Shown here piece by piece: positions 1-64,000 of a stretch of 64,000 bases of DNA. Positions within the stretch are counted from its first letter, which is position 1, and the number at the start of each line of letters is the position of its first letter. The stretch lies in contig JBEPZV010000002.1 of assembly GCA_041640655.1 (NCBI GenBank), positions 1-64,000 on the forward strand, in the 5' to 3' direction. Source of the stretch: a bacterium. GTDB taxonomy: Bacteria; Acidobacteriota; Blastocatellia; HR10. Below the pieces are notes generated by a model. The model saw only the letters and a list, made by a program, of their open reading frames with translations. It was not told where the DNA came from and ran no database searches. The translations under genes were made by a program, and so were the position numbers.

Positions 1-104
1 GGCTCCCCTCGAAGATACGGCGTTCGTCTGGCGGAAATCCGCTCTTCGACCGATTGCTCGATCTCGCGGAGCTGTTATGCTCTCAAGCGAACGCGGAGGT
101 GATC

Positions 105-929
105 ATGCGCAAGCGCATGCTGTGGCCAGCGATCTCAGGAGTCATGATCCTCGTGTCCCTCCCCATAGCCCCATGGGCGCAGACGGATGTCCACACGGTG
201 ACTTTCACGACGTCGTGCAAGAACTGTTGGCCGGGTTGGATCGAACTCGCCCGACCGGCCTGGGGCGTCGGACCGAGCGCTCAGAACGGACGAGGGTTCA
301 TCTTCATCAATGGCTTCGACGCCGATCCCATGCGCAACCGTCAACATCTGCAGCCGGCTCGCTCGATCGAGCGGACGCATGAGGCGACGGCGCTCTTCCA
401 GTTCAACAACGCGACGATCGGGGGAAAGCTGCCGCTGCTCACGGGCGGATTTGTGTGCCTGCGCGAAGCCGATGTCATCACAGCAGTAGCGAACGAGTTG
501 TTCATCGCCACGATTCGCGACACGGGCGATGCCTGGTACGGGGCCTTCATCGGTGACCTCACGGTTCTTGATCCCGACTTCGTCCCCGATGTGGAGGCGC
601 CCGCGCGGCAAAGCTATTCGACCATCGGACTGCTCCAGCGATCGGAGTCCGGGCTTGAACTCCTGACCGTGAAGGTGATCCCCTCTGTGCGACGCTTCGT
701 CCCGATCGCGCTCACGATCGCCCTTGATGAATCGGATCCGGACGTTCCGGTCCTGCGCGCCGACGTCGCCCTGGCCACAGGTGAGACCTATCGTCTCCAC
801 CATGCGCTTGATCCCGAGCGCCTCCTCACGATTGGTCGAGCCGGACTCATGTATATCACCGGCTCCGCTCGGCCCTGCACGACGCTCATTCAGCGAGAGC
901 TTGCCCTCCAAAGCTTCTCTTTCCGCTAG
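105..929 (+). CDS. Hypothetical secreted protein with N-terminal CxxC
   Basis: ATG at 105 after GGAGGTG RBS; signal peptide MRKRMLWPAISGVMILVSLPIAPWA-Q; CKNC motif; no recognised family. Confidence 0.65.
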   Translation: MRKRMLWPAISGVMILVSLPIAPWAQTDVHTVTFTTSCKNCWPGWIELARPAWGVGPSAQNGRGFIFINGFDADPMRNRQHLQPARSIERTHEATALFQFNNATIGGKLPLLTGGFVCLREADVITAVANELFIATIRDTGDAWYGAFIGDLTVLDPDFVPDVEAPARQSYSTIGLLQRSESGLELLTVKVIPSVRRFVPIALTIALDESDPDVPVLRADVALATGETYRLHHALDPERLLTIGRAGLMYITGSARPCTTLIQRELALQSFSFR

Positions 930-1023
930 GCGCGGCCGCCCGGCAAAGGATGCTGGCGTGAAGTGCCTCTGGCACGCTCGCTTGGAAATCGCGCCCTGCC
1001 CACGCGCCGACGATAAGAGCCCA

Positions 1024-3093
1024 TCATCTCCTGAGCTGGAAGCGCCCGCCCCCAACGTTCACAAGCGCCACCGGATCGCGCCGCGTGGCTCCCAGGATGG
1101 CGATGTCGAGCAACCCATCGTTATTGAAATCTCCATGGGTGATCGAGACGGGATCGGCCATCGCGCGTAGCAGCGCAAAGGGAGCAAACGCGCGCGAGTC
1201 CTTCATCATGACCAGAGACACCGTGCCCTCGGCGACGCTCACGATGGCGACTCCGGCGACGTTCCCGACGAACGTCCCACTCGCCATGGACAGAGGTGCT
1301 GACCCGACATGAACGTCTTGACGGAGGAATCGCCCTCGCTGCCCGCGAGAGAGCAGCAACGATACACTTCCGGCGTTCGCGTTCGCCGAGGCCACGTCCA
1401 CCCATCCATCTCCGTCGAAATCGGCAACGGCGAGAGCTAGCGGTCCCTCCTGCACAGCCAACGCCCCGACATCCGCGAATCTCCCGTGCCCATCGCCAGC
1501 GAGCAGGACGACATTGTCGGAAAGCGCATTGGCGACGACGAGATCGAGCGCGCCGTCCCGATTGAAATCGACCGCCACGAGAGCGCTCGGCCTCTCTCCG
1601 CTCAGAATCGGCACCGTCCGCGCTTGTGCCAGTTGCCCATCAGCCCGCCCGAAGAAAAGCGCAATGTCGTTGGATTCGCTATTCGCGACGGCGACATCCA
1701 AAAAACCGTCCCGATCGAAATCGCCCACGACGACCGAGCGCGGACGCTTCCCAATCACGGGGAGGTGAACGATCCGCCCGAACGTCCCATCGCCATTCCC
1801 GTAAGCGAGAGAGAGAGTATCGGACAACAGATTCGCCACGACCACATCCGTCCGCCCGTCCCGATTCACGTCGCCGACGGCGAGCGCCACGGGGCCATCC
1901 CCAACCGTATAGCTCTTGAACCGACGGAACGTCCCGTCGCCACGCCCGAGATAGACGACGAGCTGGTCGTTCTCGAAATCAGCGACGACCAGGCCGAGAT
2001 GAGGCTCGGGCTGGGCAATCCCCTGATCGGCGAGAGCGACCTGGAGAGAGGCGACGAAGGAGATGCTCGCGATCGCCGGCGCTTCTCCGCTCAACGTGGC
2101 CGCCACAGCCTTGCACTGCGGACCAATGGAAGGAGCAATCAGCCAGGGTGCGAACGCCACCCCTTCGGCCACGGGATCGCCACTGCCGAAGCCAATGCCC
2201 GACGGCCCGCGTACATCGCCCCACCAGTTGTATCGCGCATCCATGACGATGGGCCCGTCCACCGTCGCCCCGATCTCATTATTCGCGACGTTATTGCAGT
2301 GGAAGGCAGACCCCGTTGCCGGAAGAGCGGCAATGGACTTCAAGAAGAGGCCGACCTCACAGTCCTCCACCGTATTGCCTGCGACGATCGCGTTCGGCAC
2401 GCGATCGACCGCGATCCCGTTCCCCATGATCTCCCGCACCCGGTTGCGACGAACGATCGTGCCTGAAGCCGCATTGTTGCTCGCAACGCTCACAACGAGA
2501 ATCCCGTTGTTGTGAACATTGACGACCCAATTGCCCTCGATGACGTCATCCTCGGCCACGCCGTTTCCGACACCTCCCCCTCGCACAAGGATCCCCGAAT
2601 CGCTCTGCGTCGTCACTCCCCGACCTCTCACGAGATTGTTGGACACCCGGACGTCATCCCCCTGAACGAAAATGCCTCGATGCACATGAGCATGGCCACT
2701 TCCCGTCACGTCCTCGACGACGAATCCTTGGAAGGTCACGCCATCGCCTGTGATGCGAACGGCGGCCGGTGTGAGCTCGGTGGGCCGAATGACGGTATCG
2801 GGCGTATGATCAACGGCCGAACCGTCGAAGGAGCGCACGGTCAGGTTGTTCGTGTTAATCGTCACCTGCTCGACATACACGCCCGGACAGACGAGGATCG
2901 TATCGCCCGAAGCAGCCGCTCCAATGGCCGTTTGGATGCTCATGTAGGCCGGTGCCGAGGCGTCGCAATTCGCCGCCGTGGCTTGACCGTCATCGTCTAC
3001 GACCAGGAGGCTCGCGCTTCGCGTCGCCGGACTCCGCACGAAGGCGACGACGGCGATACCGACGATGAAGATCGAGAGGATTTTGCTCCGCAT
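1024..3093 (-). CDS. Secreted right-handed beta-helix (NosD/pectin-lyase-like) plus FG-GAP repeat protein
   Basis: Signal peptide; GDTILVCPGVYVE and repeated N-x-I/V beta-helix coils; multiple GDFNxDGxxD-V/L FG-GAP repeats in the C-terminal half. Confidence 0.85.
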   Translation of the reverse strand: MRSKILSIFIVGIAVVAFVRSPATRSASLLVVDDDGQATAANCDASAPAYMSIQTAIGAAASGDTILVCPGVYVEQVTINTNNLTVRSFDGSAVDHTPDTVIRPTELTPAAVRITGDGVTFQGFVVEDVTGSGHAHVHRGIFVQGDDVRVSNNLVRGRGVTTQSDSGILVRGGGVGNGVAEDDVIEGNWVVNVHNNGILVVSVASNNAASGTIVRRNRVREIMGNGIAVDRVPNAIVAGNTVEDCEVGLFLKSIAALPATGSAFHCNNVANNEIGATVDGPIVMDARYNWWGDVRGPSGIGFGSGDPVAEGVAFAPWLIAPSIGPQCKAVAATLSGEAPAIASISFVASLQVALADQGIAQPEPHLGLVVADFENDQLVVYLGRGDGTFRRFKSYTVGDGPVALAVGDVNRDGRTDVVVANLLSDTLSLAYGNGDGTFGRIVHLPVIGKRPRSVVVGDFDRDGFLDVAVANSESNDIALFFGRADGQLAQARTVPILSGERPSALVAVDFNRDGALDLVVANALSDNVVLLAGDGHGRFADVGALAVQEGPLALAVADFDGDGWVDVASANANAGSVSLLLSRGQRGRFLRQDVHVGSAPLSMASGTFVGNVAGVAIVSVAEGTVSLVMMKDSRAFAPFALLRAMADPVSITHGDFNNDGLLDIAILGATRRDPVALVNVGGGRFQLRR

Positions 3094-3260
3094 GGCCGAT
3101 TACCCTCCTCGCTGGAAATCTGGGACACCCCTCCAGGTGTGAAGAGAACATCGCCCCTCTTGTCGGATCAAAGGTACATACCCCATCCTCGCCGTGACGG
3201 CACGCATGATAGCAAAGGAGGGCGATTCGACGCAAGATACGCGCGAACTCGGCCGCACGC

Positions 3261-4136
3261 TCACGCGGAGGCGCGCTCTGACGCGGTGTAGAGCCTTCGC
3301 CATCGGTGGAGGCCCAGGAGAGCAGCCCCCACGGCGCAGACGAATTCGCATTCCGGAGGGACACGCACGGGGAGGCCGAGGCGCTCCTCGAGCGCGGCGA
3401 TCATGCCGCGCTGTCGGGCGACACCCCCGATGAAGACGATACCGGCAGAGGCGCCCGGCTGAACGCTTCCACCGCTTCCATCGCCGATCCCTACGCGCCG
3501 CAGCAGGAGGACGGCGCGATCGGCGAGCGAGTTATGAATCCCGCGCACGATGTCCTCGATGGCGGCTCCCGCGCTCACGTGATTGATGATCTCCGTCTCG
3601 GCCAGGACGGCGCAGACACTGCTGATCGGCTGCGGGCGCGTGGCGCGCAGCGAGAGCTCGCCGATCTCCTCCAGCTCGACCTGCAGATACTTCGCCGCGC
3701 GCATGAGGAAGCTGCCCGAGCCGGCCGCGCACTTCTCATTCATCTTGAAGGCGCCGACCTTGCCGCGCGCGTCCAACCGAATGGCGCGCGTGGATTGATT
3801 CCCGATGTCGAGCACGGCCATCGCCCCGGGGAAGAACCACACGGCGCCGCGCGCGCCGCTAGTGATCTCCGTGATCTGAATATCCCGCCATCCGATCGCA
3901 TAACGCCCGAATCCCGTCGCCGCCACGTAGACGACTTCGCGCCGATCTCGCCCTGCGGCCTGCAGGGCCTGATCGAGCGCGCGCTCAGCCGCCTCCTCCA
4001 ACTGCGCCCCCGTTCTCACGATCCCCCGACCGAGGAGGCGCGCCCCCTTCGGAGCGTCCCCGCCTCCGTCTTCGACGTCCATGAGAACGGCTTTGGTGAA
4101 ACCGGTGCCTATATCAATGCCCGCGATGCACGACAT
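3261..4136 (-). CDS. bcrD: Acyl-CoA dehydratase activase / benzoyl-CoA reductase ATPase subunit (BcrD-like)
   Basis: GIDIGTGFTK, ATGFGR, MNEKCAAGSG and SSVCAVLAE motifs (ASKHA ATPase with 4Fe-4S Cys); ATG at 4136 with RBS. Confidence 0.75.
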   Translation of the reverse strand: MSCIAGIDIGTGFTKAVLMDVEDGGGDAPKGARLLGRGIVRTGAQLEEAAERALDQALQAAGRDRREVVYVAATGFGRYAIGWRDIQITEITSGARGAVWFFPGAMAVLDIGNQSTRAIRLDARGKVGAFKMNEKCAAGSGSFLMRAAKYLQVELEEIGELSLRATRPQPISSVCAVLAETEIINHVSAGAAIEDIVRGIHNSLADRAVLLLRRVGIGDGSGGSVQPGASAGIVFIGGVARQRGMIAALEERLGLPVRVPPECEFVCAVGAALLGLHRWRRLYTASERASA

Positions 4137-4149
4137 ACCCTCCACCTCC

Positions 4150-4983
4150 TCAGCCGTGCCCTCTCAGCGCGGGGTTCCCTTCCGAGCGATGCTCCATCCG
4201 CTCCAGAGCGAAGAGCGCGGCACCGAGCGCGCCCATGAAATGAGATTCCGGACTCACGTGGATGGGGAGCCCGAGGATCTCTTCCAGGGCCCTCACCATC
4301 CCGATGTTACGGGCGACTCCGCCGGTGAACGTCACAGCGGGCTCGATCGGGATGCGCCGCGCCAGACTGATCGTCCGCCGAGCGATCGCCAGATGCACGC
4401 CGCGCAAGATATCCTCCGGGCGTCGCCCCTGGGCGAGATAGGAGAGGATGTCCGACTCGACGAAGACCGTGCACACGGTCGTGAGTTTGACCGGGTCAGT
4501 CGCCCGCAGCGAGAGGGGGCCGATCTCCTCCAGACTGAGTCCCAGGACCTCGGCGGCATTGGCGAGGAAGCGCCCCGTTCCGGCCGCGCACTTGTCGTTC
4601 ATGACGAAATCCCGAACATCGCCCTCCGGACCCACGCGAATCACCTTGGCGTCTTGCCCACCGATGTCAATCACCGTGCGCGTCTCCGGGAAGATGAAGT
4701 GCGCGCCGCGCGCGTGACAACTGATCTCGGTCACCTGCGCGTGACCGAAAGCGATCCGATATCGGCCGTAGCCGGTCCCCACGACCATGCCGATCTCGCG
4801 GGGATCGAGCCCGGCTTCCCGACAGGCGGCCTGAAACGCGCATTCGGCCGCGCGCGCGACATTGGCGCCGGTGTCCACCACAGCGCGGGCCATAATGCGC
4901 GGGGACGCTGAGGGTCTCTCCTCGGCGAGAATCACGGCTTTCGTCTGCGTCGAACCGACATCCACTCCCGCCACACATCGCAT
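4150..4983 (-). CDS. Acyl-CoA dehydratase activase / short benzoyl-CoA reductase ATPase subunit (BcrA/BzdQ-like)
   Basis: GVDVGSTQTK, GTGYGR, EISCHARGA, MNDKCAAGTG and CTVFVES motifs; only 277 aa. Confidence 0.8.
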   Translation of the reverse strand: MRCVAGVDVGSTQTKAVILAEERPSASPRIMARAVVDTGANVARAAECAFQAACREAGLDPREIGMVVGTGYGRYRIAFGHAQVTEISCHARGAHFIFPETRTVIDIGGQDAKVIRVGPEGDVRDFVMNDKCAAGTGRFLANAAEVLGLSLEEIGPLSLRATDPVKLTTVCTVFVESDILSYLAQGRRPEDILRGVHLAIARRTISLARRIPIEPAVTFTGGVARNIGMVRALEEILGLPIHVSPESHFMGALGAALFALERMEHRSEGNPALRGHG

Positions 4984-5009
4984 AGCTGCACCTCTTCCCC
5001 GGCGCGGGA

Positions 5010-6272
5010 TCAGACGGCGATCCTCCGCTGACCCGCGCGCTGGTGTCGCTCCAGTGCTTCGAAGAAGGCGTCCACGCGATTCCGAATCTGCGCCTCGGCG
5101 AAATACCGCGGATCTTCCAAGTCCGATTCGATGTAAAGCGTGGGCACGCCGAGCGCCCTCGTGAGGTACTCGCGCATATCGCCCTGACCGGCCGAGAACA
5201 ACCGACAGCTCTTGACGAAGTGGATGATCACGCCGTCGGCGCGCCAGTCCTCGACGTAGCGCCGGATCTGATCGTACCGCTGGAGATAATTCCGATTCGT
5301 GAGGTTGTGCGCGAGCATGTGGAGGGCGACCGTCTCGAACGGCCGATCCGGATCATGGCGGAAGCCGAATTCCCAAATCCCCCCCACGGTCGAATATGTG
5401 GAGGCGACAGCCGTCGCGCGCCAGCGGGCGAACATATCGCGGAAGGCGCGGAAGTAGGGATAGGGCGGGGGGCCTTCGACGACGACGCGGAAGCGCTCGC
5501 ACTCGTAGACGCCCTCGCCGCGCGCGGCCTTCGCCTCCAGCTCCGCGAGGGCGCGCTCGAAGAACTCCACGCCCTCCGGCGTCGCGCGGTAGACGTAGAG
5601 TGGCCCCATGAGCGTGATGGCGTCGAAATAGGCATCAAAGGGCGATGGCTCGCGCCGCGCCAGATGCTTGATGCGCGACCACAAGTCCTCGACCCGCTGC
5701 GAACAGCGCACGGCGTCGCGAAACCGATCCAGGTCGAAGCGCAATCCCGTGAGGGCTTCGATCCGGTGCACCAGCTCTTTGAGTTGCGCGACGACGTAGG
5801 CGATGTCGGCCGGGCTCGGCTCCTCGCCGCGCAGAAACGGCACGTCCAGGACGTAGAGCGGCGCGTCCAGGAACGCCGCCACATGCTCGAACCACTTGAT
5901 GTAGGTGTTGCACCCGACGAAGTTGCACAGCACGAGCGCCGGACGCGGCAGCCGTCCTCCGCTCGGCGTCAGCCCCATCAGATACGCCCCGATGTCGGCC
6001 TTCACATAGGCGCAATTATCCGTCGCGTAGCCCAACTCCTCGGCTGCGAGGATCGGTCCCAGCGACTGATGCCGGATGGCCAACTGCAGAGCGTTCACCT
6101 CCGGGTAGATGGGCACGATCCCGAAGGCCTCCAGCAGTTCCACACAATTGCCCGAGATCATCAGACAGATGGCCGGCGGCCATCCCGTCCGCGCCGATTC
6201 GTCCAATCGCGCGTACCACCGCTGCATCAGCTCCTTCTGCCGCTGATGAATCCATCCGCGATACTCGGTCAT
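5010..6272 (-). CDS. bcrB: Benzoyl-CoA reductase subunit B-like (HgdA/B dehydratase family)
   Basis: PEVNALQ, CAYVKADIG, GCNTYIKWFE, VKSCRLFSAGQ and ESDLEDPRYF motifs as in BcrB/BadE. Confidence 0.8.
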   Translation of the reverse strand: MTEYRGWIHQRQKELMQRWYARLDESARTGWPPAICLMISGNCVELLEAFGIVPIYPEVNALQLAIRHQSLGPILAAEELGYATDNCAYVKADIGAYLMGLTPSGGRLPRPALVLCNFVGCNTYIKWFEHVAAFLDAPLYVLDVPFLRGEEPSPADIAYVVAQLKELVHRIEALTGLRFDLDRFRDAVRCSQRVEDLWSRIKHLARREPSPFDAYFDAITLMGPLYVYRATPEGVEFFERALAELEAKAARGEGVYECERFRVVVEGPPPYPYFRAFRDMFARWRATAVASTYSTVGGIWEFGFRHDPDRPFETVALHMLAHNLTNRNYLQRYDQIRRYVEDWRADGVIIHFVKSCRLFSAGQGDMREYLTRALGVPTLYIESDLEDPRYFAEAQIRNRVDAFFEALERHQRAGQRRIAV

Positions 6273-6288
6273 CGCGTCCTCCCCCCGC

Positions 6289-7437
6289 TCAATCGAAGAG
6301 CAGGGATTCGACGAACGTCTCCACCTCAGTCTGCAGACGCTCGAACGTGTACATCTTCTCCTCGAATTCGAGGAGGAGATGTGGGATGCCCGCGCGCTCC
6401 AACTCCCGCTTGAAGAGGACGTAATCGAAGTACGCGGGCTCGCAGAACTTGGCGATGAGGAAGATCACCGCCTGCGCTCGACGCGCGCGCACCTTCTCCA
6501 GGAGCGCGCGGCATCGCGGATACCGCCAATCGTGGCGCACCGACGAAGCGACGGAGCGATCGAGATAGCTCTCGGCGAGCGCCTGCAGGGGATCCCCGTT
6601 CACGGGGACGTCCTCTCGAAACCAGCGTCGTCCCAGCGTGAGATCCTCATCCACGATGTAGCAGCCGGCGTCCTCCAGGAGCCGAATCACGCCCAGTGGC
6701 GGCTGCTCGCAAAAGGCGCTCTCGAGGACGACGCGGATGGAATCGCGGGGCTTCACCTGGCGTCGGGCGAAGCCCTCGCGCGCCTCCCGCAAGAGCGCCG
6801 TGTGCTCCTCGACGGGCAGAACGTCTCCGGCACGGACCAGCACATACAACTCCCACGCGCGGATGCGATGCGGCTCCTCCGCCCGCCATTCATAGAGCGC
6901 GCGAATCAACCGCCGATTCTCGTTGTAGCGCGCGATCATCTCCCGGATTCGCTCCTCCTCGATCCTCCTCCCGGCCAGACGCTCCAGCTCCGCCTTCAAG
7001 CGCGCATATTCGCTTCGGAGGAACGCGCGACTGGAGGCCGATTCCGGATTGTGCGGCAAATGCAGGAAGTCCACGTAGAGCTCGGGGAAGTTCCGTTTCA
7101 GGACGAAGCAGAGGTTCCGCGCCGAATCGCAAATCGAGGAGAAGAGCACGCCATCGAAGGGGGCAAGATGGCCCGTCAACCCCAGCTCCAACGTCGTCTT
7201 CACAATCGAGCAGATGAAGGACCCGAATCGCGCGTCCGCATGTTGAATCTCCAACCGATCCCCCGCTCCACGCAATCCGACTGGGAGCATGCCGGCGGCG
7301 GCGATCACTTCCACCGGGGCGTAGACCGGGAAATACGCGATGGCCTTCCCCTCCGGATGCTCCGCCTTCCACCGACGCACGGTCGGGAAGCTCACATCTC
7401 GGACGATCTCCGCACAGCGACGGATCAGCGCCTCCAT
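6289..7437 (-). CDS. bcrC: Benzoyl-CoA reductase subunit C-like
   Basis: WKAEHPEGKAIAYFPVYAPVEVIAAAGMLP, SFICSI, SICDSARNL, FCEQPP and KFCEPA match the BcrC/BadD pattern. Confidence 0.82.
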   Translation of the reverse strand: MEALIRRCAEIVRDVSFPTVRRWKAEHPEGKAIAYFPVYAPVEVIAAAGMLPVGLRGAGDRLEIQHADARFGSFICSIVKTTLELGLTGHLAPFDGVLFSSICDSARNLCFVLKRNFPELYVDFLHLPHNPESASSRAFLRSEYARLKAELERLAGRRIEEERIREMIARYNENRRLIRALYEWRAEEPHRIRAWELYVLVRAGDVLPVEEHTALLREAREGFARRQVKPRDSIRVVLESAFCEQPPLGVIRLLEDAGCYIVDEDLTLGRRWFREDVPVNGDPLQALAESYLDRSVASSVRHDWRYPRCRALLEKVRARRAQAVIFLIAKFCEPAYFDYVLFKRELERAGIPHLLLEFEEKMYTFERLQTEVETFVESLLFD

Positions 7438-7456
7438 CGTGATCCCCCTCGACGAC

Positions 7457-8230
7457 TCATCCGACCATCGTCAAGCCACCACTGACGCTGATCACCTGAC
7501 CCGTGATGTACCGCGCGGCCTCTGAGGCGAGGAAGACGACCAGGGGCGCCACGTCCTCCGGCCGGCCCAAGCGCTTGAGTGGAATGTATCCGGTCATGGC
7601 ACCGAGGATCTTCCGCGCGAACTCATCCTGCTGCATCTCCTCGATGAGCGGTGTCTCCGTCGGCCCCGGACAGACGACATTGACGCGGATCTGATCGCGC
7701 GCGTGCTCGCGCGCCAGCGTCTTGGAGAAAGCGATGACGGCCGCCTTCGCTCCGGCGTAGATCGCCTCGCCGAGCGAACCGACGCGCGCTGCATCCGAGC
7801 TGATGTTCACAATGCTCCCCTGCCGACGCGCGACCATGTGCGGCAAGACGACGTAACAGGTGTGGATGACGCCCCGATAGTTGATCGCGATGATCTTCTC
7901 CCACAGCTCCGGCGTCGTTTGCAAGAAGGGGACGATCCGATCCCATCCCGCGTTATTCACGAGGACGTCAATGGCTCCGAGCTGATGCCACACCTGTTCG
8001 CAGCCGCGCTGCACGGATTCGAGCGAGGTCACATCCATCGGCACGGCGAGGATCGTGCGTCCGGTCGCCTCGGCGATCTCGCGCGCCGTCGCCTCGGCAT
8101 CCTCCTGTCGGATATCGGCGAGGGCGACATCAGCCCCCACCTCGGCGAAGGCCCGCACGATCGCCCGGCCAATCCCGCGCGCCCCTCCCGTGACGAGCAC
8201 CACTTTTCCCACGAAATCGCGTTCGCTCAT
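7457..8230 (-). CDS. badH: SDR oxidoreductase, 2-hydroxycyclohexanecarboxyl-CoA dehydrogenase (BadH)-like
   Basis: TGGARGIG, NNAGWD, SSDAARVGSLGEAIYAGAK, VCPGPTETPL, ISVSGGLTM; ATG at 8230 with RBS. Confidence 0.72.
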   Translation of the reverse strand: MSERDFVGKVVLVTGGARGIGRAIVRAFAEVGADVALADIRQEDAEATAREIAEATGRTILAVPMDVTSLESVQRGCEQVWHQLGAIDVLVNNAGWDRIVPFLQTTPELWEKIIAINYRGVIHTCYVVLPHMVARRQGSIVNISSDAARVGSLGEAIYAGAKAAVIAFSKTLAREHARDQIRVNVVCPGPTETPLIEEMQQDEFARKILGAMTGYIPLKRLGRPEDVAPLVVFLASEAARYITGQVISVSGGLTMVG

Positions 8231-8258
8231 TGCTCTCCCCCTCTCTGAACGGCGGTTC

Positions 8259-9155
8259 TCATGCCGCTTCTGGCGCCGGCTGCGCGCGCAACGTCGCCTC
8301 CTCAAGCTTGAAGAGCTTGAGGGCGTTCTCGCGTAGGAGCTTGCGCTTCGCCTCCGGCTTCAATCCCAGCTCGTTCAATTGCTGGAGATTCTCCTTCCAC
8401 GGCAGACCATTGGTCCCCCATAGACAGCGATCCTGCCCGAGACGGCTGTTGATGAACTGAATGAGCTCCGGCTTGAGATACTTCGGCATCCACGCATCAA
8501 TCCCCAACCACACGTTCTCCCACTTGTAGCAGACCGAGATCAGCTCCTCGACCCAAGGCCACCCCGTATGCGCCCCGATGATCTTCAACTCGGGGAAGTC
8601 GCATGCGACGCGATCCAGATAGATCGGCCGGCCGCAGTCGCTCGGCATCGCCTCCAGGACGTGCCCGACCTGCAAGGCGACGGGGATGTCCAGCTCCACG
8701 CACTTGGCGTAGAGCGGGTACATCTTCCGGTCATGAATCGGGATGTCGAAACCGTAAATGTGGACGTAGACGCCTCGGAAGCCGTATTCTCTCACGGCGA
8801 TCTCGATCTCGCGCAAACTCTCGGTGATGCGATAGGGGTTGTAGCCGGCCAGGCCCACGAATCGGTCCGGATACCGCTGCGTGTACTGCAGGACCTCCTC
8901 AAGTCGCGTATCCATGTACATCCACTTGCGCCAGTAGGACCACATCTTGCACTGCGCGATGAAGACGCGCTCGACGCCTGCCTCGTCCATCTGTCGGATC
9001 ATCTCCTCGATGGAGTCATACGCGGGAAGCCCGCCGATGGCGCGCTCCATGCGACAGACGAGTTCCCCCTCCTTGGCGCGATTCCAGCGCTCGATGAATT
9101 CGCGCGTCGCGACGTAGTACATGCAATCAATGGCCTTCACCTCGTCGGTCATCAT
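8259..9155 (-). CDS. Amidohydrolase_2 family metal-dependent hydrolase
   Basis: YPDRFVGLA, YPLYAKCVELDIPV, FPELKIIGAHTGWPW and LRENALKLF motifs. Confidence 0.85.
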   Translation of the reverse strand: MMTDEVKAIDCMYYVATREFIERWNRAKEGELVCRMERAIGGLPAYDSIEEMIRQMDEAGVERVFIAQCKMWSYWRKWMYMDTRLEEVLQYTQRYPDRFVGLAGYNPYRITESLREIEIAVREYGFRGVYVHIYGFDIPIHDRKMYPLYAKCVELDIPVALQVGHVLEAMPSDCGRPIYLDRVACDFPELKIIGAHTGWPWVEELISVCYKWENVWLGIDAWMPKYLKPELIQFINSRLGQDRCLWGTNGLPWKENLQQLNELGLKPEAKRKLLRENALKLFKLEEATLRAQPAPEAA

Positions 9156-9191
9156 CGCTCTTCCTCCTTGTGATCGCGCGCGCTCGGCCCC

Positions 9192-9653
9192 TCACAGGTT
9201 CTTCTCCAACTCGATGAAGGGGCCGCGATCGAACCCCATGGCGGTGAAGAACGAGAGCACATCGCCGTCGGCCCATCCGACCACGGTGCGCACGCTGCGC
9301 AGACCGCGCTCGCGAAAATGTTCGAGGGCCTCGGCCAAGAGCCGCCGGCCGATCCCCTGACGGCGATAGTCTGGATCCACCATGAGGACCGTGATCCATC
9401 CCGTCGGCGGGAGATGAAATTCCCAGCTCCGCACCTCGCCCACCAAGACGCCGACGATCCGACCATTGACCTCAGCCACGCGGGCCAAAGGCGCATCTCC
9501 AACAGGGGGCGCGCTCCCCAGCCCCAGCTTGCGCCGCCAAAACTCGGGCTTCGCTTCGCCCGTCACGCGCGCATCCAAGGCGATGATCGCCTCCACATCC
9601 TCCGCGCGCGGCGATCGGGTGAGCACGCCCGCCGGCCTCTTTCGTCCAGACAC
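9192..9653 (-). CDS. GNAT N-acetyltransferase (BadL-like genomic context)
   Basis: VDPDYRRQGIG acetyl-CoA motif A; GTG start at 9653 chosen because it lies downstream of the sigma-54 promoter and has GAGG upstream. Confidence 0.8.
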   Translation of the reverse strand: MSGRKRPAGVLTRSPRAEDVEAIIALDARVTGEAKPEFWRRKLGLGSAPPVGDAPLARVAEVNGRIVGVLVGEVRSWEFHLPPTGWITVLMVDPDYRRQGIGRRLLAEALEHFRERGLRSVRTVVGWADGDVLSFFTAMGFDRGPFIELEKNL

Positions 9654-9705
9654 TCGCCTCGGTTTTCGCACGCTCGCGCTCTCCACCAGAGCCGGAATTT
9701 CCTCT

Positions 9706-9721
9706 TGCAATCCGCGTGCCC
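9706..9721 (-). promoter_or_regulatory. Sigma-54 (-24/-12) promoter for the GNAT-bcr operon
   Basis: Minus strand GGGCACGCGGATTGCA: GG-N10-GC with GGCAC and TTGCA consensus blocks. Confidence 0.75.
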
Positions 9722-9942
9722 AGATCTCGGGTGAGACACCCCGCGAGACGACAGAAGAACGAACGCCAGAGGCGGCAAACACTTCGCGTCTTCGCGCGAG
9801 ACGCGGATCGAGAACGCACCGGACGCTCCTCTGGTCACTTCGGTCACCGAGCGCGAGGCCGATGTTCCCTATCGGACGAGGAAGGCCTGGCCCTCCCGCG
9901 ACTTCTCGCGCGACAGCACAGGCACACCCCTTTGCTCACCAG

Positions 9943-9958
9943 GTGCCACATGTGACAC
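9943..9958. promoter_or_regulatory. Candidate enhancer (UAS) palindrome
   Basis: GTGCCACATGTGACAC, 14/16 dyad symmetry, about 220 bp upstream of the sigma-54 promoter. Confidence 0.45.
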
Positions 9959-10024
9959 AGCGGGAGCTGCCCCCAGCACCGCGCCGATGAAGACCCCGAG
10001 CACTCGCCTCCCTGGAAGAGACCG

Positions 10025-10942
10025 TCACTCGGGCTTGCTCAAACCGTAGCGCCGCAGCTTCCGATAGAGCGTGCGCACGCCGATCCCCAACTCCCGCGCA
10101 ACGGCGGGAAGGTCGGCATGGCGCTTGAGCGCTTCAGCCAGAAGCTGCGCCTCGAAACAGGCGAGCTTCCGGCGCAAGGTCGCCTCCCGCAAGACCTCCG
10201 GTCTCGGACATCGCGCGAGGATATGGTCCGGCAAATGCTCGGGTCGCACCTCCTCGCCATCTACTCGCGCCAGGGCATACGTGAGGGCGTTCCTCAGTTC
10301 CCGCACATTCCCCGGCCAGGGATAGCAGAGCAACAGCTCCCATGCGGCCGGGGAGAGTCGCACCGAGATGCCCGCTTCGGTCAGGAAATGATGGACGAGC
10401 GCCGGGATGTCTTGCGGGCGCTCGCGGATCGGAGGGATCACGTAGACGAAGATGGAGAGGCGGTAGTAGAGATCGCGGCGGAATTCCCCGCGCTCGACCT
10501 TCTGCTTGATGTCCGCGTTCGTGGCCGCAATGAAGCGCACATCAATCGGACGATCGCGCGCGCTGCCCAAGGGGCGCACCCGTTTCGTCTCGATCGCGCG
10601 CAGCAGTTTCGCCTGCGCGTCCGAGGGGATCTCCACGACCTCATCGAGGAAGACTGTTCCCCCTTCGGCCTCCTCCAAGAGCCCCTTGCGACTCCGCGTC
10701 GCGCCGGTGAAGGCGCCGCGCTCGTAGCCGAACAGCTCGCTCTCGAGCAGATGCGTCGGGATGGCCGCGCAATTGATGGGGAGGAACGGACGGGCACTTC
10801 GGCGCGATCGCTCGTGAATGTACCGAGCGAGCACCTCCTTCCCAACCCCCGTCTCGCCCAGAATGAGCACGGCCTCAGAGCTGCGCGCGGCGATCTCAGC
10901 ATCGCGGAAGATCTTCTCCAATGATCCGATGACGACCTCCAC
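10025..10942 (-). CDS. Sigma-54-dependent enhancer-binding protein lacking an N-terminal sensory domain
   Basis: GETGVGKE Walker A, ESELFG, GAFTGA, FLDE, WPGNVREL, C-terminal Fis-type HTH; GTG start with AAGGGGAGG RBS. Confidence 0.92.
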   Translation of the reverse strand: MEVVIGSLEKIFRDAEIAARSSEAVLILGETGVGKEVLARYIHERSRRSARPFLPINCAAIPTHLLESELFGYERGAFTGATRSRKGLLEEAEGGTVFLDEVVEIPSDAQAKLLRAIETKRVRPLGSARDRPIDVRFIAATNADIKQKVERGEFRRDLYYRLSIFVYVIPPIRERPQDIPALVHHFLTEAGISVRLSPAAWELLLCYPWPGNVRELRNALTYALARVDGEEVRPEHLPDHILARCPRPEVLREATLRRKLACFEAQLLAEALKRHADLPAVARELGIGVRTLYRKLRRYGLSKPE

Positions 10943-10974
10943 CGCCGTCGCCTCCCCTTGCGCTGTCGCCGGGG

Positions 10975-11004
10975 ATTGTAGCGCGCCCTTGGAGAGGCGA
11001 GCAA
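10975..11004 (-). promoter_or_regulatory. Putative sigma-70 promoter of the activator gene
   Basis: TTGCTC-N18-TACAAT on the minus strand. Confidence 0.5.
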
Positions 11005-11023
11005 GGGGGGATCGCCCGCACGC

Positions 11024-11440
11024 TCACCGATCCGAGGATGCGCGCGCGACGCTCTCAGTGACGATCACGCGCCCGGCCATCGCCATGTGTTCGGGCGAAC
11101 ACCACACGGTGCAGTAGAACGGGAAGACGCCCGCGCGATCGGGCGTGAAGTCCACCACGTGGACCTCGCCGGGCTTGATCTCCGCGACGCCGATCCCGAA
11201 GTCCGGGAGCGCGAAGCCGTGCGAGACCGTCTCCACATTGCGGATCTTCAAGCGCACAGGTCGGCCTCGCTCCAATCGGATCTCATTCGGCTGCCAATTC
11301 CCGTTCTTCGGTTGAATGGCCAAAAGCTCGATGACTTCGCGCCCGGCGTCGCGATGGCGATCGTACCAGAGCGCGGCGACGACCGTTCCGACCGTCGCTA
11401 GCACAGCCAATGCGACGGCGAGCGCTTCTTGCCGTCTCAT
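11024..11440 (-). CDS. Membrane-anchored CuA-type cupredoxin
   Basis: N-terminal TM helix; H-x35-C-x3-C-x3-H-x2-M (SHGF...YCTVWCSPEHMAM). Confidence 0.85.
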   Translation of the reverse strand: MRRQEALAVALAVLATVGTVVAALWYDRHRDAGREVIELLAIQPKNGNWQPNEIRLERGRPVRLKIRNVETVSHGFALPDFGIGVAEIKPGEVHVVDFTPDRAGVFPFYCTVWCSPEHMAMAGRVIVTESVARASSDR

Positions 11441-11453
11441 CGCTCTCCCCTCC

Positions 11454-12932
11454 TCATCCGACGAAGAGCCACAACAGTCCCAAAGTCGTGGCTCCCAAGA
11501 AGCCGAGAATCGGAAACACCCCGCGCACGGCTGCCCCTGGCTCCGCGAACGTCTGCCGCGCGATCTTGAAGGCGATGTCGATCGAGAAGAGCAGGCCGAT
11601 CAACAGCGTCAGGATCATCAGATACGGCATGAGCCCGGTGAGCACCGGCGTCCAGGGGAAATGCGCCGTCCCGAACAGGTCCCACCCCCACGCGAACGGA
11701 TCGGAGAGGACATGCAGGAGGTAGCTCCCATTCGGCAGGATGATGCCGAGGCTGAAGGCGATCCACGCGGCCAATCCCAAGGGCACCGTGGCGTAGGAGA
11801 AGTTCACATAGACCTTCTTCAGCGGCACGGACTGACGAGCCGCGCGTCGCGCCCCCCACACGAAGAGGAGGAAGATCGCGGGCAGAACGAGCAGATTCCA
11901 ACCCGCGTGCAGACCGATGAAGGTCAGATACCCGGAGAGCGTCGCCGCGTTCGCCCAATCTTTGAGCGTCCCCCACGGCCCCTGGAACGTCGTGAAGAAG
12001 ACGATGGCGATCCCCAGCATGATGAGCGCTTTGTACGCCTCATCCAATCCGCGCTTCTCATCCACGAGCAGGTCCACTCCCGGCGGGCGCAAGTTGACGG
12101 CCATGTTGTCGTATTCGCACGTCTTCAAGCACTCGAAGCACATGCCGCAGTAGGTGTTCCGGCGAAAGGCATAGGGCAGCAGCAACCACGGACAGCCATA
12201 TCCCCGCTCATTGCCCACGACGCACCCTTTCTGCTTGTGTCTGGCGCAGATCTCGGGATCCTTCACCCGCACCTCCGTGAGCGCGAAATTCGAATAGAGC
12301 CCCTGGAAGCCGCTCACCGGACACACGTAGAGGCAGAACGTCCGCGCGCGATAGATGAGCGAGAGCACGACCGAGAGGGCGATGATCGCCGCCAGGAGCA
12401 CGAACGTCGCCGCCGGTCGCACGGTGAAGAATCCCGAGGCGAAGGTCGTCGCCAGAAAGAGAATGTTCATGAGCCACATGTTCGAGAGCGATTTCGGCCA
12501 TCGCTTGTTCAAGCCGAAATAGGGATTCCGTCCCCTCTCGTACCGGACGCTGAACAGCCGCAGCCGCTGCAGCCACTCGCCCAGAAACGGCAGCGGGCAC
12601 ATCGTGCACCAGAAGCGCGAGAGCACGGGCACCAGCACCGTCATCAGGAGCACCCACCAGAGGATCCACACGATCATGATGCCGAAGTTGTAATTGCCCG
12701 GCGAGGTCAAACCGCCGAAGAATCCGGCCATGAGGATGACGGTGAACAGGAAGACGTTGAAGAGGATGAGCGCGAGCGGCATCCAGCGACTCTTGAGGAG
12801 CCGCCGGACCCACGGGAATCGCGTCAGCTCAAAGCGCCACGTTTCCGGAATGAGCCCCAAGATGTATCCCTCGCGCATATCCCCGACCTCCTCAATGGCG
12901 AATTCGGGACGCCGCGCCGTGATCTCGCTCAC
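11454..12932 (-). CDS. NapH/NosR/FixG-like polytopic membrane 4Fe-4S protein
   Basis: Many TM helices; WCTMCP, FCLYVCP, GYGCP and CGMCFECLKTC motifs; GTGA overlap with the upstream gene (alternative ATG at 12878). Confidence 0.85.
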   Translation of the reverse strand: MSEITARRPEFAIEEVGDMREGYILGLIPETWRFELTRFPWVRRLLKSRWMPLALILFNVFLFTVILMAGFFGGLTSPGNYNFGIMIVWILWWVLLMTVLVPVLSRFWCTMCPLPFLGEWLQRLRLFSVRYERGRNPYFGLNKRWPKSLSNMWLMNILFLATTFASGFFTVRPAATFVLLAAIIALSVVLSLIYRARTFCLYVCPVSGFQGLYSNFALTEVRVKDPEICARHKQKGCVVGNERGYGCPWLLLPYAFRRNTYCGMCFECLKTCEYDNMAVNLRPPGVDLLVDEKRGLDEAYKALIMLGIAIVFFTTFQGPWGTLKDWANAATLSGYLTFIGLHAGWNLLVLPAIFLLFVWGARRAARQSVPLKKVYVNFSYATVPLGLAAWIAFSLGIILPNGSYLLHVLSDPFAWGWDLFGTAHFPWTPVLTGLMPYLMILTLLIGLLFSIDIAFKIARQTFAEPGAAVRGVFPILGFLGATTLGLLWLFVG

Positions 12933-13426
12933 GACTCCGCCGAGGGCGCGGCGCGATCCTCGGCGAGCTCTCGCACGAAGAACGCTTCGTGCTCGGCCTC
13001 GATCTCCGCCAATTCGCGAAAGAGCGCGCGCAAGGCGGCCTCCTCCACGCGCTCGGCTGACTCCATGTAGAACGCTCGGGCGCGACGCTCGGCGAGCAGA
13101 CCGACCTCCAGCGCCTGACGCCGCCGCACCCGGTCATACACGAACGCTTCGCCATCCTCGAAGATGGGCGCCTCGACCAGCTCCCGAATGTCCTCATCGG
13201 TGAGGTCGCACGTCGCCTCCCCATATCGTTCCGCGTACATCGCGTGCAGACGTCGGCCATGCTCGCGCTCCTCGCGCGCCATCTCCCGAAATGTCTGCGC
13301 GACGTCCGGCTCATACCACTCGAACATCTCCGCGTAGTTCTCGTAGATTCGGGCGTTTCGCTCCTCGATCCAGATGGCGACCTTCAAGACTTCCGGCGGC
13401 GACAACTCCGCGAGCGAACGTCTCAT
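12929..13426 (-). CDS. Ferritin-like / rubrerythrin-family di-iron protein
   Basis: AIWIEE...Y, EEREH, AE...FY and EAEH four-helix di-iron ligand pattern. Confidence 0.85.
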   Translation of the reverse strand: MRRSLAELSPPEVLKVAIWIEERNARIYENYAEMFEWYEPDVAQTFREMAREEREHGRRLHAMYAERYGEATCDLTDEDIRELVEAPIFEDGEAFVYDRVRRRQALEVGLLAERRARAFYMESAERVEEAALRALFRELAEIEAEHEAFFVRELAEDRAAPSAES

Positions 13427-13439
13427 AGCGGCGTCCTCC

Positions 13440-13904
13440 TCACGATCCCGAGCCGCGCGTCCCGACGGCGACGAACGCCGCGCCGAAGAGCGCGAGCACG
13501 GCGCCCGTCGCTCCCCAGAACCGATAATCCGGCTCGACCTTGAGATACCCGATCATGTACGGATGAAAGGCACCACACGTGACCGAGCAGCGGAAGGCGA
13601 ATTTTCCCGTCCGATCGGCCACGAAGCGCACGACGCCGTCCTGCCCCGGAAGAGCGCTCGTCTGCACCTCGTAGCCGTCCAGATACAACCCATGGTGCAC
13701 GTCTTCGCTCACCAGACGAATGGTGACGACGTCACCCCGACGGACGCGCACGATGTTCGGCGTGTAATGGAAGCGTCGGGCGACGATGGTGACGGCCCGT
13801 TCTTCTCCTCGAGCCGGCCACCAGGCGAGCACCACGGACGCGAGGAAGAGCATCATCCCTGCTCCGAGAAGGACTGCGCCCACGCGTCTCAGTGTTCGGA
13901 TCAT
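13440..13904 (-). CDS. CuA-type cupredoxin (cytochrome c oxidase subunit II-like domain) with N- and C-terminal hydrophobic segments
   Basis: DVHHG...H-x34-CSVTCGAFHPYM; ATG at 13904 with AGGAGG RBS (alternative ATG at 13919 overlaps the upstream stop). Confidence 0.85.
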   Translation of the reverse strand: MIRTLRRVGAVLLGAGMMLFLASVVLAWWPARGEERAVTIVARRFHYTPNIVRVRRGDVVTIRLVSEDVHHGLYLDGYEVQTSALPGQDGVVRFVADRTGKFAFRCSVTCGAFHPYMIGYLKVEPDYRFWGATGAVLALFGAAFVAVGTRGSGS

Positions 13905-13915
13905 CACCCTCCTCC

Positions 13916-14803
13916 TCATCTCCCTGAAGCACCGGCGGGGACTTCGGTCGGCCACACGCGCAGCCGCACCCATCCGGTGATGGATTTGCGCGCTCCGCGA
14001 TCCCCCTTCGCCCCATCCCACACGGCGAAGGCGACCGCGCGTGTTCCTCCAACGGGCAACGCGGCTTCGTCAGCCGCTCCATCGGCGGCCAGCGCGCGCG
14101 TGAGGATCACCGTCCACACCCCCTTCTTCCAGAATCCTCGCCCCTGCACGCGCTGATGCGCGCGCGGGGTGAGCGTCCCCACGCCGCGCGCGACGAGGTC
14201 CTCGACGGCCGAGGGCATCGGCTCGGTCGTGATCGGAAAAACTTCGCGCGGTTCGAAGGGGTAATAGTAATCGGCATAGGGGCGCTCGGACTGAACCCTC
14301 GCCGAATCCCCTCCCCACACCTGCGCATCTCGCGCGGCCTTCCACGCCCAGATGTTCGCCCCTTCCAAGAATCCCATCATGATCGTATTCGGCTGCGGAT
14401 TCTCCACCAGCGGCAGCATGACGGCACACGCATCCGAGAACACATCGCGCCCCAGTTGGCGATCCTCCGTTGGATCCCGCCACTGAAGGCGGAAGAAGAT
14501 GCGCTCGCCATTATGAAAGGCCGCGACGGTGACCTCCGGCACGCTCGCTCTCCCCCAAGGAATGGCCGTCACTTGAGGCGCGAGTGGGAACGTCTTGCTG
14601 GGAACCTGCTGCCAGATCGGATCCTCGGCCCCCCGTTCGCTCAACTCGACGCCCCGTTCCAGATACGGGACGTCGAGCGTCTCCATCGGCTGGTCGGCTG
14701 CCGGAGGAAACGTGCGATAGCGAAAGAGCGCATAATACGACCCGACCAGGAAGAGACTCACGACGAGTCCGATGAGTCCGACGATGACGAGCGTCCTCCT
14801 CAT
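13916..14803 (-). CDS. Heme-b gamma subunit (ethylbenzene dehydrogenase/DOMON-like; NxrC-like)
   Basis: N-terminal TM; FRLQWRDPT, FSDACAVMLP, IMMG, AFAVWDG...RGARKS; ATGA overlap with the chaperone gene. Confidence 0.82.
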   Translation of the reverse strand: MRRTLVIVGLIGLVVSLFLVGSYYALFRYRTFPPAADQPMETLDVPYLERGVELSERGAEDPIWQQVPSKTFPLAPQVTAIPWGRASVPEVTVAAFHNGERIFFRLQWRDPTEDRQLGRDVFSDACAVMLPLVENPQPNTIMMGFLEGANIWAWKAARDAQVWGGDSARVQSERPYADYYYPFEPREVFPITTEPMPSAVEDLVARGVGTLTPRAHQRVQGRGFWKKGVWTVILTRALAADGAADEAALPVGGTRAVAFAVWDGAKGDRGARKSITGWVRLRVWPTEVPAGASGR

Positions 14804-15624
14804 GGCTCCGCCCCTCCTTCCGGGATCGCCCATTGGCGAAACGTCCGGGAATACCCTGCGGACACATCGCCGCAGGATACGGACCAGGGACATGTGCCCC
14901 CCCCATCATCCGCGTCGTCGCATGACATCGGCGCCAATCCCCCCGTCCCTGAGGGCACCCCCCACCGCGCGCATTCCCGCTCGAGGAATCGCTCCAGCCA
15001 CGCGAGCATGCGACCGTAAAATCCCCCTTCGCCCGCGCCGACCTCACGGGCGCGACGACGCACGGCGCGAGCGAGCGCCGGGACCCAAACGGCGAGATGA
15101 TCGCGCAGGAAGGCGCGCTCGGCGTCCTGCGTGACGCGAAGATGCTCGTCGTCATCGCGCGCGCGCATCTCCTTGAGCGCGAGCACGTACATGAACTCCA
15201 ACTCCACACTGAGGTGATCGGGCCGTTCGCGCGCCGGCTCCATCCCGAACGCGCGATAGAATCCGTTGAGATCGGCCAGAATCTCCACCCACTGGAACTC
15301 GTGCGCGCCTCGATACATGGCCTCGTAGAGCGGCACCCCCCTCTCCAGATGAAAGAGGGCATGATAAGTGCTCCCGAGCCGAGCGATGTCGCCCGGGAAC
15401 TCCGCCGAGCGCAGATACGCCGCCATCTCTTCCACGAGCGCCAGCTCCAAGCTCGTGGAAGCCGTCGCGAATCCGGCGAGCACCTCGGGCAATTCCGGAT
15501 CGCGAAAAACGTCCACCACTTCCGGCGAGGGATAGAGGAAGGCCAGCGAGAAGACTCGATACAGGCCTCCCCGCATCGAGGCCTCGCTCATCGCACGTTC
15601 GCTCCGGTGCTCGGCGTCTCTCAT
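14800..15624 (-). CDS. TorD/DmsD/NarJ-family molybdoenzyme maturation chaperone
   Basis: LYRVFSLAFLYP, FYRAFG, ERPDHLSVELEFM, FLRDHLAVW; start may be 15624 or 15591. Confidence 0.87.
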   Translation of the reverse strand: MRDAEHRSERAMSEASMRGGLYRVFSLAFLYPSPEVVDVFRDPELPEVLAGFATASTSLELALVEEMAAYLRSAEFPGDIARLGSTYHALFHLERGVPLYEAMYRGAHEFQWVEILADLNGFYRAFGMEPARERPDHLSVELEFMYVLALKEMRARDDDEHLRVTQDAERAFLRDHLAVWVPALARAVRRRAREVGAGEGGFYGRMLAWLERFLERECARWGVPSGTGGLAPMSCDDADDGGGTCPWSVSCGDVSAGYSRTFRQWAIPEGGAEP

Positions 15625-15625
15625 C

Positions 15626-16759
15626 TCACGTGATGCTGAAGCGATAGACCTGATGGCGTTCATCGTAGAAGGGTCGCACATGAACGGGCTCCTTGATCGG
15701 GACCTTCACCAGTTCCACCCCCTGCTCGTTGTACCCATAGGCGAATCCGTCCTTGACCTTGAAGCGGTGGATGATGAAGGGCGTGCTCCCGAAGAGCATC
15801 AAAAGCCCGATGAGCGTCTGATCCCCCTCGCGCGCCGCCTTCAGATACGTCTTCACCGCCTCCTCGGCGCGCGGGCCGAAGAGCATCGTCGTGAAGCTCG
15901 TCGGGACGTTGACCGGCGGGATGTAATAGACGTTCGGCTCGGTCCCGAACTGCGGATAGAGGGGCAGGGCGACCTTGCGCACGTGCACCAGATAGTCAAT
16001 GGGATTATCCTCGCGCGCCCGATCCGGCGTGCTCACGAAGCCCATCAGCCGGATCTTGCCGATGCAGGTGACGACGCATTCGGGCTGAAGGCCCTGCTCG
16101 ACCTTCGGATAGCAGCCGATGCACTTCTGCGTCTTGCCCAGGGCTTGGTTGAACATCACCTTCTTGTAGGGGCAGGCGCGGATGCAGTCTTGATAGCCGC
16201 GGCAGCGAATCTGATCCACGAGCACGATGCCGTCTTCCGGCCGCTTGTAGATGGCCTTGCGCGGGCAGCCGGCCAGACAGGCCGGATACGTGCAGTGATT
16301 GCAGATGCGCTGCAGATAGAACATCCACGGCTGATGCGGGATGCGAATGTACTGCCCCTGCTGAACCGGCGCGCTCACTTCGTCCTCGCCGATATTCGGA
16401 TACGACCAATCCTCTCGTTCGGGCATGATGCCCAGGGCGACCTCGCCCGGCGGCGCCGCCTCGAAGATCGTCTTGCCGCGATAGACGTCGCCCTCCCACT
16501 CCTGCACGCCGAGCCGCTCGAGCAATCGCACGTCCCAGCCGAGCGGATAGAAGCCCCAGGGCTTGGTCTCGACGTTGTTCCAGAACATGTACTCCTGCCC
16601 ATGCCCCGAAGTCCACGCGTTCTTGCAGGCGATGGTGCAGGTCTGACAGGCAATGCATTTGTTCGTGTCGAAGACGGCGGCGAACTGCCGCTTCGGTCTT
16701 GGCGCTTCGTAGGGATAGGACATGTCGCGCCCGAGTTGCCAGTTATAGACGTTGGCCAT
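15626..16759 (-). CDS. nxrB: Fe-S beta subunit of Nitrospira/anammox-type nitrite oxidoreductase / periplasmic nitrate reductase
   Basis: VYNWQLGR.M.YPYE N-terminus, CIACQTCTIAC, QEYMFWNNVETKP, CNHCTYPACLAGCP, CRGYQDCIRACP, KCIGCYP; ATG at 16759 with RBS. Confidence 0.85.
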   Translation of the reverse strand: MANVYNWQLGRDMSYPYEAPRPKRQFAAVFDTNKCIACQTCTIACKNAWTSGHGQEYMFWNNVETKPWGFYPLGWDVRLLERLGVQEWEGDVYRGKTIFEAAPPGEVALGIMPEREDWSYPNIGEDEVSAPVQQGQYIRIPHQPWMFYLQRICNHCTYPACLAGCPRKAIYKRPEDGIVLVDQIRCRGYQDCIRACPYKKVMFNQALGKTQKCIGCYPKVEQGLQPECVVTCIGKIRLMGFVSTPDRAREDNPIDYLVHVRKVALPLYPQFGTEPNVYYIPPVNVPTSFTTMLFGPRAEEAVKTYLKAAREGDQTLIGLLMLFGSTPFIIHRFKVKDGFAYGYNEQGVELVKVPIKEPVHVRPFYDERHQVYRFSIT

Positions 16760-16867
16760 ATCCTTCTCCTTTCCACCTTCTGACGCGCAATCGGATGCCG
16801 CCCGCACCGCGCGGCCAAATGGCGAAGCGCGTCGCACCGTTCGCGCGAAATGACCCCTTCACGCCGC

Positions 16868-19800
16868 TCATCGCTTCCTCACGAATTCGCCGTTGAGGAA
16901 CCGGCGCATCGCTTCGCTCTCGTAGGTTGGGCGCAAGCCCAATCGCGCCGGCCGCCAGAGGCGCTCTTTTTCGAGGCCGCCATCCTCGGCTTTGGTGATC
17001 TTGACGAACGACTCTTTGGGCGCGCCCACGGTGCAGTGAATGTCCGGAGCGAAGCCCTTGCCGATCGTCTGCCCGAAGACGTCTTTGCGCACCAAGCTGT
17101 CGGTCATCAAGGTGGGCCGGAGCCAGGCGCGCGTCGCCGATTGGTGACTGCCGTAGCGAAACATCGCTTGATAGCCCGTGCGCGGGTTGCGGGCCAGATG
17201 ATCGGGATTCTTCTCATGCCCCTCGACCGAACCATAGGTGGCCGCGTACATGTGGAACCAGGAGCGCGCGATCCGCGGTGGAATCCCCTGGTAATAGCGC
17301 GCCCGGAGCATGCACCGCGAGAGCTTGTACGCTTCGGTCCCCGCTCGCCATCCGCGATAAGGGCGATCTTCGGGATCGCCATCAATCCACACGTAATCGC
17401 CGTCCTCGATGCCGAGCGCCTTGGCGTCCTCGGGATTGATGTCCACGTAGCCCTCGCCCACCCACGGCTTGCGCCGATCGCGCCGATAGGGATCGCCGAA
17501 CGGCCCGAACCACAAGGCCATCAGATCCGTGTCCACGGGCGTCGTGTGCACGCCGTGCCGATACTTGGGCGTGATGTAGACGTGCGTGAAGCCGCGCCGC
17601 GCGAGCGGATGGCGGCTCCGCACGACCTCCTCCACCGCGCGCACGACGTTGCGCACCTGCCGCACCTCGACCGAGAGATCCTCGCGCGAGAGCCCATAGG
17701 CCTCCGGAGGCGAGGGGCGAATCGCCGGATGCGGACGATTCGCGACGATCACGTTCGGCTCGTGCAGCGTCCCATCCACCGGCTCGCGATAGACCGGGAT
17801 CGCCTCCCCGTGCTCGAGAAATTCCGGCTCGGGCCGATAGTATTCGAGTCGTCCCGTCTTCGTGTACCAGGGCTTGCTCTCGTTCGTGTGCTCCCAGCCC
17901 ATGATCTTCGGATACGTGCGCGTGAGGATGAGCGCCGGGATGCCCTCTTTGGCCTTCGCCTCCAGCTCTTCGATCCTGTAGCCGCGCGTCGTCGTGCTCG
18001 CATTGATGATCCGCTGCAGGTAGACTTCGACCCGGCCCTCCTTGACGAACCTCCAGTAATCGGCAAACCGCGCGTCCCCGGTCAGCTCCGCGAGCTTCCC
18101 GCTGACTCCCGCGCAGATCTCGATGTCCGAGCGCGTGTTGTGCAATCGCGGCAACGGCGTGCGCGGGAAGACTTGAAGGAAGGGATTCGTCACCGACGCC
18201 GTGATGTCCGGATACTTGAACTCGGCCCACGAATCCACCGGGAAGACGATGTCGGCATACTCGCACGAAGCCGTCCACCACCAATCCTGCACGAGGATCA
18301 TCTCCACCTTCGGGAGCGTGTTCACCACGACGTCGTAATGCCATTTGATGTTGCCGAGGATCGAATTCGAGTTGGCGAACCACATCGCCTTCGTGGGCGT
18401 CGGCAGGTGCGTGCGCCCGGTGAAGAGCTTATTGCCGATCCGCAGCGGGCGATCGCCGTAGTTGAAATAGTGCGCCGATTCCATCTTGTAGTATGACTTC
18501 ACGCGCGCCGGCTGCGCCGGATCCAGCTCGATGTCGAAGGGATCCTCGGCGATGAACTGCGGATTGCCGTTGAAGAGGGCCGAACGATAATTGCCCGCAT
18601 AGGAGCCGATGTTGCCGCCGTGCACGCCGACGTTGCGCGTCAGCGCGCAGATGAGGAAGATCGCGCGGTCCTTGAGATCGTTGTTGAAGAAGTGATTCGG
18701 CCCCATGCCGACGGCCACGAGCGTCCCGGCGCGAAATCGCGCCAGATCCCGCGCCAGATTGACGATCGCCTCTTTCGGCGCCCACGTGAGCTTCGAGACC
18801 GAATCGGGATCGAAGCTGTCCAGGACGTACTGCTTGATGAGGTCGAAGACGGGCCGCACGCGCACGCGCCGACCATCTGCGAGCTGAACCTCGAACTCGC
18901 CTTCGAGCGCCGGGTCTATGCCCTTCTTCTTGAAATGCTCGCCCACATCATCGCGCGTGATGACGACGGGCTTGCCCGTCTTCACGTCCCACACGGTGAA
19001 GTCGCCCCATTCGTCGCGCAAGCCCTCGGAGATATACTGCGCCTCCTGGCGAACGGGCGGCGGCGCGCTCTCGCCGGGTCGCAGCACCTTTGTGTTGTTC
19101 CGAAGCGGAGCGGGTCGGTAACTCGGGATGATGTCGGAGGCCTTCAGATGCTCGAGCGTATCCATGCGCACCAGCAGGGGCAAATCGGTGAAGCACTTGA
19201 TGAACTCTTCGTCGTAGAGCTTCTCCCGGATGAGGACGTGCGCGATCCCCAAAGCGAGCGCCGCATCCGTGCCCGGGCGAATGATGATGATCTCGTCGGC
19301 CTTCGAGCACGTCGAGGAATATTCGACCGTGACGGCGACTACTTTCGTCCCCTTGAGCCGCGCCTCCGTGAGCCAATGGGCATCGGGCATCTTCGTGGAG
19401 ATCCAATTCATGCCCCAGCAGATGACCATGCGAGCGTTCTCGGCGTCGCACAGATCGAACTCGACCGTCTGCTGTCCGGTCACCATGGGGTGGCCCGGCG
19501 GCAGATCCGTGTGCCAGGAGTAGCTGTCCCAGCCGCGCCCGCCGAGCGCGCGATCGGGCCCGACATTGCGCAGCTTCGCATCCAGAAGCGCCAGCGCGTT
19601 GGCCAGACGATAGAGCGCCATGATGCGCACCGTCCCCAAAAGAGGCATCCCGCCGCGGAACTTGAGCGTCTGTGTGCCGGCGCCCTTCATCGCTTCGATC
19701 ATCGCTTCGTCGTACCCTTGCGCGCGCAGGAGGCGAGCGCCGCGCTCGCCCGTGTAGGTCCGGGCGATGTTCAGGAGCGCGCGCGCGGCCAGATCGAACG

Positions 19801-20368
19801 CCTCGTCCCAGGAGACCTCGATCCACTCGTCCTTGCCGCGCTGGAACAACTCGCGAGGCGGGCGCCCCAGAGCGTCGCGCGGGAAGCCGCGCTCGACCCA
19901 CGCCTTGAAGCCGCGCCGCACCATCGGCTGCCGGCACCGCCTCGGCCCGTAGATGCGCCGCAACAGAGCCAAGCCCTTATTGCAGCACCGCGGATCCCAG
20001 CGCGCCGAGGCCGCATTCCCGTAGAGATCGGTCGCCCGACCGTAGCCGAAACTCGGCCCGATGCGCACGATGACGTTGTTCTTCACGTAGGCTTTGAGCA
20101 AGCAGTTGTGCGTATCGTTGGGCGCGCACAGGAAGTGAAACGTGCTGTCGTAGCGGTAGACATCGCGATACAGCCGCTCCCAATCGCGACTCGGGTAGTG
20201 CTGGAACGGATCCACGATCTCATCGCTCGGCTGAAAGAGCGAGAGGCTCGGACGGCACGCGGCCTCGGTGGCGGCGAGCGCCGCGAGGGTGAGGAACGCG
20301 CGGCGCGTGACCTTCGAGCCTCCGCGCTCGGATCGGTCCACTGCCCTGTGTTCACTCCGCTCGGCCAT
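16868..20368 (-). CDS. nxrA: Tat-exported Mo-bisPGD alpha subunit, NXR/NAR-like (type II DMSO reductase family)
   Basis: TRRAFL Tat signal; FS0 motif CAPNDTHNC...C (C-x3-D-x3-C); WHTDLP Mo-ligand Asp; FRYGSHQS...[16 protein letters not shown]-terminus as in Nitrospira-type NxrA. Reaction direction unknown. Confidence 0.85.
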
Positions 20369-20393
20369 ACCTCCCCTCCTCAGAGGCGATGCC

Positions 20394-22262
20394 TCAAAAT
20401 CGGTAGCTCAGCATGGTGTAGGCGAAGGAGACACTGGCCCCGGGCGCGGCACGAGTGAGGAAGCGTCCGGGGAAGAGATGCGCATATCCGGCAGCAAGCG
20501 AGACCCTGTAGGGAAGTGCGATTCGTACGTCCACATCCACCTCTTGCCCCACATGCGTGGGGAGGACTGCTCCGTCAACGGGGCGGAGGCGCGCGATCGG
20601 CGCTCCTCCAGCCGAGTAGAGGGCATCGCGAGGGCTCGCCAACCAGAACGAATGATAATCCACCTGCGTCGTGATCCGAGGCCTCAGCCTCAGCTCCATG
20701 CCCAGTCGAAAGTTGCGCATATTCTGCCAGCCCACCACATCGGCGATCCCGTACTTGTCGTGATTGGTCGGATAGAGCTGATCGAACGTCTGACGCCGCC
20801 CATCCTGAGGGTCGCGATCTCCCGAAGCCTGGTTGTACTCCACAAGCACGCGAGGGCTCAGGCCAGCGGGCCTTATCCGATACCCCAGTTGCGCATGCAT
20901 GGCCCAGGCGCGCACCACGTCATTCCCCCATCGCCCCCACTGTCCCGCCGTCTCCAGGCGATAATCCAGCGAGGCGGATATTGTCCCCGCCCAGCGCGTT
21001 CCCACCGTGAAGACATCCGCATCTCCACGCTCGCCGCGCTCTCCCACCACGCGGGGTCGCGTCCGCCACAGCGCATATCCCTCCAAAGCCCCACCGGGGA
21101 TCACATTCTGAAACGATCCGTAGAGGCCGTAGAGATTCTCTCCCGCTCGATGGGTGTTGAACGCTCCATCCCGAATGATCACGACTGAGGCCGCGAAGAG
21201 ATCAACCCGATACTGAGGTCGGGCATAGAAGAATCGCACGGCATCAAAACTGCGCGCCGTATTTCCCCAGTCGAAGGCTCCCAGCAACCGCTCATCCCCA
21301 AAGCGCAGCTCCTGCCGCCCAAGTCGCAGTCCCCATCCCTGCCGGTTCCGATCGAAGATCTCCACCATCGCCTGCCGCAGGTCGAACGTATCCTCCACAA
21401 GCGGTGGATCGGGCTCGCCCCGAAAGCCCACGGCCTGCGCATCCTGCCCCTGCAACAGGACACGCAGCCAGTGGGTTGGACGGGCTTCCACTCCGATCCG
21501 CACTCGCGTCAGCACATACCCGTCCTTCTCTCCCGCCCGCACTCCGCCACCGAAGAGTTGCCCCCCTCGCCATTCCCACCGAAGGCGCAACTCCCCATGC
21601 ACCGTGAACCCTCGCTCCGTTGATCCCGCGCGGCTCTGTCCTCCTGTTACCCCCCCGCGCTCTTGCGCCCGCGCCTCTCCCCCTGCTCCACCACTCATCC
21701 CCCACAGCAGCACGAGCATGATGGCTTTTCCCTTCGACCACGCCCGCAGGCGCGCCGCCGCCCGCCGACGGTCAGCGCGGGTGAAGATCTTGGGGATCAG
21801 TCGGAACAACACGGCTTCTTCCTTCTCGATGTGGACCCGCAAGAACTCCCGTAATCGTCTGGCGCTTGACAGGACGGCATCGGCGGCGCCGGCATGCTCC
21901 GACTCGCGCTGCGACCATGCGAGGACTGCCTGTGCGAACTCTCGAATCATCTGCCGCAACTCCTCGTGTTCGAACTCAAGGGCCGCGACCGGCCCGCCGA
22001 TCTCATTCAGATCCCGCCCCACGGGCGGGAACAATACCTCCTCTTCGAGCCTCAGGAGATCGTACACCTCTTGGGTGAAGAACCTGACCAGCTCCTCAAG
22101 CACCGCCGTCCCTGGAGGGCACGCCGAATCGCGACAAGCCGTCCCACTTTTCGCGCCGCCTTCCATCGTGCGAAGGACATCCTCCAAGAGGGCCAAGTGC
22201 CGATGGATCTCGGCGTGACGCCGCGCGATCTCAGTGATGGCTTCCGAATGCGCCTCGTTCAC
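20394..22262 (-). CDS. Hemerythrin-like domain fused to alginate-export (AlgE-like) outer-membrane beta-barrel
   Basis: N-terminal H...EEEVLFP, EHEE and [10 protein letters not shown] hemerythrin motifs; internal signal-like segment; [22 protein letters not shown]...[10 protein letters not shown] and terminal YRF barrel signature. Start approximate (22262-22280). Confidence 0.8.
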
Positions 22263-22290
22263 GTTCACCCCCCGACGCATAGTGTGACCA

Positions 22291-22306
22291 AGCAAGCATC
22301 ATACCA
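22291..22306 (-). promoter_or_regulatory. Sigma-54 (-24/-12) promoter for the hemerythrin-porin/nxr operon
   Basis: Minus strand TGGTATGATGCTTGCT: TGG-N10-GC with TTGCT. Confidence 0.7.
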
Positions 22307-22381
22307 GAACGCGGAAATCCCCACCCCTTGAAGAAACGATGGCGATTCAAGGTGTTGCCCGAAGGAAGGGGAACACCCATG

Positions 22382-22417
22382 GTTGCACTCGGATGCCCCC
22401 GCGTTGCATTTTGCAAC
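22382..22417. promoter_or_regulatory. Candidate enhancer: palindrome plus half-site
   Basis: GTTGCA-TTT-TGCAAC perfect dyad at 22403-22417 and a second GTTGCA 21 bp away at 22382. Confidence 0.5.
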
Positions 22418-22582
22418 ATCTCTCCTTTGACTGGAGAAGCTAACGATCGCAACATTCGGCTCCCCCGAGGTCGCACCCGTTCACGGAGCGACCTTGGGAT
22501 GCTCTTGCCTTCCCAGGACCGCTTGGGTATTTTCATCGCGTGCAGATCGCTGGTGAGCAGAATGCGAGGGCATAAAGGGCGT

Positions 22583-23158
22583 ATGGACGCGACCATGCTC
22601 GAGGCCGAGGTGAAGATCCCCGTGGAGAGAAACCCCCTTGATGGCCACGCGGAACCGGACGTGCGCGTGGTGAAGCCGCGCCATTTTGAGGAGAATTGGG
22701 TGCTCGATTTCGAGGACGAGCGCCTTCGGCGTTCCGCGAGCTTGCTGCGCATCCGTCGTGTGGGGGAGCGCGGGACGATTACCTTCAAGGGACCACCGCA
22801 GGCCCATCCATCGCTCAAGGTGCGGGAAGAAGTGGAGACGGAAGTCGCCCATCCGATGCGCGCGCTCGCGATCTTTGAACGGCTGGGCCTGCGGCCGATC
22901 TATCGCTATCAGAAGTATCGAACTGAATATCGCGTGCAGCTCCCTTCGGGAGCCGCGCTCTCGGTCATGTTCGACGAAACGCCGATGGGGAATTTCCTGG
23001 AGCTGGAGGGAGACGAGAGAAGCATTTGGGAATTCCTCCACCGATTTCACCTGGAGGAGAAGCCGCTTCTTCGCGCGAGCTATCCAACGCTCTACGCCGA
23101 ATTTTGTCGAGTCCGGGGCAAACCCTTCGGGGATATGCTCTTTCCGGAGACCGAGTAG
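22583..23158 (+). CDS. CYTH-domain protein (class IV adenylate cyclase-like)
   Basis: EAEVK, LLRIRR, ITFKGP, REEVET, YQKYR, DETPMGNFLELEG. Confidence 0.88.
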   Translation: MDATMLEAEVKIPVERNPLDGHAEPDVRVVKPRHFEENWVLDFEDERLRRSASLLRIRRVGERGTITFKGPPQAHPSLKVREEVETEVAHPMRALAIFERLGLRPIYRYQKYRTEYRVQLPSGAALSVMFDETPMGNFLELEGDERSIWEFLHRFHLEEKPLLRASYPTLYAEFCRVRGKPFGDMLFPETE

Positions 23159-23170
23159 AGGGAGTGTCCG

Positions 23171-24136
23171 ATGCGCGCGATGATCCTGGCTGCCGGGTTG
23201 GGCACGCGACTCTGGCCGTTGACGGCCGATCGGGCCAAGGCCGCTGTTCCCTTCCTCGACAAGCCGATCATCGCCCATCTCCTCGAATATTTGCGGCGGT
23301 ACGGCATCACCGACGTGATCATCAATCTCCACTATCAGGGCGATTCCATTCGCCGCATCGTGGGCGATGGCTCCAGATGGGGCGTGCGCGTCTTCTATTC
23401 CGAGGAGCCGGAGATCCTGGGAACCGGAGGCGCTCTGGATAAAGTGCGCCATCTGCTCCAGGGCGGAACCTTTCTGGTCATCAACGGCAAGATCATCACC
23501 GACATTGACCTGCACGCCGTGTGCGAGGCACATCGGCAGCGAGCGGCTCTGGCCACGCTCGTGCTCATGAGGAACACTCGGCGTGAGCGCTTCAGCGTCG
23601 TCGAAGTGGATGGCGATGGCTGCATCGTGCGGTTCGGCGGCATGCCTCCCCCCTTGACCGAAGAGGCGCCGACCGATCACGCTCCGCTGCTCTTCACGGG
23701 CATTCAAGTCGTCGAGCCCGAGATCTTCGAGTTCATCCCGCGCGGCGCGTTCTCCCACACGACTGTAGACGTCTATCCGCGAGCCATAGCGTGCGGACGC
23801 CGGATCGCCGCCTATATCGCGGAGGGACAATGGTACGAGCTGAGCACGCTCGAACGCTACTTGAACGCGAGCCTCGCCTTCCTCCGTCGCGAAGGGCGAT
23901 CCTTCATCGCCGGCACTGGGACGATCATCGAAGAAGGAGCGAAGGTCACCGAGAGCGTCCTCTGGGCTCGCGTCCGCATCCCGAGATGCGCGCGTGTGCA
24001 TCACTGCATCATCGGCGATGATGTCACGCTGCCCCCCGGAAGCGATCTCACGCGCGTCGCGGTCGTCCGCGCTGCTATCTGTCCATCTCCTCACAGAGGG
24101 ACCGTCGTGGGGGAGAACCTCATCGTCCCGTTCTGA
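23171..24136 (+). CDS. NDP-sugar pyrophosphorylase (mannose-1-phosphate guanylyltransferase family)
   Basis: AMILAAGLGTRLWPLT, LGTGGAL, C-terminal hexapeptide-like segment. Confidence 0.9.
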   Translation: MRAMILAAGLGTRLWPLTADRAKAAVPFLDKPIIAHLLEYLRRYGITDVIINLHYQGDSIRRIVGDGSRWGVRVFYSEEPEILGTGGALDKVRHLLQGGTFLVINGKIITDIDLHAVCEAHRQRAALATLVLMRNTRRERFSVVEVDGDGCIVRFGGMPPPLTEEAPTDHAPLLFTGIQVVEPEIFEFIPRGAFSHTTVDVYPRAIACGRRIAAYIAEGQWYELSTLERYLNASLAFLRREGRSFIAGTGTIIEEGAKVTESVLWARVRIPRCARVHHCIIGDDVTLPPGSDLTRVAVVRAAICPSPHRGTVVGENLIVPF

Positions 24137-24213
24137 GCAGATCCCCACCAAGCTCCTGAAAGGAGAGAGCTTCCATTTTCTCGTGCAAAATTTCAAGGAC
24201 TCGTCCTCGGATC

Positions 24214-24254
24214 TTCCAAAATCCTGGAGGGAATTTCCGAGTTTCTGGAAACTC
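24214..24254. promoter_or_regulatory. Tandem candidate enhancer sites upstream of the TBDR
   Basis: TTCC-N8-GGA at 24214 and 24235 (21 bp apart); overlapping dyad GAGTTTC-TG-GAAACTC at 24239-24254. Confidence 0.45.
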
Positions 24255-24325
24255 GCCCAATCGAGCGCCCGCGCTCCCTCCAGCCAACCCATTGAGAAGC
24301 AAGGAGTAAAGGAAACGAGGGGTTT

Positions 24326-24341
24326 GGGCACACCCCTTGCT
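24326..24341 (+). promoter_or_regulatory. Sigma-54 (-24/-12) promoter of the TBDR
   Basis: GGGCACACCCCTTGCT: GG-N10-GC, near consensus, about 63 nt before the ATG. Confidence 0.78.
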
Positions 24342-24404
24342 TGAAAAAGCCGTGGCGGTCTTCGCTGAAGGCCGCTGAGATTCAAGGAAGGAGGTGGGAG
24401 TGCG

Positions 24405-27400
24405 ATGAAGCGCGTCATGTCATGGGTGATCATGGCGAGCTTGACGTGGGCCTTTGGGATGAGCGCGACGAAGGCGCAAACGATCCTGGGATCCATCTCA
24501 GGAGTCGTGACCGATCCTCGTGGGGACCCGATTCAGGGGGCGACGGTCACGATCAAGAACGAAGAGACGGGGCTCACGCGCATCCTCACGACGAACGAGA
24601 CGGGATTCTATCGCGCGGACTCGCTCCCGATTGGGGAGAACTACACGATCACGGTGGAGCATCCAGGGTTCAAGAAGGAGATCCGCACGAAGATCGCGGT
24701 GCGCGCCGTTGCGATCACGCGTGTGGATGTCCAACTGCAAGTGGGAGAGATCGCGGAAGTCGTCGAAGTGACAGCGGCAGGGGCGGAGCTCCTCGAACGC
24801 ACCGAGGCGCGCGTGGCGAAGTCCATCCAGAGCCGACAGGTCTTCGAACTGCCGGGGCGGAATACGCTGACGGGCCTGGCCCTGCTGGTCCCGGGGACCG
24901 TCCCCAATGTCCCGGGGATGCCCGGCTCCGGCTTCGCCACAAGCGGCGGACGCTCGCGCTCGAACAACTTCAATTTGGACGGCTCCAACAACAACGACGA
25001 TTCGCTTTCGATCCCCCGCCAGACTGTTCCGCCTGAGGCAGTCGCCGAGTTTCAGATCGTGACGAACAACTTCAATGCGGAGCAGGGGCGCAATTCCGGG
25101 GCTGTCGTCAACGTCATCACGAAGTCGGGGACCAATGAGTATCACGGGACGCTGCACTGGACGTGGGCGGGCAACGGACTGAATGCGCTGACGCTCCAGC
25201 AAGAGCGCGTCTATCGCGGGGCCTTGCAACAAGGTCTCCCGAAACACCAGGCCCTGCGTTCGGCGAAGAATCCGACAGTGGAGAACCTCGGGGGATTCAC
25301 CCTCGGTGGTCCGATCCGAAAGGAACAAACCTTCTTCTTCGGCTCGTATGATTTCGACCTCCTGCGCAGCACTATCGGATCAGCGGCGCGCAACGCGATC
25401 ACGCGCGAGGGGCTGGACCTGATTCGAGCGAACGCGGCGGCTCAGGGGTTCACGCCGGAAGCCATTGATTTCCTCGCGAACACCTTCCCCGTGGCCAACG
25501 ATTTCTCGACGCGATTCAATGTCAACGTGGCGGCTCCCGGGCAACCTCCACTTCTGATCCCCTTCGCCCGCTTCAACCGAGGGTTGGTCGAGACGCTCAA
25601 GTACGAGACGAACTTCCATCGGTTCCTCGCGCGAGTGGATCACCGCTTCGGCGAGAAGGATCAGCTCTTCGGTCGCTACCTCTTCGATGACAGCGACGAT
25701 CCGGGGACGCCCGCCTCGCTGCGGGGACAAGAGATCGGCACGGCCGTGCGGAATCAGAGCCTGACGCTCGTCCACACGCATGTCTTCTCGCCGCGCGCCG
25801 TGAATGAATTCCGCTTCGCCTACAACCGCCGGGCCATCACCTTCCCCCTGGGGGAGACCGTCCGCCGCTTCGGAGCGTTCTCCATCGGTGGGGTGGGCGG
25901 AGCGTTCACCCTCGGGAACATCAACTTCCCGCAGTTCCGTACCGACAACATCTATCAGTACGCGAACAAATACACGTTCACGTTCGGACGCCACTCGCTG
26001 CGCGCGGGCGTGGACATCCGCCGCGTGCAGTTGAACTCCTTCTTCGCGCCGATTGTGGACGGGCAAGTGACCTATCCGAACCTGCGCGCTTTCCTGCGCG
26101 ACGAGAACGCCACGTTCAACCAGTATGCGGGCGAAGCGTATGTCCCCAGCCGGTTGACCGAACTGGGCGCCTTCTTGCAGGACGATCTGCGTCTCACCCC
26201 CAACCTGACACTCAATCTCGGGATCCGCTACGAATATACGGGGACGCCCTTCCAGTACTTCTCCAACGCGAAGCCGGACATCAACAACTGGGGGCCACGC
26301 TTCGGCTTCGCCTGGAATCCGAAGACCGAGCGGACCGGATTCTGGGGATGGCTCACCGGCGGCGACCGGCTCGTGCTCCGAGGCGGATACTCGCTCACCT
26401 ACGACCAGATCTTCCAGAACGTCCTGCTCAACACCTCGCGGAATTACCCGCGCGGCGTTCAGGTGGCTCTCGGGCCGATCTCCGGTCAGCGCCTCTTCCT
26501 CCGCAGCAATTGGCCATCGCCGCCGACGCCCCAAGACTTCGTGCGCTTGGGCGGAAACCCGGACCTACTGCCATATCGCTACTTCTCCCTCAACAAGCGC
26601 GTCAGCCAGCCCTACACGAACCAGTACAGCCTGACCATCCAACGACAGTTCCTGAACGACTACGTGCTCAGCATCGGATACGTGGGCACGCGAGCGCTCA
26701 AACTGATCCGCGAGTACGAGACGAACATCGGGTTCTTCAAAGCGGCCGTGGACCGGAATCCATCAGTGTATCAGAGCGTCCTGCCCTTCTTGCAGTTGAC
26801 GACGCGAGGGGGACAACCCGTATATCTGCGCGATCCGGCGCGCGGCTCGATCTTAGTCGGCGATGGACACGCGCAGTCCTGGTACAACTCGCTGCAGATC
26901 TCCGTGGATAAGCGACTGAGCCGCGGCCTGCAATTCGGCGCTGCGTACACTTACTCCAGCTACATCAGCACGAGTGACGACATCCTTGGGGCCTGGCTCG
27001 CGCAAACGCTCCCGGCCAACCCCATCAACGCGCGGTTGGATCGCGGCCGCTCCATCTACGATCGTCCACACCGGCTCGTGATCAACTACGTGTGGGACAT
27101 CCCCGGATACCGGGGCGAGAGCGGGTTCCTGCGGCAGACGCTCTCCGGATGGCGACTGTCCGGGATCACCACGTTCCAATCGGGGACGCCTTATTCGGTC
27201 TTCAACAACAACAATGCGCTCGGCATCCTGCCCGGTCAGATCACGACCATCGCCTTCTCGCAGCGCGTCTCGATCAATCCGAACGGCGATCCACTGCTCG
27301 TCACGGGCGTCGGACCAGACGGCCGTCCGATCAACCCCAACGCCTACTGGATCGTCCCCGGGACGAACTCGGGAATCGTGGGGAATTCCGGGCGGAACCG

Positions 27401-27668
27401 CTTCCGAACCGAGGGTGTGAACAACTTCGACATGGCGTTGGTGAAGGAGATCCGGATCACCGAGAGCCACCATCTTCAGATCCGATGGGAGGTCTTCAAC
27501 GTCTTCAATCACCGTCAGTTCATCTATCCGCCGCCGAACTTCCTCTCGGAGACCACGCTGCTTGGGCCGACGCAGCCGGACCTGAACCTCGGATGGTCGC
27601 ACCTGGGATTGACCGGAGCGACGCCCGGCGGCCGCAGCATGATCTTCACCGTGCGGTATAACTTCTAA
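24405..27668 (+). CDS. Oar-like TonB-dependent receptor with carboxypeptidase-regulatory-like N-domain
   Basis: Signal peptide; GSISGVVTDP, NNFNLDGSNNND, GRNSGAVVNVITKSGTN, LNLGIRYE, PRFGFAW, EVFNVFNH, terminal RYNF. Confidence 0.93.
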   Translation: MKRVMSWVIMASLTWAFGMSATKAQTILGSISGVVTDPRGDPIQGATVTIKNEETGLTRILTTNETGFYRADSLPIGENYTITVEHPGFKKEIRTKIAVRAVAITRVDVQLQVGEIAEVVEVTAAGAELLERTEARVAKSIQSRQVFELPGRNTLTGLALLVPGTVPNVPGMPGSGFATSGGRSRSNNFNLDGSNNNDDSLSIPRQTVPPEAVAEFQIVTNNFNAEQGRNSGAVVNVITKSGTNEYHGTLHWTWAGNGLNALTLQQERVYRGALQQGLPKHQALRSAKNPTVENLGGFTLGGPIRKEQTFFFGSYDFDLLRSTIGSAARNAITREGLDLIRANAAAQGFTPEAIDFLANTFPVANDFSTRFNVNVAAPGQPPLLIPFARFNRGLVETLKYETNFHRFLARVDHRFGEKDQLFGRYLFDDSDDPGTPASLRGQEIGTAVRNQSLTLVHTHVFSPRAVNEFRFAYNRRAITFPLGETVRRFGAFSIGGVGGAFTLGNINFPQFRTDNIYQYANKYTFTFGRHSLRAGVDIRRVQLNSFFAPIVDGQVTYPNLRAFLRDENATFNQYAGEAYVPSRLTELGAFLQDDLRLTPNLTLNLGIRYEYTGTPFQYFSNAKPDINNWGPRFGFAWNPKTERTGFWGWLTGGDRLVLRGGYSLTYDQIFQNVLLNTSRNYPRGVQVALGPISGQRLFLRSNWPSPPTPQDFVRLGGNPDLLPYRYFSLNKRVSQPYTNQYSLTIQRQFLNDYVLSIGYVGTRALKLIREYETNIGFFKAAVDRNPSVYQSVLPFLQLTTRGGQPVYLRDPARGSILVGDGHAQSWYNSLQISVDKRLSRGLQFGAAYTYSSYISTSDDILGAWLAQTLPANPINARLDRGRSIYDRPHRLVINYVWDIPGYRGESGFLRQTLSGWRLSGITTFQSGTPYSVFNNNNALGILPGQITTIAFSQRVSINPNGDPLLVTGVGPDGRPINPNAYWIVPGTNSGIVGNSGRNRFRTEGVNNFDMALVKEIRITESHHLQIRWEVFNVFNHRQFIYPPPNFLSETTLLGPTQPDLNLGWSHLGLTGATPGGRSMIFTVRYNF

Positions 27669-27671
27669 GCC

Positions 27672-27704
27672 GTGAGGGCCCGGCCGTACGCGCCGGGCCC
27701 TCGC
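27672..27704. terminator. Stem-loop between convergent genes
   Basis: GAGGGCCCGGC-N7-GCCGGGCCCTC 11-bp perfect stem immediately after the TBDR stop; no clear U-tract. Confidence 0.6.
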
Positions 27705-27784
27705 GCACGATCCGAGATCCCCTGGGGGAAGCATCGTTTCGATCCCGGACGGTGAAGCGCCACGCGACCGCCTCCCCCCGCGCC

Positions 27785-28783
27785 CTACCGAACGACGGCT
27801 TTTATCACTTCAAGGCTCACCCCTTCAGGCTCGATCACGTTTCGCACGAAATAGAGCGTTCCATCTCGTCCTATAGCCCTCAGGATCCCAGGAACGGAAG
27901 GGAACGTCTGCACATGGTGCCCGTTCGCAGATACCAGGTGAACGGCGTAGAGAGAGGATTGTCGTCGCCCCCCCTCCCGAGACTTCCAGTGATAGACCGA
28001 TCCACCGGCGATAATGAGCCACTCCGAATGGAGGGCAGAAAAGAAATCAACGAGGGAGAGGGCTTCGACGGCATATTCGCGCATGGCCTCATTGACCTCT
28101 CCGGGAAGACTAAGGGAAGGAACTACGACCTTGTGCGATTGGATCTCGTGTCCATCCCGTGCAAACCGCTTTATGAACAGCCCTTCCCCCGTCTCTTCCA
28201 AAAGAAGATATCCGTCCCGTAGGATGGCAAGGCGTGGATTCCGCGCACGAAGGCCTTGTGACAGCGCCTGCTCTTTCTCCCCAAAGGATCCAACCAGTGT
28301 CCCATCAAGACGCAATCTGTGAACGCGTGTACGGACAGTGGGGCCCGATGGAATATAAGCCGCCAGAAGTATCTCATCCTCTCCACCCACCTCGATCTTC
28401 TCCACGCTAAGGTTCGGCAGTTCAAAGGAGTTGAGGAGGGTTCCCTGATCGTCGAAGATCAGCACCCCGGTCTTCATGAACTTGCGCTGTGTTGCGGCAA
28501 CGATCAGTTTCCCGTTCGGTGTCACTCCAAGATCTCCAATGCCATCGAAGCCATACGTGCGGATATCCCACTCCCGCACGAGCTGACCACCCGGTCGAAA
28601 CTTGAGCACGTGAGAATCTGAACTGAAATAGAGGTTCCCCGCTTCATCCACTCTCAACCACCCGAACTCCCTCGGATTATGCCTGCCGAAATCAAGCCGC
28701 ATTCGCCCGACCTCAACGAGAGCCTTTTGAGCAGCGGCTCCGCCGATCGCGGAGAAAAGCAGAAGGAAGACCGAAAGCTTCAT
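27785..28783 (-). CDS. Secreted NHL/6-bladed beta-propeller-like protein
   Basis: Signal peptide MKLSVFLLLFSAIGGAAA-Q; repeated VDEAGNLY / FDDQGTLLNSF / LDGTLVGSFG blades. Confidence 0.7.
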   Translation of the reverse strand: MKLSVFLLLFSAIGGAAAQKALVEVGRMRLDFGRHNPREFGWLRVDEAGNLYFSSDSHVLKFRPGGQLVREWDIRTYGFDGIGDLGVTPNGKLIVAATQRKFMKTGVLIFDDQGTLLNSFELPNLSVEKIEVGGEDEILLAAYIPSGPTVRTRVHRLRLDGTLVGSFGEKEQALSQGLRARNPRLAILRDGYLLLEETGEGLFIKRFARDGHEIQSHKVVVPSLSLPGEVNEAMREYAVEALSLVDFFSALHSEWLIIAGGSVYHWKSREGGRRQSSLYAVHLVSANGHHVQTFPSVPGILRAIGRDGTLYFVRNVIEPEGVSLEVIKAVVR

Positions 28784-29063
28784 GAAGCGCCGAATCCCAA
28801 TCTTCACCTCAGTCGGTAATAATGACCTCACATGAAGAGACACCATCCCACTCCCCCCACAGATCTTGGCTTCCCTCTCGGCAAGAGAGGGTAGCACAAA
28901 CGCATGGGAACTGTTATCACTCACGCGAGCGGGGTTCGCAGAGGTCAACTGCGTAACATCGCCACTCATGAAGAACGGCCTGAATCATCCGCCGAGTGAA
29001 GCGGGCGAGGAAGATAAGGAAATCCCACCAACGCCCACGATGATCCACCGGAGCCGTGGACAA

Positions 29064-29927
29064 TTATACCCGCGCGCGTGCCTGCTCAAGCGCTCGCCGA
29101 CACCACACGCGCGCCAGGTGCGCGCGATATTCCGCCGAGGCGTGCAGGTCTTCGAGCGGATCAATACCGTCGGCAGCCTTCGCCGAAGCGTCCGCGATCG
29201 CAGAAGCCTCCACCGTCCGCCCCCGAAGCGCATCCTCGACGGCCCGCGCGCGATAGGCTTTCGGCGCGACGCCCGTGATGCCCACGGCCACGTCCTGACA
29301 CACGCCGTTCTGATCGAGCGTGAGCACGACGGCCACGCCGCAGAGCGCAAAACCCGAGGCCTTCTGCGCGACTTTCACGTACGCCGTCCCCGTGCGCGGC
29401 GGTAACGCCGGGACCTTGATCTCGACGAGCAGCTCCCCAGGCTGAAGCGCCGTCGTCAGCATATCCACAAAGAAATCCTCCGCTCGAATCCACCGCTCGC
29501 CTCGCGAGCTGACCGCTCGCATCTCCGCTTCCAGCGCCAGAATGGCCGCCGGATAATCGGCCGCCGGATCGGCGTGAACCAGACTCCCTCCGATCGTCCC
29601 CATATTCCGAACCTGCGCGTCTCCGATCACACCGGCCGTCTCGGCCAGAAGCGGACAGCGCTGCCGGAGCAGATCGGAGGTCTCAATGGCCACGTGCCGC
29701 GTCATCGCGCCGATGAGCACCTGATCGCCCGATTCCCGAATATACTCCAGCTCGCGCACACGACCGAGATCAATCACATAGCGCGGCTGCGCCAGGCGCA
29801 GCTTCATCAACGGGATCAGGCTGTGTCCCCCGGCCAGAAGCTTCGCCTCGTCCTTGTATTGATCCAAAAGCGCGAGCGCCTCCTTCACGCTCGTCGGTCG
29901 GAAATATTCGAATGCCGCTGGGATCAT
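29064..29927 (-). CDS. coxM: Molybdenum hydroxylase FAD subunit (CoxM/CutM-like)
   Basis: MIPAAFEYFRP, LLAGGHSLIPLMKLR, RNMGTIGGS, HADPAAD. Confidence 0.9.
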   Translation of the reverse strand: MIPAAFEYFRPTSVKEALALLDQYKDEAKLLAGGHSLIPLMKLRLAQPRYVIDLGRVRELEYIRESGDQVLIGAMTRHVAIETSDLLRQRCPLLAETAGVIGDAQVRNMGTIGGSLVHADPAADYPAAILALEAEMRAVSSRGERWIRAEDFFVDMLTTALQPGELLVEIKVPALPPRTGTAYVKVAQKASGFALCGVAVVLTLDQNGVCQDVAVGITGVAPKAYRARAVEDALRGRTVEASAIADASAKAADGIDPLEDLHASAEYRAHLARVWCRRALEQARARV

Positions 29928-29941
29928 ACGTCCCCCCTCCT

Positions 29942-32263
29942 TCACGCCCCTCGGATCGCCCGCCAGACCTTCTCCGGCCGAAGCGGCATATCCAGATGTC
30001 GGATGCCTAACGGTGCCAGCGCATCCACCACAGCATTGACGATGGCCGGCGTCGCCGCGATCGTCCCCGCCTCGCCCACGCCCTTCACCCCCAGCGGGTT
30101 CACGGGCGAAGGCGTCTCGGTCCGATCCGTCTCCAACCACGGCACGTCCGTCGCCTTTGGGATCGCATAATCGGTCAGCTCTCCCGTCAGCAATTGCCCG
30201 TTCTCATCGTACACGGCCTCCTCAAGGAGCGCCTGTCCGAGCGCCTGCACGATCCCTCCGTGCACCTGGCCATCCACGAGCATCGGATTGATCACCCGCC
30301 CGCAATCATCCACCGCCACATATCGGCGAAAGTGCACATCCCCCGTCTCCGGATCCACCTCGACGACGGCGATGTGCGCCCCGAAGGGGAACGTGAAATT
30401 GCTCGGCTCGAAGAAATAACTCGCCTCCAGCCCCGGCTCCATCCCCGGGGGCAAACTCTTCGCCAAGTAAGCCGCCAGCGCCACGTCTTGAAAGGTCAGC
30501 CGCCGCTCCGGACGATCCTTCAGAAAGAACTGTCCCGCCTCAAACGCCACGTTCGCCACATTCTCCTCCCCGAGCAAATGGGCAGCTAAGCGCGTGGCTT
30601 TCTCCTTCACCTTCTGCACCGCTCCATAGACGGCTGTGCCGCCGACGGCCGTCGCCCGACTGCCGAACGTTCCGATCCCATATTGCACGATGGCCGTGTC
30701 CCCATGAATGACGCGAACGTCCGACAGATCAACCCCCAGCTCATCGGCGACGATCTGCGCGAACGACGTCTCCTGTCCCTGTCCATGTGGCGAGGCGCCG
30801 CTTAAGACCGTCACCTTCCCCGTCGGTTCGACGCGAACCGTCGCGCTCTCCCACCCACCGGCAGGAAGGGCCGGAGAGGGTCCCAGCGCACAAATCTCCA
30901 CATATGTCGAAATCCCAATCCCGAGATACCGCCCTCGTTGTCGAAGCAATTGCTGCTCCTGCCGCAGTTGCTCATAGCCGACCAACTCCAGAGCGCGCCG
31001 GAGCGCCTGCGGATAGTTCCCACTGTCATAGGCGAGCCCGCTGGCCGTTGGGAATGGGAATTCATCCGGCTGCGGGAAATTCCGCATTCGCACCTCGGCC
31101 GGATCCAATCCCAGTTCTCTCGCGATCCGATCCATCATCCGCTCCAGCATGTAGGTAGCTTCCGGTCGCCCTGCCCCCCGATACGCATCCGTCGCCATCT
31201 TGTTGGTGAAGGCGCCGATAACCTGCACATGCAGATTGGGAATCTTGTACGGACCCGTAGCCATCAATCCGGTCAAGGTTGGAATCGCGGGCGTGAGTAA
31301 CTGGTGGTATGCGCCGATGTCCTGAATGATCTTATACCGCAGCCCCAGCACCGTCCCATCGCGCTTGACCGCCGCCTCGACCTCCGCGATCTGGCCCCGA
31401 CCGTGAATCGTCGAGAGGAAATTCTCCCGCCGCGTCTCGATCCATTTGACCGGGCGTCCCAGCCGCATCGCCAGATACCCCACGAGCGCTTCCTCCGCAT
31501 ACACGTTCAGCTTGCTCCCGAATCCCCCCCCGACCTCCGGGGCGATCACCCGCACGCGGTTCTCGGCCAGTCCCAGCATCGTCGCCAATTGCGTGCGCAG
31601 CAGGTGCGGGATTTGCGTCGAAGTCCACACGGTGAGCTGCCCCTCGCCCGGATGATATTCGGCCACCACGCCACGCGGCTCCATCGCTACGGGGATGACC
31701 CGCTGGTTCACCATGCGCTGCGAGACGACCACCTCCGCTTCCCGAAACGCTCGTTCAATATCTCCCCCGCTCAACTGCCACACGAACGCCACGTTCGTCC
31801 CGAACTCTTCATGAAGGATCGGCGCCCCCTCCGCGATCGCGCGCTCCGGATCTACGACAGCTTCCAGGGGCTCATACTCCACCTCGATCAAATCCACGGC
31901 ATCCCGCGCCTGATACCGATCCTCTGCCACCACGACCGCCACCGGTTCCCCCACATAGCGTACCTTCTCCACGGCCAAGACCGGATGCCGCGGGATCTTC
32001 AAATCCGGCAGCCGACTCGCCACGGGAACCGGACCGATCGCCTCCCGCACATCCTCTCCGGTGAAGACCGCGATCACGCCGGGCGCCCGCCGCGCCGCCT
32101 CCACGTTGATCCCCTTCAATCGGGCATGCGCATATATGCTCCGCACGATCGCCGCATAGACCATCCGCGGTCGGACAATATCATCCACATACTGCGACCG
32201 CCCGGTGATCAATCGCTGATCCTCCACCCGAGGCACGCGCTCACCCACGAACTGCTTCGCCAT
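29942..32263 (-). CDS. coxL: Molybdenum hydroxylase large subunit, form II CoxL-like
   Basis: VGGGFGSK, AYRGAGRPE (form II signature), GQGQET, VHGGIVQALG, KGVGEAG. Confidence 0.9.
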   Translation of the reverse strand: MAKQFVGERVPRVEDQRLITGRSQYVDDIVRPRMVYAAIVRSIYAHARLKGINVEAARRAPGVIAVFTGEDVREAIGPVPVASRLPDLKIPRHPVLAVEKVRYVGEPVAVVVAEDRYQARDAVDLIEVEYEPLEAVVDPERAIAEGAPILHEEFGTNVAFVWQLSGGDIERAFREAEVVVSQRMVNQRVIPVAMEPRGVVAEYHPGEGQLTVWTSTQIPHLLRTQLATMLGLAENRVRVIAPEVGGGFGSKLNVYAEEALVGYLAMRLGRPVKWIETRRENFLSTIHGRGQIAEVEAAVKRDGTVLGLRYKIIQDIGAYHQLLTPAIPTLTGLMATGPYKIPNLHVQVIGAFTNKMATDAYRGAGRPEATYMLERMMDRIARELGLDPAEVRMRNFPQPDEFPFPTASGLAYDSGNYPQALRRALELVGYEQLRQEQQLLRQRGRYLGIGISTYVEICALGPSPALPAGGWESATVRVEPTGKVTVLSGASPHGQGQETSFAQIVADELGVDLSDVRVIHGDTAIVQYGIGTFGSRATAVGGTAVYGAVQKVKEKATRLAAHLLGEENVANVAFEAGQFFLKDRPERRLTFQDVALAAYLAKSLPPGMEPGLEASYFFEPSNFTFPFGAHIAVVEVDPETGDVHFRRYVAVDDCGRVINPMLVDGQVHGGIVQALGQALLEEAVYDENGQLLTGELTDYAIPKATDVPWLETDRTETPSPVNPLGVKGVGEAGTIAATPAIVNAVVDALAPLGIRHLDMPLRPEKVWRAIRGA

Positions 32264-32284
32264 CGCTCTCCCCCTCCTTTCCGT

Positions 32285-32767
32285 TCACGCTTTTTGGCCC
32301 CGCAGCTTCTCTGCGGCGTACCGAACGGCCTCGATGATATGCTGATACCCCGTGCACCGACACAGATTCCCCTCGATCCCACGCCGAATCTGCGCCTCGG
32401 TCGGATCCGGATACCGCTGGAGCAATTGATAGGCCGCCAGGATCATCCCCGGCGTACAATACCCGCACTGCAACCCATGCTTCATCCAGAACCCTTCCTG
32501 AATCGGATGCAACCGCCCCGCTTCGCCCAACCCTTCGATGGTCGTGATCTCCGCCCCATCCGCCTGCACGGCGAAGAGGGTGCACGACTTCACCGCCGCC
32601 CCATTGAGCAATACCGTACACGCTCCACACAAGCTCGTCTCGCATCCGATATGCGTCCCCGTCAGTCCCACCACGTCTCGAATGTAGTGGACCAACAGCA
32701 ATCGAGGCTCCACCTCGTGGCGATACCGCATCCCGTTGATCGTCACCTCAATTGTCGTGCGCGTCAC
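32285..32767 (-). CDS. coxS: Molybdenum hydroxylase 2Fe-2S subunit (CoxS-like)
   Basis: [28 protein letters not shown]. Confidence 0.92.
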
Positions 32768-32799
32768 GCCCCACCTCCTGTAGCGAAGAATTCGGCAGT

Positions 32800-32827
32800 A
32801 TTATATCGCCTCTCCATCTCCTGTCAA
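32800..32827 (-). promoter_or_regulatory. Consensus sigma-70 promoter for coxSLM
   Basis: TTGACA-N16-TATAAT on the minus strand. Confidence 0.75.
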
Positions 32828-33016
32828 GGGAACTCTCCAGGAGAGGGGGCGCGCTCATGCCCCTCGGGTCGGCACATCGGGATGAAAGAACACCCCGCCC
32901 TTTTGGCCGAGTCTGTAGCCGGAACACGATCACACTACGGGTGCACTCCCGTATGGAGCTCGGCACCGTCACCGGCGATCGGAACGGTGCGCGTTCACGT
33001 GTGCGCCAGCGCCCGC

Positions 33017-33250
33017 TCAGTCCTCGAGAATCTCCAACCCCACCCGCTTCTTCTGCTTCATCCCGGCGGCGCTGAGGATCGTCCGAATCGCCTTGGCGTT
33101 CTCCCCTCCCTTACCGATGACCTTCCCCAGATCGGACTTCGCCACCCGCAATTCGTAGACGATCGTCCCCGTTCCGGCGACTTCCCGAACTCGGACCTGA
33201 TCGGGATAATCCACCATCGCTTTCACGATCTCTTCGACCAACTCTTTCAT
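33017..33250 (-). CDS. khpA: KH-domain RNA-binding protein KhpA
   Basis: [19 protein letters not shown]...[10 protein letters not shown]...AIRTIL. Confidence 0.9.
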
Positions 33251-33427
33251 ACCACCCGGACCGTCCATACGCCGATCGTCTCACTGCGATAACGCGGATT
33301 TATCATACACGCTTCTCGGAGATGTTTCAATAGCTCTCTGCGCGAGGACGCCGAGGGTCTTCACCCCGTCCGCTCCCGGATGCTACACTGTAAAGGGCGA
33401 GGCGACGAACATGAGGAGAGCGATCGG

Positions 33428-34123
33428 ATGAAGAAGGCGAACGGCATCGCGCGATTGCCGATCTTTCCCCTCCCCGTTGTGTTGATCCCGGAGATGACGC
33501 TCCCGCTTCACATCTTCGAGCCGCGCTATCGACTCATGCTCCGCCGGTGCCTGGAGGGCGATCGCCTCTTCGGCTTGAGCTATCATCCGGATGCGGAGGT
33601 GGGCCGGCTCGCCATCCCTGATTTGGAGAGCGTCGGCTGCGCGGCGCGCATTCTCCACGTGCGCCCGCTCCCCGACGGTCGAGCGAACATCCTCACCATC
33701 GGGACGACGCGGTATCGAATCGCCCGCTATCTCTCCCAAGACCCCTATCTGCTCGCCGAAGTCGAATTCTTCGCGGACGATCCGATTGAGGACGAAGAGC
33801 GCGATGCCGTGACGGCACTGGTCGCTCACGCCACGGCGCGCTTTGTGCGCTTCCTGCGCGCCCTGCAACGTCTCCACGATCTGCCCGAACGCTCGGTCGC
33901 CCTGCCCGACAATGTCGAACGTCTCTCGTTCACTATCGCCGCTGCCGTATTGCATCAGCCGGAGGACTTGCGCCATGTTCTGGAACTGGTCTCCACCCGA
34001 GCGCGCCTGGAATTCCTGCTCGCCCATCTGGAGCAGCTCGCCGAGGATTACGAGCAACGCGCGCGATCGCATGTGGAGGCGAGACGCAATGGACATCGGC
34101 GGTCTCTGTCTCGCGCGCCCTGA
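33428..34123 (+). CDS. LON peptidase substrate-binding domain protein
   Basis: LPIFPLPVVLIP, LPLHIFEPRYR, LPDGR; no AAA or protease domain. Confidence 0.88.
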   Translation: MKKANGIARLPIFPLPVVLIPEMTLPLHIFEPRYRLMLRRCLEGDRLFGLSYHPDAEVGRLAIPDLESVGCAARILHVRPLPDGRANILTIGTTRYRIARYLSQDPYLLAEVEFFADDPIEDEERDAVTALVAHATARFVRFLRALQRLHDLPERSVALPDNVERLSFTIAAAVLHQPEDLRHVLELVSTRARLEFLLAHLEQLAEDYEQRARSHVEARRNGHRRSLSRAP

Positions 34124-34190
34124 CCCCCATCGGCCCTCGCGCGAAGTGGGAGGTGCGCTCGCTTCCGCGGGGCGAAAGGAGGAGGTCGCC

Positions 34191-34886
34191 ATGATCACCG
34201 TGAGCGTTCGATTCTTCGCGCATTGTCGGGAGCTGGCGGGCACGGCCGAATGCGACGTGCAGCTCCCTCCATCGGCGACCGTCACCCATGCACTTGAAGA
34301 GGTGTACGAGCGATTCCCCGCACTGCGCGAACTGCGGGGCCGCGTCCTGGTCGCCGTCAACGAGCGATATGCGGCTCCCGAGACGCCCCTGCATTCGGGC
34401 GATGTTCTGGCGCTTCTGCCTCCGGTCAGCGGGGGACAAGAGGCGGACGTCTTCGCGCTGGTCCGCGAACCGATCGAAGCGCGCGCGCTCGTCCAACGTC
34501 TGCTCCGGGGCGCGGCCGGAGCCGTCGTCACCTTCGATGGCGTCGTCCGCGAGCAGACGGGGGGTCGGCGCGTCCGCTATCTCGAATACGAAGCCTATGA
34601 GGCGATGGCCCTGCGCATGCTGCGCCAGATCGGACGAGAGATCCGCGCGCGCTGGCCCATTGACCGCATCGGCATCGTACATCGGCTCGGGCGCCTCGAG
34701 ATCGGTGAGTCGAGCGTCGTCATCGTCGTGACCTCAGCCCACCGACGTCCCGCCTTCGAAGCCTGCCAGTATGCCATTGATCGGCTGAAGAAGATCGTCC
34801 CCATCTGGAAGCGTGAATATTTCGAGGACGGGAGCGTCTGGGTGGATGGCGAATGGCCTTCGCCCGAGGAGCTGCCCTCCGAATGA
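34191..34886 (+). CDS. moaDE: Fused molybdopterin synthase MoaD-MoaE
   Basis: VRFFA...VAVNERY...LPPVSGG (MoaD) then GAVVTFDGVVR, YEAY, HRLG, LKKIVPIWKRE (MoaE). Confidence 0.92.
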   Translation: MITVSVRFFAHCRELAGTAECDVQLPPSATVTHALEEVYERFPALRELRGRVLVAVNERYAAPETPLHSGDVLALLPPVSGGQEADVFALVREPIEARALVQRLLRGAAGAVVTFDGVVREQTGGRRVRYLEYEAYEAMALRMLRQIGREIRARWPIDRIGIVHRLGRLEIGESSVVIVVTSAHRRPAFEACQYAIDRLKKIVPIWKREYFEDGSVWVDGEWPSPEELPSE

Positions 34887-34887
34887 G

Positions 34888-35493
34888 CTATCGCACACGT
34901 GAGGGCGCGCGCGCCGGCCGAGAGACGAACGGATTCCCGTGGATGTAGAACCGCCAGGGCTTCTCGCTCCACGGCCCGGCATACTCCACTCCGATGCGCG
35001 GAGCGGCGACGATGTGCTCCGGCGCGATCGCCTCTCCCCGATCCTCCACATAGAGGACCGACCCGCAGAGATCGAGGCCGTTGAACGTCCGATCCACACC
35101 CAGATACCGGCAGACCTTCCCCGGCCCGTTGGGGATCAGAGGCGCGCGCGCGGCATCGGGCGCAATCGGCTCCAAGGCCCGGATGAGCACGGCCGCCGGA
35201 TACCCCTCGCGCTCGGTCACGATGTTGAGACAATGGTGCACGCCGTAGATCAGATAGACGTAGGCATATCCCGGTGGACCGAACATGACGGCCGTCCGTG
35301 GCGTGAGACCGCGCCAGGCGTGCGACGCGCGATCCTCAGGACCGACGTAGGCCTCGGTCTCGACGATTCGCCCGACGATCACCCCCCGTGCTGTGCGATG
35401 CACGAGATATTTCCCCAGCAGCTCTCGAGCGACCTCCACCGTCGGTCGCTCGTAGAATGCGCGCGCGAGCTTTCGCCCACTCGTATTTCGCAC
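34888..35493 (-). CDS. mpg: DNA-3-methyladenine glycosylase
   Basis: VARELLGK, GRIVETEAY, YVYLIYGVHHCLNIV, AVLIRALEP, NGPGK, PRIGV; start approximate. Confidence 0.9.
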   Translation of the reverse strand: MRNTSGRKLARAFYERPTVEVARELLGKYLVHRTARGVIVGRIVETEAYVGPEDRASHAWRGLTPRTAVMFGPPGYAYVYLIYGVHHCLNIVTEREGYPAAVLIRALEPIAPDAARAPLIPNGPGKVCRYLGVDRTFNGLDLCGSVLYVEDRGEAIAPEHIVAAPRIGVEYAGPWSEKPWRFYIHGNPFVSRPARAPSRVR

Positions 35494-35531
35494 GTGGTGC
35501 GAGACCCCGATCCTCGCGAACGAGGAGCGGC

Positions 35532-35951
35532 TCACCGCTCCAGCAGTTGGAGTTGATACCGACCTCTCCCCTCTCGCCGCACGCTGTTGACGCGAACGAA
35601 GTAGCGACCCGAGCGAGGGAGCGTGCACCGAAGTTGCGCATGTCCGTGCTCGCCGCTATCGCTGAGCATCTCCACCCCGTTCTCGTCCATGAGCGTCAAG
35701 TAGGGATGAAACTCGCGTGAGCGAAGGTGGATGACAATCCGCTGCCCACGATTCCCACGGAAGACGTAGAGGTCGTAATACGACCCATCGGCCATCTTCC
35801 GATCGCCCTCTTCAAGAGCGCCCTCGACCGTCTGCCCGATATGAATCGGCGTCTGCGCCCGGACATCGGCCGCGAGAGCGACGACCGCGAATCCGAAGAC
35901 GGCGATCCACCGCCGCCGATGTGAACGATCGTCCGGCGCGACTCTCCCCAT
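35532..35951 (-). CDS. Secreted PPC (pre-peptidase C-terminal) domain protein
   Basis: Signal peptide; GQTVEGAL, YDLYVFRGNRGQ, PYLTL, LPRSGRY, GRYQL. Confidence 0.75.
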   Translation of the reverse strand: MGRVAPDDRSHRRRWIAVFGFAVVALAADVRAQTPIHIGQTVEGALEEGDRKMADGSYYDLYVFRGNRGQRIVIHLRSREFHPYLTLMDENGVEMLSDSGEHGHAQLRCTLPRSGRYFVRVNSVRREGRGRYQLQLLER

Positions 35952-35991
35952 CTCAGGATCTCTCTGACAGCGCCCCATCTTGTGGGGTCCG

Positions 35992-36720
35992 CTATGCTCC
36001 GCCCGACTTCCGCGATCCGCCCCCACCCGAACGCTGCCGTTCTCGCTCGATCCACCGGGCGAGCTTCTCGGCGCGATGACGGACCATCAGGAGCACATCC
36101 TCATCCTGCTCCAACTCGCGCAGCATGGGCAGGAGCTTCTCCGGCTCCCCGAGCCATCCGTTCTTCAGCTCGGCCTCGAGACCGCGCAGCTGCCGATCGA
36201 GATCGAGAGGACCATGCTGCCGGGCGAGGGTGATCAGGAAGACGCGATACTCCTGCATGGCGATGCCTCGGAGCAAGTGCGCCAGCTCCCGCATCTTCTC
36301 GTTGCGCGTGAACGTGAACCGCACGCACCGTTGGCGATCGCCCCGTCGAACTCCAAGGGTGACCGTGCCCAGGGACGGCATCGGGCGCTCGGACTGATAC
36401 TCCTCATCGCTCTCCAGAAAGCGCACGGCCTCCAGATATGCCCTCACGCGTTCCACGGTGCGGGCCAGCAACTGCAGAGGAAGGACGACGGGTTCCTCGC
36501 TCTCCTTGCGCCAGAAGGAGAACGTCCCCCGCCCGGTCTCATCGAAGCGAAGCTCGAAGCGCGTGGGATCGAGCTGTGGATGCTCGAACGTATAGGAGTA
36601 GTGCGTTGTCCCTTCCGAGGTCGGGCGCGGCGCGGCTTCCTGTCCGAGCGCGATGCCGGAACTCACCGTGCTCATCGCGACGAGAAGCCACAGCGCGCGC
36701 CCCCCTCTTCCCCCCCTCAT
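35992..36720 (-). CDS. Hypothetical secreted protein
   Basis: Signal-like N-terminus with RBS; co-oriented within the smc gene run. Confidence 0.6.
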   Translation of the reverse strand: MRGGRGGRALWLLVAMSTVSSGIALGQEAAPRPTSEGTTHYSYTFEHPQLDPTRFELRFDETGRGTFSFWRKESEEPVVLPLQLLARTVERVRAYLEAVRFLESDEEYQSERPMPSLGTVTLGVRRGDRQRCVRFTFTRNEKMRELAHLLRGIAMQEYRVFLITLARQHGPLDLDRQLRGLEAELKNGWLGEPEKLLPMLRELEQDEDVLLMVRHRAEKLARWIERERQRSGGGGSRKSGGA

Positions 36721-36763
36721 TCGTCGGTCCCCCCTCTGCAAAGCCCCATGCGGATCATCCGCA

Positions 36764-39700
36764 CTATTGTAACCGAACGGAGACGACTTTGGAAACACCC
36801 GGCTCTTCCATCGTCACGCCGTAGAGGACATCGGCCACCTCCATCGTCTCCTTGTTATGCGTGATGAGGATGAACTGCGTCCGCTGGCTCATCGCGACGA
36901 TCTGACGCGAGAAGCGGGCGATGTTCATGTCATCCAACGGAGCGTCCACTTCGTCGAGCACGCAGAAGGGGCTCGGCCGGTAGCGAAAGATCGCCAGCAG
37001 CAGGGCGAGCGCCGTGAGCGCCTTCTCCCCCCCGGAGAGGAGTTGCAGATTCTGGAGCCGCTTACCCGGAGGTTGCGCGAGGATGTCCACGCCGCTCTCC
37101 AGCACGTTCTCCGGATCGAGCAGGAGCATCTGCCCGCGCCCACCGCCGAAGAGTTCGCGGAAGACCTCCTCGAAATGGGCGTTGATGGCCTCGAAGGCCG
37201 CCAGGAAGCGTTGACGCGCGCGCCGTCGGATCTCGCGCAGCGCCTCTTCGGTCGAGGCGATCGAACGCTCCACATCCTCGCGCTGGGCGCGAAGGAAGGC
37301 GAGTCGCTCTTCGGCCTGCTGCAACTCATCCAGAGCCATGAGATTGATGGGCCCCATCTCCTCGATCTTCCGCCGCACATCGTCCAAACGCGCGCGCACG
37401 GCCTGTGGATCCTCGCCGAAGGACGCGTCCTCGACGGAAGCCGCGAGCGCGCTCTCAAGCTCCTCCCCCAACTCGGCCCAACACCTCTCGCTCACGTGAC
37501 GCATCTCGGTCAGGAGAGCCGCGCGCTCGACCTCCTCTTGTCCCATGCGATCCCGAAGCTCCGATTCTCGCTCGCGCAGCTCGGCGAGGCGCGCGCGCAG
37601 GGAATCCGCCGCCGCGTGCGCTCCCTCCAGGTGCTCCATCGCGCGACGGAGCTCATCCTCGGCCTGCCCCCGCGCCTGCTCCAACTCGCGCTCGCGTTGG
37701 TGCCACAGGTGCTGCTGCTGCAGGCCCTGCTCCCGCTCGCGATGAAGGTGCTCGCGCTCACGGCGCAGTTCCTCCAGGCGTTGCAGGAGGTTCTGACGCT
37801 CCTGCTCCAAGCGCCGGAGTTGGGCTTGCACGGCCTGTCGCCGTTCCGCTTTCGCCGCGAGCTGGATGCGCAGCGCCGCCACCCGCTCGGCTGAAGCCTC
37901 ACATGCCCGACGTCGGTGCGAGAGCGCTTCGTGCTGAGCGCGCTGCTGCGCCTCCAGCATGCGAAGGCGCTCCTCGGCGCGCTGCTGCTCGGCGCGGGCT
38001 CGCTCGCATTCCTGCTCCAAGTGCGTTCGCTCGCGCTCGGCCTCCGATCGCTCGAACTCGACCACGGCCACATGTTGCTGCGCGCGCTCCAGATCCCGCT
38101 CGACCTCCGAGAGGCGCCCCTGCGCCTCGAAAAGGGCGCGCTCCTGTTCCCCGATGGCCGCTTCCAGGCGAGCGCTCTCCTGAAGCCATGCCTGGACGGC
38201 GCGTTCGCCTTCCTGGCACTGCTGCTGCCATTGCTGGAGCTGTTGCGTCAGCTCCTCGCGGCGAGCGCGCAGCTCACGAATCTCGCGCTTCATCCCCAGG
38301 ATCCCGACCGGTGATCCCCCCCCGCTCCCTCCGACCAGGAGCGTCCCCCCTCGAACCCATTCTCCACGTCGGGTCAGGAACACCCGCTTCGGATCCGCCA
38401 CCGATTGCCGCACGGCTGCCTCCAGATCAGAGGCGATCTCAACCCGCTCGCACTCGGGGAAGGCCCGCGCCAGCGCGCGCGCCACGGCAGAAGTCGCCCC
38501 CAGTGCGGCGAGGAATCCGTCGCGCTCGGCCTCCTCCTCCGAACGCTCTCGCCCGTCGGTCGTGCCGATGCCCTCGGCAGAAGCGCCGTCCTCGACCACC
38601 AAGAATTGCGCCCGCCCCAGCCGCGCGGACTCCAGAACGGCGAGCGCAGCCCGCGCGTCCTCCCAGGAGGGGACGAGGATCGCATGCAGCCGCTCGCCGA
38701 GAAATCCTTCGACCATACGCTCGTCCTCGGGCGCCACGTGCAGGGCATCAGCGAGTGTGCCGAGCACCCGCACATGACCATTGCGCCGACTCACCTCGAC
38801 TACATGCTGCACGGCGCGCGAGGCATAGGCCTGTCGCTCCTCCAACTCCGAGAGCGAAGCCAAGCGATTCTCGACGGCGATCATCGCCTTCTCCACCTCC
38901 GCCCGTGCGGCGCGCGCCTGCGCCGCGTGCTCTTGAGCGTGCTGCACGCGCTGCCTCACAGCCTCGCGCTCAGCACGCAAGGCGTCAAGCCGCAGGCGCA
39001 GCGCCTCCGCCTCGTGATGCCAGCGCTGGCGTTCGGCCTGAAGCTGCGCCTCCCGACCGCCAGCGCGCTCTCGCTCGGTCTCCAAACGCCGCAGCTGCGC
39101 CTCCAGACGTCGCACCCCCTCCGAGAGCTGATGCACGACATTGCGCCAATGTGCGACCTCGCCAATCGCCTCCACATACTGAGCCCGCATCTGCTCGATC
39201 TGCTGCTCGCAGGCCCTCGCCTCGGCGAGAGAGTGCTCGTGACGCCCCTCCTCGGCGCGAAGCTCCTCCTCATGTTCGGCGAGTTCGCGGAGAATCTCCT
39301 GCAGTTCGCCGGAGAGCCGCGCGATCTCGCGGACGACGAGCGTCAACCGCTCCGCCACGGTCTCCTCCTCGCGCTGCCGGGCGCGCTCGCGCTCGTCGAG
39401 CTCTTCAATGTGCGACGCGCTCCGCTGACGCTGCCCGCGCACGCGCTCCAGCTCCACTTCGATCTCGGCCAAGCGCTCGCGGGCCGAGGCGATGCGCGCT
39501 TCGCGAGCGCGCTCCTCATGAACGAGCTGCCGATGCTCGGTCTCCAGCGTCGCCATCTGCTCCATCACCTCGGCGCGCGCGCGCTCCAGCGCCGCGATCC
39601 GTTCACTCACCGCCGCGAGCGCCGATTCCAACCGCCGATATTCCAGGCGAAAGAGCCGCCGCGCCAGAGCGCGCCATTCCTCCCGAAGACGCCGATACCG

Positions 39701-40426
39701 GCGAGCCCGCGCCGCCTGCCGTCTCAACGTCCCCACCTGGCGCTCGATCTCCGCGATGATGTCGTTCAAGCGCGCCAGATTCTGACGCGCCGACTCCAAG
39801 CGGGTCTCCGCCGCGCGCTCGCGCAGCTTGAGTCGGGTGATCCCCGCCGCCTCTTCGATCACGGCTCGGCGTTCCGCAGGCTTGGCCTGAATGAGCGCCG
39901 TCACGCGATCCTGCCCGATCAGCGCGTAATGCCCCGGCCCAAGCCCCGTCCCCGCGAACAGGTCATAGATGTCGCGCAGACGAACCGATTGGCCATCAAT
40001 CCAGTACTCGCTCTCGCCCGAACGATATAATCGGCGCCCGACGGTCAGCACCGTGCCCGCCGGGATGATCTCCGCAGGCCAGGACCGCCGCGCGGATCGT
40101 TCCGCTCCCTCTTCGGGAACGCCAGCTTCATCCCCCCCTTCCTCGCGCAGCCGAATATCTTCAGTCGCCACGAGCGTGAGGATGACCTCCGCCATTCCCA
40201 GTGGGGGGCGCGCGCGCGTCCCCTGGAAGATCACATCCTCCATACGCGCCCCCCGAAGCAGCCGCGCGCTCTGTTCGCCGAGCACCCACGCGATCGCATC
40301 CGCGATGTTGCTCTTGCCGCAGCCGTTTGGACCGACGATCGCCGTGATGGCGCTGGGGAAGACCAACTCCGTCGGATCGCCGAAGGACTTGAACCCGCGC
40401 AACTCGATCTTCTCCAGCCTCAGCAT
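36764..40426 (-). CDS. smc: Chromosome segregation protein SMC
   Basis: MLRLEKIELRGFKSF, GPNGCGKSN, long coiled coils with hinge, LSGGEK, LDEVDAPLD; true ATG at 40426. Confidence 0.96.
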   Translation of the reverse strand: MLRLEKIELRGFKSFGDPTELVFPSAITAIVGPNGCGKSNIADAIAWVLGEQSARLLRGARMEDVIFQGTRARPPLGMAEVILTLVATEDIRLREEGGDEAGVPEEGAERSARRSWPAEIIPAGTVLTVGRRLYRSGESEYWIDGQSVRLRDIYDLFAGTGLGPGHYALIGQDRVTALIQAKPAERRAVIEEAAGITRLKLRERAAETRLESARQNLARLNDIIAEIERQVGTLRRQAARARRYRRLREEWRALARRLFRLEYRRLESALAAVSERIAALERARAEVMEQMATLETEHRQLVHEERAREARIASARERLAEIEVELERVRGQRQRSASHIEELDERERARQREEETVAERLTLVVREIARLSGELQEILRELAEHEEELRAEEGRHEHSLAEARACEQQIEQMRAQYVEAIGEVAHWRNVVHQLSEGVRRLEAQLRRLETERERAGGREAQLQAERQRWHHEAEALRLRLDALRAEREAVRQRVQHAQEHAAQARAARAEVEKAMIAVENRLASLSELEERQAYASRAVQHVVEVSRRNGHVRVLGTLADALHVAPEDERMVEGFLGERLHAILVPSWEDARAALAVLESARLGRAQFLVVEDGASAEGIGTTDGRERSEEEAERDGFLAALGATSAVARALARAFPECERVEIASDLEAAVRQSVADPKRVFLTRRGEWVRGGTLLVGGSGGGSPVGILGMKREIRELRARREELTQQLQQWQQQCQEGERAVQAWLQESARLEAAIGEQERALFEAQGRLSEVERDLERAQQHVAVVEFERSEAERERTHLEQECERARAEQQRAEERLRMLEAQQRAQHEALSHRRRACEASAERVAALRIQLAAKAERRQAVQAQLRRLEQERQNLLQRLEELRREREHLHREREQGLQQQHLWHQRERELEQARGQAEDELRRAMEHLEGAHAAADSLRARLAELRERESELRDRMGQEEVERAALLTEMRHVSERCWAELGEELESALAASVEDASFGEDPQAVRARLDDVRRKIEEMGPINLMALDELQQAEERLAFLRAQREDVERSIASTEEALREIRRRARQRFLAAFEAINAHFEEVFRELFGGGRGQMLLLDPENVLESGVDILAQPPGKRLQNLQLLSGGEKALTALALLLAIFRYRPSPFCVLDEVDAPLDDMNIARFSRQIVAMSQRTQFILITHNKETMEVADVLYGVTMEEPGVSKVVSVRLQ

Positions 40427-40475
40427 GGCCTCCGCCGCACCCACAAGATATTCGACTTCGTGCCGAACCTGCCTC

Positions 40476-40504
40476 AATATAATGGAGTCACCAGGGGTTG
40501 TCAA
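40476..40504 (-). promoter_or_regulatory. Sigma-70 promoter of smc
   Basis: TTGACA-N17-TATATT. Confidence 0.7.
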
Positions 40505-41106
40505 AGGGGCTCCCCGGAGGAGGGCGTGCCCGGACGACCGAGCGCCTTCCAGGCGAGGGGCAGAAGTCCGGCCGCGATCAGCACCTTCACCGCATCGCCC
40601 GGCAGGAAGGGCCACACGCCGAGCGCGAGCGCCCGATCCACAGGCGCGAAGCGCAACAGGCCGAACAGTCCCCCCAGGTAGATCAGGACCTGCCCGATCC
40701 CCATCGCTCCGACGGCGGTCGCCCATCGGCGATCCCATCCGCGTTCGGCCAACGCTCCGGTCACATAGGCGGCGAGAACAAATCCCCACAAGTATCCGCC
40801 CGTCGGTCCCAGCAGGTGCGCCACCCCGGCGCGCCCGCCCGCGAAGACGGGCCATCCCAAGATCCCGTATCCGAGATAGAGGAGCATCGCCAGCATCCCA
40901 CGATGAGCCCCCAGCGCGGCTCCCCCCAGCAGGACGACGAGCGTCTGCGCCGTGATCGGCACGGGCGTGAACGGTAAGGGGACGGCCACTTGCGCCGCGA
41001 GCGCGACCAGGAGGCTGACGCTCACGACGGCGAGGCCTCGAGCGATGGTCGCCTCCTCGGCCGCGAGCACATCCACCAATGTCCGTCCCGGAGCGAGCAC
41101 CGGCAT
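40501..41106 (-). CDS. bioY: Biotin ECF transporter S component
   Basis: PFTPVPITAQT, GWPVFAGG, GPTGGYLWGF, PFLPGDAVK. Confidence 0.92.
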   Translation of the reverse strand: MPVLAPGRTLVDVLAAEEATIARGLAVVSVSLLVALAAQVAVPLPFTPVPITAQTLVVLLGGAALGAHRGMLAMLLYLGYGILGWPVFAGGRAGVAHLLGPTGGYLWGFVLAAYVTGALAERGWDRRWATAVGAMGIGQVLIYLGGLFGLLRFAPVDRALALGVWPFLPGDAVKVLIAAGLLPLAWKALGRPGTPSSGEPL

Positions 41107-41131
41107 CGCACCTCACCTCCTTCTGGCTTCA

Positions 41132-41893
41132 TCATTGCGCGGAGAACCGCTCGTTGAGGGCGCGCAACCGCATAATGATAAGGACAGCGATCGGCGGCAG
41201 CAAGAGCACATTGATGAGTCCATGGCTCACGAGCAATCGCCCGTTGATCCCCAGCAGCGCATAGCGCACGAGAGAACCGAACACGAGCGCCAGCAGATAC
41301 CCCCCCACGAGGAAGGCCAGCACCGCCGTGCGCGAGAAGGGCTTCCCCGCCCTCTCCTCTTCCAAGCGCAGGAGGGAAGGCGTGATGTCATCCGGATATG
41401 CGTAGTAGTCCAGGCACGCCATGACATCGCGCACCAGCTCCCACATGCCGAGACCGAACAGCCCCAGGCAGATCGCCTTCCCCATGACGCCGAGCATCTC
41501 GAAGATCGGAGGGCGGAACAGCGCCACGAGGAACGCCGAGGCGAACAGCGAGACCGTGAGCATCACGGCCATCTGGCGAATCGTCGTCTCCTCTCGCTCT
41601 CTCCGAAGCAGCTCCTCGATGATGACCTTCACGCGCTCCTGCAAGACGGCCGCTCGTTCCCGCTGCCGCACATACTCCTCGTAATCGGCGAGCAAGCCGC
41701 GATCATAGAGGGCGCGCAGTCGCCGACTGCTCAGGACCTTGTACGCCTCCGTGATCCGCGCGAAATCCTCAGCGGCCGTCGGCGACGGATTCACGTCCGG
41801 ATGATAGAGCTTGGCCAACCGACGATAGGCCGCTTTGATCTCCCGCTCGCTCGCCTGACGCGAGACGCCCAAGAGGCGATAGAAGTCGGCCAT
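41132..41893 (-). CDS. DnaJ-domain membrane protein
   Basis: N-terminal J domain with HPD; four C-terminal TM helices. Confidence 0.88.
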
Positions 41894-42095
41894 CGCCTGA
41901 TCTCCTCAGACACTTCTCCCGCGCGTTCGCCCGATCCCGCAAAAAGAGCGAGGGGCATCCGGGGCGATTCCTCTCCATCGGTCACCCTGCTCGAGATCTC
42001 GCACATGGGGTCTCAGGCGCGTACGGAGCAGAGTCCTCGCGAAGTCTCCGACGTCATCTCCCGGCAAGGAGCCTCAAATCCCACCGCGAGAGGAT

Positions 42096-43112
42096 TCAAG
42101 CCATCGTCATCCTCCGCCACCGTTCGATCAGCTGCAGCTCCTCCGCTCGACGGGCGTAATTCTCCGGCGGCGGCCCATGATATTCCCGCTCGAACCATTC
42201 GATGCTCGCCCGCATCCACTCTCTCCAGGGCGTGGACCGCCATCCCAACTCCCGTTGCGCCTTCGAGATATCCAGGATCCACGAGCGCGGGATCGAATAC
42301 GGGGAGAACACGGGGTCAATGCGCTGAGCGCGCAGCCATTGCAGCGGGATGTCCACGGTCTCCACGTTGACCCCGAAGATCTCGGCCGAGAGTTTGACGA
42401 ACTCGCGCACCGAGATGATCTCCTCTTGCGCGATGTTATACACGTGCCCGATGCTCCGCTCCTCCTCCAGGAGCCGAATGAAGGCGCGCACGACGTCCTC
42501 CGAGTAGATGAAGCGCCAATCCACGCGCCCCCCATCGGGGAGGATCAGCGGAGCCCGATCCTTGATGCGCACCCAGTAGCTGTACGCCCGCAAGGTATGA
42601 TCGCGCGGGCCGATGACGATCGGCAACCGCAGGATCGTGACCGGGAAGCCGCGCTCCCGATACGCTCGCTGCAGGACCCGCTCGGCCTGGAGTTTCCCGA
42701 ACCCATAGGCGAGCTGCGGATCCTGACGGGCTCGCGCCCGCTCGGGAAGCCGCTCGGTGTCCTCCTCCCGATACGGATTCACAAGGTCCTCAAAACAGGC
42801 ATACACAGCCGCCGTACTCGTGAAGAGGAACCGCCCGGTCCGCCCGGCGAAGATCTCCACGGCCAGACGACCCTCCTCCGCCGTGAAGCCGATGTTGTCA
42901 ATGACGACATCCCACGTCCGCGAGCCGACGGCCTCTCGCAGCGACGCCGCCTGACGACGATCCCCCACAAGATGCTCGACCGAAGGGGGCAACTGAGCGG
43001 GCGTGAGGCCGCGCGTCAGGACCGTCACCCGATGCCCTTCCGCCGCGAGCCGATGGACGAGTTGAAAGCCGAAAAAGCGCGTTCCTCCGAGAACCAGGAT
43101 TCGCATCGGCAC
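42096..43112 (-). CDS. NAD-dependent epimerase/dehydratase family protein
   Basis: ILVLGGTRFFG, YGFGK, LRLPIVIGP. Confidence 0.88.
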   Translation of the reverse strand: MPMRILVLGGTRFFGFQLVHRLAAEGHRVTVLTRGLTPAQLPPSVEHLVGDRRQAASLREAVGSRTWDVVIDNIGFTAEEGRLAVEIFAGRTGRFLFTSTAAVYACFEDLVNPYREEDTERLPERARARQDPQLAYGFGKLQAERVLQRAYRERGFPVTILRLPIVIGPRDHTLRAYSYWVRIKDRAPLILPDGGRVDWRFIYSEDVVRAFIRLLEEERSIGHVYNIAQEEIISVREFVKLSAEIFGVNVETVDIPLQWLRAQRIDPVFSPYSIPRSWILDISKAQRELGWRSTPWREWMRASIEWFEREYHGPPPENYARRAEELQLIERWRRMTMA

Positions 43113-43182
43113 GCTCCCACCGTTCTCTCGGCGCGCGAGCGCCGAATCCTCGGTGACCGAGGGGGGGAACGCCTCTGTCGAG

Positions 43183-43548
43183 TCAGCCCCGCTTGGCCGC
43201 CTTCGCGCGCTTGATGCGCTCCGCCGCCTTCGGATCCGCGTAGATCAGGATCGCGCGGAATTGGCTGTTGGTGACTGGCCCCAGGGCGTAATAGATGCCC
43301 GCCTTGCCGTACTGCTTCATGAACGCTTCGACCATCGCATGCGGGTTCTGCCCATTCCGAAAGCGCAGTCGAGCGACCAAGACCTTCCCCTCGCGTTGCT
43401 CCGGAGAGACGAGGAGACGCCCGCTCGCCAACCGCTCGCGACGGCGTTGTCGCCACCGCCGCTTCTGCTCCTGATACTTCTCCGGATTCGCCCGGATCCA
43501 CGCCTTCTTCATCTCCCGCTTCGTCTTGGCTGTCGCTGCAGTCGCCAT
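43183..43548 (-). CDS. Small highly basic hypothetical protein
   Basis: ATG at 43548 after GAGGGGAGGAG RBS; K/R-rich; fills the gap between pepA and the epimerase gene. Confidence 0.7.
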   Translation of the reverse strand: MATAATAKTKREMKKAWIRANPEKYQEQKRRWRQRRRERLASGRLLVSPEQREGKVLVARLRFRNGQNPHAMVEAFMKQYGKAGIYYALGPVTNSQFRAILIYADPKAAERIKRAKAAKRG

Positions 43549-43599
43549 ACTCCTCCCCTCACTCGAGATATTCGCGCGTCGCCGAAAGGGCACCGCCTC

Positions 43600-45120
43600 T
43601 CACTGACGATCCGAGGACTCCCCTTCGGCCGATTGGCAGACGAAGTGCGCGAGCGTCCGCACGCCCATTCCCGTCGGCCCGCTCGCCACATAGGGCTTAT
43701 TCTCATCAAGCCACGCCGTCCCGGCGATGTCCAGGTGCGCCCACGGCGTCTCTTCGGCGAACTCCTTCAGGAAATAAGCGGCCGTGATCGCCCCGGCCTT
43801 GCGCCCTCCCACGTTCTTGAGATCGGCGATCTCGCTCTTGAGCTGCTCGCGATATTCGGGGTCCAGGGGCATCGGCCAGAGTTTCTCCCCGGCCTCGCGC
43901 CCGGCGGCGATCAGCTGCTCGACCAGAGCAGAATCATTGCCGAAGACGGCCGCATACACCGACCCGAGGGCGACCACGCAGGCTCCGGTGAGCGTGGCCA
44001 GGTCTACGATCTTCTGCGCGCCGAGCCGACGCGCATAGGTGATCGTATCGGCCAAGATGAGGCGTCCCTCGGCATCCGTGTTGATCACCTCGACGGTCTT
44101 GCCGCTCAGCGTGCGGACGACGTCGCCTGGCTTCTGCGCGCGTCCGCTCGGCATGTTCTCGGTCGCCGGCACGAGGCCGAGCACTTTGACGCGGGGTCGC
44201 AACTGCGCGATCGCGCGCATGGCGCCGAGCACGGCGGCTCCCCCCGCCATGTCGTACTTCATCTGCTCCATCCCCTCGGCCGGCTTGAGCGAGAGGCCTC
44301 CGGAATCGAAGGTGATCCCCTTGCCGAGCAACGCGATCGTCGGCAGACGACTCAACAGGGCCTCATCCTCCTCGGGGACATACCGCAGGATGATCAAACG
44401 GGCCGGTTCGTCGCTTCCGCGAGCCACGCCCAAGAGCGCCCCCATGCCCAGCTCCTTCATCCGATGCTCATCGAGCACCTCGATGTCCAAACCGTATCGC
44501 GCGGCCATGTCCTGCGCCCGACGCGCCAGCTCCACCGGCGTGAGCACGCTCGCAGGCTCGTTGACGAGATTACGCGCGAAGTTCGTCGCCTTGGCCAAGA
44601 TCGTGCCGCGCTCGATCCCCCACTGCATCTCCGCTTCGGATTCCCCCTCGGCGACCAGACGCACCTCTTCGATCGTCCGCTCTTCCTTCTCCTGCGTCTT
44701 GTAGGTGCCCGGATCGAAGAGCGCGAGCAACACGCCCTCGACGGCCGCCTGCGCGCTCCTGCGCAGATCGAGCGAGGAACGCCGCACGAGGGCCATCGAG
44801 CGGATCCCCCGCTGCCGCAGGAATCGCGCCGCCGTGCCCGCCACGCGACGGATGGTCTCCGTGGTGAAGTCGGACCGCTTCCCCGCTCCCACAATGAGGA
44901 CGCGCGAGGCCGCCAACGCGCCCATCGTGGGCACGTAGAACGTCTCGCCGAACTTCCCCTTCACCTCACCGGACGCGAGCGCCGACGCGAGCACGCCGCG
45001 CAAGCGCTGATCCAGCTCGCGCAGCATCCCATCCTCAAGCGTGTCCTCTTCGAAGAGGCTGACGCAGAGGGCTTCGACATCAACCTCGAAGAATCTCCGA
45101 AAGTCCGGCTTGATGCGCAT
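43600..45120 (-). CDS. pepA: Leucyl aminopeptidase (M17)
   Basis: GKGITFDSGG, MKYDMAG, NTDAEGRL, DLATLTGA, HLDIAG. Confidence 0.96.
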   Translation of the reverse strand: MRIKPDFRRFFEVDVEALCVSLFEEDTLEDGMLRELDQRLRGVLASALASGEVKGKFGETFYVPTMGALAASRVLIVGAGKRSDFTTETIRRVAGTAARFLRQRGIRSMALVRRSSLDLRRSAQAAVEGVLLALFDPGTYKTQEKEERTIEEVRLVAEGESEAEMQWGIERGTILAKATNFARNLVNEPASVLTPVELARRAQDMAARYGLDIEVLDEHRMKELGMGALLGVARGSDEPARLIILRYVPEEDEALLSRLPTIALLGKGITFDSGGLSLKPAEGMEQMKYDMAGGAAVLGAMRAIAQLRPRVKVLGLVPATENMPSGRAQKPGDVVRTLSGKTVEVINTDAEGRLILADTITYARRLGAQKIVDLATLTGACVVALGSVYAAVFGNDSALVEQLIAAGREAGEKLWPMPLDPEYREQLKSEIADLKNVGGRKAGAITAAYFLKEFAEETPWAHLDIAGTAWLDENKPYVASGPTGMGVRTLAHFVCQSAEGESSDRQ

Positions 45121-45121
45121 A

Positions 45122-45580
45122 TCACCTCCGGTACTCCTTCAAAATGGCCTGCGTCTCCCGTTCGATCGCCTTGCGGCGCGCGGCCTCCCGCTTATCGTGA
45201 AGCTTGCGCCCGCGCGCCAACGCGATCTCGAATTTCACCCGCCCGTTCTTCAGATAGCATCGGGTCGGAACGAGGGTGAGCCCTTTCTCCTGCACCTTGC
45301 CCATCAAGCGCATGATCTCCGATTTGTGCAAGAGCAGCTTCCGCGTGCGCGTCGGATCATGATTCAACCGCCCCCCGTGCGGATACGGACTGATGTGCGC
45401 ATTGACCAACCACGCTTCGCCATTCCGAATTATAGCATAGGCGTCCTTGAGCTGAATTCGCCCCTGGCGAATGGACTTCACCTCTGTGCCCGTGAGCACG
45501 GCACCGCACTCGTAGGTCTCCAGGAGATCGTAGTTGTGGTACGCCTGCCGATTTGTGGCGATGATCTTCTCCGTCGCCAT
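45122..45580 (-). CDS. smpB: SsrA-binding protein
   Basis: NRQAYHNY, LTGTEVKSIR, RKLLLHK, GRKLHDKRE. Confidence 0.97.
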   Translation of the reverse strand: MATEKIIATNRQAYHNYDLLETYECGAVLTGTEVKSIRQGRIQLKDAYAIIRNGEAWLVNAHISPYPHGGRLNHDPTRTRKLLLHKSEIMRLMGKVQEKGLTLVPTRCYLKNGRVKFEIALARGRKLHDKREAARRKAIERETQAILKEYRR

Positions 45581-45592
45581 GGTGAGCCTCGC

Positions 45593-46606
45593 TCAGATCT
45601 CCCGCTTGAGCGGCCGCTCCATCAAAGCGGCGGCGACCTCGCGCGGGTCCCGTCCCTCGTACAAGAGGGCATGTACGCCCGCCGTGATCGGCATCTCCAC
45701 GCCGAGCCGCCGACTGAGACGGTAGACGGCGCGCGTCGTCCGCACGCCTTCGGCCACCTGACGCATGCCGGCGAGGATCTCCGGCAATTTCCGCCCTCGC
45801 CCCAGCTCGATCCCCACGCGCCGATTGCGCGAGAGCTGCCCCGTGCACGTGAGCACCAGATCGCCGAGGCCGGCCAATCCGGCCATCGTCTCGGCCCGCC
45901 CGCCGAGGGCGACGACCAGACGCGTCATCTCCGCCAAGCCACGCGTGATGAGCGCCGCGACGCTGTTGCTCCCCCAGCCCAATCCCGTGACCACCCCCGC
46001 ACCAATGGCGATGACGTTCTTCACCGCTCCCCCGAGCTCCACCCCCACGACATCCGGACTCGTGTAGATCCGAAACGATGGCCCCGAGAGCAGCCGTTGA
46101 ACCCACTGGCTGTACTCGAGCGGATACGAGGCGGCGACGACGGCCGTCGGATCGCCGCGCGCGACTTCCCGTGCGAAGCTCGGACCGGAGAGCACGACAA
46201 TTCGGGGCTCGAACTGATCGCGCAAGACCTCGCGCAAGACTTCGGACATCCGCATCTGCGTCTCCACCTCGATCCCCTTGGTCGCGCTGACAAAGAGCAT
46301 GCGCGGATGAAGGAGCGGGCGCAGGCGTTCGTACACCGCGCGACACACATGCGAGGGGAGGGCACCGATGACCACCTCCGCACCCTCCAGCGCCTCCTCA
46401 AGCGACATCGTCGCGCGCACACTCGGAGGGATCGAAAAGCCCGGCAGATAAACAGCGTTCTCGCGATGCTCGCCGATCGCCCGCGCGATCTCCGCATCAT
46501 GACTCCACAGCCGGACGGTATGTCCGCGCTGGGCCGCCAAGATCGCGAGCGCCGTCCCCCAACTGCCGGCGCCGATGATCGCGATGCGATGCGAGCCCTC
46601 GTTCAT
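45593..46606 (-). CDS. gpsA: NAD(P)H-dependent glycerol-3-phosphate dehydrogenase
   Basis: GAGSWGTALA, LSGPSFA, GGAVKNVIAI, GLGDLVLTC, SRNRR; ATGA overlap with plsY. Confidence 0.96.
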   Translation of the reverse strand: MNEGSHRIAIIGAGSWGTALAILAAQRGHTVRLWSHDAEIARAIGEHRENAVYLPGFSIPPSVRATMSLEEALEGAEVVIGALPSHVCRAVYERLRPLLHPRMLFVSATKGIEVETQMRMSEVLREVLRDQFEPRIVVLSGPSFAREVARGDPTAVVAASYPLEYSQWVQRLLSGPSFRIYTSPDVVGVELGGAVKNVIAIGAGVVTGLGWGSNSVAALITRGLAEMTRLVVALGGRAETMAGLAGLGDLVLTCTGQLSRNRRVGIELGRGRKLPEILAGMRQVAEGVRTTRAVYRLSRRLGVEMPITAGVHALLYEGRDPREVAAALMERPLKREI

Positions 46607-47238
46607 GAGAGGCGAGCCCCGAGCTTGCGCTCCGTCCCCGCCAGCAGTCGCCGGATATTCTCCCGATGCCGGAAGATGATCAATCCCCCGGTCACGGCGG
46701 CCGTCACGATCAACGGTTCGATCTCCTGCGGCGGATGGCGCAAGACCCTCCCTTCCCAGAACCAGATCCAGAAGGGGATCGAAGCGGTCGCGAAGATGGA
46801 CCCGAGCGAGACATAGCGCTTCGCATACACGACGACCGCCCACAGCGCGAGTCCCGAGACGACGGCCAGGGGAGAGAGGAGCAGATACCCCCCTGCCCCC
46901 GTTGCGACCCCCTTTCCCCCACGAAACCCGATCCAGATCGGGAAGATGTGCCCGGTGACGGCGCACGCCACCGCCCATCCCATCCACCAGGGGTCGTTCG
47001 CCGTCAGCTTCCCCGCGAAGAGCACGGCCGCCATCCCTTTCCCGATGTCCAGAAGGCCCGTGAGCACCCCTCCCTTCGCCCCGGCGATCCGACTCACGTT
47101 GGTCGCCCCGATGCTGCGACTCCCGATCGTGCGCACGTCGAGGCGATCCGTGAAGACGTACTTGACCAGCAGGTATCCGAAGGGGATCGAACCGAGAAGA
47201 TACGCGCCGATCATCCCGAACATGGAACGCATGAACAT
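46603..47238 (-). CDS. plsY: Glycerol-3-phosphate acyltransferase
   Basis: YLLGSIPFG, GATNVSR, GHIFP, GGKGVAT, RHRENIRRL. Confidence 0.95.
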   Translation of the reverse strand: MFMRSMFGMIGAYLLGSIPFGYLLVKYVFTDRLDVRTIGSRSIGATNVSRIAGAKGGVLTGLLDIGKGMAAVLFAGKLTANDPWWMGWAVACAVTGHIFPIWIGFRGGKGVATGAGGYLLLSPLAVVSGLALWAVVVYAKRYVSLGSIFATASIPFWIWFWEGRVLRHPPQEIEPLIVTAAVTGGLIIFRHRENIRRLLAGTERKLGARLS

Positions 47239-47383
47239 CGCTTCCCCCCTTTCGCGAAAGGGAAATCATATCGGATGCCTCCGACGCTGACAAGGAAGGC
47301 GCGCGCCTCCCCCTCGCGGGAGGGACGTCCTCCATCAAGCCCTTGATCGAACCGAGCGGCCTGCGCCATACTTCTGGCGGACC

Positions 47384-48205
47384 ATGGAAGGAGCGCCCTA
47401 TCTCTCCGTCATCGTTCCGGCCTTCGACGAGGCCCGTCGGATCGTGCGCTCGCTTCGAGAGATCACCGACTATCTGGAGCAACGTCCCTTCCCGAGCGAG
47501 GTGATCGTCGTGGACGATGGGTCTCGGGATGGGACGGCCCGTCTGGTCCAAGCCTTCGCCGACGCGTGGCGGAGCGAACACGTGAGCGTGCGCCTGTTGC
47601 GGAATGAGCGCAACCTCGGAAAAGGCTACAGCGTTCGCCGAGGCTTCCTGAACGCGCGCGGCGAGATCGTCCTCTTCACTGATGCCGATCTCTCCGCGCC
47701 CATCGCGGAGGTCGAGCGGCTGCTCCAGCTCATCGAGGCCGAAGGTGCGGACGTCGCCTTCGGCTCGCGCGGTCTCGATCGCCGCTTCATCCAAAAACCC
47801 CCCACGCGAGCGCGGCAGTGGGCCGGGCGGATCTTCAATCTCCTCGTGCGCCTCCTCACCGGCCTCCCGTTCAAGGACACGCAATGCGGCTTCAAGGCGT
47901 ATCGGCGCGCGCCCCTACTCCCCATCTTTCAGCACCAGCGGATTCGCGGCTTCGGATTCGACGTGGAGATCCTCTATCTGGCGCGAAAGTGCGGCTTGCG
48001 CCTTCGCGAGACGCCGGTCCTCTGGGCCCATGCGGAGGGGACGAAGGTCCGCCTCCTGCGCGATGCCTGGCGCATGGCGCTCGATCTCATACGTATTCGG
48101 GTGAACGATTGGCTGGGCCGCTATCGGCTGCCGACGGCGGCTGCTACGACCATCGCACGATGCCCGCAGGATGCGGCATTGACGCGGCCTCGCGATCTGC
48201 CGTAG
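47384..48205 (+). CDS. GT2 glycosyltransferase (dolichyl-phosphate glucosyltransferase-like)
   Basis: LSVIVPAFDE, VVDDGSRD, GKGYSVR, FTDADLS, DTQCGFK, GFDVEIL. Confidence 0.9.
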   Translation: MEGAPYLSVIVPAFDEARRIVRSLREITDYLEQRPFPSEVIVVDDGSRDGTARLVQAFADAWRSEHVSVRLLRNERNLGKGYSVRRGFLNARGEIVLFTDADLSAPIAEVERLLQLIEAEGADVAFGSRGLDRRFIQKPPTRARQWAGRIFNLLVRLLTGLPFKDTQCGFKAYRRAPLLPIFQHQRIRGFGFDVEILYLARKCGLRLRETPVLWAHAEGTKVRLLRDAWRMALDLIRIRVNDWLGRYRLPTAAATTIARCPQDAALTRPRDLP

Positions 48206-48241
48206 CATGATCCTTTCCCCGCGGGCGAGGGGATGGGCAAC

Positions 48242-49294
48242 ATGGGTGAGACCGAACGCATTCGGTTGACACAACTGAGCCACGGTGCCGGTTGAGCGTG
48301 CAAGCTCAGCCAGAAGGACCTGGTCGAGGTCCTGAGCACATTGGCGCCGGTGGACGATCCGCATGTGCTCATCGGGGTGGCGACCTCCGATGATGTGGGC
48401 GTCTATGTCCTCAACGAGGAGATGGCGCTCGTCCTCACCACGGATTTCTTCACGCCCGTTGTGGATGACCCCTATGCGTTCGGACAGATCGCCGTCGCCA
48501 ATGCCCTCAGCGATCTCTACGCCAAAGGCGTCGAGCCGCTCGTGGCGCTGAATCTCGTGGGATTCCCGGCGAAGAAACTCCCCCTTCGCCTCTTGAGCGA
48601 GATCTTGCGCGGCGGCAGTGACAAGGCGCGCGAGGCGGGCGTCGTCATCCTCGGTGGACATACGGTGGATGACCTGGAGCCGAAATACGGCCTGGCCGTG
48701 CTCGGCCTCGCGCGCCCGACGGAGATCATCCCGAATTCGGGCGCGCGCCCGGGCGACCGCTTGGTCCTGACGAAACCGCTCGGCCTGGGGATCATCACAA
48801 CGGGCATCAAGCGCGAGCGCGTCTCGCCAGAGATCGAAGCCGAAGCCATCCACGTCATGACGACGCTCAACCGCGCGGCCGCGCGCGCCATGCGGCAGAT
48901 CGGTGTGCACGCCGCGACGGACGTCACCGGATATGGACTGCTCGGCCACTTGCGCACTCTGCTTGTCGCCAGCGGCGTGAGCGCCACGATCTGGCTCTCG
49001 CGCGTTCCGGTCCTCACGGCGACCTGGGAGCTGGTCGCCGAACGCATCGTGCCCGGCGGCACGCTCACCAACCACGCCTACCTCGCGCCGTTTGTGGACT
49101 GGGCACCGGACATCTCCGAAGACGCGCAGCTGGTCCTCTGTGATGCGCAAACGTCGGGGGGAGTTCTGATCGCCGTCGCTTCGGAGAAGACGGAGGCGCT
49201 CTGCGACGCACTGCGCGAGAACGGCGCGCTCGCGGCTTCCGTCATCGGGGAGATCACCGCCGGAGCCGCAGGGCGCGTTCGCGTCCTCCCCTGA
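48242..49294 (+). CDS. selD: Selenide,water dikinase; selenoprotein with Sec at codon 18
   Basis: MGETERIRLTQLSHGAG-U(TGA 48293-48295)-ACK in frame with TTDFFTP, ANALSDLYAKG, GGHTVDD, TDVTGYGLLGH, DAQTSGG. Confidence 0.95.
48304..48337 (+). promoter_or_regulatory. Bacterial SECIS-like hairpin
   Basis: AGGACCT-GGTCG-AGGTCCT 7-bp stem; G-initiated loop 27 nt after the UGA; lower GCTC/GAGC pairing. Confidence 0.75.
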
Positions 49295-49295
49295 T

Positions 49296-51059
49296 TCACC
49301 CTTCCATCAGGCCCGACTTCACCAACCCCTCATCCGGCACGCGCACCAACAGGACGGGACATCTCGCGTGATCGAGGACCTTGCGACTCACGCTGCCCAT
49401 GAGGAAGCGGAAGATCCCACTGCGTCCGCGCGCCCCCATGACGATGAGATCCGCGCCCATCTGATCCGCGAGCTTCAGGATCTCCTCGGCCGGATCGCCC
49501 ATGACCATGAGCTGCCGATGCGACGTCAGACCACGTCGCGCGAGCTCGGCGTTGGCTTCGGCGAAGATGCGCTCGGCCTCCAACTGATGCGCGGCTCGCC
49601 ACTCGGCCTCTCGCTCCGGGCTGACATAGCTGCTGCGCTCGATCCGAGAAAGCGGCGCGACGTACAACAGCGTGATCTCCGCCCGCGCGGCATCCAGCAA
49701 CTGACTCACCCGCTCGACGGCCAAGCGGGCATTGGGCGATCCATCCACAGGGATGAGAATGCGACGCGCGCGCTCAGCCCGCTCCGGTTGCGCACTCTCG
49801 CTCAAGGCCGCGACCGCCGGCAGCGGCATCCCGGCCAGGACTTTCAGCGCCGATTCGCCGCCCGTGCTCAGATGGCGAATCCGCTCCACGGGGAGGCCGA
49901 AGTGACGAATGGCTTGCGTCAGGCTGTCCCCGCAGACGATGATGTCTTTCTTCTCCGCCGGAACGCGTTCGGTCACATACTGAGCCAAGGCGCGCGTCCC
50001 CTCTGCGAACGGGGCGTCCTCCCACCGCCCGAGCGGCCCGTTCCAAAAGATCGTGCGCGCCCAATCGAACAGCTCCACCAGATGATTGACCGTCATCGGC
50101 CCGATGTCCACGGCCACGGCATACGCCGGGATCTCCGACGCCACAACGACATGGCGCGGGAGCGCGGCGATCTTCTCCGGATCTCCCTGCGCCTGCTCCA
50201 AAGCCTCCGCATCCACGACGACGAAGTCCGAAGGGAAGACGAGTCCGGTCGGATAGATCTCCCCCCGGCTCCCGAGCACCTGCTCGGCCCGCGCCAGGAA
50301 ATTCTCGGCGAGCTTCAGAAACGCGGTCTCCACCGGAGAGTGCCCGACCTCATATCCTTGCGCCTTGAGGAAGGTGAAACAGAGCGCGCCGCCGATGAAC
50401 AGACGATCCACGCGGGGGAGCAGATTCTCCAAGACCGGCAATTTCTCCGACAGTCGCGCCCCGGCGACGAGCGCCAGAAATGGCTTCTGGGGACTCTTCA
50501 ACACGGCCTCCAACATCAGCAGCTCACGTTCCATCAGCAACCCGGCGGCCGCCGGGGTCACATAGCGCGTGATGCCCACGGTCGAGGCCTGCCCGCGATG
50601 CGCGAGCCCAAAGGCATCGTTGCAATAGACGTCGGCCAGATCGGCCAACTGACGGGCGAAGGCCGCATCGTCCAAATCCTCCTCCGCGTGGAAGCGAAGA
50701 TTCTCCAACATCAGGACCTCGCCCGGCTTCAGCTCATCCACGAGCCGTTCGACCTGACGCCCCACGCATTCGTTCGCTTTCCGAACGGGCCGTCCCAAGA
50801 TGTGGCTCAAGCGCTCGGCGAGAGGATCCACGCGCCAGGCTTCCACCACTTGCCCGCCCGGCTGTCCCCAATGCGTGCCGATGACGACGCGAGCCCCCGC
50901 CTCGATCAACAAGCGCAGCGTCGGCACCACCTGCTGCAGCTTGAAATCATCGGCGATCTCCCCGGTCGCTCCCCGCCGCGGCACGTCCCCATCTATGCGC
51001 ACGAAGACGCGCCGTCCCGAGAGCGTATCCCGCAGACGACCGATCGTGAGCTTCTCCAT
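49296..51059 (-). CDS. Divergent phosphoglycerate-kinase-like protein fused to a C-terminal universal stress (USP) domain
   Basis: PGK fold motifs LENLRF, NDAFGLAHR, DIGP, WNGP, HLSTGG; then RILIPVDGS...GDPAEEI...DLIVMGARG...GSVSRKVL...CPVLLV. Confidence 0.9.
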   Translation of the reverse strand: MEKLTIGRLRDTLSGRRVFVRIDGDVPRRGATGEIADDFKLQQVVPTLRLLIEAGARVVIGTHWGQPGGQVVEAWRVDPLAERLSHILGRPVRKANECVGRQVERLVDELKPGEVLMLENLRFHAEEDLDDAAFARQLADLADVYCNDAFGLAHRGQASTVGITRYVTPAAAGLLMERELLMLEAVLKSPQKPFLALVAGARLSEKLPVLENLLPRVDRLFIGGALCFTFLKAQGYEVGHSPVETAFLKLAENFLARAEQVLGSRGEIYPTGLVFPSDFVVVDAEALEQAQGDPEKIAALPRHVVVASEIPAYAVAVDIGPMTVNHLVELFDWARTIFWNGPLGRWEDAPFAEGTRALAQYVTERVPAEKKDIIVCGDSLTQAIRHFGLPVERIRHLSTGGESALKVLAGMPLPAVAALSESAQPERAERARRILIPVDGSPNARLAVERVSQLLDAARAEITLLYVAPLSRIERSSYVSPEREAEWRAAHQLEAERIFAEANAELARRGLTSHRQLMVMGDPAEEILKLADQMGADLIVMGARGRSGIFRFLMGSVSRKVLDHARCPVLLVRVPDEGLVKSGLMEG

Positions 51060-51159
51060 AGGCCCCCCTCCCGATCACAACCCCCCCCACATGGAGCAGA
51101 ATAGGGGGACAGAGCGCATCGTGGTCCGAACCTTCGTCCGCGCGTGTCACGCCTCGGTC

Positions 51160-51438
51160 TCATGCCTGCGTCGTGGCCACCAAGCGATGGACCAGAGTCG
51201 TCAGGCGCGACTTGTACCGAGCCGCCGCATTCCGATGAATGACGCCCTTCTGAATGGACTTATCAATGATCGAGACCGTCTGCGGCAGAAGCTCTCGCGC
51301 CAACTGCGCATCGCCCGCCTCGATCGCCCGGCGCAGCTTCTTGATGTACGTGCGCAGACGCGAGAGATTGCGCCGATTGATCTCGCGCCGCTTCAGATTC
51401 TTCCGCAATTGCTTCTTCGCCGATTTCGTACGCGGCAT
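51160..51438 (-). CDS. rpsT: 30S ribosomal protein S20
   Basis: MPRTKSAKK, KGVIHRNAAARYKSRL. Confidence 0.97.
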   Translation of the reverse strand: MPRTKSAKKQLRKNLKRREINRRNLSRLRTYIKKLRRAIEAGDAQLARELLPQTVSIIDKSIQKGVIHRNAAARYKSRLTTLVHRLVATTQA

Positions 51439-51480
51439 GTCCTCCCCTCCCAGGCTCATCCCTCGATCGAAGGGAGATCA

Positions 51481-51506
51481 AGTATACGGATGCCCTCGGA
51501 TGAGTG

Positions 51507-51510
<4 letters not shown>
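51481..51510 (-). promoter_or_regulatory. Sigma-70 promoter of rpsT
   Basis: TTGACA-N18-TATACT. Confidence 0.75.
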
Positions 51511-53406
<1,896 letters not shown>

Positions 53407-53551
53407 TCAGGCGAGCAATTGTGGCCGATCCGCGCCACAGAGTGCAAGCGCTCGCTCGCCTTCCCTCTTCGCGCGCCGGGCCATTGCTCCTGTCGAAAAA
53501 CCGGCCTAAACTCTCGCCGTCAGGAGACGAGGACGCATAAGGAGGAGAACG

Positions 53552-54730
53552 ATGGCGAGAGAGTGGGGGATCAACACCATCGCCGTTCACGCGGGTCGAG
53601 AGGTGAATCCGACGCGGTCGGTCGCGCCGCCGATCTTCCAAACGGCCGTCTTCGAGCTGGAGGACGCCGCCGCCGGAGCTCGGTTCGCTCAAGCCGTTGC
53701 CCCCACGGAGTACTACACGCGATGGGGCAATCCCACGACGCGACACGCCGAGGAGATCATCGCGGCTCTGGAAGGCGGCGAGCGCGCCCTCGTGCTCTCC
53801 TCAGGCATGGCCGCCATCGCGACGGCCGTGCTCGCCTGCGTCCGAAGCGGTGATCACATCGTGGCCGGACGCTCGCTCTACGCCGCCACGATGGAGCTGT
53901 TCCGGCACACGCTCCCGCGCCTGGGTATTGACGTCACGTTCGTCCCTCCCACCGATCCGGAGAACTTCCGTCGCGCCCTTCGCCCAAACACGACGCTCAT
54001 CTACGTGGAGACGCCCTCGAATCCCCGCCTGGATCTGACCGATCTGGAGGCCGTCGCTCACATCGCACGCGAACACGGCGTGTTCACCATCGCCGACAAC
54101 ACGTTCGCGACGCCGTACAACCAGCGCCCGTTGCGCCTCGGCATTGACGCTGTCGTGCACAGCGCGACGAAGTATCTCGGCGGACATCACGATCTGACGG
54201 CCGGGGCCATCGTCGGCTCCGCAGCGTTCATCGAACGCTGCTGGATGCAGGCCAAGCTCTTCGGCCCGACGCTCAGCCCCTTCGACGCGTGGCTGCTCAT
54301 CCGCGGGATGAAGACGTTCGGCCTGCGCCTGGAGCGGCAAAACGCCAATGCGCAGCGCATCGCGGAATTCCTCAACGCCCATCCGAAGGTCGCGCGCGTC
54401 TTCTATCCGGGACTGCCCGCTCATCCCCAGCACGATCTGGCCCGACGACAGATGCGGGGCTTCGGCGGGATGGTCGCCTTCGAGCTGAAGGGCGGACGGG
54501 AGGCCGGTCGCCAACTCGTCGAATCCCTCCGCCTGATCACGCTCGCCGTCAGTCTCGGCGGAGTCACTTCGCTCATTCAGCATCCGGCCTCCATGTCGCA
54601 CGGCCCGATCCCGGAAGAGGAGCGCCAGGCGACAGGCATCACCGAAGGCCTCATCCGCCTCTCGGTCGGGATCGAAGATGCGGAGGACTTAATCGCCGAT
54701 CTCGAACAAGCGCTCCGTCGTCTCCCCTAG
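53552..54730 (+). CDS. PLP-dependent trans-sulfuration enzyme (cystathionine gamma-synthase/methionine gamma-lyase family)
   Basis: YTRWGNPT, SSGMAAI, ETPSNP, DNTFATP, HSATKYLGGH, AVSLGG, RLSVGIED. Confidence 0.92.
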   Translation: MAREWGINTIAVHAGREVNPTRSVAPPIFQTAVFELEDAAAGARFAQAVAPTEYYTRWGNPTTRHAEEIIAALEGGERALVLSSGMAAIATAVLACVRSGDHIVAGRSLYAATMELFRHTLPRLGIDVTFVPPTDPENFRRALRPNTTLIYVETPSNPRLDLTDLEAVAHIAREHGVFTIADNTFATPYNQRPLRLGIDAVVHSATKYLGGHHDLTAGAIVGSAAFIERCWMQAKLFGPTLSPFDAWLLIRGMKTFGLRLERQNANAQRIAEFLNAHPKVARVFYPGLPAHPQHDLARRQMRGFGGMVAFELKGGREAGRQLVESLRLITLAVSLGGVTSLIQHPASMSHGPIPEEERQATGITEGLIRLSVGIEDAEDLIADLEQALRRLP

Positions 54731-54736
54731 GCGGAT

Positions 54737-55183
54737 TCACGCCGAAGGCTGACGCACGGTGAGCACCGGACAGCGCGCCAAGCGCACGATTTTCTCGGCG
54801 ACCGAGCCGAAGACGAGATGGCGCCATCCCGTGCGCCCATGCGTCGCGATGACGATCATGTCTACTGCCTGCTCCTCAGCCGCCCGCAGGATCTGCTCGG
54901 CCACGTCGCCATGCGCGATGATCGGATGGATGACGACGCGCGTCGCCAGCTCCTTCACAAACGCCGCCATCTGCCGCTCCGCCTCCTCATGGAGCGCTCG
55001 CTCGTATTCCGGCACATCGAAATGATAGGTCGGTCGCGGCTCCACATACGGGAGCGCGGGGATGACGTGGATCACATAGAGCTCCGCGCCGAAAGCTTCC
55101 GCCAAGGGAATCGCCAGATCGAACGCTCGTCGAGCGGCTTCGCTGAAATCCGTCGGACACAAGATGCGCTTCAGTTGCAGCAT
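54737..55183 (-). CDS. Universal stress protein
   Basis: KRILCPTDFSE, IATHGRTG, FGSVAEKIVRLARCPVLTV. Confidence 0.93.
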   Translation of the reverse strand: MLQLKRILCPTDFSEAARRAFDLAIPLAEAFGAELYVIHVIPALPYVEPRPTYHFDVPEYERALHEEAERQMAAFVKELATRVVIHPIIAHGDVAEQILRAAEEQAVDMIVIATHGRTGWRHLVFGSVAEKIVRLARCPVLTVRQPSA

Positions 55184-55266
55184 AGGCCCCTCCTCAAAAG
55201 GTTCCCCCACGCGATCCCTGGGATCGTGTGCGGTTCAGACACAGAACTCAGAGCGCGCGGTCGTAT

Positions 55267-56346
55267 TCAAGAACCCTCGGGGGACGTCGCGCCGGGGCGA
55301 AAGCCCACGCCCTCGACGGAGATCACACCCGGTCTCCCCACTTCTCCGTCCACCTCGAACTTCACGGGCAAGAATTGCTCGATGACCCAGACATTGGTCA
55401 CCAAGTGAGTGGTGATCTCCGAAACGGTCATGGTCGAGCGCCCCTCGGCCAGCGCCATGTAGAGCAGCAACTGATCCGCCAAATGCCGCTCCACCACTTT
55501 GCCGGAGCGATGATGCGCCATGAACGCGCGATGGACCTCATCGGCAACCGTCTCAGCGCGTTTCCCGACCTCGCCCAGAGCGCTGAATCCCGCCACCACA
55601 TCCCCATAATACGCGAAGGCGAACAACCCCGCTCCTTTTCCCGAAGCCGGCGCCTGCAACAACTCCACTTCGGCCACCAGCTCGGAGTGCGCCAACCGCT
55701 GCAGCAGGCGCCGACAGAAACGCTCGGCGATCGAAAGCGGGAGATTGGAGACGACGGCCAATCCCTCGATCTTGACCAACTCCTCCCGTCGGGTCAGCTC
55801 CACGGCCGACAGCCGCTCCACGGGCTCAATGTCGGCTTCGACGATCCCTCCGCCTTGAGGATACCATCCCCAACGAACCGTCTTCAGACTCGCGCGTCCT
55901 CCCATTCGGCGCAGGGCGGGCAAGAAAACTCGCTCCACGTACGTCGTCGGAGGGCTGAAGGGGACATGCGTGCCCCCTCTCAAGATCAAATGCGTCGGGC
56001 GCGGAGCGAAGAGCAGAGCGGGCAGGACGGTCTGGAAGATCAGGCTCACCGAGCCGGCGCTGGCCCGAATCTTGCTCACGTCAAATTCGTAGACGCCGCC
56101 ATCATACGTCCCCGGCCTGAAGATGAGCAACTCCGATCCCAATTCGTCCCCGAGCGTGCGCCCGCGCGTGATGTCTCGAATCGCGCGCACGGCCGTCAGA
56201 TGCTGCGGCTGCAAGCCAGGGACTTTGCGCCCACGACGGATGTTGACGATCTCCACCTCGCGCGAGAGCAAGGCCGCCAGCGCCAAACTCGTCCGCAGGA
56301 TTTGCCCCCCTCCCTCGCCGACCGATCCGTCTATGCGCACGACCAT
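55267..56346 (-). CDS. rtcA: RNA 3'-terminal phosphate cyclase
   Basis: IDGSVGEGGGQILRT, PGLQPQH, GGTHV, GWYPQGGG, HLADQLL. Confidence 0.95.
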   Translation of the reverse strand: MVVRIDGSVGEGGGQILRTSLALAALLSREVEIVNIRRGRKVPGLQPQHLTAVRAIRDITRGRTLGDELGSELLIFRPGTYDGGVYEFDVSKIRASAGSVSLIFQTVLPALLFAPRPTHLILRGGTHVPFSPPTTYVERVFLPALRRMGGRASLKTVRWGWYPQGGGIVEADIEPVERLSAVELTRREELVKIEGLAVVSNLPLSIAERFCRRLLQRLAHSELVAEVELLQAPASGKGAGLFAFAYYGDVVAGFSALGEVGKRAETVADEVHRAFMAHHRSGKVVERHLADQLLLYMALAEGRSTMTVSEITTHLVTNVWVIEQFLPVKFEVDGEVGRPGVISVEGVGFRPGATSPEGS

Positions 56347-57039
56347 AGCCCCACTCCCCCCGTGCCGATACCGCGATGCGGATGGAACCTCCCATCCGCC
56401 CTCGCCTCTGTCACACGGCGGCCGATCGGTATCAATTTTAGCCGGCGCACGACACAGTCTCCAATTGCCCGCAGAAGAGCACGGGCACGTCCACTTCGAG
56501 CGCGCGAGGGACACATCGGCCGGCATCTCGCGACTTCAGCCCCGCCCGAGCCTTCGAACCCTCCACCTCTGGGACCAAGGCCGCGTCCGCTTGCAATTCT
56601 CCATTCACAAGCAGATGGGGCGCGCGCGAATCGTCCGCACGGCCTCGTGCACTTACTCCCCCGATGGGCGCTCACCCTCGTGGGGAACAAGAGCGACGCG
56701 CGGCTCCAGCTCTGCGCGCCTTCGGCCGATGCGATGGCAATGTCCGCCCTAAAGGAGCCGTTTCAGAAACGGAGACCTAAGCCGAAAGAGAACTGGGGAT
56801 TGTGACCGGTGAAGCGTTCCGACCAAATCGGCCCGACCGCTGTCCAGCTCGCCCGACTCCCGAAGCGAACGATGGTGTCGCTAACTTCGAAGCACACAAA
56901 TCAGCGGTTCTTCTCCGGAGGAGAGGTCTCGACGACGCCTCCCACATCTGCGGCGGAATTTCCTTGATGCAGCCGCGCAATCGGCACAGCTCCATCCGCA
57001 CTGGTGAGGAAATCTTTAGTGAAGTTGAGGAGCCCTCTC

Positions 57040-57372
57040 CTAGCCTTCGTGAAGAACCCGACCTTCGTGAAGCGTCGTCCGACCTTCGCCCTCCATGACC
57101 ATTGGCTCTTCCAACCGTCGGCGATCCTCGAATCCGGGAAAAAAGTTCACGACCATCTCGAGAGCGACACGCTCGGTGACGTTGTATCCGATTCGAACTC
57201 CGATGCCCATAAAGGCCCTCCTCGGCTGGCCCTTGAAACTTCGCATATGGAGGATGGCCGGAGTTCCACCTCAACCCGAGACCATCAGTCCTGCGCGCGA
57301 GCCGCATCTCTTTTCGGAAGAAGGGCCATCGGGGCGATAACCTCCAGAAGGAGCTTCGGCTTTTCCCTATTG
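57040..57372 (-). pseudogene. Decayed outer-membrane beta-barrel gene
   Basis: RBS then lost start (ATAGG); signal-like REKPKLLLEVIAPMALL..ARAQD, in-frame stop, RVEVE, then frameshift to GIGVRIGYNVTERVALEMVVNFFP. Confidence 0.55.
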
Positions 57373-57416
57373 GCTCCTCCCCTCTCGCCTTACTGCAGTG
57401 CATGCCGACAACGCCG

Positions 57417-58103
57417 TCATCCCGTGGCCAGGCGATCCCAGTCCTTCCGCTCAAGAAGTCGAACCATGAGGAAATGGAGACCGAGGACCAAGAGAACAGC
57501 GATCCCATGACCAACTACGATGAAGGACCACCGTTCGGAGAGCCGGGCGAGCGGCATGAGCTCATTGGGATAAAAGAACGCCAGAAACACGCCGCTGTAC
57601 CAGATCACGACGATGATGATCCCAGCGAGGCGATAATCGAGCCAGAGATATAAGAACAGCGCCAACTGCGTCAAAAGCACCATCACAATGGGAATCCACC
57701 TCGCGAGGGCAGTTCCAAATGACCCAAGCACATCCATCTCGTGATCCTCTTGCAACGAGAGCACCAGCGACCGAGCGACGACGACCACCGCCCCCAAGAG
57801 CAACAGCATGCTGAGCGCGACCACCTCCTTTGCGATAGCAAGATGATGTGCGCTCAACGGAAGGAGCCGAAGCAAGAACAATGTGCGCTTGGCCTTTTCC
57901 ATCCCGATGAGCCAGTACGCGATGAACATCGGGAAGAGGAACGCCACGGGAAGCAAAGCCAGCGAGAGCGTAGGGACGACTCCACCGGGTCCCAGGAGAA
58001 GAGGCAGAAGCTGAGATGTTGCGATCACCACCAGGAAGCCTAGCAGATGGGTCGCATGCTCTCGGAAGTCCTTCTTCACCAATGCCCAGATGGATGCCCT
58101 CAC
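57417..58103 (-). CDS. ABC-2 type transporter permease
   Basis: ALVKKDFRE, about six TM helices, EKAKRTLFLLRLLPLS; GTGA overlap with the ATPase gene. Confidence 0.8.
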   Translation of the reverse strand: MRASIWALVKKDFREHATHLLGFLVVIATSQLLPLLLGPGGVVPTLSLALLPVAFLFPMFIAYWLIGMEKAKRTLFLLRLLPLSAHHLAIAKEVVALSMLLLLGAVVVVARSLVLSLQEDHEMDVLGSFGTALARWIPIVMVLLTQLALFLYLWLDYRLAGIIIVVIWYSGVFLAFFYPNELMPLARLSERWSFIVVGHGIAVLLVLGLHFLMVRLLERKDWDRLATG

Positions 58104-58969
58104 GCCAGCCCCAGGAACAGCTCATGCAAGGTCGGCGCCCGCACGTCGAGGACGGCGATCCCGCGAGCGGTCAATTCAGCGACAAGCCCTTCTGATTCCT
58201 GACGGCGACAGAGAAGGCGCACCGAACCGTCGCGCCCTCGAATCACAGGGAAAGCACTCCATTGCTGAGCGCTCGTCCAGGAGGCCACGGACAGAATCCT
58301 CCACTCCCTCTCCAGGTCACCCAAAGACGCATGTGTCACCACTTCGCCATGACGAATGATCACAATCTCGTCAGCTACAGCCACAACATCTTCAAGGATA
58401 TGCGAGCTGATTAAAACCGCTCGTCCCGCTTCGGGAGCGATCGCGTCCTCCCGCAGCCACTGCAAAAAGTCGGCCCGCGCGATCGGATCGAGCCCCGCCA
58501 TGGGCTCGTCCAGAAGGAGCAAGATAGGCCGATACGCCAACGCGGCGATCAATGCGAGTCCGACCCGCATGCCATGCGAGAGCTCGCGAATTTGCTTATG
58601 GGGATCGAGACGAAAGCGTTCAAGGAGCCGCTGACAATATGCGTCATCCCAGGTCGGATAGTGAGCAGCGATGAATCTCAGGAACTGCTCGACGCGCATC
58701 CAGTCGTACAACGGATGCGATTCGGCGACATATCCCACCGATCGTCGCCACGCCACCTCACCATACTCCCGCTCGACGCCCTGAAACCGGATGCTCCCCC
58801 GATCGCGCGGAATCACTCCAAGGGCACATTTGATCAACGTCGTCTTCCCCGCTCCGTTGCGTCCCAAAAGGGCAGTAACGGTCCCCCTTTTGAGGGTCAA
58901 GCTCACATCCCTCAGGGTGAACCCGGGATACGACTTCCACAAGTGCCGAATCTCCAATACCGGCACCAT
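58100..58969 (-). CDS. ABC transporter ATP-binding protein (YtrB/YhcG-like)
   Basis: GRNGAGKTT, LSHGM, LLLDEP, SSH. Confidence 0.92.
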   Translation of the reverse strand: MVPVLEIRHLWKSYPGFTLRDVSLTLKRGTVTALLGRNGAGKTTLIKCALGVIPRDRGSIRFQGVEREYGEVAWRRSVGYVAESHPLYDWMRVEQFLRFIAAHYPTWDDAYCQRLLERFRLDPHKQIRELSHGMRVGLALIAALAYRPILLLLDEPMAGLDPIARADFLQWLREDAIAPEAGRAVLISSHILEDVVAVADEIVIIRHGEVVTHASLGDLEREWRILSVASWTSAQQWSAFPVIRGRDGSVRLLCRRQESEGLVAELTARGIAVLDVRAPTLHELFLGLA

Positions 58970-59120
58970 CTCGCCCACCTCACCTTCACGCTCTCTCGTG
59001 CGACCCTCGGCTCGAAAGCTCACCGCGCTCGATGAGGAAGCCCCCTACACATACTCGGTGGAGCTCCTTTCTCAGGCGTCCCTCATCGTTCCTCAGTGCC
59101 ACGCATCACGCCCTCTGCCG

Positions 59121-59852
59121 CTACCGCACGGACTCCACCTCAGGCGGAGGAGCGAAGAGCGACAGAGGAAGATCACCTCCCATCGTGACTTTCGTCGTGA
59201 GGATCGTGATCTTACTCTCGCGCTCCATGGAAGGAGGCGTCGGGATCGCCGTGCTCTCGATCTTCCATGGGATCGCATCAGGAATGCCGATCCACAACCG
59301 CATGCGCACATCATACAGACTCAAGACCGCCGCCTCGAACACGTAACAGGGGATGCGCTCGCCCGTTCTCGTTTCGACATCTTCCTGCCCACGAAGCACG
59401 ATCTCGCGAACGATGGGGGCCGTGGGCGGAGTCAAAACCACGGCGCTTCCCATCGGCACAGGGATGAGGAGCCCAATCCATGAGTCGAACCATAACGGGC
59501 GTTGTGCATTCACCGGTCGTTTGTACCCCCGACTTCGCTCCGGATATTGGGTGACGTGCCACACCCACTGACCATCGGAAAGGATAAGCTTAGGGAACTC
59601 CCCTCGCAGCTCGAACCGGAAGAGATTCGGCCGTTTAAAGGCGGCCCAGAATTCTCGCTCCGTCCGCCGAATCATCCCCTCATACCGGGTCTCGCTGACG
59701 ACGAGCCCTTCCAGTTGCACTTCGGCGATCTGCTGCCGCCGCGCTTCGATCTCTTGGATCAGCCTTTCGGGAGCCCCTTGGCCCCAAGCGTGTCCCCAGA
59801 GAAATCCGAGCTGGAATATCACAACCCCTACTGCCCCACCTCTCCGCAACAT
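59121..59852 (-). CDS. LolA/LolA-like lipoprotein carrier-fold protein
   Basis: Signal peptide; FKRPNLFRFE, ILSDGQWVW, RLWI, LFAPPP pattern of LolA-fold proteins. Confidence 0.68.
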   Translation of the reverse strand: MLRRGGAVGVVIFQLGFLWGHAWGQGAPERLIQEIEARRQQIAEVQLEGLVVSETRYEGMIRRTEREFWAAFKRPNLFRFELRGEFPKLILSDGQWVWHVTQYPERSRGYKRPVNAQRPLWFDSWIGLLIPVPMGSAVVLTPPTAPIVREIVLRGQEDVETRTGERIPCYVFEAAVLSLYDVRMRLWIGIPDAIPWKIESTAIPTPPSMERESKITILTTKVTMGGDLPLSLFAPPPEVESVR

Positions 59853-60001
59853 AGTCCCCTCCTCTCCGGTGCCAAGGCTCCTCTCACAACGAGCCTTGGA
59901 AGTCGTAAATATGAGCTGTTCGGCATATGCCGTCAAGAGAACGCATCCTCAGACGCTCCAGGCATGAGATGAGAAACGTCTCGGACTGCCCGTCCTCATC
60001 C

Positions 60002-60283
60002 TCATCTGTTATTATTCGGGCCCTCACACCACTCCTCAACACACTGATCCTGGCACCTCTCTAAATCGGAGCGAATACGGCTGCACTCTGCATTGAAAAA
60101 CACCGAGAAGACAGCAATGGCCGCAGCGATACATCCGGCGATCGCGAGCAGATTCCCTGCGCCGCAGCAGGCAGCGATTGCGGTGGAAAGACCTGCCCCC
60201 ACATAGTTCCTCAGGGTCGCATAGGAACTCTCAGCAAACTCGCGACAGCGACTCAAACAATCGGATCTGCCTTTCTCATTCAT
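60002..60283 (-). CDS. Cys-rich peptide with hydrophobic hairpin (probable C-terminal half of a split gene)
   Basis: 9 Cys, CLSRC...CQDQC flanking GAGLSTAIAACCGAGNLLAIAGCIAAAIAVFSVFF; no own RBS. Confidence 0.6.
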   Translation of the reverse strand: MNEKGRSDCLSRCREFAESSYATLRNYVGAGLSTAIAACCGAGNLLAIAGCIAAAIAVFSVFFNAECSRIRSDLERCQDQCVEEWCEGPNNNR

Positions 60284-60536
60284 CAATCGCGAACTCGCAA
60301 GACACATATAAGGTAGAGACGTCGCAATCGAAAAGGCCGGGATCGAGTCCTGGCTCAGAACACACTTCTTCCGAATGAACGATAATCCCGCCTTGGGCGT
60401 TCGGCGTACGCTTCAGCAGGCTCGCGACACGTTCGCTTTCGCCTCCTGCTGGAAGGGTTTTTGCCGAGGTAACGCACGCAGCTATTAGGGCGAGTCCAAC
60501 AGCCGCCCCTCTGAGAGCCCTCATTCTCCCGGTCAT
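60276..60536 (-). CDS. Putative lipoprotein (probable N-terminal half of a split gene)
   Basis: GAGGAGG RBS; MTGRMRALRGAAVGLALIAA-C lipobox-like signal; ends at the ATGAATGA junction. Confidence 0.6.
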   Translation of the reverse strand: MTGRMRALRGAAVGLALIAACVTSAKTLPAGGESERVASLLKRTPNAQGGIIVHSEEVCSEPGLDPGLFDCDVSTLYVSCEFAIDE

Positions 60537-60579
60537 GTGAGCCCTCCTCGCCTCAATATCCCACTTCATGGCGGCCTTG

Positions 60580-60612
60580 AGTATAGTGTCTGTCTGTCTG
60601 TCTGTCTGTCAA
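60580..60612 (-). promoter_or_regulatory. Sigma-70 promoter with microsatellite spacer
   Basis: TTGACA (60612-60607), 21-nt spacer (GACA)5C, TATACT (60585-60580). Confidence 0.75.
60587..60610. repeat. (TGTC)6 tetranucleotide microsatellite
   Basis: Six perfect TGTC copies read directly. Confidence 0.97.
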
Positions 60613-60847
60613 GCCTTTTTTCGCGCGCTCGCGCGAGGGGTCGGTCGCGCGCCACATGGACCGAAAGAGCCGACGACCGGCATGGCCCTGGCGGGAATCG
60701 AGCACGTGACGACATGCGGTGGCGAGCAGGGAGGAATCGCCGCCCTGGTTTGGGAGCTGCTCACGGGGAGACGCGTCGAGTTCGACGATGGCCGTGCCAC
60801 AGGTTCGGGACGCTCCCCCCTGCGAGGTGACGCGCGGCCTTCGCCGC

Positions 60848-61513
60848 CTATGGCGCGTGGGCGTAGGCCGTGGGGTCGAGGAGACCGGCTTGCGCGAAGG
60901 CCTGCTGGCGCTCGGCGCATTTACTGCACCGACCGCAGTGGTGGTGACCGATGGGAGAGATGCAGGAGAAGGTCAAGTCCAGTGGGAGATGACGACCTCG
61001 CCGGATGATCTCATATTTCGAGAGCCCCCGATAGGGGGCCAGGATCGCGATCGGATGAGCCAGGCCTTGGCTCACCGTCTGCGCCATGAGAGCGAGAAAT
61101 GAAGGCGTCGCATCGGGAAAGGGATTCCCCTCGAGCAGTCCGATGGCGATGGTCGAGATGCCGCGCAGAGCGCAGAAGACGGCCGCCTTCGCCAAGAGGA
61201 TGAGATTGCGCCCCGGGAGATAGACCGAATCCCAGGCCGCCTCTCGCTCGGGGACACCATCTCCGGTCACGCTCCAATGTCTCCCGTAGATGTCCTCCAT
61301 CGGAAGCGTCATGATGGTGAGCGGCTCAAGTCGCGCATCGCGCAGACGATTGAGGAACTGCCGCAACCAATGGAGCTCGACTTCCTCCCATTGAAGCCCG
61401 CTCCGAACATAGACCGGGAAGACGCGCGCGTACCGCGGCAGCAGCTCGGCGACAAGGACCGCGCTATCCAGTCCCCCGCTGGTGAGGACGCACACAGCTG
61501 CGGATTCGCTCAT
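60848..61513 (-). CDS. queC: 7-cyano-7-deazaguanine synthase
   Basis: SGGLDS, YLPGRN, FPDAT, TFSC...HCGRCSKCAER zinc motif. Confidence 0.88.
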   Translation of the reverse strand: MSESAAVCVLTSGGLDSAVLVAELLPRYARVFPVYVRSGLQWEEVELHWLRQFLNRLRDARLEPLTIMTLPMEDIYGRHWSVTGDGVPEREAAWDSVYLPGRNLILLAKAAVFCALRGISTIAIGLLEGNPFPDATPSFLALMAQTVSQGLAHPIAILAPYRGLSKYEIIRRGRHLPLDLTFSCISPIGHHHCGRCSKCAERQQAFAQAGLLDPTAYAHAP

Positions 61514-61599
61514 GGAAGACCTCCCACCCCAATCGTTCGATGGCGGAGACGAACATCCCCTGCCTGAATCTCTCCGCACACTGTGGATCCCCGAGCGCT

Positions 61600-64000
<2,401 letters not shown>

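Follow-up and report, generated by a model that had tools for sequence, protein, structure and literature searches.

What role does an outward-facing molybdenum enzyme, encoded by an intact operon, play in a thermophilic hot-spring acidobacterium? The host belongs to the GAL08/HR10 group of Blastocatellia, and the window (the whole 64-kb stretch of DNA that was analyzed) encodes this operon on the minus strand, from 22280 to 11024. A single-strand, tightly coupled run of nine genes behind a sigma-54 promoter had been noted and was borne out. The ORFs follow the order hemerythrin-porin, alpha, beta, chaperone, gamma, cupredoxin A, rubrerythrin-like, NapH-like, and cupredoxin B, separated by 25, 108, about 1, 0, 0, 13, 0, and 13 nt, lengths that depend on the start codons chosen. 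The operon and its control elements comprise the following features.

22404..22416, minus strand: palindrome TTGCAAAATGCAA, followed some 20 nt downstream by another TGCAAC
22291..22306, minus strand: sigma-54 (-24/-12) promoter TGGTATGATGCTTGCT, a match to TGGYAY-N5-TTGCW
20394-22280, minus strand: hemerythrin-porin ORF, first of the operon
21735..22280, minus strand: hemerythrin (HHE) domain, N-terminal part of the first ORF (PF01814, 60.5 bits)
21666..21734, minus strand: internal Sec-signal-like segment joining hemerythrin domain and porin in frame (reading-frame comparison)
20394..21665, minus strand: outer-membrane beta-barrel porin, alginate-export family (PF13372, 225.6 bits, E 1.2e-66)
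16868..20368, minus strand: catalytic Mo-bisMGD alpha subunit, NxrA/NarG-like, 1166 aa, predicted to be Tat-exported (Kuenenia NxrA match and motifs)
15626..16759, minus strand: FeS beta subunit, NxrB/NarH-like, 377 aa from MANVYNW (383.5 bits to 7b04_A)
14800..15681, minus strand: TorD/NarJ-type maturation chaperone (PF02613, 69.1 bits; TIGR03482, 88.4 bits, cut-off 152.3)
13916..14893, likely start 14803, minus strand: haem-b gamma subunit, EB_dh domain (PF09459, 115.9 bits)
13440..13919, minus strand: membrane-anchored CuA-type cupredoxin A (COX2, 28.9 bits)
12929..13426, minus strand: rubrerythrin/erythrin-like di-iron protein, like the MbfA N-terminal domain (PF02915, 59.3 bits)
11454..12932, minus strand: polytopic FeS membrane protein, NapH-like (Fer4_5, 22.7 bits, cut-off 22)
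11024..11440, minus strand: membrane-anchored CuA-type cupredoxin B (Cupredoxin_1, 45.9 bits; COX2, 22.9 bits)
10025..10942, minus strand: sigma-54 enhancer-binding protein with AAA+ and HTH domains only (Sigma54_activat, 219.1 bits; HTH_8, 38.4 bits)

Sequence comparison places alpha in the NXR lineage. HMMER matched residues 19-1164 to Kuenenia NxrA (7b04_B) with 1013.6 bits, whereas the other solved enzymes scored far lower (PcrA, 207.5; NarG, 141; EbdA, 124.7 bits). The Tat signal, C-x3-D-x3-C FS0 motif, and Asp Mo ligand of the original prediction are each present: the Tat motif TRRAFL spans residues 21-26, the FS0 ligands are C81-x3-D85-x3-C89 plus C129, and the Asp is D288, within WHTD. 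In the HMMER alignment, the FS0 residues pair with Kuenenia C67/D71/C75/C115 and D288 with D275, which Chicano 2021 (PMC8387239) names as the FS0 ligands and the Mo ligand. The substrate-coordinating Asn is also retained (N84, equivalent to Kuenenia N70).

The beta subunit starts with MANVYNWQLGRDMSYPYE, contains the predicted TIACK motif, and carries 15 Cys past its start, the number required for three [4Fe-4S] clusters and one [3Fe-4S] cluster. Kuenenia NxrB likewise has Cys at the TIACK position (TMACK). The argument from a contrast between this Cys and an Asp (SMADK) in Nitrospira NxrB is not supported. According to Chicano 2021 (PMC8387239), all FeS clusters except FS0 have only Cys ligands and appear to be conserved across NXRs and NARs. 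Gamma matches Kuenenia NxrC (7b04_C) with 76.9 bits, aligns M173 and K303 with the haem ligands M155 and K305, and has one N-terminal hydrophobic membrane helix (residues 34-52). The matches of alpha, beta, and gamma thus uphold an NXR-type assignment over NarGHI, EbdA, SerA, or PcrA. The start of the chaperone is uncertain; 15624 is compatible with translational coupling.

Domain matches also confirmed that the enzyme comes with a dedicated porin and dedicated genes for electron transfer. The polytopic NapH-like gene sits between the two CuA cupredoxin genes. Cupredoxin A has a C-x3-C-x3-H-x2-M motif and a hydrophobic helix at each end; it corresponds to the 'HCO II' of Arshad 2015 (PMC4683180), and its orthologues (50-62% identity) occupy the equivalent position in Methanoperedens, Omnitrophota, and Planctomycetota loci. 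Cupredoxin B carries the CuA motif CTVWCSPEHMAM and an N-terminal helix. The NapH-like protein, the 'NapH' of Arshad 2015 (PMC4683180), has eight hydrophobic segments and the motifs CTMCP, CLYVCP, and CGMCFECLKTC. Its nearest Atlas clusters carry Fer4_5, and no NCBIfam family model searched matched it. The assignment as NapH is weak, as Fer4_5 barely exceeds its cut-off and NCBIfam gave no NapH hit. This protein presumably serves as the quinol-side entry or exit of electrons. The rubrerythrin-like protein matches positions 1-149 of the MbfA profile (86.4 bits, cut-off 450), and among the fetched loci its gene is limited to the five closest (L004-L008).

The first ORF combines two domains in a single frame. 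Its hemerythrin domain resembles YtfE/RIC weakly (23 bits, far under cut-off). The window, L004, L005, L006, L008, and eight database clusters all lack a stop codon between the hemerythrin and porin parts, while 98 of 106 porin homologues consist of the porin only. An AxA|Q-type site in the Sec-signal-like segment is conserved in the alignment and is predicted to be cleaved.

The promoter TGGTATGATGCTTGCT is the sole TGGYAY-N5-TTGCW match within the 64 kb, against 0.07 expected; 7 of 100 shuffled sequences contained at least one. GGYAY-N5-TTGCW recurs at the equivalent position in all four relatives whose operon starts with the hemerythrin ORF, with a site identical to that of the window in L004 and GGCAT/GGCAC-N5-TTGC variants in L005, L006, and L008. 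About 85-120 nt 5' of the promoter, TTGCA-N3-TGCAA is found in five of six sequences (the window and L005-L008), and L004 has it with one mismatch. The palindrome TTGCAAAATGCAA is a probable upstream site for the sigma-54 activator. A candidate is encoded 81 nt beyond the operon end: it has no sensor domain, its best NCBIfam match is NorR (profile positions 200-511 only), and it is 80-98% conserved in L004, L006, L007, and L008.

In the alpha tree, the window sequence groups with five near relatives (support 1.0), and this group falls within a larger clade of 45 leaves (support 0.97) that also includes Methanoperedens, Omnitrophota, Planctomycetota, and Elusimicrobia. The Kuenenia-proximal proxy P0124, 42.5% identical to the window alpha, lies outside this clade and scores 1590 bits against 7b04_B versus 1013 bits for the window alpha. 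Tree and identities thus place the window alpha beside, not inside, the Kuenenia-proximal branch. The seven-gene core (alpha-beta-chaperone-gamma-cupredoxin-NapH-cupredoxin) is complete in 16 of 36 fetched loci, including one from a Thermoguttaceae MAG. Homologues occur in 24 of the 61 Blastocatellia genomes searched, the window's own included (E <= 1e-50), and five of the six other searched species of the genus carry the operon enzyme. The host can thus no longer be called an organism not expected to have one, and the cluster is already in print (Kato 2018; Ruhl 2022).

We favor, with moderate confidence, a Methanoperedens-type operon for a periplasm-facing NXR-lineage nitrate/nitrite enzyme that most likely serves respiratory nitrate reduction. 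At low oxygen, the sensor-less activator would switch on the sigma-54 promoter, and nitrate would enter via the outer-membrane porin. Electrons from quinol may then reach the gamma haem b by way of the NapH-like protein and the CuA cupredoxins, and continue along the beta FeS chain to the Mo site of alpha, so that nitrate would be reduced outside the inner membrane, yielding nitrite. A role in sensing or buffering O2, NO, or peroxide is proposed for the hemerythrin domain and the rubrerythrin-like protein. For the Methanoperedens enzyme itself, Arshad 2015 (PMC4683180) reports high transcription of all seven operon genes in the nitrate-reducing methane oxidizer, and the reducing direction is deduced from physiology and transcripts. 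The cultured Thermogutta terrifontis appears in a list of nitrate reducers with a NarG in the NXR clade, and its genome paper discusses growth with nitrate under anaerobic conditions as well as one deep-branching NarG. In Ruhl 2022 (PMC8787282), the GAL08-lineage cluster is read as the dissimilatory nitrate reductase of a facultative anaerobe.

The host genome (89.8% complete) encodes two aa3-type oxidases and two distant haem-copper oxidases; the terminal oxidases found are only aa3-type, which indicates an aerobic way of life. NirK, NrfA, NirS, and NosZ were not found above family-model cut-offs in the same genome, so that nitrite would be the end product and nitrate respiration would stop at this toxic compound. 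Both observations count against nitrate reduction, as does the description of the solved Kuenenia NXR as bidirectional. RuBisCO was not found in this 89.8%-complete genome either, which fits a heterotrophic host.

The enzyme might instead work in vivo mainly as a nitrite oxidoreductase, a reading we hold to be possible but distinctly less probable. Electrons from nitrite oxidized in the periplasm would travel by way of haem b and the CuA cupredoxins towards the cytochrome c oxidases of aa3 type, providing aerobic thermophilic heterotrophs at 65-70 C or more with extra energy (lithoheterotrophy). An NXR-lineage enzyme facing the periplasm, two aa3 oxidases with no nitrite reductase found in the genome, two O2-related di-iron proteins encoded in the operon, and the conservation of two cupredoxin-like Cu proteins in the Kuenenia, Nitrospira, and Nitrospina NXR clusters (Lucker 2013) are all consistent with it. 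Kato 2018 (PMC5877337) describes more than 4 years of nitrate production in ammonia-fed 70 C reactors without a known nitrite oxidizer, and its authors conclude that some Nar/Nxr genes oxidize nitrite. HR10 is the dominant nar/nxr carrier there, which also speaks against nitrate reduction: when the 70 C reactors had run for over 1400 days, its coverage stood at 62-136x, with all other listed narGH/nxrAB MAGs at 25x or below, and it exceeded the ammonia oxidizer HR04 (49-52x) in reactor 70B. However, coverage does not equal activity, the reactors were also given Fe(II), and the window genome is that of an HR10 relative, not HR10 itself. Also counting against nitrite oxidation, HR10 has no complete carbon-fixation module in Kato's table, RuBisCO was not found in the window's genome, and in decaying wood at 74 C the HR10 genus is dominant too and is read as a heterotroph. 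The nearest relatives of known physiology are nitrate reducers, and the Kuenenia-proximal proxy falls outside the window's clade.

Respiration or detoxification of another oxyanion (chlorate, perchlorate, or selenate) is improbable. Perchlorate reductase is among the type II DMSO-reductase relatives and PcrA is the second-best solved match, and every curated NCBIfam model stayed under its cut-off, so the substrate is not fixed by a curated family. Yet the Kuenenia NXR match is five times that of PcrA, the substrate Asn and the Asp-type FS0 are retained, no chlorite dismutase or similar partner gene was found in the operon, and in Methanoperedens the orthologous operon encodes the nitrate reductase that is expressed (PMC4683180).

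Set against known systems, the enzyme shares with Escherichia coli NarGHI the Mo-bisMGD family, an FeS beta subunit, and a NarJ-type chaperone. Alpha is only 27.4% identical to E. coli NarG (141 bits), FS0 is of the Asp type instead of the His type of NarG (Chicano 2021, PMC8387239), the Tat signal contrasts with a NarG that is not Tat-exported, and an EB_dh haem-b subunit takes the place of NarI. All three subunits of Kuenenia stuttgartiensis NXR-ABC (PDB 7B04) align full-length (1013.6, 383.5, and 76.9 bits), and both enzymes have an FS0 with three Cys and one Asp, the Mo-ligand Asp, the substrate Asn, and a Met/Lys haem b. Kuenenia NXR nevertheless represents a different subclade; the window gamma differs in its membrane helix, and the operon in having neither a tubule-forming subunit nor cytochrome c genes.

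Closer still, narGH/nxrAB clusters are reported for the thermophilic Acidobacteria HR08 and HR10 (Kato 2018, PMC5877337) and for GAL08 (Ruhl 2022, PMC8787282); in the available parts of both papers, sigma-54 control, the chain of NapH-like and CuA proteins, the porin, and its shared reading frame with the hemerythrin domain go unmentioned. The window alpha is 96.4% identical to that of HR10 and 94% to that of HR08, all of one genus-level lineage, and the close locus L004 has all nine genes and the activator at 90-99% identity. The closest described system outside the genus is the "unusual Nar", or non-canonical (pseudo)periplasmic, operon of Methanoperedens, given as NarG(Tat)-NarH-NarJ-Orf7-HCOII-NapH-HCOII in Table 1 of Arshad 2015 (PMC4683180). 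Its seven genes run in identical order with a Tat-exported alpha, the identities to locus L020 reach 66.5% for alpha, 66% for beta, 63% for the NapH-like protein, and 48-54% for the cupredoxins, and both fall in one tree clade (support 0.97). Both the type of enzyme and its set of genes have thus been described before, and the suggestion of an undescribed system does not stand, the core recurring in 16 of 36 loci. Methanoperedens is an anaerobic archaeon, whereas the window comes from a bacterium that has an outer membrane and lives as an aerobic heterotroph. Searches of six Methanoperedens loci found none of the additions made here: a rubrerythrin-like gene located between those for cupredoxin A and the NapH-like protein, a hemerythrin-porin ORF at the head of the operon, and a sigma-54 promoter with its sensor-less activator. 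These three features are specific to the host genus.

Nine open reading frames (ORFs), all on the minus strand, lie within 11024-22417 of the window. With the chosen starts, their junctions measure 25, 108, about 1, 0, 0, 13, 0 and 13 nt. Lengths of 0 to 108 nt make "tightly coupled" a fair description, so the single-strand, nine-gene run of the original prediction is borne out.

Features of the operon and its surroundings (operon proteins as assigned by Pfam)
3261-7437, minus strand: two BcrAD_BadFG ATPase and two HGD-D genes, a module of 2-hydroxyacyl-CoA dehydratase/benzoyl-CoA reductase type
10025-10942, 81 nt past the operon: sigma-54 activator gene, 305 aa (Sigma54_activat, 219.1 bits)
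11024-11440, minus strand: second cupredoxin, cupredoxin B (COX2, 22.9 bits, cut-off 22)
11454-12932, minus strand: Fer4_5 membrane protein, NapH-like (22.7 bits, cut-off 22)
12929-13426, minus strand: rubrerythrin-like protein
13440-13919, minus strand: COX2/cupredoxin protein, cupredoxin A (COX2, 28.9 bits, cut-off 22)
13916-14893, minus strand: EB_dh haem-b protein, gamma subunit (PF09459, 115.9 bits)
14800-15681, minus strand: Nitrate_red_del (TorD/NarJ) chaperone
15626-16759, minus strand: 4Fe-4S dicluster protein, beta subunit
16868-20368, minus strand: molybdopterin oxidoreductase, alpha subunit, 1166 aa
20394-22280, minus strand: one 628-aa ORF with a hemerythrin domain (60.5 bits) and an alginate-export-family porin (225.6 bits)
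22291-22306, minus strand: sigma-54 promoter TGGTATGATGCTTGCT, matching TGGYAY-N5-TTGCW
22481-24496, minus strand: 671-aa ORF matching no family, antisense to the CYTH and nucleotidyl transferase genes
24405-27668, plus strand: 1087-aa outer-membrane protein (CarboxypepD_reg and OMP_b-brl_4, 457 bits), upstream of the operon on the opposite strand
29064-32263, minus strand: large and FAD subunit genes of a second molybdoenzyme, xanthine dehydrogenase/CO dehydrogenase family

The promoter is the single match to TGGYAY-N5-TTGCW in the window, where 0.07 are expected by chance (at least one match in 7 of 100 shuffles). The shorter pattern GGYAY-N5-TTGCW recurs at the same position in all four relatives whose operon begins with the hemerythrin ORF, which upholds the sigma-54 promoter claimed beforehand. 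About 100 nt further upstream, five of the six sequences compared carry the palindrome TTGCA-N3-TGCAA. With a GG-N10-GC promoter and the gene of an enhancer-binding protein nearby, the operon is predicted to be sigma-54 dependent. The best match of the sensor-less activator is NorR, over the AAA+ and HTH part only. In the surroundings, short-chain dehydrogenase and amidohydrolase genes come after the BcrAD_BadFG/HGD-D module, a type usually found in anaerobes. The gene of the 1087-aa outer-membrane protein follows genes for a CYTH-domain protein and a nucleotidyl transferase; the 671-aa ORF opposite these two is in all likelihood spurious, an antisense frame kept open by high GC.

In a search against all solved structures, alpha aligned end to end (residues 19-1164) with NxrA of Kuenenia stuttgartiensis (PDB 7b04, chain B) at 1013.6 bits, followed by perchlorate reductase PcrA (207.5), E. 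coli NarG (141) and EbdA (124.7 bits). Beta and gamma matched Kuenenia NxrB and NxrC at 383.5 and 76.9 bits, respectively. All alpha and beta residues named beforehand are present, i.e., the twin-arginine (Tat) motif TRRAFL (residues 21-26), C81-x3-D85-x3-C89, C129 and D288 in alpha, which also has N84, and MANVYNWQLGRDMSYPYE and TIACK in beta. Passages of Chicano 2021 (PMC8387239) list C67, D71, C75 and C115 as ligands of the Kuenenia FS0 cluster, Asn70 as the substrate residue, Asp275 as the Mo ligand, and Met155 and Lys305 as the haem-b ligands of NxrC. Counted along HMMER alignments, C67, D71, C75, C115, N70 and D275 correspond to C81, D85, C89, C129, N84 and D288 of the window alpha, and M155 and K305 to M173 and K303 of gamma. 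Alpha is thus predicted to be exported through its twin-arginine signal. Four features place it, as judged from sequence, in the periplasmic NXR/pNAR lineage of type II DMSO reductases: greater similarity to NxrA than to NarG, PcrA or EbdA; the Tat signal; an FS0 site of three Cys and one Asp together with the Mo Asp and the substrate Asn; and an EB_dh gamma subunit with the Met/Lys pair.

The outcome set beforehand as refuting this assignment, alpha branching with EbdA, DdhA or SerA, does not occur, as indicated by the structure scores, with Kuenenia NxrA far ahead, and by the aligned ligand residues. An enzyme of EbdA/SerA/PcrA type is ruled out by the same scores (PcrA 207.5 and EbdA 124.7 versus 1013.6 bits). 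A cytoplasmic NarGHI is likewise ruled out by the Tat motif and Asp-type FS0 of an alpha subunit only 27.4% identical to E. coli NarG; Pfam annotation of the operon detected no NarI. Curated NCBIfam models all score far under their cut-offs (TIGR03479, 332.5 versus 984.75; narG, 171.5 versus 1084), which explains why such proteins bear the public label "molybdopterin-dependent oxidoreductase".

The remaining core proteins suggest a dedicated electron-transfer chain. Gamma has one membrane helix. Both cupredoxins combine an N-terminal helix with the CuA motif C-x3-C-x3-H-x2-M and, with COX2 over the Pfam cut-off, are predicted to be CuA-type cupredoxin domains (COX2/NosZ C-terminal type). The NapH-like protein shows eight hydrophobic segments, CTMCP and CLYVCP (CxxCP and CxxxCP motifs) and CxxCxxCxxxC; it hits no NCBIfam family at E <= 0.01, and Fer4_5 lies just above cut-off (22.7 versus 22). 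An ortholog 63% identical to it is named NapH in the operon table of Arshad 2015 (PMC4683180). The NXR clusters of Kuenenia, Nitrospira and Nitrospina likewise share two conserved cupredoxin-like proteins (Lucker 2013), so the copper proteins are uninformative on reaction direction.

Among 8000 scored candidates, the protein search returned 3358 alpha relatives at E <= 1e-20, the best 120 of which are 63-92% identical to the window protein and include named Omnitrophica, Planctomycetota, Elusimicrobia, Bipolaricaulota, Dehalococcoidia, Abditibacteriales and Spirochaetales. A scan of one genome per species yielded 36 loci. Closest were Bacterium HR10 (96%), HR08 (94%), an Acidobacteriota MAG (93%), a Blastocatellia MAG (92%) and a MAG labelled Clostridia (88%), and six Methanoperedens records matched at 63-66%. 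We built an alpha tree with FastTree (LG+gamma; 55 sequences, 1145 columns, rooted on E. coli NarG) from the window, 32 loci, 21 database proteins and E. coli NarG, excluding the truncated alpha subunits of L031, L035, L038 and L039. The window groups with its five near relatives in one clade (support 1.0), which has a metagenome protein 74% identical (P0002) as sister (0.95). Both belong to a 45-leaf clade (0.97) shared with Methanoperedens, Thermoguttaceae, Omnitrophota, Planctomycetota, Elusimicrobia and Bipolaricaulota. Alpha thus groups with Methanoperedens NarG (66.5% identity) in this clade, with a weak inner joining node (0.52).

Kuenenia was positioned by proxy, through its scores against three tree members. 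Bits to 7b04 chain B were 1590 for the Kuenenia-proximal representative P0124, 1060 for the database protein P0122, 1013 for the window and 876 for Methanoperedens. P0124 is 42.5% identical to the window alpha and branches outside its clade; judged by this single proxy, alpha would fall outside the recognised nitrite-oxidiser/anammox clade (Nitrospira, Nitrospina, Brocadiales). Named sequences of these three groups were absent from the best 120 hits to the window and from the best 120 to P0124. Cluster names of 10 representatives were Gaiellaceae, SAR202, Tectimicrobiota, Thermincola, Obscuribacterales, Halorussus and Ammonifex. In a published tree (PMC10732223), NXR of anammox bacteria, Nitrospirota, Nitrospinota and Nitrotoga share a major clade with two nitrate reducers, Methanoperedens BLZ1 and Thermogutta terrifontis, an arrangement that agrees with our alpha tree. 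In the NarH/NxrB tree of Kato 2018 (PMC5877337), HR08_01540 and HR10_01705 have Methanoperedens and an Omnitrophica sequence as neighbours. The alpha tree with its proxy and both published trees therefore support the sister clade of the original prediction, and not for the reason then given, the cysteine of TIACK.

Accessory genes are limited to L004-L008, the five loci nearest to the window, among the 36 examined (hemerythrin in four, porin in five, rubrerythrin-like in five, a close activator in four). Hemerythrin domain and porin share a single frame with no intervening stop codon in the window (20394-22280, minus strand) and in L004 (8070-9974), L005 (3049-4953), L006 (7681-9984) and L008 (8116-9984). 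Of 106 hits in the protein database, 8 clusters of 603-628 aa (63-96% identical) combine both Pfam domains; the remaining 98, all more distant homologues among them, are porin only, and one of these (P0442) retains a degenerate hemerythrin remnant. The two domains are separated by a complete Sec-type signal of canonical form, whose AxA|Q site is conserved; cleavage there or an internal translation start is possible. In the 88%-identical relative, L007, the hemerythrin domain is absent and a 608-aa ORF (1281-3107, plus strand) precedes the porin instead; it joins two haem-c (CxxCH) motifs to an EB_dh-like domain and has a C-terminal helix. This dihaem cytochrome c-EB_dh protein resembles the "alternative NxrC" of Nitrospina described in part of Lucker 2013; in the window's genome it has no ortholog, its sole match being gamma. 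Three additions are genus specific and offer cheap targets for studying enzyme supply and control: the ORF that joins hemerythrin and porin in frame, the rubrerythrin-like gene, and the sigma-54 activator that lacks a sensor domain.

The host genome comprises 3.13 Mb with 63.7% G+C and is 89.8% complete. HR08 and HR10 appear in a listing of Kato 2018 (PMC5877337) as Acidobacteria from 65-70 °C reactors, and a passage of Ruhl 2022 (PMC8787282) equates GAL08 with GTDB order HR10 in Blastocatellia. Near-identical DNA was found in 20 runs from 16 studies labelled as hot springs or sediment metagenomes, 6 of them possibly the source of the window DNA; the 24 runs listed include no RNA data. Alpha is encoded in five of the six other species of the genus whose genomes were searched (88-96% identical). 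Counting the host genome itself, 24 of the 61 genomes searched across the class encode it, with 59-63% identity in most of those further removed. Having an enzyme of NXR type is thus nothing unusual in this class, contrary to the original view of an organism not expected to have one. The genome also holds two aa3-type oxidases and two distant haem-copper oxidases. Subunit I homologues of the latter lie on contigs C26 (22282-23912, plus strand) and C11 (6203-7543, minus strand), score 173 and 191 bits to COX1 and lie in open frames 685 and 776 aa long; a CuA-like gene precedes one of them. The two may be nitric oxide reductases, in which case they would agree with the norB that Kato 2018 (PMC5877337) lists for HR10.

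We favour nitrate reduction as the probable role in vivo because the relatives of known physiology reduce nitrate, no RuBisCO large subunit was found in the 89.8% complete genome and the lineage is read as heterotrophic. ATP-citrate lyase gave no match in the same assembly either, but its control matched 0 of 14 control genomes. Quinol electrons would enter via the NapH-like protein and pass through the CuA centres, haem b and the FeS chain to Mo, where nitrate would be reduced. The porin might supply the anion, the sensor-less activator might drive the sigma-54 promoter, and the hemerythrin and rubrerythrin-like proteins might handle O2, NO or peroxide. The reverse role, nitrite oxidation, strikes us as less likely but still plausible, with several observations in its favour. 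As reported in sections of Kato 2018 (PMC5877337), ammonia-fed reactors at 70 °C formed nitrate for >4 years with known nitrite oxidisers absent. HR10 reached 62-136x coverage there, versus at most 25x for the other MAGs listed with narGH/nxrAB and 49-242x for the ammonia oxidiser HR04. The two aa3-type and two distant haem-copper oxidases point the same way, as does the failure to find NirK, NrfA, NirS or NosZ over cut-offs in the 89.8% complete genome. Our search found no literature naming HR10-group Acidobacteria as nitrite oxidisers.

More doubtful is the broader proposal that GAL08/HR10 Blastocatellia oxidise nitrite with a Methanoperedens-type enzyme at 65-70 °C or above, the hemerythrin-signal peptide-porin ORF being a new sensor-and-channel strategy. 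If true, this group would be the missing nitrite oxidisers of high-temperature nitrifying systems, Acidobacteriota would join the nitrite-oxidiser phyla, the known temperature range of the process would go up, and a single reading frame would yield a cytoplasmic sensor and an outer-membrane channel in a new way. Since its close relative HR10 is the most abundant carrier in nitrate-producing 70 °C reactors without a known nitrite oxidiser, the lineage is a concrete, testable candidate for thermophilic nitrite oxidation.

Synteny was charted by tblastn of the window proteins against the 36 loci. The whole seven-gene core (alpha, beta, chaperone, gamma, cupredoxin A, NapH-like protein, cupredoxin B) is present in 16 (L004, L006-L008, L014, L017, L019, the Methanoperedens locus L020, L023, L025-L030 and L036). 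It is partial in four (L005, L013, L035, L039), owing to a contig end or one undetected gene, and the DNA covered for the remaining 16 holds alpha and beta only, with or without chaperone and gamma. Such a distribution of an already described core speaks against the undescribed system envisaged originally; the original observations are thus confirmed and their reading supported in part, the NXR lineage and sister position standing, the novelty and the unexpected host falling. This widespread enzyme type routinely carries the label "molybdopterin oxidoreductase" alone, and its recognition as a Methanoperedens-type nitrate/nitrite enzyme would correct the annotation of a dominant hot-spring lineage. 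Table 1 of Arshad 2015 (PMC4683180) gives the Methanoperedens nar operon as NarG (Tat)-NarH-NarJ-Orf7-HCO II-NapH-HCO II, every gene highly transcribed. The gene order in the window is identical save for the inserted rubrerythrin-like gene, which argues for an operon of the Methanoperedens nar type as predicted from gene content. The window operon adds a further example to a known enzyme type of wide distribution and brings accessory genes specific to its lineage.
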